UHGV virus genome: UHGV-0143643
Strand: one strand, 5' to 3'
Origin: a virus
DNA length: 21,353 bases
The notes under the pieces are model-generated. The model was not told where the DNA came from, ran no database searches, and saw only the letters and a list, made by a program, of their open reading frames with translations. This document shows positions 1 through 21,353 of this stretch, piece after piece. Made by a program: the position numbers and the translations under genes. How positions within the stretch are numbered: the first letter of the stretch is position 1; every line of letters begins with the position of its first letter.

Positions 1-49
1 TGTTATTTCGGCAGTTTGCACACATCCTGGCTCATAAAGGAAATTATCA

Positions 50-829
50 ATGAAGATAATCTGCAGATTATTATTGGCGATGGCATGTTTGTGTCTGGCA
101 AACATATCCTGGGCTACTGTTTGTGCAAATAGTACTGGCGTAGCAGAAGATGAACACTATGATCTCTCAAATGTCTTTAATAGCACCAATAACCAGCCAG
201 GGCAGATTGTTGTTTTACCGGAAAAATCCGGCTGGGTAGGTGTGTCAGCAATTTGTCCACCCGGCACGCTGGTGAATTATACATACCGTAGTTATGTCAC
301 CAACTTTATTGTTCAGGAAACTATCGATAATTATAAATATATGCAATTAAATGATTATCTATTGGGTGCGATGAGTCTGGTTGATAGCGTGATGGATATT
401 CAATTTCCCCCGCAAAATTATATTCGTATGGGAACAGATCCTAACGTTTCGCAAAACCTTCCGTTCGGGGTGATGGATTCTCGTTTGATATTTCGTTTAA
501 AGGTTATTCGGCCCTTTATTAACATGGTGGAGATCCCCAGACAGGTGATGTTTACCGTGTATGTGACATCAACGCCTTACGATCCGTTGGTTACACCTGT
601 TTATACCATTAGTTTTGGTGGCCGGGTTGAAGTACCGCAAAACTGCGAATTAAATGCCGGGCAGATTGTTGAATTTGATTTTGGTGATATCGGCGCATCG
701 TTATTTAGTGCGGCAGGTCCGGGTAATCGACCTGCTGGTGTCAATACGACTCAACGTCGCTGGATTGACTTGAACACCCGCAGCAACATGCTGCAAAGTG
801 AAACCATGCGCCTTACGCACATTTCGTAA
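50..829 (+). CDS. sfmH: Fimbrial adhesin SfmH-like, N-terminal (signal peptide + lectin domain) portion. The frame looks authentic only to about 742; the tail to the stop at 829 is read-through into phage immunity-region DNA.
   Basis: Signal peptide MKIICRLLLAMACLCLANISWA; FimH-like layout (mature start TVCANSTG, VPQNCELNAGQIVEFDFGDIG resembling FimH GGCDVSARDVTVTLPDYPG). The C-terminus ...TMRLTHIS lacks the usual fimbrial terminal beta-strand, so it is truncated. Confidence 0.7.
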   Translation: MKIICRLLLAMACLCLANISWATVCANSTGVAEDEHYDLSNVFNSTNNQPGQIVVLPEKSGWVGVSAICPPGTLVNYTYRSYVTNFIVQETIDNYKYMQLNDYLLGAMSLVDSVMDIQFPPQNYIRMGTDPNVSQNLPFGVMDSRLIFRLKVIRPFINMVEIPRQVMFTVYVTSTPYDPLVTPVYTISFGGRVEVPQNCELNAGQIVEFDFGDIGASLFSAAGPGNRPAGVNTTQRRWIDLNTRSNMLQSETMRLTHIS

Positions 830-841
830 TGGTGATTGCAT
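743..841 (-). CDS. Cro-like XRE-family HTH protein, 5' portion (first 33 codons) separated from its 3' portion by the inversion junction; the uninterrupted minus-strand ORF runs 704..841
   Basis: Minus-strand ATG at 841-839 preceded by GGAGGG; translation MQSPLRNVRKAHGFTLQHVAAGVQVNPATLSRI is a textbook HTH N-terminus. After about 743 the frame continues into antisense sfmH sequence (DTSRSITRTCRTK, stop). Confidence 0.55.
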
Positions 842-855
842 ATGCCCTCCAAATA

Positions 856-932
856 TTGCGCGTTATGCATGTTATTTCACGCAATTATTTTGCGCAAGTT
901 GATTTGCTTATCACGCAATAAAGAAATGTAAT
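856..932. promoter_or_regulatory. Immunity-region operator/promoter cluster (O_R-like): divergent promoters for the cI-like gene (plus) and cro-like gene (minus) with repeated CGCAA/TTGCG half-sites
   Basis: Half-sites TTGCG 856-860, CGCAA 880-884, TTGCG 890-894, CGCAA 914-918 (perfect dyad CGCAA-N5-TTGCG at 880-894). Plus strand TTGCTT(904-909)-N17-TGTAAT(927-932) ends about 7 nt before the cI ATG (leaderless-type). Minus strand TTGCGC-N17-TAACAT lies upstream of the cro ATG. Confidence 0.5.
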
Positions 933-938
933 AAACGC

Positions 939-1631
939 ATGAACATAGGAAACCGAGTCAGACAACTTCGCCAAGCGAAGAACATGAAAATCGCCGATCT
1001 CGCTGAAGCAATAGGAGTAGATGCGGCGAACATCTCGCGCTTAGAAACGGGTAAGCAAAAACAATTTACCGAACAAACACTGAGTAATATTGCCAAGAGC
1101 TTAGGTGTTGATATTGCTGATCTCTTTACCTCTGCCCACAAAAGTAATACTGTATATAAAAACAGTAATAATGAGGATGTTGCGCAGGTGAAGGATGTGT
1201 TCCGTATTGAAATGCTGGATATCAGTGCCAGTGCGGGAAATGGCCTTATCCAGGGCGGTGATGTCATTGATGTGATTCATGCCATTGAATACAGAACTGA
1301 TAATGCTGTATCGATGTTTGGTGGACGACCAGCAAATCACATTAAAGTTATCAACGTTCGTGGGGACAGTATGTGTCCAACCATTGAGCCAGGAGATCTC
1401 ATCTTCGTTGATGTCAGCATCAATCAGTTTGATGGTGATGGTATATATGTCTTTGGTTTTGATGACAAAATATACGTTAAAAGACTTCAAATGATTCCTG
1501 ACAAACTGCTGGTGATTTCTGATAACCAGATTTACCGTGAATGGGGAATTACTAGCGAAAACGAACACCGATTCATGGTCTTTGGAAAGGTCTTAATCAG
1601 TCAGTCGCAAACCCTTAAGAGACATAATTAA
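939..1631 (+). CDS. Phage repressor, cI-like (N-terminal XRE HTH + C-terminal S24 LexA-like autopeptidase)
   Basis: HTH motif LRQAKNMKIADLAEAIGVDAANISRLETGK; S24 catalytic Ser in VRGDSMCPTI and Lys in YVKRL; sits at a divergent operator region. Confidence 0.9.
   Translation: MNIGNRVRQLRQAKNMKIADLAEAIGVDAANISRLETGKQKQFTEQTLSNIAKSLGVDIADLFTSAHKSNTVYKNSNNEDVAQVKDVFRIEMLDISASAGNGLIQGGDVIDVIHAIEYRTDNAVSMFGGRPANHIKVINVRGDSMCPTIEPGDLIFVDVSINQFDGDGIYVFGFDDKIYVKRLQMIPDKLLVISDNQIYREWGITSENEHRFMVFGKVLISQSQTLKRHN
1148..1167. promoter_or_regulatory. Near-consensus LexA (SOS) box TACTGTATATAAAAACAGTA, located inside the cI-like coding sequence
   Basis: Matches CTGT-N8-ACAG with TA flanks and an all-A/T core; palindromic ends ACTGT/ACAGT. 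Confidence 0.45.
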
Positions 1632-1650
1632 CCTCAATATCCCATCCATC

Positions 1651-1672
1651 GGCCACCGAAAGGTGGCTTTTT
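1651..1672 (+). terminator. Rho-independent terminator downstream of the cI-like gene
   Basis: GCCACC-GAAA-GGTGGC hairpin followed by TTTTT, 20 nt after the stop codon. Confidence 0.7.
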
Positions 1673-1685
1673 ACTACCTATAAAT

Positions 1686-1722
1686 TTGCATACCTCGCAA
1701 ATATCACTTACATATCTCGCAA
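1686..1722 (+). promoter_or_regulatory. pL-like early-left promoter with O_L-like operator half-sites
   Basis: TTGCAT(1686-1691)-N17-TACATA(1709-1714); CGCAA half-sites at 1696-1700 and 1718-1722 of the same type as next to the repressor start. Confidence 0.45.
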
Positions 1723-1886
1723 TTTAATTTTATCTTTTGTTCCAGACCAACTACAGGATTACAACAAAATCTGGTTGCAACACGGTGCATGTGTCGTAAG
1801 CAGTCAGTAAATGTCAAAAACGAACAGGCAGGACGCCCACGAAGTAGCCGCCTGGGGCATATGAAGTCCAGGATGATTCGTTAGCA

Positions 1887-1911
1887 ACAAAAAAGCGCCC
1901 TACAGGACGCT
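1887..1911 (-). terminator. Rho-independent terminator for the minus-strand gene 1951..2442
   Basis: On the minus strand GCGTCC-TGTA-GGGCGC hairpin followed by TTTTTT, about 40 nt downstream of the stop. Confidence 0.6.
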
Positions 1912-1950
1912 TAGCTCTTTAGCAATCTGGATATCCACAACAGTAGTAAT

Positions 1951-2442
1951 CTACAGATTGCCGTTAAGTTTTCTGGACAACTCCTCAATGGATGGAGGCG
2001 ATACGTAATCCGGATTTTTATTCATCAGAAACTTATTTTCACAGTGGAGGCACCTGCTTTTATGAAAAAGCTCATCTTCGCTAACCGGGAATGGTTGAAG
2101 TATCGATACTATCTTTTGTCCAAAACATTTTGGGCAAAGATGCATGGTTATGCTGCCACCGTTCACGATTACCTCCTTCGAGTATACAAAAGTACCCGAC
2201 TCAAGTTGGTTAAGGATATAGCCTTCCGTCTGAGCCTCAAAGTTTTCGAATTCTGCAATTTTAGCTTTGAGAGAAGCATTTATTTCTTGATAAGAGCCCA
2301 CCAGTTCAACGAGAGACACGCATTCGCGCTGAATAGACGCAAGCTTTGAGTTCAGCTCACCAATAGCCGCATTTACTTCAGCTTGAGTTTTTGCCTCGTT
2401 CATTAGTTTTGCAATCTGGGCTGTTTCACGAATAGCCGTCAT
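1951..2442 (-). CDS. Hypothetical moron protein: N-terminal coiled-coil plus C-terminal MqsA/YgiT-like zinc ribbon (CPKC ... CLHCENKFLMNK); convergent with the repressor gene. Alternative GTG start at 2466.
   Basis: The long ORF 1951..2730 has an Arg/Pro-rich low-complexity N-terminal extension that reads antisense through GC-rich structured DNA, so the start is placed at ATG 2442 (MTAIRET...). Heptad-like N-terminal half; C-terminal CxxC-N24-CxHCE motif resembles the MqsA N-terminal zinc domain (CPVC ... CVHCEESIMNK). Own terminator present. Confidence 0.75.
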   Translation of the reverse strand: MTAIRETAQIAKLMNEAKTQAEVNAAIGELNSKLASIQRECVSLVELVGSYQEINASLKAKIAEFENFEAQTEGYILNQLESGTFVYSKEVIVNGGSITMHLCPKCFGQKIVSILQPFPVSEDELFHKSRCLHCENKFLMNKNPDYVSPPSIEELSRKLNGNL

Positions 2443-2480
2443 TGCTGCCGTTAATTCAGCGATCACATTGAATACTCTTA

Positions 2481-2528
2481 TTGTTGTTGGGGATATCCAG
2501 ATTAACCGAATCCTTGTTGTTGGGGAAT
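2481..2528. repeat. Two direct copies of TTGTTGTTGGGGA (2481-2493 and 2516-2528; 35-bp period) immediately upstream of the minus-strand gene start
   Basis: Exact 13-bp direct repeat seen in the sequence; position suits a regulatory binding site. Confidence 0.5.
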
Positions 2529-2680
2529 AACCAGGTCCACCTCGCCTGATGTGGCTAAAAGCAGGCACATAACAGCTAAGTATTTTCAACCAGAGAGAAT
2601 CCTTAGCGTTGTGGTGAATGCGGCTCAGCGCACGCGGGTTAAGGTTGAGGCTGACAGTCGACCTTCTGTGGATACCCCCC

Positions 2681-2726
2681 CGCCTGGTGTGCAACCTTCG
2701 CCAGGCACCGGGAGGCACCCGGCACC
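2681..2726 (+). promoter_or_regulatory. GC-rich structured leader element (two stem-loops, triple GGCACC repeat) upstream of the terminator in the early-left transcript
   Basis: Hairpin GCCTGG(2682-2687)/CCAGGC(2701-2706); hairpin CCGGG(2708-2712)/CCCGG(2718-2722); GGCACC at 2704, 2714 and 2721. Confidence 0.3.
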
Positions 2727-2753
2727 ACAACTTTATGCTGTGTGTAGTCCTGG

Positions 2754-2800
2754 CGGTACCAGTTTGTACCCTTGCTTCCGGCTGGTACCGTCCTTTTTTG
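2754..2800 (+). terminator. Strong rho-independent terminator in the early-left leader, upstream of the YfdP-like gene
   Basis: CGGTACCAG(2754-2762) pairs with CTGGTACCG(2782-2790), followed by TCCTTTTTTG; three GGTACC-type palindromes allow alternative pairings. Confidence 0.6.
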
Positions 2801-2936
2801 CAAAACAGAGAAGAGCATCACCGGACGACGGGCTCATAACCCAATCCATCCGGGCGGCTGCCACCGCAGGTGTTCTTCTCTGTTTTGTGGAGAAACCAAC
2901 CGACCTTGCAGGGTCGATATGATGAGGAGCAGCAAA

Positions 2937-3299
2937 ATGGCTAGCGAACGCAGTACTGATGTGCAGGCATTTATCGGGGAGCTGGACGGCGGCGTATTTG
3001 AAACCAAAATCGGCGCAGTTCTCAGTGAGGTCGCTTCCGGTGTGATGAACACGAAAACCAAAGGGAAGGTCTCACTCAATCTGGAAATCGAACCGTTTGA
3101 TGAGAACCGTGTGAAAATCAAACACAAACTCTCATATGTTCGCCCAACTAACCGCGGGAAAATTTCCGAAGAAGACACCACCGAAACGCCGATGTATGTC
3201 AATCGCGGTGGTCGCCTGACTATTCTGCAGGAAGACCAGGGACAATTACTGACTCTTGCCGGTGAACCTGACGGAAAACTCCGCGCAGCAGGTCATTAA
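2937..3299 (+). CDS. Phage early protein, YfdP-like (120 aa)
   Basis: ATG 2937 preceded by GAGGAG; the longer ORF from 2772 is an upstream extension through the terminator. Size and order match the CPS-53 yfdP-yfdT block as recalled. Confidence 0.75.
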   Translation: MASERSTDVQAFIGELDGGVFETKIGAVLSEVASGVMNTKTKGKVSLNLEIEPFDENRVKIKHKLSYVRPTNRGKISEEDTTETPMYVNRGGRLTILQEDQGQLLTLAGEPDGKLRAAGH

Positions 3300-3364
3300 T
3301 ATCGTTTTTAATAAACTGATTATTTCTCTCATCACTGAATATTTTTATATAGTGAGGACTTATT

Positions 3365-4189
3365 ATGTCTCAGAACTTAGACGCAACCGCAATTAATCAA
3401 ATCCATGCCCTTATTTCTGCTCAGGGTGTTAATGAAATTATCAGTAAGATTGGTGCCGATGCTGTGGCATTGCCTGAGAATTTCCGCATTCATGATCTGG
3501 AAAAATTTAATTTAAATCGCTTCCGTTTCCGTGGTGCGCTTTCCACTGCCAGCATCGATGACTTTACCCGTTATTCTAAAGATCTTGCAGATGAAGGCAC
3601 CCGCTGCTTTATCGATGCCGATAATATGCGAGCCGTCAGTGTGCTTAACCTGGGTACTATTGATGAACCAGGTCACGCAGATAACACTGCCACTCTCAAA
3701 CTGAAAAAGACAGCACCGTTCTCTGCTCTGTTGTCTGTTAACGGCGAGCGTAACTCCCAGAAGTCACTGGCAGAATGGATCGAAGACTGGGCCGACTACC
3801 TTGTGGGCTTTGATGCTAATGGTGACGCCATTCAAGCAACAAAAGCGGCTGCGGCAGTCCGTAAAATCACGATTGAAGCAAACCAGACCGCTGATTTTGA
3901 AGATAATGACTTCAGCGGCAAACGCTCCCTGATGGAGTCTGTCGAAGCGAAGACCAAAGACATTATGCCAGTGGCATTTGAATTTAAATGCGTTCCGTTT
4001 GAAGGTCTGAAAGAACGTCCGTTTAAATTACGCCTCAGCATTATCACTGGCGATCGTCCTGTACTGGTTCTGCGCATTATTCAGCTGGAAGCGGTGCAGG
4101 AAGAAATGGCTAACGAATTTCGTGATCTGCTTGTTGAGAAATTCAAAGACAGCAAAGTAGAAACCTTTATTGGTACTTTCACCGCCTGA
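3365..4189 (+). CDS. Phage early protein, YfdQ-like (DUF2303-type, 274 aa)
   Basis: Clean 274-aa ORF in operon context; family assignment from memory. Confidence 0.8.
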
Positions 4190-4316
4190 TTTCATTACTG
4201 CAAATGCCCCTGCGGGGGCATTTATGGAAACGTAATTAACTCAATAATCACCGGATGGTGAGGGCTTCCTTTTACCAGAATTCAGCGCGGTGCAGTGCAT
4301 ATACGTGGAGAACAAA

Positions 4317-4853
4317 ATGTCATTTATTAAAACTTTTTCCGGGAAGCATTTTTATTATGACAAGATAAATAAAGACGACATCGATATTAACGATATCGCG
4401 GTTTCCCTTTCAAATATCTGTCGCTTTGCCGGTCATCTTTCGCACTTCTACAGCGTCGCCCAACATGCGGTTCTTTGCAGCCAGCTGGTGCCGCAGGAAT
4501 TTGCTTTTGAAGCGTTAATGCATGATGCAACAGAAGCGTATTGCCAGGATATTCCCGCTCCACTGAAACGCCTTCTTCCTGACTATAAACGGATGGAAGA
4601 AAAAATAGACGCCGTAATCCGTGAGAAATACGGGTTACCCCCGGTTATGAGCACGCCTGTGAAATATGCCGATCTCATCATGCTGGCAACCGAACGCCGC
4701 GATCTCGGGCTTGATGATGGCTCTTTCTGGCCTGTACTGGAAGGCATCCCGGCAACAGAGATGTTCAACGTGATTCCACTGGCACCGGGTCATGCCTACG
4801 GGATGTTTATGGAACGTTTTAACGATTTATCGGAGTTACGCAAATGCGCATGA
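4317..4853 (+). CDS. HD-domain phosphohydrolase, YfdR-like 5'-deoxynucleotidase (178 aa)
   Basis: Start MSFIKTF with GGAGAA RBS (the ORF track starts 27 nt earlier); H...HD motif (AGHLSHF ... LMHDATEAY). Confidence 0.8.
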   Translation: MSFIKTFSGKHFYYDKINKDDIDINDIAVSLSNICRFAGHLSHFYSVAQHAVLCSQLVPQEFAFEALMHDATEAYCQDIPAPLKRLLPDYKRMEEKIDAVIREKYGLPPVMSTPVKYADLIMLATERRDLGLDDGSFWPVLEGIPATEMFNVIPLAPGHAYGMFMERFNDLSELRKCA

Positions 4854-5206
4854 ATGTTTTCGAAATGGAAGGGTTTCTTCGCGGGAAATGTGTACCGCGA
4901 GATCTGAAAGTGAATGAAACAAATGCTGAGTACCTGTTACGTAAATTCGACGCGCTTGAAGCTAAATGTGCGGCACTGGAAAACAAAATAATACCAGTGT
5001 CAGCTGAACTGCCACCAGCAAATGAAAGTGTTCTGTTATTTGATGCTAACGGAGAAGGCTGGCTGATTGGCTGGCGTTCTCTCTGGTACACCTGGGGACA
5101 AAAAGAAACCGGAGAATGGCAGTGGACATTTCAGGTCGGGGACCTTGAAAACGTCAATATCACTCACTGGGCAGTAATGCCAAAAGCACCGGAGGCTGGA
5201 GCATAA
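4844..5206 (+). CDS. Phage early protein, YfdS-like (120 aa)
   Basis: Start overlaps the upstream stop; ORF is translationally coupled on both sides. Confidence 0.75.
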   Translation: MRMNVFEMEGFLRGKCVPRDLKVNETNAEYLLRKFDALEAKCAALENKIIPVSAELPPANESVLLFDANGEGWLIGWRSLWYTWGQKETGEWQWTFQVGDLENVNITHWAVMPKAPEAGA

Positions 5207-5511
5207 TGACCACATTTACCAATAAAGAACTGATTAAAGAAATCAAAGAACGAATCAGCAGCCTAGAGGTTCGAGACGATATTGAGCGCCGTGCTTATGA
5301 AATCGCACTCGTATCTCTGGAAGTAGAGCCAGATGAACGCGAAGCCTATGAATTATTCATGGAAAAGCGTTTCGGTGACTTAGTAGATCGTCGGAGAGCA
5401 AAAAACGGCGATAACGAATACATGGCATGGGATATGACTCTCGGTTGGATCGTCTGGCAGCAACGAGCTGTTATCCATTTTTCAACAATGACACAGCAAG
5501 AGGTGAAATAA
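5206..5511 (+). CDS. Phage early protein, YfdT-like (101 aa)
   Basis: TAATG overlap with the upstream gene and with the downstream xis-like start. Confidence 0.75.
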   Translation: MTTFTNKELIKEIKERISSLEVRDDIERRAYEIALVSLEVEPDEREAYELFMEKRFGDLVDRRRAKNGDNEYMAWDMTLGWIVWQQRAVIHFSTMTQQEVK

Positions 5512-5882
5512 TGGAGCCATACAGCCTCACACTCGATGAGGCCTGTCAGTTTCTTCAGATATCCAGACCAACCGCCACCAACTGGATACGAACAGGCCGC
5601 CTACAGGCAACACGTAAAGATCCAACCAAGCCAAAATCTCCTTACCTCACAACACGGCAAGCCTGCATTGCGGCGCTTCAGTCTCCGCTGCATACTGTCC
5701 AGGTGAGCGCGGGTGATGGCATAACAGAGGAAAGAAAATGTCACTCTTCCGCAGAGGTGAAATATGGTACGCCTCGTACTCGCTCCCGGGCGGGAAGCGA
5801 ATTAAGGAGTCTCTTGGCACAAAGGACAAGCGGCAAGCTCAGGAGTTGCACGACAAGCGAAAAGCAGAACTCTGGCGAGTAG
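5511..5882 (+). CDS. Excisionase / AlpA-like HTH protein; the 3' end is uncertain and the frame overlaps the integrase start by about 145 nt
   Basis: [31 protein letters not shown] is an AlpA/Xis-type HTH; position immediately upstream of int. Confidence 0.5.
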
Positions 5883-6901
5883 AAAAGCTAGGGGATTTAC
5901 CTGATGTCACTTTTGAAGAGGCCTGCCTAAGATGGCTTGAGGAAAAGGCTGATAAAAAATCTCTCGATTCAGATAAAAGCCGGATTGAGTTCTGGCTTGA
6001 ACATTTTGAGGGTATAAGGCTTAAAGATATCTCGGAGGCAAAGATTTACTCTGCTGTAAGCAGAATGCATAACAGAAAGACGAAAGAAATATGGAAACAG
6101 AAAGTTCGGGCCGCCATCAGGAAAGGTAAAGAACCGCCTGTTTATGAACCAAAGCCAGTATCAACTCAGACAAAGGCAAAGCATCTTGCCATGATAAAGG
6201 CCATTCTCCGTGCTGCAGAACGCGACTGGAAGTGGCTGGAAAAAGCGCCTGTCATCAAGATACCAGCGGTCAGAAACAAGCGAGTCAGATGGCTGGAAAA
6301 GGAGGAAGCAAAACGCCTTATTGATGAGTGCCCCGAACCACTGAAATCTGTCGTCAAGTTTGCGCTGGCAACTGGTCTGAGAAAGTCGAACATCATAAAT
6401 CTGGAATGGCAACAAATCGACATGCAGCGACGAGTTGCCTGGGTGAATCCAGAAGAGAGCAAATCAAACCGCGCCATTGGTGTGGCGCTGAACGATACCG
6501 CCTGTAAAGTGTTGCGTGATCAAATAGGCAAGCATCACAAATGGGTGTTTGTACATACCAAGGCGGCTAAGCGAGCAGATGGAACATCAACGCCTGCGGT
6601 CAGGAAGATGCGCATCGACAGCAAGACATCATGGCTATCAGCTTGTCGTCGTGCAGGAATTGAAGATTTCCGTTTCCATGACCTCAGACACACCTGGGCA
6701 AGCTGGCTGATTCAGTCAGGCGTCCCATTATCAGTGCTTCAGGAAATGGGCGGATGGGAGTCCATAGAAATGGTTCGTAGGTATGCTCACCTTGCGCCTA
6801 ATCATTTGACAGAGCATGCGAGGAAAATAGACGACATTTTTGGTGATAATGTCCCAAATATGTCCCACTCTGGAATTATGGAGGATATAAAGAAGGCGTA
6901 A
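5738..6901 (+). CDS. int: Tyrosine-type site-specific integrase (lambda/DLP12 IntD-like, 387 aa)
   Basis: N-terminus [34 protein letters not shown]; catalytic-region motifs [10 protein letters not shown] and RRYAHL; stop 16 nt from the tRNA 3' end. Confidence 0.95.
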
Positions 6902-6916
6902 CTGATTGAATTGTAA

Positions 6917-6993
6917 TGGCGCGCCCTGCAGGATTCGAACCTGCGGCCCACGACTTAGAAGGTCGTTGCTCTATCCAACTGAGCTAAGGGCGC
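6917..6993 (-). tRNA. argU: tRNA-Arg (anticodon UCU), argU-type; its 3' end abuts the integrase gene (prophage attachment site)
   Basis: Cloverleaf read by hand: acceptor GCGCCCU/AGGGCGC, D-arm GCUC/GAGC, anticodon stem ACGAC/GUCGU with loop CUUCUAA, T-arm GCAGG-UUCGAAU-CCUGC, encoded CCA. Confidence 0.95.
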
Positions 6994-7235
6994 GTTGATA
7001 CCGCAATGCGGTGTAATCGCGTGAATTATACGGTCAACCCTTGCTGAGTCAATGGCTTTTGATCTGGTTGCTGAACAAGTGAACGACCGCGTCTGATTTT
7101 CTGATTTATTTCGCTATAGCGGCAAACAAACGCACACCGCTGCGCGTCTGAATCAAGAAAACCCGTATTTTCATGTATCAAAGTACAATTTACCGCCCTA
7201 ACGGAAAATTGTCCGCTCCTATGAGACTGGTAACT

Positions 7236-7868
7236 ATGAAACCAACGTCGGTGATCATTATGGATACTCATCCTATCATCAGAATGTCTATTGAAGTTCT
7301 GTTGCAAAAAAACAGTGAATTGCAGATTGTCCTGAAAACGGATGATTACCGCATAACCATCGATTATCTCCGAACCCGTCCTGTTGATTTAATCATTATG
7401 GATATAGACTTGCCCGGAACAGACGGTTTTACCTTCCTGAAAAGGATCAAACAAATCCAGAGCACAGTGAAAGTATTATTTTTATCATCGAAATCAGAAT
7501 GCTTTTATGCTGGCAGAGCGATACAAGCTGGTGCTAACGGTTTTGTCAGTAAATGCAATGATCAGAATGATATTTTTCATGCCGTTCAGATGATCCTCTC
7601 CGGATACACTTTTTTTCCCAGCGAAACGCTCAACTATATAAAAAGCAATAAATGTAGTACGAATAGTTCAACGATCACTGTGCTATCTAATCGTGAAGTG
7701 ACGATATTACGTTATCTGGTCAGCGGATTATCTAATAAAGAAATTGCCGATAAGTTATTACTTAGCAATAAAACAGTTAGCGCGCATAAATCTAATATTT
7801 ATGGCAAGCTAGGTTTGCATTCAATTGTAGAGCTCATCGACTACGCCAAATTATATGAATTAATATAA
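7236..7868 (+). CDS. fimZ: LuxR/NarL-family response regulator FimZ (210 aa)
   Basis: Receiver domain with DLIIMDIDLPGTDG; C-terminal LuxR HTH (LSNREVTILRYLVSGLSNKEIADKL); recognised as FimZ. Start set at MKPTSVIIMD; the ORF track begins 63 nt upstream. Confidence 0.95.
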   Translation: MKPTSVIIMDTHPIIRMSIEVLLQKNSELQIVLKTDDYRITIDYLRTRPVDLIIMDIDLPGTDGFTFLKRIKQIQSTVKVLFLSSKSECFYAGRAIQAGANGFVSKCNDQNDIFHAVQMILSGYTFFPSETLNYIKSNKCSTNSSTITVLSNREVTILRYLVSGLSNKEIADKLLLSNKTVSAHKSNIYGKLGLHSIVELIDYAKLYELI

Positions 7869-7870
7869 TA

Positions 7871-8386
7871 TTAATTATAATTGATCATAAATATCGCATC
7901 CGCTTTCGCCACACCTGGCCGAACACCGCTGGCTAACGCTCGATAATTGGCAAAAAAGTTTAGTGTGACATTGCCATTTGCATCAACTTCCTCAGTCGGG
8001 CTCGCCTCCCCCAGTGCGAGCCGGGAGCGATCGCTATTACGTAATTCGATGGCGACGGTTTGTGCCATTGCGGGATCATCCAGAGCCAGCAGGTTGGCAT
8101 CAGATGCCGGCGTTCCCGTAAATAAAATCGCAACTGAACCCGGAGGACATCCCTCCAGCCGCAGGCTAAAAGGGACGAGTGCCGTGGTATCGCCAGCGTT
8201 CAGTAGTTGTGTCGTAGGCCATCTGCCTAAATCTACCGTCTTATCAATATCCGCTGTGTTTACGGTACAGGAGAAATCAACAACGTTACCGTGCAAATTG
8301 ATATTAATCGTTCCTAAAGGGTCAGCTGCCCATCCACTGGAACTCCACAGTAACCCGCAGAAACAGCTAAAGAATACTCTTCTCAT
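7871..8386 (-). CDS. sfmF: Minor fimbrial subunit SfmF (171 aa)
   Basis: Signal peptide MRRVFFSCFCGLLWSSSGWA; fimbrial C-terminus ...AIFMINYN; convergent with fimZ. The longer ORF to 8581 overlaps the sfmH 3' part and was trimmed. Confidence 0.9.
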   Translation of the reverse strand: MRRVFFSCFCGLLWSSSGWAADPLGTININLHGNVVDFSCTVNTADIDKTVDLGRWPTTQLLNAGDTTALVPFSLRLEGCPPGSVAILFTGTPASDANLLALDDPAMAQTVAIELRNSDRSRLALGEASPTEEVDANGNVTLNFFANYRALASGVRPGVAKADAIFMINYN

Positions 8387-8396
8387 TCTCCGTACC

Positions 8397-8711
8397 TCAT
8401 TGATAATCGACGCGTAAATACCCCAGCGCGCTAAACGGCGCTTCGGTCGGTTTTTGACCGGTAATACTGATAGGCCAGGCGCGAAGTGTGACATTGGCTG
8501 CCGCAGCTGCATCCAGACGGAAAGGAATAACGCTATTGAGATCGTTAGGCGTGATCGGCGTATCGTTCTGATCGGCGACAATAAAACCTAAATCCTGATT
8601 GTCCGACACCATCGCCTGACCAGAAACGGCACTGGCTTCCAGACGCATTGTTAAATAAGCCTGCGCAGCAACATTCGTACATTTGACCGCAATGCTCTTG
8701 GTTTGCGGCAT
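8397..8711 (-). CDS. sfmH: Fimbrial adhesin SfmH-like, C-terminal pilin-domain portion, detached from the 5' portion at 50..742
   Basis: KSIAVKCTNVAAQAYL resembles FimH LTVYCAKSQNLGYYL; ends with the fimbrial-type terminal strand ...GYLRVDYQ; sits directly upstream of sfmF as in the sfm operon. Confidence 0.75.
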   Translation of the reverse strand: MPQTKSIAVKCTNVAAQAYLTMRLEASAVSGQAMVSDNQDLGFIVADQNDTPITPNDLNSVIPFRLDAAAAANVTLRAWPISITGQKPTEAPFSALGYLRVDYQ

Positions 8712-8873
8712 GAGAGGCTGGAGCAGATTCCATCTATCGAGCTTGCAGAACGTTTAGCCAATTTTTTTAAGGGTGAAGTCAGCGAAATGCAGATTCTTTA
8801 TCCGGCACGTTTTCAATCTAGCCAAAACCAGAATGGGTTTAAACCACAGGAACAGGAGGTGAACCGTGGGTAA
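8712..8873 (+). CDS. Cro-like HTH protein, 3' portion (53 codons); joined to minus-strand 841..743 it gives an 86-aa XRE-family protein
   Basis: The frame from 8712 reads ERLEQIPSIELAERLANFFKGEVSEM..., which continues the HTH begun on the minus strand (...ATLSRI + ERLEQIPSIELAERLA); its stop overlaps the next gene's start. Confidence 0.5.
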   Translation, partial: ERLEQIPSIELAERLANFFKGEVSEMQILYPARFQSSQNQNGFKPQEQEVNRG

Positions 8874-9417
8874 GCATCACTGGAAAGTAGAAAAACAGCC
8901 TGAGTGGTACGTGAAAGCTGTCAGAAAAACTATCGCAGCGTTGCCGGGGGGGTACGCTGAAGCTGCTGACTGGCTGGATGTAACAGAGAACGCATTATTT
9001 AACCGCCTTCGTGCCGATGGCGATCAGATTTTCCCGCTGGGATGGGCAATGATTTTGCAACGTGCTGGTGGAACTCACTTCATTGCTGACGCTGTGGCGC
9101 AGTCTGCAAATGGCGTCTTTGTGTCTCTTCCTGATGTCGAGGATGTGGACAACGCCGATATCAACCAACGCCTGCTGGAAGTCATTGAACAGATCGGCAG
9201 TTATTCAAAACAGATTCGTTCAGCAATTGAAGACGGTGTAGTGGAACCGCATGAGAAGACAGCAATTAACGATGAGCTGTACCTCTCAATTTCGAAGCTG
9301 CAGGAGCATGCAGCACTGGTCTACAAAATCTTTTGCGTTTCAGAAAGTAGTGACGCCCGCGAGTGTGCAGCTCCGGGCGCCTTGGCGTGTCGTGACTGTG
9401 GAGAAACTAACGCATGA
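8866..9417 (+). CDS. Phage early regulatory protein in the cII position (CII/YdaT-like; Cys-rich C-terminus); GTG start
   Basis: AGGAGG RBS 8 nt upstream of GTG 8866; first gene of the rightward early operon. Family assignment is tentative. Confidence 0.75.
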
Positions 9418-9752
9418 ACAGTTTAACAACACACTACCGTCGCTCGCAACTGATTGCGCTTCCTGTACCGGGTGGAAAAGCGAAGGTGGAGTATTGCTAT
9501 GCAGTAAATGTACCAGGTGACAGGGAAATTGTAACCCACAGCTTTGCAGAGTGGGCTGTGGGTGATTTCAACCGGCAGAAGGAGACAGTCCTTTGCGACA
9601 AGTTAACCGCTGGTTCAAAGATCACTACGGAGTGCCCGTCAGAGTCATTCGTTGGGAGCCGGAAACACAACGTGTTATCTACCTCCGCGAAGGCTATGAG
9701 CATGAGTGCTTCAGCCCGCTCGAACAGTTTCGTCGTAAATTCAGGGAAATAG
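9414..9752 (+). CDS. Hypothetical phage protein; the C-terminal half is low-complexity and may reflect a frameshift
   Basis: ATGA overlap with the upstream stop (translational coupling); the second half is Ser/Ala-rich while an alternative frame looks more protein-like. Confidence 0.45.
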
Positions 9753-9772
9753 AGGTCGGTCATGAGCACTAA
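9593..9772 (+). CDS. Alternative-frame ORF (TTG start, AAGGAG RBS) overlapping the 3' half of 9414..9752: either a separate small gene or the true C-terminus of a frameshifted upstream gene
   Basis: AAGGAG at 9579-9584, TTG at 9593; translation ...[58 protein letters not shown] is compositionally normal. Confidence 0.35.
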
Positions 9773-10703
9773 ATTAACCGGCTATGTATGGGATGGTTGC
9801 GCTGCATCAGGCATGAAATTATCCAGCGTGGCAATTATGGCCCGCCTGGCTGATTTCAGTAATGACGAAGGTGTGTGCTGGCCATCAATTGAAACCATTG
9901 CCCGCCAGATTGGCGCGGGGATGAGTACCGTCAGAACGGCTATCGCACGGCTGGAAGCAGAAGGCTGGTTAACGCGTAGGGCGCGTCGCCAGGGTAACCG
10001 CAATGCGTCGAATGTTTATCAGCTTAACGTTGCGAAGCTTCAGGCAGCGGCATTTTCTCAACTGTCAGATTCTGACCCGTCAAAATCTGACGCATCAAAA
10101 TCTGACCCGTCAAAATTTGATGCGTCGAAATCTGGCAAAAAAGCGGGTTTTCACCCGTCAGAATCTGGTGGGGATCCGTCAGTAAAATCAAAACATGATC
10201 CGTCAGATAAAAAAACTTCTCGTCCGGACGCTTCGCAACCGGACACGCAGACGGCTGAACAGGATTTTTTAACTCGCCATCCTGATGCGGTTGTATTCAG
10301 CCCTAAAAAGCGCCAGTGGGGGACGCAGGATGATTTGACCTGCGCACAGTGGCTCTGGAAAAAAATCATCGCCCTGTACGAGCATGCCGCCGAATGTGAC
10401 GGCGAGGTGGTTCGTCCCAAAGAACCGAACTGGACAGCCTGGGCAAACGAAATTCGCCTGATGTGTGTGCAGGATGGTCGTACTCATAAACAAATCTGCG
10501 AGATGTACAGCCGCGTCAGTCGCGATCCGTTCTGGTGCCGTAACGTGCTCAGCCCGTCGAAGCTGCGGGAAAAATGGGATGAGCTTTCCCTGCGCTTATC
10601 GCCGTCCGTCAGCACGTACACCGAAAAACGCGAAGACCCGTACTTCAAAGCCAGTTACGACAACGTGGACTACAGCCAGATCCCGGCAGGATTCAGGGGG
10701 TGA
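9762..10703 (+). CDS. Phage replication initiation protein (O-like; N-terminal winged-HTH) with the iteron array embedded in its coding sequence
   Basis: N-terminal HTH (PSIETIARQIGAGMSTVRTAIARLEAEGWL); internal SDPSK/SDASK peptide repeats encoded by DNA iterons. Confidence 0.85.
   Translation: MSTKLTGYVWDGCAASGMKLSSVAIMARLADFSNDEGVCWPSIETIARQIGAGMSTVRTAIARLEAEGWLTRRARRQGNRNASNVYQLNVAKLQAAAFSQLSDSDPSKSDASKSDPSKFDASKSGKKAGFHPSESGGDPSVKSKHDPSDKKTSRPDASQPDTQTAEQDFLTRHPDAVVFSPKKRQWGTQDDLTCAQWLWKKIIALYEHAAECDGEVVRPKEPNWTAWANEIRLMCVQDGRTHKQICEMYSRVSRDPFWCRNVLSPSKLREKWDELSLRLSPSVSTYTEKREDPYFKASYDNVDYSQIPAGFRG
10071..10210. repeat. Iteron array (about six 15-bp repeats, TCTGACCCGTCAAAA family) followed by an A-rich tract; putative phage replication origin inside the O-like gene
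   Basis: Tandem copies at 10071, 10086, 10101 and 10116 with degenerate copies to about 10205, then an A-run at 10206-10212; same architecture as the lambda origin within gene O. Confidence 0.6.
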
Positions 10704-10705
10704 TC

Positions 10706-11194
10706 ATGAGTCTTTTGAATGACGTTCAGAAATTCATTGAAGCCCATCCGGGGTGTACTTCCGGAGACATTGCGGATGCTTTTGCAGGTTACTCACGACA
10801 GCGCGTTCTGCAGTCAGCAAGCAAGTTACGTCAGAGTGGGCGTGTGGCTCACCGTTGTGAAGGGGATACACGCAGACATTTCCCGCGGCTGACTGAGATA
10901 CCGCAGGAGCCGGAACCGCAACCAGTTCGTGAATCCAGACCTGTGCGCAATTTCTATGTCGGCACTAACGATCCCCGGGTGATTTTGTGCCTGACCCGCC
11001 AGGCGGAAGAACTGGAGTCCAGGGGCTTATACCGTCGTGCTGCAACGGTGTGGATGGCGGCATTCCGTGAAAGCCACTCCCAGCAAGAGCGAAACAATTT
11101 TCTTGCGCGTCGTGAGCGGTGTTTACGGAAAAGCAGCAAGCGCGCTGTATCGGGTGAAGAGTGGTATCTGTCAGGGAATTACGTGGGGGCTTAA
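10706..11194 (+). CDS. Transcriptional regulator with a PerC-like C-terminal motif (162 aa)
   Basis: AEELESRGLYRRAATVWMAAFRESHSQQERNNFLARRERCL resembles the PerC/Pch family signature as recalled; N-terminal half is wHTH-like. Confidence 0.65.
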   Translation: MSLLNDVQKFIEAHPGCTSGDIADAFAGYSRQRVLQSASKLRQSGRVAHRCEGDTRRHFPRLTEIPQEPEPQPVRESRPVRNFYVGTNDPRVILCLTRQAEELESRGLYRRAATVWMAAFRESHSQQERNNFLARRERCLRKSSKRAVSGEEWYLSGNYVGA

Positions 11195-11520
11195 TGACGA
11201 CGTTAACTCAATGCCAGCAGCAGGTGCTGGATATGCTGATTTCTTACCAGAAAGAACGTGGCTTCCCGCCAACCAATCAGGAGGTGGCTACCATGCTGGG
11301 ATACCGTTCAGTGAATGCAGCGGTGGAGCATCTTCGCGCACTGGAGAAAAAAGGCGTCATCACGATAAAGCGTGGCGTGGCCCGGGGCATCACGCTTCAT
11401 ACCGCGGTGAAGGACGACGACAGCGAGGTGGCCGGGATTATCCGCGCACTGCTTGCTGGTGAGGAAAACGCCAGGCTGCGTGCAGCCCACTGGTTACATG
11501 AGAGGGGGCTGAAAGTATGA
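11194..11520 (+). CDS. LexA N-terminal DNA-binding-domain homologue lacking the S24 peptidase domain (108 aa)
   Basis: Aligns by eye with the LexA DBD: LTQCQQQVLDML...GFPPTNQEVATMLGYRSVNAAVEHLRALEKKGVI against LexA LTARQQEVFDLI...[34 protein letters not shown]. TAATG coupling to the upstream gene. Confidence 0.8.
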   Translation: MTTLTQCQQQVLDMLISYQKERGFPPTNQEVATMLGYRSVNAAVEHLRALEKKGVITIKRGVARGITLHTAVKDDDSEVAGIIRALLAGEENARLRAAHWLHERGLKV

Positions 11521-11906
11521 AGCTGATTCTGCCTTTTCCACCCAGCGTGAACACCTACTGGCGACACCCCAACAAAGGGGCATTTGCTGGTAAGAGCCTG
11601 ATAAGCGCGGCGGGGCGAAAATTCCAGAGTGCGGCGTGCACAGCAATAGTTGAGCAGTTACGTCGTCTGCCGAAACCAACGTCGGCACCTGCTTCAGTGG
11701 AGATCGTGTTGTTTCCTCCGGATAACCGGATCCGCGATCTGGACAACTATAACAAGGCGCTGTTTGACGCCCTGACCCACGCGGGTGTGTGGGAAGACGA
11801 CAGCCAGGTGAAAAGAATGCTGGTGGAGTGGGGACCGGTTATCCCGGAAGGGAAGGTCGAGATCACTATCAGTAAGTACGAGAAAACGGCGGGTGCAGCC
11901 GCCTGA
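11517..11906 (+). CDS. RusA-family Holliday-junction resolvase (129 aa)
   Basis: Motif DNRIRDLDNYNKALFDALTHAGVWEDD matches RusA RRDLDN...AAFDALTKAGFWLDD; ATGA start overlap. Confidence 0.9.
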   Translation: MKLILPFPPSVNTYWRHPNKGAFAGKSLISAAGRKFQSAACTAIVEQLRRLPKPTSAPASVEIVLFPPDNRIRDLDNYNKALFDALTHAGVWEDDSQVKRMLVEWGPVIPEGKVEITISKYEKTAGAAA

Positions 11907-11925
11907 TCAAGAGGAGAAACGAAGT

Positions 11926-12723
11926 ATGAATAATCTGATGGTCATTGATGGTATTGAAGTTCGTCGTGATGCTTATGGGCGTTACAGCCTGAACGATCTG
12001 CACAGGGCTGCCGGTTCTCTGGATAAGCATAAGCCTGCATTCTGGCTCCGCAATGAGCAAACTGAACGTTTAATAAGCGAGTTGCAGATTTGCAACTCGG
12101 TCAATATAGAGCCAGTTAACGTTATTCGTGGCGGAAATAACCAGGGGACGTATGTCTGCAAAGAACTGGTGTATGCCTATGCAATGTGGATCAGCCCGTC
12201 ATTCCATCTGAAGGTGATCCGTACTTTCGATATGGTAACCAGCGCATCGGAAAAATTATCCGGGCAGGCTGCTGACAAGATGCAGGCTGGCGTGATTCTG
12301 CTGGACTTTATGCGCCGGGAGTTAAACCTGTCTAACTCTTCAGTGCTTGGTGCCTGTCAGAAACTCCAGGAGGCTGTTGGCTTACCGAATCTGGCACCGC
12401 GCTATGCCATTGATGCTCCTGCTGACGCGCCTGATGGCTCAAGCCGTCCCACGCTGTCACTGAGTGCACTGCTGAAGCAGTATGGTATCCGCCTGACAGC
12501 TAACCAGGCATATCACCAGATGGTGAAGCTGGGGATCGTCGAGCAGCGCGAACGATACAGCCGTACCGCGATTAACAACATCAAAAAATTCTGGTCGCTG
12601 ACAGCGAAAGGCTGCATGTTCGGCAAGAACATCACCAGTCCTGCAAATCCGCGCGAGACGCAGCCGCATTTCTTCGAATCCCGATTCCCTGAGCTGTTAA
12701 AGCTGCTCGATACCGTTCATTGA
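11926..12723 (+). CDS. KilA-N domain protein (antirepressor-like)
   Basis: Start MNNLMVIDG with GAGGAG RBS (the ORF track starts 33 nt earlier); N-terminal KilA-N-type region (YVCKELVYAYAMWISPSFHLKVIRTF). Confidence 0.8.
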   Translation: MNNLMVIDGIEVRRDAYGRYSLNDLHRAAGSLDKHKPAFWLRNEQTERLISELQICNSVNIEPVNVIRGGNNQGTYVCKELVYAYAMWISPSFHLKVIRTFDMVTSASEKLSGQAADKMQAGVILLDFMRRELNLSNSSVLGACQKLQEAVGLPNLAPRYAIDAPADAPDGSSRPTLSLSALLKQYGIRLTANQAYHQMVKLGIVEQRERYSRTAINNIKKFWSLTAKGCMFGKNITSPANPRETQPHFFESRFPELLKLLDTVH

Positions 12724-12724
12724 G

Positions 12725-13720
12725 GTGACCGTGAGAGCACTACTGACCCCTGAAATTGCCCCGCGTATGGGGATCGTATTGTTCAGGCCCGGTTCAGAGC
12801 TGATGCCCCTGTTTATGCAGGGGCGTGTACTGCTGGAGCCTGAGCCGGAGCATTATTCATCTTTCGCCAGTGGTGCCGTTCCCGCGGCATCACAACCGCT
12901 GGCGGATGATCCTGCCGTTCGGGCCGTGTTCCGTAATGAGGCAGTGATTCGTCGTGCTGGTGGGGTGGAATGTCTTGAAAGCTGGTTACTTCGTGAAAAA
13001 GGCTGCCAGTGGCCTCATTCCGACTGGCACAGCGAGAACATGACCACAATGCGACACGCGCCGGGCGCAATCCGTCTGTGCTGGCACTGCGATAATCAGT
13101 TACGTGATCAGTTCACGGAGCGGCTGGAATCAATGGCAACGGATAACTGTGCCCATTGGGTGTTGTCTGTAGTCCGTCGGGATCTCGATTTTAATGATAA
13201 CCATGCCGTGACAATGCCGGAACTGTGCTGGTGGCTGGTTCGTAATGACCTGGCGGATGCCTTACCGGAAAGCGCAGCCCGTAAGGCACTGAGATTACCG
13301 AAGTCTGTTTTGCCGTCTGTCACCCGGGAAAGTGACCTTGTGCCTTCGGTTCCTGCCACCAGCATTATCCAGGATAAAGCGAAAAAGGTGCTGGCGCTGA
13401 AAGTGGATCCGGAGTCGCCGGAGTCTTTTATGTTACGCCCCAAACGTCGTCGCTGGGTTAATGAACAGTACACGCGCTGGGTTAAGACGCAGCCGTGTGC
13501 ATGTTGTGGAAAGCCAGCTGATGATCCGCATCATCTGATAGGCCATGGTCAGGGTGGAATGGGTACAAAAGCGCATGACCTTTTTGTGCTGCCTTTGTGC
13601 AGAAAACACCACGACGAACTGCATGCGGATACCGTGGCATTTGAAGAGAAGTATGGCTCCCAGCTGGAGCTGATATTTCGTTTTATCGATCGCGCACTGG
13701 CGATTGGTGTGCTGGCCTAA
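12725..13720 (+). CDS. DUF968-type phage protein with a C-terminal HNH-like Cys/His motif (YdfU-like); GTG start
   Basis: C-terminal [43 protein letters not shown]; typical nin-region gene. Confidence 0.8.
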
Positions 13721-13737
13721 TTTTGTGGAGAAAGTTA

Positions 13738-14121
13738 ATGCGTGATATTCAGATGGTTCTTGAACGTTGGGGAGCGTGGGCGGCTAATAATCATGAAGAT
13801 GTGACCTGGTCGTCCATTGCCGCCGGTTTTAAGGGATTAATTCCTTCAAAAGTAAAATCTCGCCCGCAATGTTGTGACGATGACGCGATGATCATTTGCG
13901 GGTGCATGGCCCGTCTGAAAAAGAACAACAGCGATTTGCACGATTTATTAGTAGATTATTATGTAGTCGGTATGACATTCATGTCACTGGCAGGTAAGCA
14001 TTGCTGCTCTGATGGTTATATCGGGAAAAGGTTACAGAAGGCTGAGGGCATAATTGAAGGGATGTTAATGGCATTAGATATCCGGTTAGAGATGGATATC
14101 GTTGTTAATAACTCTAATTAA
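13738..14121 (+). CDS. quuD: Late-gene antiterminator Q (phage 82 / DLP12 QuuD type, 127 aa)
   Basis: [36 protein letters not shown]... recognised as QuuD-like; GGAGA RBS 6 nt upstream of ATG 13738 (the ORF track starts at TTG 13723). Confidence 0.9.
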
Positions 14122-14140
14122 TATGCCAATTGTTTACTGA

Positions 14141-14310
14141 AAGTTATTAAAAATGGGGCGTTGCAACGCCCCCAAAAATAAAGGGTAATATATAACAGAA
14201 GGTTTATATAGTTAGAAGCAAGGTTGTGCTCCTAAAGGAAGTGGCTTGAGGGAGCCACTTATATGTTGGGGAGGCAACGCCTCCCGCAACATATCTTTTT
14301 CGTAATCAGA
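14141..14310 (-). ncRNA. ipeX: Candidate IpeX-like sRNA region in the nmpC 3' flank, ending in the minus-strand terminator at 14141..14173
   Basis: Minus-strand hairpin GGGGGCGTTGCAACGCCCC followed by ATTTTT, plus two further hairpins at 14240-14285; recalled that DLP12 encodes the IpeX sRNA next to nmpC. Boundaries not determined. Confidence 0.3.
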
Positions 14311-15408
14311 TTAGAACTGGTAAACCAGACCTACAGCAACGATGTCATCAGTGCTTACACCGAGTGCTTTAGTGAAGTCATTTTTGTCAAGCAGGTTGAT
14401 TTTGTAATCAACGAAAGTAGACATATTTTTGTTGAAGTAATAGGTTGCACCTACATCAACATATTTGACTAAGTCCTGATCGCCCCATACTCCAAGATCC
14501 TTACCTTTAGATTGCAGGTAAGCAACGGACGGACGCAGACCGAAATCGAACTGATATTGTGCAACAGCTTCGAAGTTTTGAGCTTTATTAGCAACGAAGT
14601 GATCAGCAAATACAGTCATATTCTGGGTTTCAGAATAGGTAGTGGCCAGGTAAATGTTGTTAGCGTCATATTTCAGACCTGCGGCCCAAACTTCTGCATT
14701 TTTACCGGAAGCAAATACTTCAGGAAGAACTTTCCCTGCATTAACTTGAGTGTCGGTACGATCAGATTTCGCATAAGTTGCACCGATACCGAATCCTTCG
14801 TATTCATAGGTAGCAGAGAAACCGAAGCCATCACCGTTACCTTCGGTGTAGTTATCGAAATCGCTACGATCGTTTTTGCCTTGGTACTGAGCAGCAAAGT
14901 TCAGACCATCAACCAGACCAAAGAAGTCGTTGTTACGATAGGTTGCAACACCAGTGGTGCGACCAGTCATGAACACATCTGTTTGGGTCCAGGTATCGCC
15001 ACCGAATTCTGGCAGAACGTCAGTCCACGCACCGATGTCGTATGCTACACCGTAGTTACGGCCGTAATCGATTGAGCCGTAGTCACCGAATTTCAGGCCT
15101 GCAAATGCAAGACGGGTTTTGTCTTTGGAGGAACCTTGAGATTCAGCGCGGTTGCCTTTGAATTCATATTCCCACTGACCGAAACCAGTCAGCTGATCGT
15201 TGATTTGGGTTTCGCCTTTGAAGCCCAGACGAACATAAGTAGTATCACCATCATCTGCATCGTTAGAGGAAAAGTAGTGCTTGGCATTAACTTTCCCGTA
15301 CAGATCCAGCTTGTTACTGTCTTTATTATAAATTTCAGCTGCCTGAGCAGACATCGCCATCAGTACTGATGCAGCTACAGCAGAAATTGCCACTGTTAAT
15401 TTTTTCAT
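14311..15408 (-). CDS. nmpC: Outer-membrane general porin NmpC (OmpC/OmpF family), intact 365-aa precursor
   Basis: Signal peptide [23 protein letters not shown]; porin hallmarks including C-terminal ...VAVGLVYQF; sits between Q and the holin, opposite strand. Confidence 0.95.
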
Positions 15409-15910
15409 CGTGAGCCCTTTTTTTTGAACTATTATTAAAAAATGATGTCACTGCGCGATAAATATTCATCTAATCAATGTGATTATTTCAAGATGTAAGT
15501 TTTAGTTTCTCATTTAATTTGTGAAGTAGATCTCTATTTTTATCTGAACTTTTTCTATCGAAACCTATTTATGGCTCTTATTTGAACAAAAATAAATCTA
15601 TTAGCTAATTTATATTAATGGCTGTTATTTATGGTGGTTCTATAATTCGTCTGTTTAATTTAAACCAGCTAAAAATAACACTTGAAATTATTTATTGGTT
15701 ATTTGTTGAAGTTTTCTTATGTATTTGTGGTGATGTTTTGAACACTCGGTAGCATTCTCATAAATATCATTCAGTGGTTTACGTACGTAAAAAATTGGTT
15801 ATGCTGTTAAGAGTGGTTACTTCGTCACACAGCTTAAACCCGCCGTCGAGCTGGTTTTTCCATTTTTTGAGTCTCGATATTAGCTGATAACTCAATACCT
15901 GAGTTATTCA

Positions 15911-15943
15911 CTGACTCGGAGTCAGTTACGTTTCTGCTTTTTT
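15911..15943 (+). terminator. Hairpin CTGACTC-G-GAGTCAG followed by a T6 run upstream of the holin; possible tR'-like element
   Basis: Perfect 7-bp palindrome at 15911-15925 with TTTTTT at 15938-15943; spacing to the T-run is longer than ideal. Confidence 0.3.
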
Positions 15944-15996
15944 GCGATACGTTGTATTCCCTCAATTTACACCCGCTTTGTCTGCGAGGTGGGGTT

Positions 15997-16212
15997 ATGA
16001 AATTCATGGATAAGTTAACAACTGGAGTCGCCTATGGCACCTCAGCAGGTAGTGCCGGTTACTGGTTTTTACAGCTGCTCGATAAAGTCACTCCCTCACA
16101 GTGGGCAGCAATAGGTGTGCTGGGTAGCCTGGTATTTGGCCTGCTGACGTACCTGACAAACCTTTATTTCAAGATTAAAGAAGATAAGCGCAAGGCTGCG
16201 AGAGGTGAATAA
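15997..16212 (+). CDS. essD: Class II holin, phage 21 S-type pinholin with dual start (MKFMDK; 71 and 68 aa forms)
   Basis: [31 protein letters not shown]... recognised as S21/EssD; GAGGTG RBS; TAATG overlap with the endolysin start. The ORF track's longer start is not used. Confidence 0.9.
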
Positions 16213-16709
16213 TGCCTCCATCATTACGAAAAGCCGTTGCTGCTGCTATTGGTGGCGGAGCAATTGCTATAGCATCAGTGTTAATCACTGGCCCAAGTGG
16301 TAACGATGGTCTGGAAGGTGTCAGCTACATACCATACAAAGATATTGTTGGTGTATGGACTGTATGTCACGGACACACCGGAAAAGACATCATGCTCGGT
16401 AAAACGTATACCAAAGCAGAATGCAAAGCACTCTTGAATAAAGACCTTGCCACTGTCGCCAGACAAATTAACCCGTATATCAAAGTCGATATACCGGAAA
16501 CAACGCGCGGCGCTCTTAACTCATTCGTTTACAACGTGGGTGCTGGCAATTTTAGAACATCGACGCTTCTTCGCAAAATAAACCAGGGCGATATCAAAGG
16601 CGCATGTGATCAGCTGCGTCGCTGGACATACGCTGGCGGTAAGCAATGGAAAGGCCTGATGACTCGTCGTGAGATTGAGCGTGAAGTCTGTTTGTGGGGG
16701 CAACAGTGA
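16212..16709 (+). CDS. rrrD: SAR endolysin (phage 21 R-type lysozyme, GH24 T4-lysozyme fold)
   Basis: N-terminal signal-anchor-release segment [20 protein letters not shown]; catalytic region [23 protein letters not shown]. Confidence 0.95.
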
Positions 16710-17167
16710 GTAGAGTAACCGCGATTATATCCGCTCTGATTATCTGCATCATCGTCAGCCTGTCATGGGCGGTCAATCATTACCGTGATAACGCAATCGC
16801 CTACAAAGTCCAGCGCGACAAAAATGCCAGAGAACTGAAGCTAGCGAACGCGGCAATTACTGACATGCAGATGCGTCAGCGTGATGTTGCTGCGCTCGAT
16901 GCAAAATACACGAAGGAGTTAGCTGATGCTAAAGCTGAAAATGATGCTCTGCGTGATGATGTTGCCGCTGGTCGTCGTCGGTTGCACATCAAAGCAGTCT
17001 GTCAGTCAGTGCGTGAAGCCACCACCGCCTCCGGCGTGGATAATGCAGCCTCCCCCCGACTGGCAGACACCGCTGAACGGGATTATTTCACCCTCAGAGA
17101 GAGGCTGATCACTATGCAAAAACAACTGGAAGGAACCCAGAAGTATATTAATGAGCAGTGCAGATAG
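16706..17167 (+). CDS. rzpD: Spanin inner-membrane subunit Rz (153 aa from GTG 16706; an alternative GTG start lies at 16694)
   Basis: N-terminal TM segment, coiled-coil body, C-terminal ...YINEQCR; overlaps the endolysin stop. Confidence 0.9.
16926..17108 (+). CDS. rzoD: Spanin outer-membrane lipoprotein Rz1, embedded in the +1 frame of Rz (60 aa)
   Basis: Lipobox LVVVGC followed by a proline-rich segment ([15 protein letters not shown]); entirely inside Rz. Confidence 0.85.
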
Positions 17168-17198
17168 AGCTGACCATATCGATGGGCAACTCATGCAA

Positions 17199-17492
17199 TT
17201 ATTTTGAGCAATACACACGCGCTTCCAGCGGAGTATAAATGCCTAAAGTAATAAAACCGAGCAATCCATTTACGAATGTTTGCTGGGTTTCTGTTTTAAC
17301 AACATTTTCTGCGCCGCCACAAATTTTAGCTGCATCGACAGTTTTCTTCTGCCCAATTCCAGAAACGAAGAAATGATGGGTGATGGTTTCCTTTGGTGCT
17401 ACTGCTGTCTGTTTGTTTTGAACAGTAAATGTCTGTTGAGCACATCCTGTAATAAGCAGGGCCAGCGCAGTAGCGAGTAGCATTTTTTTCAT
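17199..17492 (-). CDS. borD: Bor lipoprotein (serum-resistance-associated prophage moron, 97 aa)
   Basis: Lipoprotein signal MKKMLLATALALLITGC; recognised as Bor. Confidence 0.95.
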   Translation of the reverse strand: MKKMLLATALALLITGCAQQTFTVQNKQTAVAPKETITHHFFVSGIGQKKTVDAAKICGGAENVVKTETQQTFVNGLLGFITLGIYTPLEARVYCSK

Positions 17493-17782
17493 GGTGTTAT
17501 TCCCGATGCTTTTTGAAGTTCGCAGAATCGTATGTGTAGAAAATTAAACAAACCCTAAACAATGAGTTGAAATTTCATATTGTTAATATTTATTAATGTA
17601 TGCCAGGTGCGATGAATCGTCATTGTATTCCCGGATTAACTATGTCCACAGCCCTGACGGGGAACTTCTCTGCGGGAGTGTCCGGGAATAATTAAAAACG
17701 ATGCACACAGGGTTTAGCGCGTACATGTATTGTATTATGCCAACACCCCGGTGCTGACACGGAAGAAACCGGACGTTATGAT

Positions 17783-18193
17783 TTAGCGTGGAAAGATTTG
17801 TGTAGTGTTCTGAATGCTCTCAGTAAATAGTAATGAATTATCAAAGGTATAGTAATATCTTTTATGTTCGTGGATATTTGTAATCCATCGGAAAACTCCT
17901 GCTTTAGCAAGATTTTCCCTGTATTGCTGAAATGTGATTTCTCTTGATTTCAACCTATCATAGGACGTTTCTATAAGATGCGTATTTCTTGAGAATTTAA
18001 CATTTACAACCTTTTTAAGCCCTTTTATTAACACGGTGTTATCGTTTTCTAACACAATGTGAATATTATCTGTGGCTAGATAGTAAATATAATGTGAGAC
18101 ATTGTGACGTTTTAGTTCAGAATAAAACAATTCACAGTTTAAATCTTTTCGCACTTGATCGAATATTTCTTTAAAAATGGCAACCTGAGCCAT
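17783..18193 (-). CDS. ybcV: DUF1398-family prophage protein YbcV-like (136 aa from the GGAAGG-preceded ATG; the ORF continues upstream to 18316)
   Basis: Start chosen at [11 protein letters not shown] with RBS GGAAGG 7 nt upstream; DLP12 gene order bor-ybcV-ybcW-ylcI. Confidence 0.75.
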
Positions 18194-18478
18194 TGGTAAA
18201 ACCTTCCATGTGATACGAGGGCGCGTAGTTTGCATTATCGTTTTTATCGCTTCAATCTGGTCTGACCTCTTTGTGTTTTGTTGATGATTTATGTCAAATA
18301 TTAGGAATGTTTTCAATTAATAGTATTGGTTGCGTAACAAAGTGCGGTCCTGCTGGCATTCTGGAGGGAAATACAACCGACAGATGTATGTAAGGCCAAC
18401 GTGCTCAAACCTTCATACAGAAAGATTTGAAGTAATATTTTAACCGCTAGATGAAGAGCAAGCGCATGGAGCGACAAA

Positions 18479-18685
18479 ATGAATAAAGAACAATCTGCTG
18501 ATGATCCCTCCGTGGATCTGATTCGTGTAAAAAATATGCTTAATAGCACCATTTCTATGAGTTACCCTGATGTTGTAATTGCATGTATAGAACATAAGGT
18601 GTCTCTGGAAGCATTCAGGGCAATTGAGGCAGCGTTGGTGAAGCACGATAATAATATGAAGGATTATTCCCTGGTGGTTGACTGA
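18479..18685 (+). CDS. ybcW: Small prophage protein YbcW-like (68 aa)
   Basis: ORF of expected size and position, divergent from ybcV. Confidence 0.7.
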
Positions 18686-18849
18686 TCACCATAACTGCTA
18701 ATCATTCAAACTACTTAACCTGTGACAGAGCCAACACGCAGTCTGTCACTGTCAGGAAAGTGGTAAAACTGCAACTCAATTACTGCAATGCCCTCGTAAT
18801 TAAGTGAATTTACAATATCGTCCTGTTCGGAGGGAAGAACGCGGGATGT

Positions 18850-19044
18850 TCATTCTTCATCACTTTTAATTGATGTATATGCTCTCTTTTCTGACGTTAG
18901 CCTCCGACGGCAGGCTTCAATGACCCAGGCTGAGAAATTCCCGGACCCTTTTTGCTCAAGAGCGATGTTAATTTGTTCAATCATTTGGTTAGGAAAGCGG
19001 ATGTTGCGGGTTGTTGTTCTGCGGGTTCTGTTCTTAGTTGACAT
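18850..19044 (-). CDS. ylcI: Small basic prophage protein YlcI-like (64 aa)
   Basis: ORF of expected size and position; Arg-rich N-terminus (MSTKNRTRRTTTRNIRFPNQ). Confidence 0.7.
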   Translation of the reverse strand: MSTKNRTRRTTTRNIRFPNQMIEQINIALEQKGSGNFSAWVIEACRRRLTSEKRAYTSIKSDEE

Positions 19045-19243
19045 GAGGTTGCCCCGTATTCAGTGTCGCTGATTTGTATTGTCTGAAGTTGTTTTTACGT
19101 TAAGTTGATGCAGATCAATTAATACGATACCTGCGTCATAATTGATTATTTGACGTGGTTTGATGGCGTAGATGCACGTTGTGACATGTAGATGATAATT
19201 ATTATCATTTTGTGGGTCCTTTCCGGCGATCCGACAGGTTACG

Positions 19244-19255
19244 GGGCGGCGACCT
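19244..19255. other. Lambda-type cosN cohesive-end sequence GGGCGGCGACCT, followed by cosB-like sequence up to the Nu1 start
   Basis: The 12-nt lambda cohesive end and the downstream lambda left-end sequence (CGCGGGTTTTCGCTATTTATGAAAATTTTCCGGTTTAAGGCG...) are recognised directly. Confidence 0.85.
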
Positions 19256-19432
19256 CGCGGGTTTTCGCTATTTATGAAAATTTTCCGGTTTAAGGCGTTT
19301 CTGTTCTTCTTCGTCGTAACTTAATGTTTTTATTTAAAATACCCCCTGAAAAGAAAGGAAACGACAGGTGCTGAAAACGAACTTTTGGGCCTTTGTCGTT
19401 TCCTTTCTCTGTTTTTGGCCGTGGAATGAACA

Positions 19433-19996
19433 ATGGAAGTCAACAAAAAGCAGCTGGCTGACATTTTCGGTGCGAGTATGCGTGGCTGGACGATTAAGGG
19501 CAAACCTGCCAGTGGTCGAGCCGTATTATCTCAGGAACAGGACGGCATTAAATCGCACACCCACAGCGCCAGCGCATCCAGTACGGATTTGGGGACGAAA
19601 ACCACATCGTCGTTTGATTACGGCACTAAATCCACGAATAACACCGGGGCACATACACACAGTGTGAGCGGCTCTACAAACTCGGCTGGAGCACACACAC
19701 ACTCACTAGCCAACGTGAACACGGCTAGTGCTAACTCCGGTGCTGGTAGTGCATCAACAAGATTGTCTGTTGTGCATAATCAAAACTATGCAACATCATC
19801 TGCTGGCGCACATACCCACTCACTGTCCGGCACTGCTGCAAGCGCAGGTGCACACGCACATACTGTCGGTATTGGTGCTCATACGCACTCGGTTGCGATT
19901 GGCTCACATGGACACACCATCACCGTTAACGCTGCTGGTAACGCGGAAAACACCGTCAAAAACATCGCATTTAACTACATTGTGAGGCTTGCATAA
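19433..19996 (+). pseudogene. Deletion fusion: first 15 codons of terminase small subunit Nu1/NohD ([15 protein letters not shown]) joined in frame to the C-terminal tip of a side tail-fibre protein with GAHTHS His-rich repeats
   Basis: Lambda Nu1 start recognised exactly up to GGTGCGAGTAT (about 19479), after which the sequence is a tail-fibre C-terminus; all head and tail genes between are missing. Confidence 0.75.
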
Positions 19997-20580
19997 TGGC
20001 ATTCAGAATGAGTGAACAACCACGGACCATAAAAATTTATAATCTGCTGGCCGGAACTAATGAATTTATTGGTGAAGGTGATGCATATATTCCGCCTCAT
20101 ACAGGTCTGCCAGCAAACAGTACCGATATTGCACCGCCAGATATTCCGGCAGGCTTCGTGGCTGTTTTCAACAGTGATGAGGCATCGTGGCATCTCGTTG
20201 AAGACCATCGGGGTAAAACGGTTTATGACGTAGCGTCAGGGGACGCGTTATTTATTTCTGAACTCGGTCCGTTACCGGAAAATGTTACCTGGTTATCGCC
20301 GGAAGGGGAGTTTCAGAAGTGGAACGGCACAGCCTGGGTGAAAGATGCAGAAGCAGAAAAACTGTTCCGGATCCGAGAGGCGGAAGAAACAAAAAACAGC
20401 CTGATGCAGGTAGCCAGTGAGCATATTGCGCCACTTCAGGATGCTGTGGATCTGGAAATCGCAACGGAGGAAGAAACCTCATTGCTGGAAGCCTGGAAAA
20501 AGTATCGGGTGTTGCTGAACCGTGTTGATACATCAACTGCACCTGATATTGAGTGGCCTACGAACCCTGTCAGGGAGTAA
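19996..20580 (+). CDS. Tail fibre assembly protein (Tfa family, 194 aa)
   Basis: TAATG coupling to the tail-fibre fragment; Tfa-like sequence ([43 protein letters not shown]...). Confidence 0.9.
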
Positions 20581-20594
20581 TCATTGGGATTATG

Positions 20595-20643
20595 CCGCAG
20601 CACGTCTTAAGCAAGAACGTGCTGCGGTTGGATGCTATTTTTT
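20595..20643 (+). terminator. Hairpin (11-bp perfect stem) plus T-run between the convergent tfa and methyltransferase genes
   Basis: CCGCAGCACGT (20595-20605) pairs with ACGTGCTGCGG (20617-20627); TTTTTT at 20638-20643. Confidence 0.35.
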
Positions 20644-21303
20644 CCCTGAAGCGGAAAACATTACTACAGTACCTTGAACCTTGGTTTTAACATTCTCGAA
20701 ATGCTCTGAGAGTATATGTGTTAAGCCTTCTTCGGAATCTTTTGTGTTTGAAAAGATGCCTTTCTGATTGTAAATGCGCATCAGTTTTTGACCGAAGCTA
20801 TTGTGCACAACTCCATCGCCAAGAATTGTGGCTCCGTATAGAGTTCCATCGTCAGTTAAGGCCTGCGCCGCATTGCGTATTACACAGCTTTTTGTAGATA
20901 TATTTCCAGGCAGGCAGTGAAGAAGGTAAAACATGGAAATGGAATCAAATTGACCATGTAACGCCGCGGGATAAGGTTCAAAAACATCATGGCTAATTTT
21001 ATGTTTAATTTTTGATTCCCCAGCCCTTGTAGATGCCGCGTTCAGGCTAGCTTCGTTCAAATCCATTAAAGATATCAGACTACTCTCAGGTACGTGAGTA
21101 AGGTAAAACCCAGTTCCAACACCAATATCCAGATGGTTGTTACCTAAATGTTCCAGAAAGTGTGGAAGAAGGTGTTCCTTTGTAGGACATCCCCATGCAA
21201 GCCGATTTGATACTCCCAAAACCCACCAGTCATAAAGCTTTAGGGTAAGTGGTGTGTAAATTTTAGCCCCATCATCTGTGTTTTTTTTCATTAATTTCAC
21301 CAT
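20635..21303 (-). CDS. ybcY: Class I SAM-dependent methyltransferase (YbcY-like, 222 aa)
   Basis: Motif I LDIGVGTGFY; size and position after tfa as in DLP12-type prophages. Confidence 0.85.
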   Translation of the reverse strand: MVKLMKKNTDDGAKIYTPLTLKLYDWWVLGVSNRLAWGCPTKEHLLPHFLEHLGNNHLDIGVGTGFYLTHVPESSLISLMDLNEASLNAASTRAGESKIKHKISHDVFEPYPAALHGQFDSISMFYLLHCLPGNISTKSCVIRNAAQALTDDGTLYGATILGDGVVHNSFGQKLMRIYNQKGIFSNTKDSEEGLTHILSEHFENVKTKVQGTVVMFSASGKK

Positions 21304-21353
21304 GTTATAGTTTTATTTGTGAATTAAATCAATTATGGCGATGAATTACAAGG

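Follow-up and report, generated by a model that had tools for sequence, protein, structure and literature searches.

A 7,969-bp block at positions 743..8711 is inverted in the window, by which we mean the whole 21,353-nt stretch of DNA that was analysed. Inside it are the left arm of a prophage, three host genes (argU, fimZ, sfmF) and the 3' end portion of sfmH; both host sfmH and prophage cro are split. Taken together, the data make it very likely that this is a true inversion of about 8 kb, that it arose once through a single reciprocal illegitimate exchange, and that it has been inherited clonally in one E. coli lineage which includes isolates KTE112 and KTE193. It is an ordinary one-off structural variant and reveals no new mechanism or system.

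Extent of the inversion and the genes affected

BLAST comparison of the window with a non-inverted reference (locus L001, from E. coli RM10809-3) gives three segments: 1..743 (plus strand), 741..8713 (minus strand) and 8711..19483 (plus strand). When 743..8711 is reverse-complemented, there is one gapless alignment from 1 to 19483 with 99.589% identity, and no base is lost or gained at either junction. The first-pass annotation had described a 7,969-bp inversion whose breakpoints should map at about 742/743 and 8711/8712 on alignment to non-inverted E. coli. The BLAST segments break there, and the gapless collinearity with non-inverted genomes once the block is flipped back shows that all of these coordinates hold; the limits are equally writable as 741..8713, 742..8712, 743..8711 or 744..8710. 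In 163 complete genomes the flipped-back block runs on into both flanks without a break, and all of them (163/163) carry it in the non-inverted orientation only. Additionally, 800-base queries spanning the junctions split at exactly these breakpoints in all of the genomes that they match, more than 4,400 in number.

The annotation of the reference and the alignment also agree with the gene order that had been predicted to follow from re-inversion, sfmH-sfmF-fimZ-argU-int...cI/cro-cII...Q. The gene order of the prophage is then that of a DLP12-type lambdoid element, cI/cro-cII-replication-Q-lysis, and it lacks the morphogenesis genes. It is integrated at the 3' end of argU, the tRNA-Arg(UCU) gene (6917..6993, minus strand). 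This gene is attL, and homology to the host starts at 6915. The adjoining gene for an IntD-type tyrosine integrase (5738..6901, plus strand, stop codon at 6901) is intact, with no internal stop and a Pfam Phage_integrase match (E = 5.5e-47). The early-left genes yfdP, yfdQ, yfdR, a 120-aa gene and yfdT (2934..5511, plus strand) are co-oriented with int; they are annotated in the reference and are called genes in L002 and L005. Two host genes within the block, fimZ (7236..7868, plus strand) and sfmF (7871..8386, minus strand), are intact. There is no attR or second copy of argU inside the window, and attR is placed beyond its right end: between ompT and envY there is a 47-bp copy of the 3' half of argU in strains, other than the carriers, that have this right arm.

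To the right of the block are the right operon (8866..14121, plus strand), which from annotation and Pfam comprises cII-like (ymfL), O-like replication, perC, LexA-like, rusA, kilA-N, DUF968 and Q genes, and the lysis cassette of called holin, lysozyme and Rz genes (15997..17167, plus strand). Both are intact. The head and tail module is deleted, and this nohD'-stf' deletion has a microhomology overlap of about 7 bp at 19477-19483.

The breaks fall after codon 231 in sfmH and after codon 33 in cro. The 5' fragment of sfmH (codons 1-231; 50..742, plus strand) reads on into antisense cro, and the resulting chimeric ORF of 259 aa (50..829, plus strand) is the same as GenBank ELC91651.1 and ELI33360.1; positions 1..743 are 100% identical to a further locus, L007. 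The 3' fragment (codons 232-335; 8397..8711, minus strand) encodes an orphan 104-aa protein, the same as GenBank ELC91640.1 and ELI33088.1. This is a trap for annotation, as one gene has been deposited as two separate 'SfmH' proteins. The 5' fragment of cro (codons 1-33; 743..841, minus strand) still has its ribosome-binding site, as well as the operator region on the PR side, and the 3' fragment (codons 34-86; 8712..8873, plus strand) lacks both a start codon and a promoter of its own. Re-inversion rebuilds both genes, as had been claimed, to give an SfmH of 335 aa (331/335 identical to the reference) and a Cro of 86 aa (86/86). In SfmH the break lies inside the Pfam Fimbrial (pilin) domain (residues 187-335), and in Cro it lies inside HTH_3 (residues 5-56). 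The statement that both genes are inactivated understates the effects on the prophage, where PR would be uncoupled from the right operon and attL inverted relative to attR.

Breakpoint sequences and probable origin of the inversion

There is a TCA at junction 1 (741..743) that is common to both parental sequences, and its reverse complement, TGA, is at junction 2 (8711..8713). The BLAST segments overlap by three bases at each junction, which indicates a 3-bp inverted microhomology, TCA/TGA. The first-pass annotation had seen no inverted repeat or microhomology at the junctions and no invertase gene; the microhomology is present, but the remainder of that claim stands. A search over 1..10500 found no inverted repeats of at least 14 nt at the junctions, and no long inverted repeats of the IS, rrn or prophage type (tens to thousands of bp) were found at both breakpoints. 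The 40 bp surrounding the two parental sites are unrelated to each other. The breakpoints are unique, unrelated sequences sharing 3 bp, as for illegitimate or microhomology-type rearrangement. A microhomology of at least 3 bp is expected at about 5% of random reciprocal junctions, so the one seen here is barely above chance; it is suggestive but not strong as a hint at mechanism, and the junctions cannot reveal what that mechanism was.

These features make it very improbable that the block is a programmed, reversible segment, seen here in the 'off' position of a switch run by a DNA invertase or a tyrosine recombinase. A tyrosine integrase is encoded inside the block and the exchange is perfectly reciprocal, as such a switch would have it. 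However, the junctions have no inverted-repeat recombination sites, and the integrase's own site, argU, is more than 1.7 kb from either breakpoint. This integrase is the sole recombinase among the called genes, and no resolvase, invertase or transposase family appears in their Pfam annotations (over 1..21353 of the window, from carriers and related loci). Both breakpoints are within coding sequences, which are destroyed. Additionally, the 163 complete genomes are all in one orientation and every carrier contig shown is in the other; the six carrier loci that were read are inverted only and the other places to which the protein look-ups led have the same neighbouring genes, all of these being assemblies rather than reads of one culture.

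Two site-specific candidates were rejected. The sfmH parental sequence has AAACCAAG just a few bp rightward of the crossover. This presumably resembles a hix-type half-site, but it is off the crossover itself, cro offers no partner for it, and it is not accompanied by an invertase gene. Action of Int at secondary att sites was rejected because neither breakpoint is similar to the 47-bp argU core.

We propose that the starting point was a DLP12-type lambdoid prophage at argU. In a single reciprocal illegitimate (non-homologous) exchange, the TCA in host sfmH, 1.7 kb outside attL, would have been joined with the opposite-strand TCA in prophage cro, and the segment between the two sites would have been flipped with neither loss nor gain of sequence. 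The exchange may have been a conservative break-and-rejoin event, of the topoisomerase or gyrase type, or some other reciprocal strand swap. Since the junctions are loss-free, conservative break-and-rejoin fits better than two resected double-strand breaks.

Microhomology-mediated rearrangement is established in E. coli and is RecA-independent, the assays including formation of lambda-bio transducing phage, in which a prophage recombines with flanking host DNA (PMC2621351). Two double-strand breaks repaired through alternative end-joining that depends on microhomology might have produced the same inversion, as might template switching during replication; we consider such an origin unlikely, at perhaps one chance in a handful. 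The 3-bp microhomology at both junctions would suit either route, as would a second microhomology event in the same prophage, the nohD'-stf' deletion. Against end-joining, the absence of any lost or gained base would be unusual for resection-dependent joining of four ends, and template switching would need to have happened twice at the same trinucleotide.

Distribution of the junctions

The first-pass annotation had left a choice between illegitimate recombination and an artefact of assembly or construction. A megablast search with 800-base queries found no junction carrier among 5,426 complete RefSeq E. coli genomes, none of which covers at least 80% of either query. This suggested an artefact, but look-ups with the exact proteins overturned that reading. 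The exact 259-aa chimera and the orphan 104-aa SfmH tail have been deposited in GenBank from isolates KTE112 and KTE193. Both proteins are on 81-82 public contigs of up to 5.15 Mb; the chimera is indexed in 182 collection blocks and the tail in 165. The 60-mers that cross the two junctions match exactly in five loci of independent assembly (L002-L006), which come from three ENA assemblies (contig names k141_, NODE_ and scaffold_) and from NCBI GCA_026280245.1. The contig names are MEGAHIT-style and SPAdes-style, and elsewhere in their sequence these loci are 20-70 SNPs away from the window. All carriers of the inversion are draft or metagenome assemblies, with none among the complete RefSeq E. 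coli genomes.

The 10-kb host flanks of the carriers are identical or differ by 1 SNP and one indel, so the carriers are one clone. In their nearest complete relative the flank is identical (9,990/9,990), sfmH is intact and the argU site is empty.

It is therefore highly unlikely that the junctions exist only in silico, through assembly, scaffolding or construction, and that the source genome is in normal order. The search of complete genomes would agree with such an origin, as would blunt junctions with only 3 bp of common sequence. Against this, the two GenBank isolates and some 80 contigs from different pipelines all have identical junctions, the 60-mers are exact in loci 20-70 SNPs away from the window, and a 3-bp repeat cannot cause ambiguity in an assembly graph. 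Consistent with an inherited mutation, the carriers belong to one host clone. Of the two origins first considered, illegitimate recombination is supported and the artefact is not. No published account of the sfmH-cro inversion was found in literature on KTE112 or KTE193, on sfmH inversion with prophage, or on prophage inversion breakpoints with microhomology. As markers the two junctions are exact and specific to the clone, and they are detectable in metagenomes.

Predicted consequences for the prophage and comparison with known systems

The cI-cro intergenic region (842..938) is presumed, from gene layout alone, to contain the divergent PRM and PR promoters and the operators. A consensus scan of 600..1100 gave no sigma-70-like promoter at the presumed PR/PRM, and the terminator-like hairpins at 822..805 (minus strand), in the 5' fragment of cro, are two overlapping calls that are no better than shuffles. 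The adjacent gene (939..1631, plus strand) is intact and from Pfam matches encodes a cI-type repressor with an HTH domain and an S24 self-cleaving peptidase. The cI protein is the same in the window, in the carrier L002 and in the non-inverted reference, and there are six cI SNPs, all synonymous, which indicates that cI is under constraint.

From the geometry of the inversion and the presumed position of PR, the cI/PR module would now direct PR antisense into sfmH' and sfmD, and the cII-replication-Q-lysis arm would be cut off from PR. Intact sfmF and the 3' fragment of sfmH would likewise be separated from the promoter of the sfm (sfmA) operon. With attR placed from other strains, attL (argU/int) would be inverted relative to attR and so Int/Xis could not excise the element. 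The net outcome would be a permanently locked, defective prophage that also lacks its head and tail genes. The inversion probably locks the prophage in place. A single small rearrangement of this kind can leave a prophage silent and immobile and a fimbrial adhesin gene broken.

The inversion may have been kept as adaptive, if it disarms a defective prophage that would be lethal on SOS induction (cI cleavage leading to PR, Q, and holin with lysozyme) and prevents loss of the element, but this is improbable. In its favour are the constraint on a cI with a self-cleavage domain, the intact Q, holin, lysozyme and Rz genes beside deleted head and tail genes, and fixation of the inversion in a clone present in many samples. 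However, hitch-hiking alone could explain fixation in one clone, DLP12-type prophages with similar defects persist uninverted, no second, convergent case is seen, and PR and the other promoters are placed from gene layout. More doubtful still is a selected 'prophage lock' in the full sense, in which one illegitimate exchange severed PR from replication, Q and lysis, inverted the att sites and turned PR antisense into sfm. Were this true, SOS cleavage of cI would cease to set off suicidal lysis by the tail-less element; attL and attR would be inverted repeats at which Int/Xis could only flip the element, never excise it; and antisense PR would tie expression of the sfm fimbrial operon to the SOS response. 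Such a lock may have arisen in an abortive induction, as the inverted-topology counterpart of specialized-transducing-phage formation.

A one-off inversion through illegitimate exchange can be compared with several known systems. The Hin/Gin/Cin/Pin and FimB/FimE switches have flanking inverted-repeat sites and a dedicated invertase, and the sfmH-cro block has neither. Large inversions whose two ends are IS elements, rrn operons or prophages in opposite orientation have the same outcome, a reversed chromosomal segment inherited in a lineage, but they arise by homologous recombination between long inverted repeats, in contrast with the 3-bp repeat and 8-kb segment here. Among prophages, a close counterpart is DLP12, the cryptic prophage of E. 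coli K-12, which has the same argU attachment site with int abutting the tRNA 3' end, the same right arm (Q, nmpC-type porin, essD-rrrD-rzpD, bor, ybcV, ybcW, ylcI, tail-fibre remnants and ybcY) and likewise no morphogenesis genes. Unlike DLP12, the prophage described here has an intact cI/cro-type immunity region (cro split by the inversion) and a left arm of the yfdP-yfdT type, and the inversion puts host argU, fimZ and sfmF between its two arms. Finally, the formation of lambda gal and bio transducing phages, by illegitimate recombination and aberrant excision, likewise uses one site in the prophage and another in host DNA a few kb past att, with a few bp of shared sequence and no IS or site-specific recombination site (PMC2621351). 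Here the sites are in inverted orientation, giving an in-place inversion rather than an excised circle with host genes, and the product is fixed in a natural clone rather than recovered by laboratory selection. The sfmH-cro inversion is a clean natural case in which a prophage and the host DNA beside it, with only 3 bp of common sequence, took part in a reciprocal inversion that was free of loss.

Junctions of the inverted block

The annotated, non-inverted chromosome of E. coli RM10809-3 was used for comparison. As written, the window aligns with it in three BLAST segments, 1..743 (plus), 741..8713 (minus) and 8711..19483 (plus), and these ends are where the first-pass annotation, which had proposed an inversion of 743..8711 splitting sfmH and cro, predicted them to be. 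When 743..8711 is reverse-complemented there is a single gapless alignment of 19,483 bases with 99.589 % identity.

The ORF list contains all the pieces of the two genes that had been described. The sfmH-like ORF (50..829, plus strand, 259 aa) enters unrelated sequence past position 742, the 3' part of sfmH forms an ORF of 104 aa on the minus strand (8397..8711) and the cro-like tail occupies about 8712..8873 of the plus strand. There is no reference SfmH ending '...TMRLTHIS' here; that tail is antisense cro. Re-inversion restores both genes, giving a 335 aa SfmH (331/335 residues identical to the reference protein) and an 86 aa Cro (86/86). The breaks fall after codon 231 in sfmH and after codon 33 in cro, within the Pfam domains Fimbrial (pilin) (residues 187-335) and HTH_3 (residues 5-56), respectively, and each protein is thus truncated inside its domain.

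The BLAST segments overlap by 3 bases at each junction, and base-by-base comparison finds TCA (741-743) and TGA (8711-8713) in both parental sequences. The exchange thus took place inside a 3 bp inverted microhomology. The annotation had reported neither an inverted repeat nor microhomology at the junctions; the former holds, as there is no inverted repeat of at least 14 nt, but the latter does not. There is no likeness beyond the 3 bp, the 40 bp on each side of the two parental sites being unrelated. Because at least three shared bases are expected by chance at approximately 5 % of random reciprocal junctions, the microhomology is suggestive at most. Both junctions are perfectly reciprocal, with 0 bases lost and 0 gained.

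Occurrence of the inversion in other assemblies

Two queries of 800 bases, each centred on a junction, were compared with 5426 complete RefSeq E. coli genomes. Thousands of genomes match the queries but each match ends at the junction, none of the 5426 covers at least 80 % of either query, and in 163 complete genomes the block adjoins its flanks without a break but points the other way. Taken alone, these results would favour junctions made by one assembly. However, exact look-up in a public assembly collection shows that the 259 aa chimeric protein spanning junction 1 (742/743) is indexed in 182 blocks and the orphan 104 aa C-terminal part of SfmH, which abuts junction 2 (8711/8712), in 165. 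Both proteins are found on 81-82 contigs, the longest of 5.15 Mb, and in two GenBank isolates, E. coli KTE112 (ELC91651.1, 259 aa; ELC91640.1, 104 aa) and KTE193 (ELI33360.1, 259 aa; ELI33088.1, 104 aa). In these isolates the fragments are listed as two 'protein sfmH' entries, which is a trap for annotation, as the last 28 residues of the 259 aa entry are antisense cro.

Five carrier loci were examined, from three ENA assemblies, with MEGAHIT-style (k141_), SPAdes-style (NODE_) and scaffold contig names, and from NCBI GCA_026280245.1. The inverted gene order is the same in all five, and both junction 60-mers are exact in 5/5 while there are 20-70 substitutions relative to the window elsewhere. 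The junctions are therefore exact in multiple independent assemblies that differ elsewhere, and an assembler cannot be misled by a 3 bp repeat. An artefact, which the annotation had left open beside illegitimate recombination, is thus extremely improbable, and the inversion is a genuine inherited feature.

Two carriers have identical 10 kb host flanks (purK to sfmD), and a third differs by one SNP and one 12 bp indel; the carriers thus form a single clone. Of the complete genomes, only that of the pig strain Res13-Sevr-PER07-33 (NZ_CP062811.1) has 100 % identity over the flank (9990/9990); the next best has 99.6 %. In this genome (locus 30001-33295) sfmH-sfmF-fimZ-argU is intact and is followed directly by envY, so the argU attachment site is empty. 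Over the host parts of the window, identity to this genome is 743/743 and 1798/1799 bases, and host homology in the block starts at 6915, just past the 3' end of argU. On this comparison, the prophage was either gained by the carrier lineage or lost by its sister, and the carriers underwent the inversion. Together with the flank identity, the empty site shows that presence of the prophage varies even among very close clonal relatives.

The prophage and consequences of the inversion

After re-inversion the left part reads sfmH, sfmF, fimZ (opposite strand), argU (tRNA-Arg(UCU), 6917..6993, minus strand in the window) and int (opposite strand), followed by early-left genes of the yfdT-yfdP type and cI (HTH and S24 peptidase). 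Diverging from cI are cro, a cII-like gene (Phage_CP76), an O-like replication gene, perC, a LexA-like gene, rusA, kilA-N, DUF968 and Q, and beyond Q lie an nmpC-type porin, holin, lysozyme, Rz, bor, ybcV, ybcW and ylcI. The element belongs to the DLP12 type of lambdoid prophages and is integrated at argU. At 19477-19483 the first ~50 nt of nohD (Nu1) are joined to the 3' end of a side-tail-fibre gene with an overlap of ~7 bp, leaving a 187 aa fusion ORF (within 19433-19996). This deletion, the second illegitimate event that the prophage has undergone, removes the entire head/tail module and the prophage is therefore defective. The regulatory and lysis genes (cI, int, the cII-like gene, Q, holin, lysozyme and Rz) are without exception intact.

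The nmpC-type porin (14311-15408, minus strand, 365 aa) is also intact, lying between Q and the lysis cassette on the opposite strand. It and bor (17199-17492), both typical lambdoid moron genes, are unaffected by the inversion. The RusA-family resolvase gene (11517-11906, 129 aa) is intact, whereas the annotation of the otherwise near-identical RM10809-3 prophage gives this gene an internal stop. Within the O-like gene (9762..10703), short repeats, both inverted and direct (GTCAGATTCTGAC... and GACGCATCAAAATCTGAC), are clustered at 10064-10167, where they coincide with a repetitive 'DPSKSDASKS' protein stretch. This looks like an iteron-type origin that, as in lambda O, lies inside the replication gene. 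Window-specific substitutions are clustered at 1286-1343 (cI), 4550-4658 (yfdR-like) and 5756-5809 (5' end of int). At all three, carrier locus L002 has the sequence of the non-inverted reference, and the cI cluster is unlike all five carrier loci; the other carriers have more clusters across 3029-5121. The clusters resemble tracts left by gene conversion with a paralogous prophage.

The geometry of the inversion suggests that the cI-operator-cro' module stays together and that PR, at its presumed position, now reads antisense through sfmH' towards sfmD; a simple consensus scan of 600..1100 found no sigma-70-like site. The cII-like/replication/Q/lysis arm would start with a promoterless 3' fragment of cro and should be silent upon cI cleavage. 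Similarly, sfmF and the sfmH 3' fragment would be severed from the sfmA operon promoter, while fimZ and argU would retain their own signals. Strains that share this right arm have attR between ompT and envY, as a 47 bp copy of the 3' half of argU. Since attL is within the block and attR would lie beyond the right end of the window, the two should now be inverted repeats, so the most that Int/Xis could do is to flip the DNA between them, never to excise it.

A tail-less prophage whose repressor is SOS-cleavable and whose Q-lysis pathway is still intact amounts to a liability, which the inversion would make harmless. The product of cI is unchanged, all six window-specific substitutions in the gene being synonymous (6/6). 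That the inversion is a selected 'prophage lock' is nevertheless rather improbable; fixation in a single clone is no proof of selection, and similar defective prophages persist without it. The inversion is a natural structural change that is well documented and may plausibly bear on prophage domestication, and is useful as a marker for the carrier clone, although it would hold no surprise for a specialist.

Origin of the inversion

The exchange partners are two unique, unrelated coding sequences with 3 bp of inverted identity. No IS element is present, nor a long inverted repeat at the junctions; an invertase gene is lacking too, as the annotation had stated. The integrase's own site, >1.7 kb away, resembles neither breakpoint. 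Taken together with the loss-free reciprocity, these features are the signature of illegitimate recombination. The observation made in the first-pass annotation is thus confirmed, with the 3 bp microhomology added, and its interpretation is supported. Because the junctions are loss-free, we favour a conservative break-and-rejoin; two double-strand breaks repaired by end-joining, or a template switch made twice, are unlikely.

A programmed invertible switch was rejected, as there are no recombination sites and no invertase, and so was a repeat-mediated inversion, as there are no long repeats at the junctions. We found no earlier description of an sfmH-cro inversion in the literature searched. 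The closest precedent is illegitimate recombination of the lambda-bio type between a prophage and flanking host DNA. Such RecA-independent recombination, with short homology or independent of homology, has been assayed in E. coli by the formation of lambda-bio transducing phage (references cited in PMC2621351). In contrast with those events, which give an excised circle, the partners here are in inverted orientation and the outcome is therefore an inversion. The inversion works like known illegitimate-recombination rearrangements, and it is the particular event that is newly described.

Follow-up and report, generated by a model that had tools for sequence, protein, structure and literature searches.

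In the textbook picture, RecA-stimulated self-cleavage of the CI repressor constitutes the entire trigger of prophage induction. De Anda, Poteete and Sauer reportedly found in 1983 that over-production of the C-terminal domain of P22 c2 or lambda cI leads to mixed oligomers with intact repressor and to induction of the prophage, a precedent that shows by what mechanism a C-terminal repressor fragment can be dominant-negative. Those fragments were engineered or cleavage-derived, and we know of no natural, separately expressed C-terminal fragment of either repressor. In-frame, N-terminally truncated proteins with their own internal promoter and start are seen in the Tnp/Inh pair of IS50/Tn5 and in the isoforms of phiC31 gene c, where the short forms lack the DNA-binding part and inhibit the full-length protein via mixed oligomers. 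These systems involve no lambdoid repressor or SOS switch, and their internal promoter is not built on a consensus LexA box. The maintenance repressors of coliphage 186, the Gifsy prophages and N15 are not known to be RecA-cleavable, and their antirepressors come from separate and unrelated small genes. These LexA-repressed proteins, namely Tum of 186, GfoA, GfhA and GftA of Gifsy and AntC of N15, inactivate the repressors without cleavage (PMC3121763; summarised in PMC7067206). The Hex protein of phage 434, which inhibits induction and is not under LexA control, is encoded by an ORF that partly overlaps the repressor coding region and is carried on the PRM mRNA (PMC3564112).

The locus compared here with these systems lies in a window of 21,353 nucleotides, the whole stretch of the virus genome UHGV-0143643 that was analysed. 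Its relevant features are as follows.

939..1631, plus strand: cI-type prophage repressor gene encoding 230 amino acids with HTH_3 and Peptidase_S24 domains, identified from Pfam domains, identity to SfII CI and invariant columns.
1125..1130, plus strand: putative -35 hexamer TTTACC (codons Phe63-Thr64), exactly 17 nt 5' of TACTGT.
1148..1167, no strand assigned: predicted LexA operator (SOS box) TACTGTATATAAAAACAGTA; its left arm, TACTGT (1148-1153), doubles as the putative -10 hexamer.
1173..1177, plus strand: Shine-Dalgarno-like GAGGA, 10 nt before the GTG at 1188, recognized from the sequence.
1186..1191, plus strand: second Shine-Dalgarno-like stretch, AGGTGA, 5 nt before the GTG at 1197, likewise recognized from the sequence.
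1188..1631, plus strand: putative in-frame ORF nested in cI and encoding a repressor that lacks its N-terminal part, proposed from the conserved Shine-Dalgarno sequence and start and on the S24 domain.
1651..1676, plus strand: intrinsic terminator found by sequence scan, predicted to close the cI transcription unit as well as any transcript begun inside the gene.

The repressor is 100% identical in protein sequence and 98.8% identical in DNA sequence to the CI of Shigella phage SfII, and Pfam assigns residues 7-62 to HTH_3 and residues 104-218 to Peptidase_S24. Ala99-Gly100, Ser144 and Lys181 are invariant across 12 homologues. With all features of the class present, namely the HTH, the S24 domain, the Ala-Gly site and the Ser/Lys dyad, its sequence assigns it to the autocleavable HTH-S24 type represented by lambda CI and LexA. 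It is itself expected to be RecA-cleavable, because the Ala-Gly site and the S24 catalytic serine and lysine are retained, unlike the repressors that are the targets of Tum, the Gifsy proteins and AntC. The region 3' of cI contains the terminator, operator-like repeats and a minus-strand ORF, and has no polymerase gene. An operator-like half-site at 1177-1189 (repeat D6) was judged to be a chance occurrence, given that it falls in a clade-variable part of the linker. The prophage in the window is broken by an inversion, as a result of which the box and start module may be idle in this particular copy.

The box occupies codons 70-77 and can be placed in the interdomain linker because HTH_3 ends at residue 62 and Peptidase_S24 begins at residue 104. 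The first-pass annotation, which had reported a near-consensus LexA box in the linker-coding part of a cI-like gene, is thus upheld on both the identity and the placement of the site. In E. coli, the same 20-mer serves as the SOS box of both umuD and sbmC (PMC3009722 table 4; K-12 umuD upstream sequence). It satisfies the consensus form TACTG(TA)5CAGTA with CTG-N10-CAG and scores in the range of proven boxes: a symmetrised position weight matrix built from 16 bona fide E. coli boxes (PMC3009722 table 4) gives it 27.2 bits, or 25.5 bits when umuD and sbmC are removed from the matrix, as compared with 14.0-27.0 bits for the 16 boxes themselves. It is the top position of the whole window, the runners-up reaching 14.5 bits (13451-13470) and 14.0 bits (115-134), and the scan of the window revealed no other LexA box of at least 15 bits. 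Fifteen box-bearing loci were also scanned for a second box of at least 12 bits in their flanks that could serve looping; 14 have none, and the remaining one has a 13.1-bit site 1.5 kb away. The earlier view that the pattern is unlikely to have arisen by chance holds for the full 20-mer, whose score exceeds the best of 300 random windows drawn from a first-order Markov model (maximum 18.4 bits), but not for the bare core CTGT-N8-ACAG, which occurs once in the window against 0.22 expected and at least once in 22 of 100 shuffles, and is therefore not significant. The significance of the site accordingly derives from the former.

The box is present at the same codons in all 166 of the 166 distinct full-length genes of the family (13.9-29.7 bits each), the members of which range from 46.8 to 100% in amino acid identity and are distributed over nine named enterobacterial genera as well as contigs from uncultured viruses whose host is not stated. 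Among the outgroup repressors, in contrast, none of the 20 ORFs exceeds 6.5 bits. The family loci were fetched by means of peptide patterns outside the box region; when IMG/VR was scanned with the alignment of the family, near-identical E. coli copies alone were obtained, and the diversity came from queries with distant members. Of 5426 complete E. coli genomes, 1040 contain this class, to which the repressors of SfII, mEp460, ST64B and several Stx2a/Stx2k phages belong. YmfK of the K-12 element e14, the N-terminal part of which is unrelated, is not a member of the family and has no box; hence, LexA ChIP in K-12 has no homologous site in e14 to draw on.

Among the 47 distinct box sequences of the family CTG-N10-CAG is invariant, while the center varies freely, albeit with 85% A+T, and the information content of the flanks is about 0.2-0.8 bits. 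The first T of the left arm is kept in 41 of these 47 sequences as against 9 of the 16 E. coli boxes. The linker around the box is otherwise hypervariable, with an amino acid entropy of 1.8-2.4 bits at codons 70, 73, 74 and 75. Free synonymous variation among homologues, which the first-pass annotation had named as the observation that would speak against the site, was not seen; rather, the third-position entropy of codons 70-76 (0.295 bits) is the lowest in the gene, ranking first of 225 windows. Thr71 is encoded by ACT and Ser76 by AGT in 25 of 25 clusters each, whereas other invariant Thr and Ser columns use 2-4 codons. These sequence comparisons indicate that the box is conserved at orthologous positions beyond what the coding function needs.

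The same set of clusters shows a second conserved element, a putative internal translation start, which, like the resemblance to umuD described below, had no place in the first-pass account. A Shine-Dalgarno sequence and an in-frame GTG or ATG located 20-32 nt 3' of the box are kept by every clade. Codon 87 is GTG, ATG or TTG in 24 of 25 clusters, as compared with 0-44% at 15 other Val columns, and the GTG at codon 84 is present in all sequences of the clade of the window, mEp460 and ST64B among the matches listed. The anti-Shine-Dalgarno duplex at the codon-87 start is the strongest in the gene (mean -7.6 kcal/mol, the background being -1.8), and the GGAG/GAGG cores are retained although their codon phase differs among clades, three phases being in use. 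Departures from this pattern are seen in the cluster of Klebsiella phage Kp4871-1, which has GTA at codon 87 and whose sole nearby GTG has a badly spaced Shine-Dalgarno sequence, and in the clade of the window itself, in which the 10-nt spacing to the GTG is long. The co-occurrence of box and start extends to their absence: the box-less outgroup repressors also lack a Shine-Dalgarno sequence with NTG at this place, with the exception of L016, which has a bare GTG with no Shine-Dalgarno sequence, and PHL101 (L021), which has an ATG with a Shine-Dalgarno-like stretch. The ORF so defined is 147 (from GTG 1188, codon 84) or 144 (from GTG 1197, codon 87) amino acids long and comprises the S24 domain without the HTH; its Ala-Gly site (1233-1238) is 13-16 residues away from the N-terminus. 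On sequence grounds, the gene thus appears to have an internal in-frame start with its own ribosome-binding site, of the type known from IS50 Tnp/Inh, the candidate short form similarly losing the HTH and keeping S24 in the Pfam map; its trans-dominance is a prediction. Such a start could also serve the full-length mRNA without any internal promoter.

The -10 element of the candidate internal promoter is the left arm of the box itself. A -35-like hexamer with 3-5 of 6 matches to TTGACA precedes TACTGT by exactly 17 nt in every one of the 25 clusters. Where this hexamer is TTCTCT (3/6), as it is in six clusters, an extended -10, TG-n-TACTGT, is present in four. The -35 hexamer is confounded by the Leu-Phe-Thr codons, and its wobble positions are not conserved. 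The version in the window, TTTACC-17 nt-TACTGT, agrees with the consensus at 7 of 12 positions and is not picked up by a strict sigma-70 scan. The first-pass annotation had found no convincing sigma-70 promoter around the box, and a strict consensus scan of 700-3000 on both strands found none either; this negative scan is uninformative because it also missed the cI and cro promoters that must be present there. With regard to expression, a weak hint comes from ST64B, in which repressor-gene RNA rises from 251 to 394 TPM (1.6-fold) on peroxide shock, these being gene-level values (PMC7067206 table S5). Two described transcripts are not the one in question, in that STnc1310 of ST64B sits beyond the repressor gene, about 330 nt downstream, rather than within it, and svsR of prophage NC-SV, an sRNA from the 3' end of cI (PMC12803456), concerns a different part of the gene and has no link to LexA. 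A search of full-text literature found no description of a LexA box, an internal promoter or a truncated isoform in a phage repressor gene.

A close counterpart of the whole arrangement is the E. coli umuDC operon, the upstream sequence of which in K-12 reads TTGATC-17 nt-TACTGTATATAAAAACAGTA-19 nt-ATG. The two share the identical 20-bp box, which is among the LexA boxes nearest to the consensus, the TACTGT placed 17 nt after a -35-like hexamer, and a Shine-Dalgarno sequence and start about 20-30 nt past the box. The resemblance extends to the products: UmuD is also an S24 protein without a DNA-binding domain and with a cleavage site near its N-terminus, the nested product is 36% identical to it over 83 amino acids, and UmuD and UmuD' are its best matches in the PDB. 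Unlike umuDC, the unit is here embedded in frame in a repressor gene and is not followed by umuC, the gene for a Y-family polymerase, and its expected role is in the lysis-lysogeny switch rather than in translesion synthesis.

The best explanation of these observations is that the 20-mer serves as a functional operator for the host LexA, maintained by DNA-level selection in the linker-coding stretch of a large enterobacterial prophage CI family; taken together with the nested gene, we hold this with middling confidence. With the same even balance of confidence we propose that an internal promoter under LexA repression gives rise to a repressor without its N-terminal part, which plays the role of an antirepressor. 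In undamaged cells the weak sense promoter would be occluded by LexA; upon DNA damage, RecA-stimulated cleavage of LexA would free it and allow a short leader transcript with a Shine-Dalgarno sequence to be made. Translation would begin at the in-frame GTG 1188 or 1197 and give a protein of 144-147 amino acids consisting of the S24/oligomerisation domain with the Ala-Gly site and lacking the HTH domain. By mixing with full-length CI subunits, this protein would lower the occupancy of the operators, and would thus act as a built-in, LexA-timed antirepressor that adds to RecA-driven CI cleavage. As in the Tum, Gifsy and AntC modules, the SOS signal would be relayed via LexA to a phage-encoded antagonist of the repressor, the difference being that the antagonist here corresponds to residues 84/87-230 of CI itself, in frame. 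Of the roles that the first-pass annotation had suggested for the box, that of an internal transcript fits best, given the Shine-Dalgarno sequence and start that follow the box on the sense strand and the placement of its left arm 17 nt past a -35-like hexamer.

The truncated protein is probably an antirepressor, but the self-cleavability of the repressor would render an antirepressor partly redundant, and the short protein might protect CI instead. In this alternative the same nested, LexA-controlled gene would stabilise lysogeny, its product acting as a substrate-like decoy that competes for activated RecA and slows CI cleavage, with the prophage being induced only by prolonged damage. It has in its favor that the product retains the Ala-Gly cleavage site close to its N-terminus, and that 434 Hex is a precedent for an immunity-region product blocking RecA-stimulated repressor cleavage, being likewise a second protein in or overlapping the repressor unit that modulates RecA-dependent induction (PMC3564112). 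However, Hex is made constitutively from PRM, whereas a protector produced only after an operator identical to that of umuD has been vacated would come late. Furthermore, the LexA-controlled phage factors described so far promote induction (PMC3121763; summarised in PMC7067206). We regard a protective function as unlikely.

Quite unlikely, too, is a role without any internal promoter, in which LexA bound at +209 would halt RNA polymerase arriving from PRM or PRE and trim the repressor in undamaged cells, the internal start, if used at all, being read from the full-length mRNA. The site does lie 209 nt inside a transcribed gene, and the weakness of the candidate promoter is consistent with such a roadblock. 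Yet it would mean less of the lysogeny-maintaining protein exactly while LexA is intact and more of it during SOS, and it leaves unexplained both the extra conservation of the first T of the left arm and the Shine-Dalgarno sequence with NTG that follows the box in every clade and is absent where the box is absent. The elongation block put forward in the first-pass annotation retains a certain, albeit reduced, plausibility.

The antisense transcript also suggested there fares worse. The palindrome does provide TACTGT/TACAGT hexamers on the minus strand as well, and a promoter beneath the box could send SOS transcripts against cI and through OR into cro, acting by interference and read-through. 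However, the minus-strand -35 positions lie in the hypervariable linker, show 1-4 of 6 matches and are not conserved, the right arm takes the form CACTGT in about half of the 47 box variants, and no conserved antisense coding or Shine-Dalgarno signal is found downstream, all of which render this possibility improbable.

Another partner that had been suggested for the box is the LexA-like DNA-binding protein of the prophage itself (11194-11520). This 108-residue protein is 51% identical to residues 1-68 of LexA, matches the Pfam LexA_DNA_bind domain with E = 3e-19, and shares with LexA the segment RS-NAA-EHL-AL, which we take to align with the recognition helix. It probably recognizes the same box. 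However, it occurs in 60 phage records, among which the box carriers ST64B, ENT47670, phiNP, Kp4871-1 and Flotzy are not found, a distribution that rules it out as a required partner. These records include phages that seem to lack this cI, namely SfV, SfIV and cdtI. Host LexA is the likelier partner because it is the only one common to all box carriers, and it is very improbable that the box is a target of the phage protein instead. Finally, it is hardly credible that the site has no part in regulation and is instead a chance palindrome, a recombination linker, an RNA hairpin or a motif of the protein (Thr-Val-x3-Ser): although Thr71, Val72 and Ser76 are invariant or nearly so and a 6-bp hairpin with a weak stem (-5.2 kcal/mol, z = -2.3) can form, the random windows argue against chance, the fixed synonymous codons against a protein motif, and the free center between invariant CTG and CAG against a conserved recombination linker, while the hairpin shows no compensatory changes, loses the 6/15 pairing in 11 of 47 variants in a way tolerated by LexA (CCAG), and the site matches no known RNA family in Rfam.

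Returning to the LexA-controlled nested gene, we suggest, more tentatively, that a widespread class of enterobacterial prophage repressors hides an SOS gene, in which a LexA-controlled promoter in the linker would give rise to a UmuD-like, dominant-negative C-terminal domain. If this is true, the repressor gene carries its own LexA-controlled antagonist, and this would represent a third form of coupling between prophages and the SOS response, besides repressor cleavage and the separate LexA-controlled antirepressor. It would also suggest a link by descent between the HTH-S24 repressors and umuD-like SOS genes, for example if an HTH gene became fused to an S24 gene under SOS control. With respect to annotation, variable interdomain linkers can maintain start codons as well as regulatory sites. 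Should the nested gene prove real, RecA-stimulated self-cleavage of CI would not be the whole trigger for one of the commonest immunity types of E. coli, Shigella and Salmonella, and induction would be gated by the strength of the LexA operator as well as by RecA-mediated CI cleavage. This immunity type includes Shiga-toxin phages, the induction of which sets the release of toxin during antibiotic treatment.

The 20 nucleotides at 1148-1167, read directly as TACTGTATATAAAAACAGTA, are letter-identical to the E. coli SOS boxes of umuD and sbmC (table 4 of PMC3009722), an operator sequence among the closest to consensus, and the same 20-mer was re-read in the umuD upstream region of K-12. In a symmetrised weight matrix built from the 16 proven boxes of that table, which themselves score 14.0-27.0 bits, the site attains 27.2 bits; without umuD and sbmC in the matrix its score is 25.5 bits. 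The first-pass annotation had proposed a LexA box here and considered a chance occurrence of the full pattern unlikely; both views are borne out. The best of 300 random windows matched in first-order composition reached 18.4 bits. The CTGT-N8-ACAG core on its own is common enough to turn up in 22 of 100 shuffles, and the improbability resides in the full pattern. The exact 20-mer appears in the literature as the umuD and sbmC boxes (PMC3009722), in a synthetic SOS-responsive promoter and in computational regulon inference. The runner-up positions in the window score on par with the weakest proven box (dinG): 13451-13470 (CGCTGGGTTAATGAACAGTA, 14.5 bits), toward the end of ORF 12725-13720 and about 270 nt ahead of the next ORF (13723-14121), and 115-134 (TACTGTTTGTGCAAATAGTA, 14.0 bits), within a fimbrial gene. 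In a related intact prophage, a DUF968 gene occupies the position equivalent to that of ORF 12725-13720.

The box spans codons 70-77 (N-T-V-Y-K-N-S-N) of the repressor gene:

939-1631, + strand: cI-type repressor, 230 aa, with HTH at residues 7-62 and Peptidase_S24 at residues 104-218
1651-1676: terminator downstream of cI

Its product is 100% identical to CI of Shigella phage SfII (98.8% in DNA), and Ala99-Gly100, Ser144 and Lys181 are invariant among homologues. DNA identity of the repressor gene is 93-94% with mEp460 and the Stx2a/Stx2k phages, 77% with ST64B sb38 and about 70% with Klebsiella phages; at a threshold of at least 85% nucleotide identity the gene occurs in 1040 of 5426 complete E. 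coli genomes, all but one record having at least 90%. Operator-like 15-mers flank cI: TTGCNTAYCNCGCAA (TTGC-N7-GCAA) is present in three copies, one between cI and cro (904-918) and two just past the cI terminator (1686-1700 and 1708-1722); all three are probably the CI operators (OR and OL). Between the minus-strand ORF after cI and yfdP/yfdQ, a G+C-rich structured stretch (2578-2801, + strand) matches the Rfam sRNA model STnc100 over its full length with 40.3 bits (E = 1e-6), below the gathering score of 47; RefSeq calls part of the equivalent stretch in related prophages a "frameshifted hypothetical protein".

Intact prophages carry a divergent cro-like gene upstream of cI. In the window this gene breaks off at 741, after some 33 codons, its remaining half lying at about 8712, and both breakpoints are fused to halves of a fimbrial adhesin-like gene (N-terminal part at 50-741, the rest on the minus strand near 8397-8711), which synteny suggests is probably sfmH. 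Inspection of the junction regions (701-841 and 8620-8900) showed TCA to be common to both junctions. Because the cro halves are each joined to half of the fimbrial gene, we attribute this arrangement to an inversion of about 8 kb, which has therefore parted cI and its promoter region from the early lytic operon (ymfL, replication genes and others, from 8866).

The conservation of the box was studied in 253 loci collected from annotated phages, one-genome-per-species bacterial contigs and IMG/VR, with peptide patterns for retrieval that exclude the box region; these yielded 186 distinct repressor ORFs. All 166 ORFs that align full-length with the window protein (46.8-100% identity) carry a box at the same codon position, scoring 13.9-29.7 bits and lying 206-209 nt from the conserved ATG of the family. 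Named hosts are Escherichia, Shigella, Salmonella, Citrobacter, Klebsiella, Cronobacter, Trabulsiella, Buttiauxella and Pseudescherichia, and many loci are uncultured viral contigs with no host stated. All 20 more distant or N-terminally different ORFs (HK022, BTP1, PHL101, Turner and others) score at most 6.5 bits. Among the 47 different boxes of the family, CTG (positions 3-5) and CAG (16-18) are unchanged throughout, the centre varies freely yet is 85% A+T, and the flanks hold only about 0.2-0.8 bits.

A codon-level analysis of 25 clusters at 90% protein identity runs counter to the free synonymous variation that the first-pass annotation had raised as an argument against the site: across codons 70-76 the third position varies less than anywhere else in the gene (0.295 bits, first among 225 windows, with 0.99 bits in the next non-overlapping one). 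All 25 clusters use ACT for Thr71 and AGT for Ser76, whereas other invariant Thr/Ser columns are encoded by two to four codons. The linker is hypervariable in protein, with amino-acid entropies of 1.8-2.4 bits at codons 70, 73, 74 and 75, and replacements of Asn by Thr, Pro, Ser or Tyr all retain xxC before AGT, thereby preserving the DNA motif. As the box is kept despite a variable protein and with fixed wobble bases, selection acts on the DNA and matches the pattern read by LexA; the box is almost certainly functional. Seven IMG/VR contigs (L170-L173, L161, L163 and L168) share with the family only the C-terminal domain (53-58% identity from residue 80-86 onward), their N-terminal domains being unrelated, which marks the linker as a domain-swap boundary; they are devoid of the box and of the Shine-Dalgarno (SD) sequence and start described below.

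The prophage also encodes a LexA-like protein between a PerC-like gene and rusA:

11194-11520, + strand: LexA DNA-binding domain without protease domain, 108 aa, 51% identical to E. coli LexA residues 1-68

RS-NAA-EHL-AL is conserved in its segment that aligns with the recognition helix of LexA, and the protein may well bind the same box, as previously proposed; it could be a non-cleavable LexA mimic that re-represses SOS boxes in lytic growth. It does not account for the conservation of the box, since only 60 phage records encode it (SfII, SfV, SfIV, cdtI and many Stx2a and Stx2c phages), and ST64B, ENT47670, phiNP, Kp4871-1 and Flotzy keep the box yet fall outside these.

A second conserved signal follows the box. 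In the aligned DNA of every clade an in-frame start-type codon stands 20-32 nt past the box, with a purine-rich SD core (GGAGG, GAGGA, GGGGAGG, AAGGAG or GGAGA) 6-10 nt ahead of it. This codon, the Val of V-[FY]-R-[IV]-[ED]-x-L-D-V-S-A-S-A-G, is NTG in 24 of 25 clusters (GTG 20, ATG 3, TTG 1), as against 0-44% of clusters in 15 other Val-dominated columns. The mean anti-SD duplex energy upstream of it is -7.6 kcal/mol versus -1.8 gene-wide, the columns at codons 86-89 have the four strongest energies in the gene, and 20 of 25 clusters fall within the top 5% of background. The SD is likewise a nucleotide-level signal, because the residues encoded over it differ by clade (E-G, K-G-R, Q-E-E, Q-E-A, G-D, K-E-S) and the GGAG core occupies three different codon phases. 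In the window/mEp460/ST64B clade, GTG codon 84 (1188-1190) is kept by every sequence among those listed. The window has:

1173-1177, + strand: SD GAGGA, preceding GTG codon 84
1197-1199, + strand: GTG codon 87, preceded by AGGTGA

The SD-plus-NTG pair is absent from repressors that have no box, PHL101 excepted (one, L016, has a bare GTG and no SD), suggesting that box and start mostly travel together. At the sequence level, the finding of a conserved internal translation start is robust. The exception, cI of Mannheimia phage PHL101 (39% identity, no LexA box), has an in-frame ATG after the SD-like stretch GAAGAGGAAA, aligned with window codon 87; internal starts ahead of the S24 domain may thus exist in other repressor families without LexA control.

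On the sense strand, a candidate promoter overlaps the box. Its left arm, TACTGT, carries the three key -10 bases (T, A and T) and lies exactly 17 nt past a -35-like hexamer in all clusters (TTTACC, TTTACA, TTTACT, TTTTCA, TTCTCA, TTCTCT or TTTATT, with 3-5 of 6 consensus matches). The umuD gene of K-12 is laid out in the same way (TTGATC, 17 nt, TACTGTATATAAAAACAGTA, 19 nt, ATG). Although it falls on a wobble position, the initial T of the box persists in 41 of 47 variants (only 9 of 16 proven E. coli boxes begin with T), against just 22 of 47 that have A at its symmetrical partner, the final base. TG, as in an extended -10, stands one base before TACTGT in 4 of 6 clusters with the hexamer TTCTCT (3 of 6 matches). 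The candidate matches the consensus at only 7 of 12 positions, and its -35 hexamer overlaps conserved Leu-Phe-Thr codons, whose wobble bases vary. Antisense -35 candidates fall in the variable linker and show no conservation. Promoter activity on the sense strand is a prediction from sequence.

The predicted product, of 144-147 aa, would comprise the S24 domain with Ala-Gly 13-16 residues from its N-terminus and no HTH. It would share the architecture of UmuD, to which it is 36% identical over 83 residues, and its only PDB sequence matches are UmuD and UmuD'; the window has no umuC-like gene downstream of cI. In the undamaged lysogen, LexA would occupy the box and keep the internal promoter shut; upon DNA damage, LexA cleavage would free the promoter, and the short protein would co-assemble with full-length CI into mixed oligomers, weakening repression. 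This proposed role is patterned on C-terminal fragments engineered from the P22 and lambda repressors, which form mixed oligomers with intact repressor, and on IS50 Inh, which inhibits through mixed oligomers with the full-length protein. We rank second, after an antirepressor, a decoy that would shield CI from activated RecA, for which 434 Hex offers a precedent (PMC3564112).

The sole hint from expression is a rise of the ST64B repressor-gene RNA from 251 to 394 TPM on peroxide shock (PMC7067206 table S5), the condition that induces this prophage, and prophage replication could also be its cause. In the ST64B prophage of S. Typhimurium D23580, STMMW_20221 is annotated as a putative antirepressor and matches sb41 in length (1158 bp) and position; it reaches about 600-2800 TPM in 16 of 17 conditions and 84 TPM in bile shock, the repressor gene itself being far lower at 65-520 TPM (PMC7067206 table S5). 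In a stable lysogen one would not expect an antirepressor to be expressed so strongly.

The e14 repressor of K-12 lies outside the family and has no box, and therefore offers no homologous site for K-12 LexA ChIP; no K-12 prophage is known to have this immunity type. A full-text literature search turned up no account of a phage repressor gene that contains a LexA box or an internal promoter or gives rise to a short isoform. The components are all of known kinds, namely an SOS box, LexA-controlled antirepressors and in-frame truncated inhibitors, and the novelty in the literature searched lies in their combination. The full model of a LexA-controlled internal promoter, a short CI form and its role appears to us evenly poised between right and wrong. 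Phage 186 and the Gifsy phages possess LexA-controlled antirepressors, as described in PMC3121763; the short protein would act like these, yet would be encoded inside cI.

Follow-up and report, generated by a model that had tools for sequence, protein, structure and literature searches.

A divergent rip1-like gene, probably encoding a ring-triggered abortive-infection protein, beside the cI-like repressor of a defective lambdoid prophage of Escherichia coli

Rip1 (ring interacting pore 1) is an experimentally shown one-protein phage defence, according to a 2026 review (PMC13434031) reporting the work of Patel et al. (2026, Nature 651:1060). Rip1 alone is not toxic and infected cells round up; Pseudomonas phages escape through mutations in the portal protein, and E. 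coli phages through mutations in the small terminase (PMC13434031). Cryo-EM shows 12 Rip1 subunits encircling an 11-mer small-terminase ring, the N-terminal part of Rip1 being an amphipathic helix and its C-terminal half contacting the ring, and the Rip1-ring complex releases dye from liposomes (PMC13434031). Homologues are widespread in Proteobacteria and mostly prophage-borne (PMC13434031). Two further secondary sources agree with this review on the mechanism.

The window, by which we mean the whole stretch of 21,353 nucleotides analysed here (UHGV-0143643), is E. coli chromosome, with the argU tRNA-Arg(TCT) gene at 6917-6993 and an integrase gene directly abutting it. Positions 800-7000 are 99.7% identical to E. 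coli O22:H8 RM10809-3, in which the region is a DLP12-like lambdoid prophage with the gene order cro-like (-), cI-like XRE/S24 repressor (+), a 516-nt 'hypothetical protein' gene (-), then yfdP, yfdQ, yfdR, yfdT, an xis-like gene and intD (all +), followed by argU. At 19433-21303, a Nu1-type small terminase breaks off after its first ~38 residues and continues into a tail-fibre repeat, with a tail-fibre assembly gene and a methyltransferase gene behind it; the head and tail gene block is thus missing, and the prophage is defective, like DLP12. At the gathering threshold, Rfam matches in the whole window are limited to the tRNA-Arg and IS009 (20339-20537), neither of them at the gene of interest. 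This gene is the minus-strand gene between the repressor and yfdP, referred to below as the rip1-like gene. The features of its immediate surroundings are:

1951-2466, minus strand: rip1-like gene, 171 aa plus stop, GTG start at 2466 (open reading frame, translation, RefSeq CDS, PHROG 1244, Rip1 homology, dN/dS)
2475-2479, minus strand: Shine-Dalgarno-like AAGAG, 8 nt upstream of the GTG at 2466, read from the sequence
1885-1912, minus strand: intrinsic-terminator-like hairpin AAGCGTCCTGTAGGGCGCTT with a T-run, beginning 39 nt past the rip1-like stop codon
939-1631, plus strand: cI-like XRE/S24 repressor, convergent with the rip1-like gene, with its own terminator at 1651-1668
1686-1722, plus strand: putative OL operators (1686-1700, 1708-1722) and pL region, from a motif common to the cI/cro intergenic region; promoter hexamers presumed

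An earlier note, made from the sequence alone, had described a real minus-strand gene beside the cI-like repressor with its own terminator, and both the RefSeq annotation (WP_000559922.1, 'hypothetical protein', with identical coordinates, 1951-2466, minus strand) and the hairpin with its T-run (terminator-scan match at 1912-1893) agree with this description. The hairpin is located in the left flank that is common to loci with other cargo. The length of about 163 aa in that note assumed the ATG at 2442 and has to be revised. Homologues from many genera keep the N-terminus 'MIAEL(S/T)AAM', and because of this conservation and the AAGAG the GTG at 2466 is preferred, giving a protein of 171 aa. 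A sigma-70 consensus scan of 1500-3500 returned no promoter, including upstream of the rip1-like gene, and for this reason expression in the lysogen is treated below as a presumption.

Exact TTGC-N6-CGCAA sites occur only twice in the 21-kb window, at 904-918 in the cI/cro intergenic region and at 1686-1700 just past the cI terminator, and each is paired with a one-mismatch neighbour (856-870 and 1708-1722, respectively). The pair at 1686-1722 is read as OL and the cI/cro intergenic pair as OR, which would place a putative pL at about 1686-1740, firing rightward through the rip1-like gene into yfdP-yfdQ-yfdR-xis-int. A consensus scan found no promoter hexamers at the putative pL region. With OL/pL upstream and reading across it, the gene would be antisense to the pL-like transcript, as the earlier note had proposed. 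The 'rex-equivalent position' of the same note holds only in that the gene adjoins the repressor; lambda rexAB is co-transcribed with cI, whereas the rip1-like gene lies downstream of the putative OL/pL, antisense to the pL transcript. Lambda sieB occupies the equivalent slot, downstream of OL/pL and antisense, and the position also resembles those of HK620 hkaP and HK446 rip1, antisense within the pL operon.

Two further elements lie on the way from the rip1-like gene to yfdP. On the pL-sense strand, the G+C-rich non-coding stretch between the two genes gives a full-length, sub-threshold match to the Rfam STnc100 sRNA (2578-2801, plus strand; 40.3 bits against a gathering score of 47, E 8e-7), which overlaps a PGAP 'frameshifted hypothetical protein' in several strains. 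Just upstream of yfdP there is a 24-nt inverted repeat (2801-2824 and 2864-2887; 83% complementary, 39-nt spacer) that may form a hairpin with a regulatory role in the pL leader, and a similar 18-nt repeat is found at the corresponding place of a Citrobacter locus (L005, 5689-5777).

The gene product is almost certainly a member of the Rip1 family. A single-sequence phmmer search of the PDB retrieved chain 9oox_L, 'ring interacting pore 1 (Rip1)', at E 2.7e-7 (query residues 14-150, chain residues 28-159 of 164); the entry 9OOX is entitled 'Cryo-EM structure of the Escherichia phage HK446 Rip1 in complex with the Enterobacteria phage T6 small terminase'. With a profile of 26 homologues the same chain was matched at E 3.4e-27 and 98 bits (profile 4-152, chain 14-160 of 164), the next PDB match having an E of 0.024, and a profile made without HK446, HK620 or Pseudomonas sequences gave 75 bits for HK446 Rip1, 106 bits for HkaP and 86 bits for DMS3-25. 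In a Foldseek search of the PDB, 9oox_L and 9oox_M were the only significant matches (probability 1.00, TM 0.72 target-normalised, 28% identity). Homology to a characterised member is thus near full-length, and the fold is that of the solved protomer. In PHROGs the protein falls into family 1244, 'unknown function', at E 9e-60. Pfam and NCBIfam scans gave nothing significant, only weak sub-threshold coiled-coil matches, and a PADLOC 2023 scan, which contains no Rip1-family model, returned nothing for this protein. Identity to the characterised Rip1 proteins of HK446 and Pseudomonas is 27-29%, and on sequence grounds the gene is a divergent member, in a separate enterobacterial clade, of a family described in 2026. 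The earlier statement that this was not a described protein is therefore outdated.

The protein has two parts and a cysteine motif, which map to the DNA as follows:

2230-2463, minus strand: N-terminal helical half, residues 2-79 (AlphaFold2 helices, hydrophobic moment); amphipathic pore-forming part by homology to Rip1
2017-2217, minus strand: C-terminal beta-rich domain, residues 84-150 (AlphaFold2 strands with pLDDT >90, aligning to 9OOX Rip1 residues 95-160); ring contact by homology
2041-2136, minus strand: four-cysteine motif C111-x2-C114, 24 residues, C139-x2-C142; predicted zinc ribbon

The AlphaFold2 model, built with 34 homologues, has a mean pLDDT of 89.3 and opens with helices (residues 2-24 and 28-79), after which comes a C-terminal domain of six strands. 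The structure prediction that the earlier note had called for gives a helical N-terminal half, where that note had a predicted coiled coil, within a fold that matches Rip1 (9oox). The mean helical hydrophobic moment of the N-terminal helices is 0.275, with peaks of 0.41-0.44, against 0.203+/-0.041 in shuffles, 4.9% of which reach it, so that their amphipathicity is only moderately above shuffled controls. The order of an N-terminal amphipathic helix and then a C-terminal ring-contacting domain is nevertheless that of Rip1, the moment exceeding that of >95% of the shuffles. No hydrophobic or transmembrane segment is predicted in the protein, the highest 18-residue mean hydrophobicity being 0.34. 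Residues 111-150 carry the motif CPKC-N24-CLHCENKFLMNK, or C111-P-K-C114 ... C139-L-H-C142-ENKFLMNK, much as first noticed, and all four cysteines are invariant in the homologue alignments (n=26 and n=34) and line up with those of HK446 Rip1; HkaP and DMS3-25 have them too. The positions invariant among the 26 homologues are L66, G91, V94, Y95, C111, C114, L123, P125, C139 and C142, and all are kept in the window protein; an (S/T)ILQP motif is also conserved in the family.

The family profile matches 2,716 representatives at 50% clustering (E<=1e-3), 999 of them at E<=1e-10, and nearly all are 145-180 aa long. Of 5,426 complete E. coli genomes, 686 carry the rip1-like gene itself, which is linked in them to different immunity regions. 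The O157:H7 EC4115 allele, with 93.7% nucleotide identity, lies beside a RacR-type repressor in a different prophage, and the dN/dS between the two alleles is 0.14: the gene is under purifying selection. Nine of the ten amino-acid changes between them fall in the C-terminal, presumed sensor, half. In this half (residues 84-150; 2017-2217, minus strand) dS is also higher, 0.27 against 0.09, and the excess of changes and of dS hints at either mosaic recombination or a faster turnover of the presumed sensor domain. The C-terminal changes fit a specificity-determining role, with a dN/dS of 0.16 that is not evidence of positive selection.

The homologues occur in comparable genomic settings. HK446 Rip1 is gp37, on the opposite strand immediately after N in the pL operon. 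HkaP of HK620 and HK630 is encoded on the opposite strand between cIII and hkaQ/N and is a 'putative superinfection exclusion protein' in the HK620 record; a literature search on 'HkaP' returned unrelated papers only. DMS3-25 lies on the opposite strand between DMS3-24 and DMS3-26, genes flanking the terminase region, next to the portal gene, in agreement with the published location of Pseudomonas rip1. In Citrobacter, an orthologue with 62% identity has xis/int on one side and on the other an S24 repressor gene, with which it is convergent, and an intact gene is carried by the inducible ECOR13 phages PhiR49_1 and PhiR29_1. Here and in homologues the gene is therefore a stand-alone prophage gene against the surrounding operon, and the description of the locus as a single-gene, opposite-strand prophage moron is borne out.

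By its membership of the Rip1 family the gene would very probably be an abortive-infection or superinfection defence. This keeps one part of what the earlier note had offered, a single-gene exclusion or abortive-infection factor, while the orphan-antitoxin part finds no support in MqsA/YgiT comparisons. More specifically, the protein is likely to be a ring-triggered, pore-forming abortive-infection protein. What the analysis itself shows is the homology, the fold, the conservation of the cysteines, the genomic setting and the purifying selection; from the described Rip1 we infer lysogen expression, trigger, oligomerisation, pore formation and defence. The rip1-like protein would be made in the lysogen and be harmless alone. 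A superinfecting phage would then make its ring-shaped late proteins, small terminase or portal, as the trigger, and the C-terminal four-cysteine domain would dock around the phage ring. The ring would template a Rip1 oligomer, the N-terminal amphipathic helices of which would gather as a pore in the inner membrane, and the cell would be permeabilised before phage progeny are complete, resulting in abortive infection.

Because the protein shares no more than 27-29% identity with the characterised members, it may depart from them in the specificity of its trigger, or even in its activity. A true Rip1 homologue that has diverged in role, responding to another oligomeric trigger or serving the prophage itself (lysis timing, exclusion at entry), is accordingly the alternative that survives best, though it remains an unlikely one. 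Along with the identity of about 28% to both HK446 and Pseudomonas Rip1, it draws on the enterobacterial clade being distinct, with a conserved C-terminal tail 'NPDYVxPPSxEExxRxLNG' that is absent from HK446 Rip1, on the concentration of allelic substitutions in the sensor half described above, and on the variation in trigger, portal or small terminase, already seen among published Rip1 proteins. The collinear homology over the full length, the shared fold and the same single-gene, opposite-strand moron setting argue against it, and a role in the prophage's own morphogenesis or lysis is improbable because this prophage is defective and has lost its structural genes.

The site in which the rip1-like gene is carried has the following features:

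1914-1925, plus strand: boxA-like GCTCTTTAGCAA on the pL-sense strand, directly before the left arm, read from the sequence
1924-1949, no strand: left arm of an inverted repeat, 26 nt, 22/26 complementary to the right arm
2478-2503, no strand: right arm of the inverted repeat, with predicted mRNA pairing with the left arm
2511-2536: third, degenerate copy of the repeat arm

The element at 1914-1925 resembles the rrn boxA sequence; at other loci it reads GCTCTTTAACAA, with the general form GCTCTTTA(A/G)CAA. In comparison with other E. coli prophages, homology breaks exactly inside the two repeat arms, and in other strains the same flanks enclose unrelated minus-strand genes, the products of which are an ECs1072-family protein, a protein with a signal peptide and a weak match to LprI, or a hypothetical protein of 167 aa. 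When IMG/VR was scanned for the left flank, 55 distinct loci that also have the right flank were recovered, with cargos from several Rip1 clades, the signal-peptide family, the ECs1072 family and others, among them a ~150-aa family with an internal hydrophobic stretch that starts 'MNRDDIIFD'. For four of the alternative cargo proteins, a sub-threshold LprI match was all that Pfam and PADLOC returned. The arms are kept in almost all of the slot loci as AATCTGGATATCC(C/A)CAAC, and with the signal-peptide cargo both are changed, in a matching way, to AATCTGGATGACT. The slot can thus be described as a boxA-like element with an inverted repeat of 9-26 nt (AATCTGGATATCCCCAAC), found also at L005 (5964-6551), L008 (3040-3775), L011 and the IMG/VR loci L013-L130. 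The Citrobacter orthologue is flanked by the same repeat (18 nt, 94% complementary), and there is no inverted repeat around the rip1 genes of HK446, HK620 or DMS3. When the putative mRNA is folded with RNAfold, the arms pair in both the MFE and the centroid structure (z = -3.9, 20 shuffles).

Two other readings of the repeat are not favoured. One is an invertase (hix/gix-like) site, and the window has no invertase gene; the other is a set of repressor operators, and the repeat is unchanged under three different immunity regions. We take it, from these comparisons of sequence, that the rip1-like gene sits in a conserved moron slot. A more speculative proposal, and an unlikely one, is that the enterobacterial Rip1 clade senses a different ring trigger and, separately, that the site is a dedicated, conserved 'expression slot' (boxA-like element, cargo-spanning inverted repeat with maintained complementarity, shared terminator) into which lambdoid prophages swap unrelated single-gene defence or exclusion cargos, the repeat folding the cargo out of the pL transcript or closing the cargo mRNA.

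The segment 741-8713 (7,973 bp), with cI, the rip1-like gene, the early-left genes, int, argU, fimZ and sfmF, is inverted relative to RM10809-3, with breakpoints inside the cro-like gene and a sfmH/fimH-like gene and 3-bp overlaps at the junctions. The inversion junction occurs in 0 of 5,426 complete E. coli genomes, and the inversion may be peculiar to this strain or have arisen in assembly. That the gene is decaying and without function, carried along by a cryptic prophage, would be in keeping with this split through cro, with the defective, DLP12-like state of the prophage and with the lack of a consensus promoter in the scan, but it is very improbable given an intact reading frame with a dN/dS of 0.14, the retention of all family-invariant residues, and intact copies in hundreds of genomes as well as in the inducible phages PhiR49_1 and PhiR29_1.

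The earlier note had likened the C-terminus to the zinc ribbon of MqsA/YgiT, and an orphan antitoxin neutralising an MqsR-like toxin, or a DNA-binding transcription regulator, of this type would follow. When the protein was compared by BLASTP with one manually entered MqsA sequence, only the CxxC...CxxC region aligned, with 14/46 identities (E 0.001, a single comparison only). The profile search suggested in that note gave no MqsA/YgiT match in Pfam or NCBIfam at E<=10, its coiled-coil matches being sub-threshold; PDB sequence searches retrieved no MqsA chain at E<=10 (single sequence) or E<=1 (profile), and MqsA was not among the matches listed in two fold searches. MqsA has a C-terminal XRE-type HTH, whereas neither the Pfam scan nor the AlphaFold2 model contains an HTH. 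No toxin-like gene is adjacent: the neighbours are the cI-like repressor and yfdP, neither open reading frames nor annotation show an MqsR-like partner, as that note had also remarked, and no MqsR-like toxin gene is annotated beside the homologues at any locus examined. The cysteine motif is C-terminal here and N-terminal in MqsA, and the likeness outside the cysteines, 'ENKFLMNK', varies freely in the family (HK620 CPRCKNEYRMYR, DMS3 CHPCNSVVHVEK, HK446 CHRCNASYLFPK). The MqsA likeness is that of two generic CxxC...CxxC ribbons, and the link, having failed in profiles, PDB sequence search and both fold searches, is dropped with a probability close to nil.

A ring-triggered, Rip1-like role would provide a likely function for a 'hypothetical protein' encoded by roughly every eighth complete E. 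coli genome, that of O157:H7 among them, and a DLP12-like prophage, although defective, would have kept a probable abortive-infection gene. The membership also adds a distinct enterobacterial clade to the newly described Rip1 family, and where strains carry the gene it is a practical reason for care in phage therapy and phage typing. The slot of interchangeable, mostly uncharacterised cargos is a cheap source of candidate exclusion and defence genes.

Among known systems, the CT398/HP0958-type proteins (PDB 4ILO) share a coiled coil with a zinc ribbon, at 10% identity and with no relation at the sequence level, and the likeness is probably one of architecture only. The N-terminal zinc domain of MqsA (YgiT) has a ribbon-like CxxC...CxxC motif of similar spacing, at the opposite end of the protein. 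Lambda RexAB is prophage-expressed abortive-infection cargo beside the repressor gene that ends in membrane permeabilisation, but it differs from the rip1-like gene in consisting of two proteins co-transcribed with cI, in its unrelated sequence and in its trigger. SieB of lambda and P22 is analogous in position, being an opposite-strand exclusion gene inside the pL operon; it is a membrane protein, in contrast to the rip1-like protein with no predicted transmembrane segment, and the Pfam scan of the latter gave no SieB family. HkaP of HK620 and HK630 (PHROG 1244) belongs to the same family (106 bits to the profile, 28% identity) and is likewise antisense in the pL operon, although its gene is placed between cIII and hkaQ/N and, unlike the window gene, has no flanking inverted repeat. 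The closest system is Rip1 itself (HK446 gp37; Casadabanvirus DMS3-25 and D3112 orf25). The window gene is set apart by its 27-29% identity, its separate enterobacterial clade with the extra conserved C-terminal tail, and its location directly after cI/OL, where HK446 rip1 follows N and Pseudomonas rip1 lies between terminase genes. Both are single, prophage-borne, opposite-strand genes for proteins of about 165-175 aa that are homologous over their full length and share one fold, with N-terminal helices followed by a C-terminal four-cysteine beta domain.

Follow-up and report, generated by a model that had tools for sequence, protein, structure and literature searches.

An STnc100/PasD-type RNA module with its own terminator in the early-left operon of an SfV/e14-like prophage

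The early-left region of the prophage

The stretch of DNA analysed here (the window, 21,353 nucleotides of UHGV-0143643) is E. coli-like chromosome with an SfV/e14-like lambdoid prophage at tRNA-Arg(UCU). The following genes and sites frame its early-left operon.

939-1631: cI, a CI-type repressor gene (PHROG/Pfam matches)
1651-1668: cI terminator (terminator/promoter scan)
1686-1700 and 1708-1722, + strand: OL operators TTGCATACCTCGCAA and TTACATATCTCGCAA, a motif repeated at 874-918 upstream of cI
1708-1713 and 1731-1736, + strand: pL, with TTACAT (-35) and TATCTT (-10) as inferred hexamers
2937-3299, + strand: yfdP, the first protein gene 3' of the element (PHROG/Pfam; RefSeq annotation of the sister prophage)
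3365-4189: yfdQ (DUF2303; PHROG/Pfam)
5738-6901, + strand: integrase gene int (PHROG/Pfam matches)
6920-6993, - strand: tRNA-Arg(UCU) (tRNA match)

The gene order from yfdP onwards is yfdP, yfdQ, a yfdR-like gene, xis, int and tRNA-Arg(UCU), and the arrangement of repressor, leader, yfdP/yfdQ and following genes, xis and int is common to IHE3034, SfV, SfII, SfIV, ST64B, phiNP and mEp460, in all of which the N gene is absent according to the annotation. The OL operators directly adjoin the cI terminator, and the operators upstream of cI have their TTGC-N7-GCAA-type motif as well. Because this CI operator motif recurs at 1686-1700 and 1708-1722, OL and pL are placed at about 1686-1736, and sequence comparison revealed an analogous OL/pL arrangement in related phages. 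The original prediction had placed a pL-like promoter next to the RNA element studied here. This was not borne out: a simple sigma-70 scan of 1600-3400 passed no promoter, the inferred pL hexamers included, and pL (-10 at 1731-1736) lies about 870 nt upstream of the start of the element at about 2608. The published small RNA svsR of a related prophage is encoded within the 3' end of cI and has no relation to the element.

On its way to yfdP, a transcript from pL would have to pass through about 1.2 kb of untranslated sequence, part of it antisense to the convergent gene at 1951-2466. Given this long untranslated leader and a terminator that ends at 2799, some protection of the polymerase from Rho and from the terminator is plausible. 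An N homologue was found neither in the window (PHROG/Pfam) nor in the annotated relatives, no N-like ORF precedes the terminator, and the ORF at 2618-2839 has no PHROG match. Between pL and the first terminator boxB was not found, and a boxA-like sequence (1914-1925) is the only nut-like part, so that the leader holds no conventional N/nut system. The premise of the original prediction, an early-left operon without an N gene but with a strong terminator, is correct.

The RNA module and its family

The element consists of the following parts, all on the + strand.

2540-2572: conserved hairpin block CCACCUCGCCUGAUGUGGCUAAAAGCAGGCACA upstream of the module, common to SfV, e14 and phiES15
2578-2801: whole STnc100-type RNA module, as spanned by the RF02076 alignment; structured core from 2608
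2608-2616: 5' strand of helix P1, GUUGUGGUG, pairing with CACCACAAC at 2723-2731 (read from the sequence)
2619-2632: hairpin P2, UGCG-GCUCAG-CGCA (sequence comparison; register uncertain for this subfamily)
2641-2647: pseudoknot 5' strand AAGGUUG, pairing with the P4 loop CAACCUU at 2692-2698 (covariation)
2682-2706: hairpin P4, GCCUGGUG (2682-2689) with CGCCAGGC (2699-2706), whose loop is the pseudoknot 3' strand (folding)
2708-2722: hairpin P5, CCGGG-AGGCA-CCCGG, arms 2708-2712 and 2718-2722 (folding)
2732-2751: single-stranded spacer, candidate seed region (alignment by eye)
2752-2799: intrinsic terminator, an 11-bp stem (2752-2762/2782-2792) with a 19-nt loop, followed by C and U6 (2793-2799) (folding)
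2801-2887: long conserved hairpin with 24-nt arms between the terminator and yfdP (inverted repeat I2, 83% complementary)

The module is a structured RNA of about 190-220 nt, composed of a pseudoknotted domain of about 125 nt (2608-2731), a single strand of about 20 nt (2732-2751) and the terminator. The original prediction had described its 3' two-thirds, within 2681-2800, and the features named there are real: sequence reading and folding recovered the stem-loops at 2682-2706 and 2708-2722, the triple GGCACC lies at 2704-2709, 2714-2719 and 2721-2726, and the terminator has its hairpin and T6 tract, with a stem of 11 bp instead of the 9 bp reported. The 5' half at 2608-2680, with the closing helix, the first hairpin and one strand of the pseudoknot, had been missed. 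The distance from the terminator to the first gene, given as about 135 nt, is 137 nt to the yfdP ATG at 2937. Three GGTACC-type palindromes had been proposed to allow mutually exclusive pairings; two of them are simply the terminator arms (2756-2761 and 2785-2790), the third is a segment of the loop, and all are absent from the homologues in ST64B and phiES15, whose terminators are unrelated in sequence.

Helix P1 encloses the entire domain, and its core GUGGUG/CACCAC (2611-2616/2723-2728) was present in all copies. The P1 extension covaries within the subfamily, being GUU/AAC in the window and ST64B and AUU/AAU in phiES15, and this covariation was not significant family-wide. The place of P2 is taken by CCCCU/AGGGG in canonical copies and by GCGCA/UGCGC in mEp460. 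Within the spacer, UGCUGUGUGUAGUC is kept in ST64B and phiES15 despite their differing terminators (alignment by eye); no target complementary to the putative seed at 2732-2751 was found within the window, which speaks against a small-RNA reading. The hairpin at 2801-2887 is conserved in ST64B, mEp460 and e14 and travels with the terminator, standing before xisE in e14 and before yfdP in mEp460 and Stx phages.

The folding energy of the region alone was modest (MFE z-score -2.08), and the comparative evidence shows structures far beyond chance. At the position of P4, 42 distinct complementary stem sequences occurred among 108 unique copies, and the U-G and G-U pairs among them fit the + strand only. 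The pseudoknot partners change together across the family, in at least 10 different pairs such as AAGGCUGG/UCAGCCUU, AGACUGACAAA/UUUGUCAGUCU, UGGUUAAU/GUUAACCA, GAGCUGGC/GCCAGCUU and CCAGUC/GACUGG. Pairing with a copy's own loop gave a mean best run of 6.1, that with foreign loops one of 4.3; 6 bp or more were reached in 61% and 9%, respectively. A cruder column count on alignment A2 gave compensatory changes in 4 of the 6 pseudoknot pairs. The column-based pair count over the whole domain in the MAFFT alignment was blurred since the variable middle was misaligned, and anchored scripts were therefore used for P4 and the pseudoknot. The expectation that structure would be conserved among homologues was confirmed by these compensatory changes, and our results demonstrate RNA-level selection on the + strand. 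The covarying pseudoknot is absent from the Rfam model as printed and is a new structural feature of the family, and it suggests that the 5' domain does more than base-pair. A pseudoknotted, nearly invariant domain of 125 nt is atypical of a plain base-pairing small RNA. Hairpin P5 was invariant in the retrieved copies, partly because P5 and the P1 core both lay in the search pattern; P5 variants exist in mEp460 (CCGG...CCGG) and in K-12 e14, and the cores of P1 and P5 can vary.

The covariance search proposed originally did yield a family. In an E-value-mode Rfam search, RF02076 (STnc100) aligned full-length to 2578-2801 (40.3 bits, E 2.2e-7, model positions 1-206 of 206); this score lies under the gathering score of 47, and a search at the gathering threshold gave no match at the element. 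The low score and the departure of P2 from the family consensus count against the small-RNA reading. By BLAST against phages, 2620-2756 has 84-86% identity with Salmonella ST64B and Cronobacter phiES15, with differing flanking genes and terminators. At least 120 stretches with relatives were retrieved from viral contigs by the exact 21-mer CCGGGAGGCACCCGGCACCAC. Those of them that were run against RF02076 scored 73-99 bits and copies in named phages 52-177 bits, and the P1/P4/P5 architecture recurs in more than 100 relatives. In the literature STnc100 and PasD, to which it is related, are reported as prophage sRNAs; PasD was detected by Hfq RIL-seq, with confirmation on a northern blot (bioRxiv 10.64898/2026.05.13.724894). 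Judged by profile and shared architecture, the element is an STnc100/PasD-family RNA.

Canonical members of the family have a TTGA(A/C)A-N17/18-TAAATT promoter that ends 6 nt before P1, and since this sigma-70 promoter is their own, they are autonomous small genes. Fels-1, a Stx1 phage, a Klebsiella phage, IHE3034 and HK639 carry them between Q and the lysis genes; some canonical copies stand in tandem, and some follow stx. A role of STnc100 as the recognition site of a PF03589-type Q protein was rejected: in SfV, Q is directly followed by an ordinary pR'-tR', and the late region contains no STnc100 copy. A fixed-position promoter score of at least 9/12, in a scheme that adds small bonuses, was reached by 26 of 83 unique copies, none of them of the GAAUGCGG subfamily to which the window element belongs, and this subfamily has no positionally conserved promoter. 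Its members always stand between the repressor side and the early-left genes, a site occupied in SfV, ST64B, phiES15, phiNP, mEp460 and e14 with different genes downstream. Over the whole family, 105 of 107 informative copies point the same way as the genes downstream, and a role in cis is therefore conceivable. A terminator lies within 160 nt of P1 in 85 of 108 unique copies, 77 of these at 42-80 nt; in the window the T-run begins 65 nt after P1.

Among 5426 complete E. coli genomes, 2111 carry the element; K-12 is one of them, with a copy in e14 that is 93% identical and annotated as the CDS ymfH. Term-seq data of MG1655 (PMC7815308 supplements) place one 3' end, 1201195(-), at the last U of the e14 terminator tract and another, 1201257(-), 4 nt after P1, and this 62-nt spacing agrees exactly with the sequence. 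A strong 3' end at 1201423(-) falls in the upstream conserved hairpin block, at about window position 2568 (PMC7815308 supplements). The end at the U-tract implies that the terminator is used in vivo. The RNA is present in uninduced K-12 although a subfamily promoter was not found, a point against the small-RNA reading. The genes intE, xisE, ymfH and ymfJ are grouped in a single SOS-linked iModulon (PMC12132413), and their co-regulation is consistent with a single pL-driven unit with read-through on derepression, without proving it. A widespread sequence, annotated in K-12 as the protein gene ymfH, is a misannotated structured RNA of the STnc100/PasD family.

Possible roles of the element

We consider the element to be an STnc100/PasD-family small-RNA module with its own terminator, embedded in the early-left unit, with a probability of roughly two in three. 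The RNA would be made by transcription from pL after derepression, possibly also at a low level from a weak local promoter, and most transcripts would end at 2799, setting free a discrete small RNA. This RNA may act in trans with 2732-2751 as its seed, as the analogy to PasD and STnc100, which are Hfq-bound, suggests, and the 5' domain may stabilise it or bind a protein. The same terminator would form a barrier like lambda tL1, so that yfdP and the genes down to xis and int would be expressed only through read-through. The original prediction had named a small terminated RNA as its fallback, which membership in the STnc100/PasD family supports, after two cis-acting devices that fared worse; the element itself is not the antitermination device.

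The suggestion that it is a processive antiterminator in cis of the HK022 put type, whose nascent RNA binds RNA polymerase and carries it through 2752-2799 and later terminators, could draw on the missing N-like gene, on a complex and highly conserved RNA immediately 5' of a terminator, on its near-constant co-orientation with downstream genes (105/107) and on the co-regulation of e14 xis and int with upstream genes. We regard it as very unlikely, as the element has no similarity to HK022 putL/putR or to the annotated putL-like RNA of HK639 and lies about 870 nt from pL, whereas HK022 putL directly follows its promoter (PMC9378689). The put motifs CGAACGGCGCG...AAACCAUGCGUCGG...CGGCAAU, which form two stems, are absent from 2578-2801 as read against HK022 and HK639. 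Elsewhere the family is autonomous: canonical copies with constitutive-looking promoters stand before lysis- or toxin-region genes, where antitermination would probably be harmful. The family RNAs accumulate as discrete terminated species, and K-12 transcripts have 3' ends at this very terminator, which argues against efficient antitermination. An attenuator or riboswitch-like leader, in which domain and terminator exclude an antiterminator and a ligand, a protein or translation decides on read-through, has somewhat better arguments and is still unlikely. The succession of a pseudoknotted, aptamer-like domain, a terminator and genes is the classic leader layout, the copies are co-oriented with the genes downstream, and in the window and e14 the P4 3' strand CGCCAGG can pair over 7 bp with CCUGGCG (2750-2756) at the foot of the terminator. 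Many riboswitch leaders were, moreover, first catalogued as sRNAs. Against this, the alternative pairing is absent in phiES15 and in the copy L121, and a simple energy comparison over 47 distinct copies found no conserved alternative pairing of domain and terminator: the P4 3' strand gave -5.7 kcal/mol with its own spacer and terminator 5' arm versus -4.7 with foreign ones, and the terminator 5' arm gave -9.9 kcal/mol with its own domain versus -9.3 with foreign domains. The terminators of the window, ST64B and phiES15 are non-homologous, the GGTACC repeats are not conserved, and the downstream genes are unrelated across copies.

That the region is a protein gene, either the YmfH-like ORF 2611-2922 (ymfH in K-12) or the ORF 2618-2839, is highly improbable in spite of RefSeq, which has ymfH in K-12 and 'hypothetical protein' in many genomes, and of PHROG 33599 (unknown function), which matches the part translated from about 2794-2902. 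In the sister prophage of IHE3034 the annotation marks a frameshift in the YmfH-like ORF, close relatives differ within this ORF by single-base indels (in the T-tract, and in P5 of e14), the variation tracks base pairing and not codons, and the ORF runs across an intrinsic terminator used in vivo; the ORF 2618-2839 has no Pfam or PHROG match. A possible though doubtful variant of our preferred reading keeps the same RNA module and makes it an autonomous lysogen gene, transcribed not from pL but from a weak local promoter, AAAGCA-N17-TATTTT at 2556-2586, with the counterpart AAGACA-N17-TATTTT in SfV and e14. The detection of RNA 3' ends in uninduced MG1655, the strong 3' end at the upstream hairpin, which suggests that upstream transcripts stop before the element, the autonomy of canonical family members and the match of the SfV- and e14-type candidate at 8 of 12 hexamer positions all argue for such a promoter. 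The window -35, however, agrees with the consensus at 2 of 6 positions only, scanning of 1600-3400 gave no promoter, no position-conserved promoter occurs across ST64B, phiES15, L014, L091 and mEp460, and the Reg-Seq start site upstream of ymfH appeared in one replicate of one condition only.

LE1 in the pL leader and comparison with known systems

About 700 nt upstream of the element, in the pL leader, lies a second conserved RNA, which we call LE1.

1818-1884, + strand: LE1, a 67-nt three-way-junction RNA (covariance model, 92.7 bits)
1820-1824/1877-1881, 1827-1829/1835-1837 and 1851-1855/1868-1872, + strand: LE1 helices P1, P2 and P3
1914-1925, + strand: boxA-like sequence GCUCUUUAGCAA (GCUCUUUAACAA in most relatives), just 3' of a hairpin at 1893-1912

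LE1 was retrieved with its 18-mer core GACGCCCACGAAGTAGCC from at least 120 viral contig stretches, and the core is near-invariant in copies retrieved with this 18-nt pattern. In nearly all of these stretches it follows strong promoters with quite different operators by a few tens of nucleotides. Its distance from pL is 12-80 nt, and more than 100 N-less phages have it behind pL. Over 44 sequences, 95% of the cells were paired and 10 of 14 pairs showed compensatory changes; none of 500 shuffles reached the observed score, and slid controls paired at 22-44%. The covariance model found exactly one copy per LE1-carrying locus, always on the pL side, and no second copy on the pR side, as for putR, in 37 loci. 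LE1 has no Rfam match. It is present in K-12 e14 and, by BLAST, in phages of Escherichia, Shigella, Salmonella, Citrobacter and Klebsiella and also of Pantoea, Yersinia, Pectobacterium, Providencia and Aeromonas; where phages are annotated, LE1 stands between cI and genes of the kil/recE type, and N is missing. A strict terminator finder, which missed the long-loop terminator of the window itself, found intrinsic terminators in 20 of 78 LE1 loci. The boxA-like sequence, which we take to resemble the boxA of rrn and lambda, recurs with the same offset in 16-20 of the 93 unique LE1 loci.

A kinship of LE1 with put was rejected. The LE1 covariance model had no match in HK022 or HK639, and in LE1 the GG within GGAUGA forms the 3' side of a covarying stem, whereas AGGAU of putL is a hairpin loop; the CGAAC and CAGGAUGA strings that the element and LE1 share with put RNAs are superficial. 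LE1 is an undescribed conserved RNA and, together with the pseudoknot of the STnc100 fold, the most novel material of this study. LE1 (1818-1884) and the boxA-like sequence (1914-1925) are better candidates than the element for passing the early terminators. We tentatively propose, as a rather speculative model, that N-less lambdoid phages of the SfV, e14, ST64B and Gifsy-like kind run their early-left operon by RNA-only control, with LE1 as a new class of put-like or Rho-blocking processive antiterminator and the STnc100-type RNA as a by-product of unmodified polymerases. In this model LE1 would let the polymerase cross more than 1.1 kb of untranslated leader, the terminator at 2799 and later stops on its way to xis and int. 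The question of how N-less lambdoid phages pass early terminators now points to LE1, which is also carried by K-12 e14.

As compared to lambda with N, nutL and tL1, the prophage has the same map order of repressor, pL, leader, terminator, early-left genes, xis and int, and the terminator of the element is placed as a barrier in the fashion of tL1; unlike lambda, the prophage has neither N gene nor boxB, and its boxA-like sequence lies 700 nt upstream at 1914-1925. HK022 with putL/putR and HK639 with its putL-like RNA are likewise N-less phages with a structured RNA in the early-left transcript upstream of terminators. The element differs from these RNAs in lacking sequence or profile similarity, in folding into a five-helix pseudoknotted domain instead of two put stems and in standing away from the promoter before a terminator that is used, and its STnc100 family also includes autonomous late-region genes. 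The e14 ymfH copy is an orthologue in the same context of cohE/ymfK, ymfJ, ymfI, element, xisE and intE, though it is annotated as a protein gene, its P5 has a deletion and a substitution, and yfdPQR are absent downstream.

In relation to STnc100 and PasD themselves, the window element differs in its score of 40.3 bits, under the gathering score of 47, in its first hairpin (UGCG/CGCA versus canonical CCCCU/AGGGG), in having no TTGAMA-N17/18-TAAATT promoter, in lying within the early-left (pL) operon and not in the interval from Q to the lysis genes, and in its conserved UGCUGUGUGUAGUC spacer. What they share is the GUGGUG/CACCAC closing helix, with the invariant CCGGGAGGCACCCGG hairpin adjoining its 3' strand; a hairpin of variable sequence before the invariant one, the loop of the variable hairpin pairing with an upstream strand; an intrinsic terminator after a short spacer; and residence in prophages in an orientation matching the neighbouring genes. 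The window element is a promoter-less, operon-embedded variant of this known prophage small-RNA family.

An RNA in the early-left leader

The leader transcribed from pL, the inferred early-left promoter, carries the following features ahead of the STnc100-type element:

1818-1884, plus strand: LE1, a three-way-junction RNA of 67 nt, supported by covariation
1914-1925, plus strand (sense of the pL transcript): boxA-like sequence GCTCTTTAGCAA, 3' of the hairpin 1893-1912
1951-2466: convergent gene, PHROG 1244, function unknown
2540-2572, plus strand: conserved hairpin block common to SfV, e14 and phiES15

LE1 is an RNA that has not been described before, and no match for it was found in Rfam. 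Across Enterobacterales, more than 100 phage contigs have it a few tens of nucleotides 3' of pL; its covariation is very strong, and it is also carried by e14 of E. coli K-12. We regard LE1 as a candidate cis-acting element, putatively of the antiterminator or anti-Rho kind. The boxA-like sequence stands at a fixed offset from LE1, is always accompanied by the convergent gene's terminator, and is replaced by GCTCTTTAACAA in most relatives.

The convergent gene itself has the look of a cassette that was inserted or can invert. An inverted repeat of 26 nt with 85% complementarity (1924-1949 and 2478-2503) is found on both sides of it, and two copies of the 13-nt direct repeat TTGTTGTTGGGGA (2481-2493 and 2514-2526) are located just past the gene.

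Hairpins and annotated reading frames around the element

In the published MG1655 Term-seq data, the 3' end 1201423(-), which is the strongest in this region of K-12, falls on the 3' side of the hairpin block 2540-2572, despite the lack of a U-tract 3' of this block. Another hairpin is found on the other side of the element:

2801-2887, plus strand: long conserved hairpin with 24-nt arms, directly 3' of the terminator

This hairpin is a possible site of processing or of translation control; mEp460 and Stx phages retain it upstream of yfdP, and e14 upstream of xisE. The annotated ymfH of K-12 e14 (3534-3845 in locus L225, corresponding to 2611-2922 of the window) overlaps the structured RNA, its terminator and the next hairpin, and thousands of genomes carry a "hypothetical protein" call with this overlap; ymfH and these calls are probably not protein genes.

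Inversion and right arm of the prophage

Compared with the usual arrangement of the prophage, positions 741-8710 are inverted, with breakpoints at 740/741 and 8710/8711 that interrupt cro and a fimbrial gene. On the inverted segment are cI, int, tRNA-Arg, fimZ, sfmF and the entire early-left arm, together with the 5' part of cro and a portion of sfmH. The remaining prophage (ymfL/cII-like, replication, PerC, KilA-N, DUF968 and lysis genes) follows from 8711. None of 5426 complete E. coli genomes gave a single match covering at least 80% of either junction-spanning query. The remaining prophage includes:

14311-15408, minus strand: porin gene (Porin_1, nmpC/ompD-like), late region
20339-20537, plus strand: Rfam IS009 RNA, full-length match, 225.8 bits, right arm

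The porin gene is located between the DUF968 and lysozyme genes on the opposite strand, and looks like a moron.

Tandem and divergent relatives

Canonical STnc100 genes frequently form tandem arrays of two or three copies between Q and the lysis genes, and every copy has a separate promoter and terminator (loci L012, L020, L046, L088, L112, L130, which is Fels-1, and L132). In HK639 and in a Klebsiella phage, Q is directly followed by an isrJ-like RNA. LE1 is absent from mEp460, whose STnc100-type domain (2853-2993 in locus L005) is more divergent still, GUUGUGGUGAAUGCGCAGG...GCCGGAGAUCAGCACCGGUCACCACAAC, and precedes the same terminator and yfdP leader as in the window.
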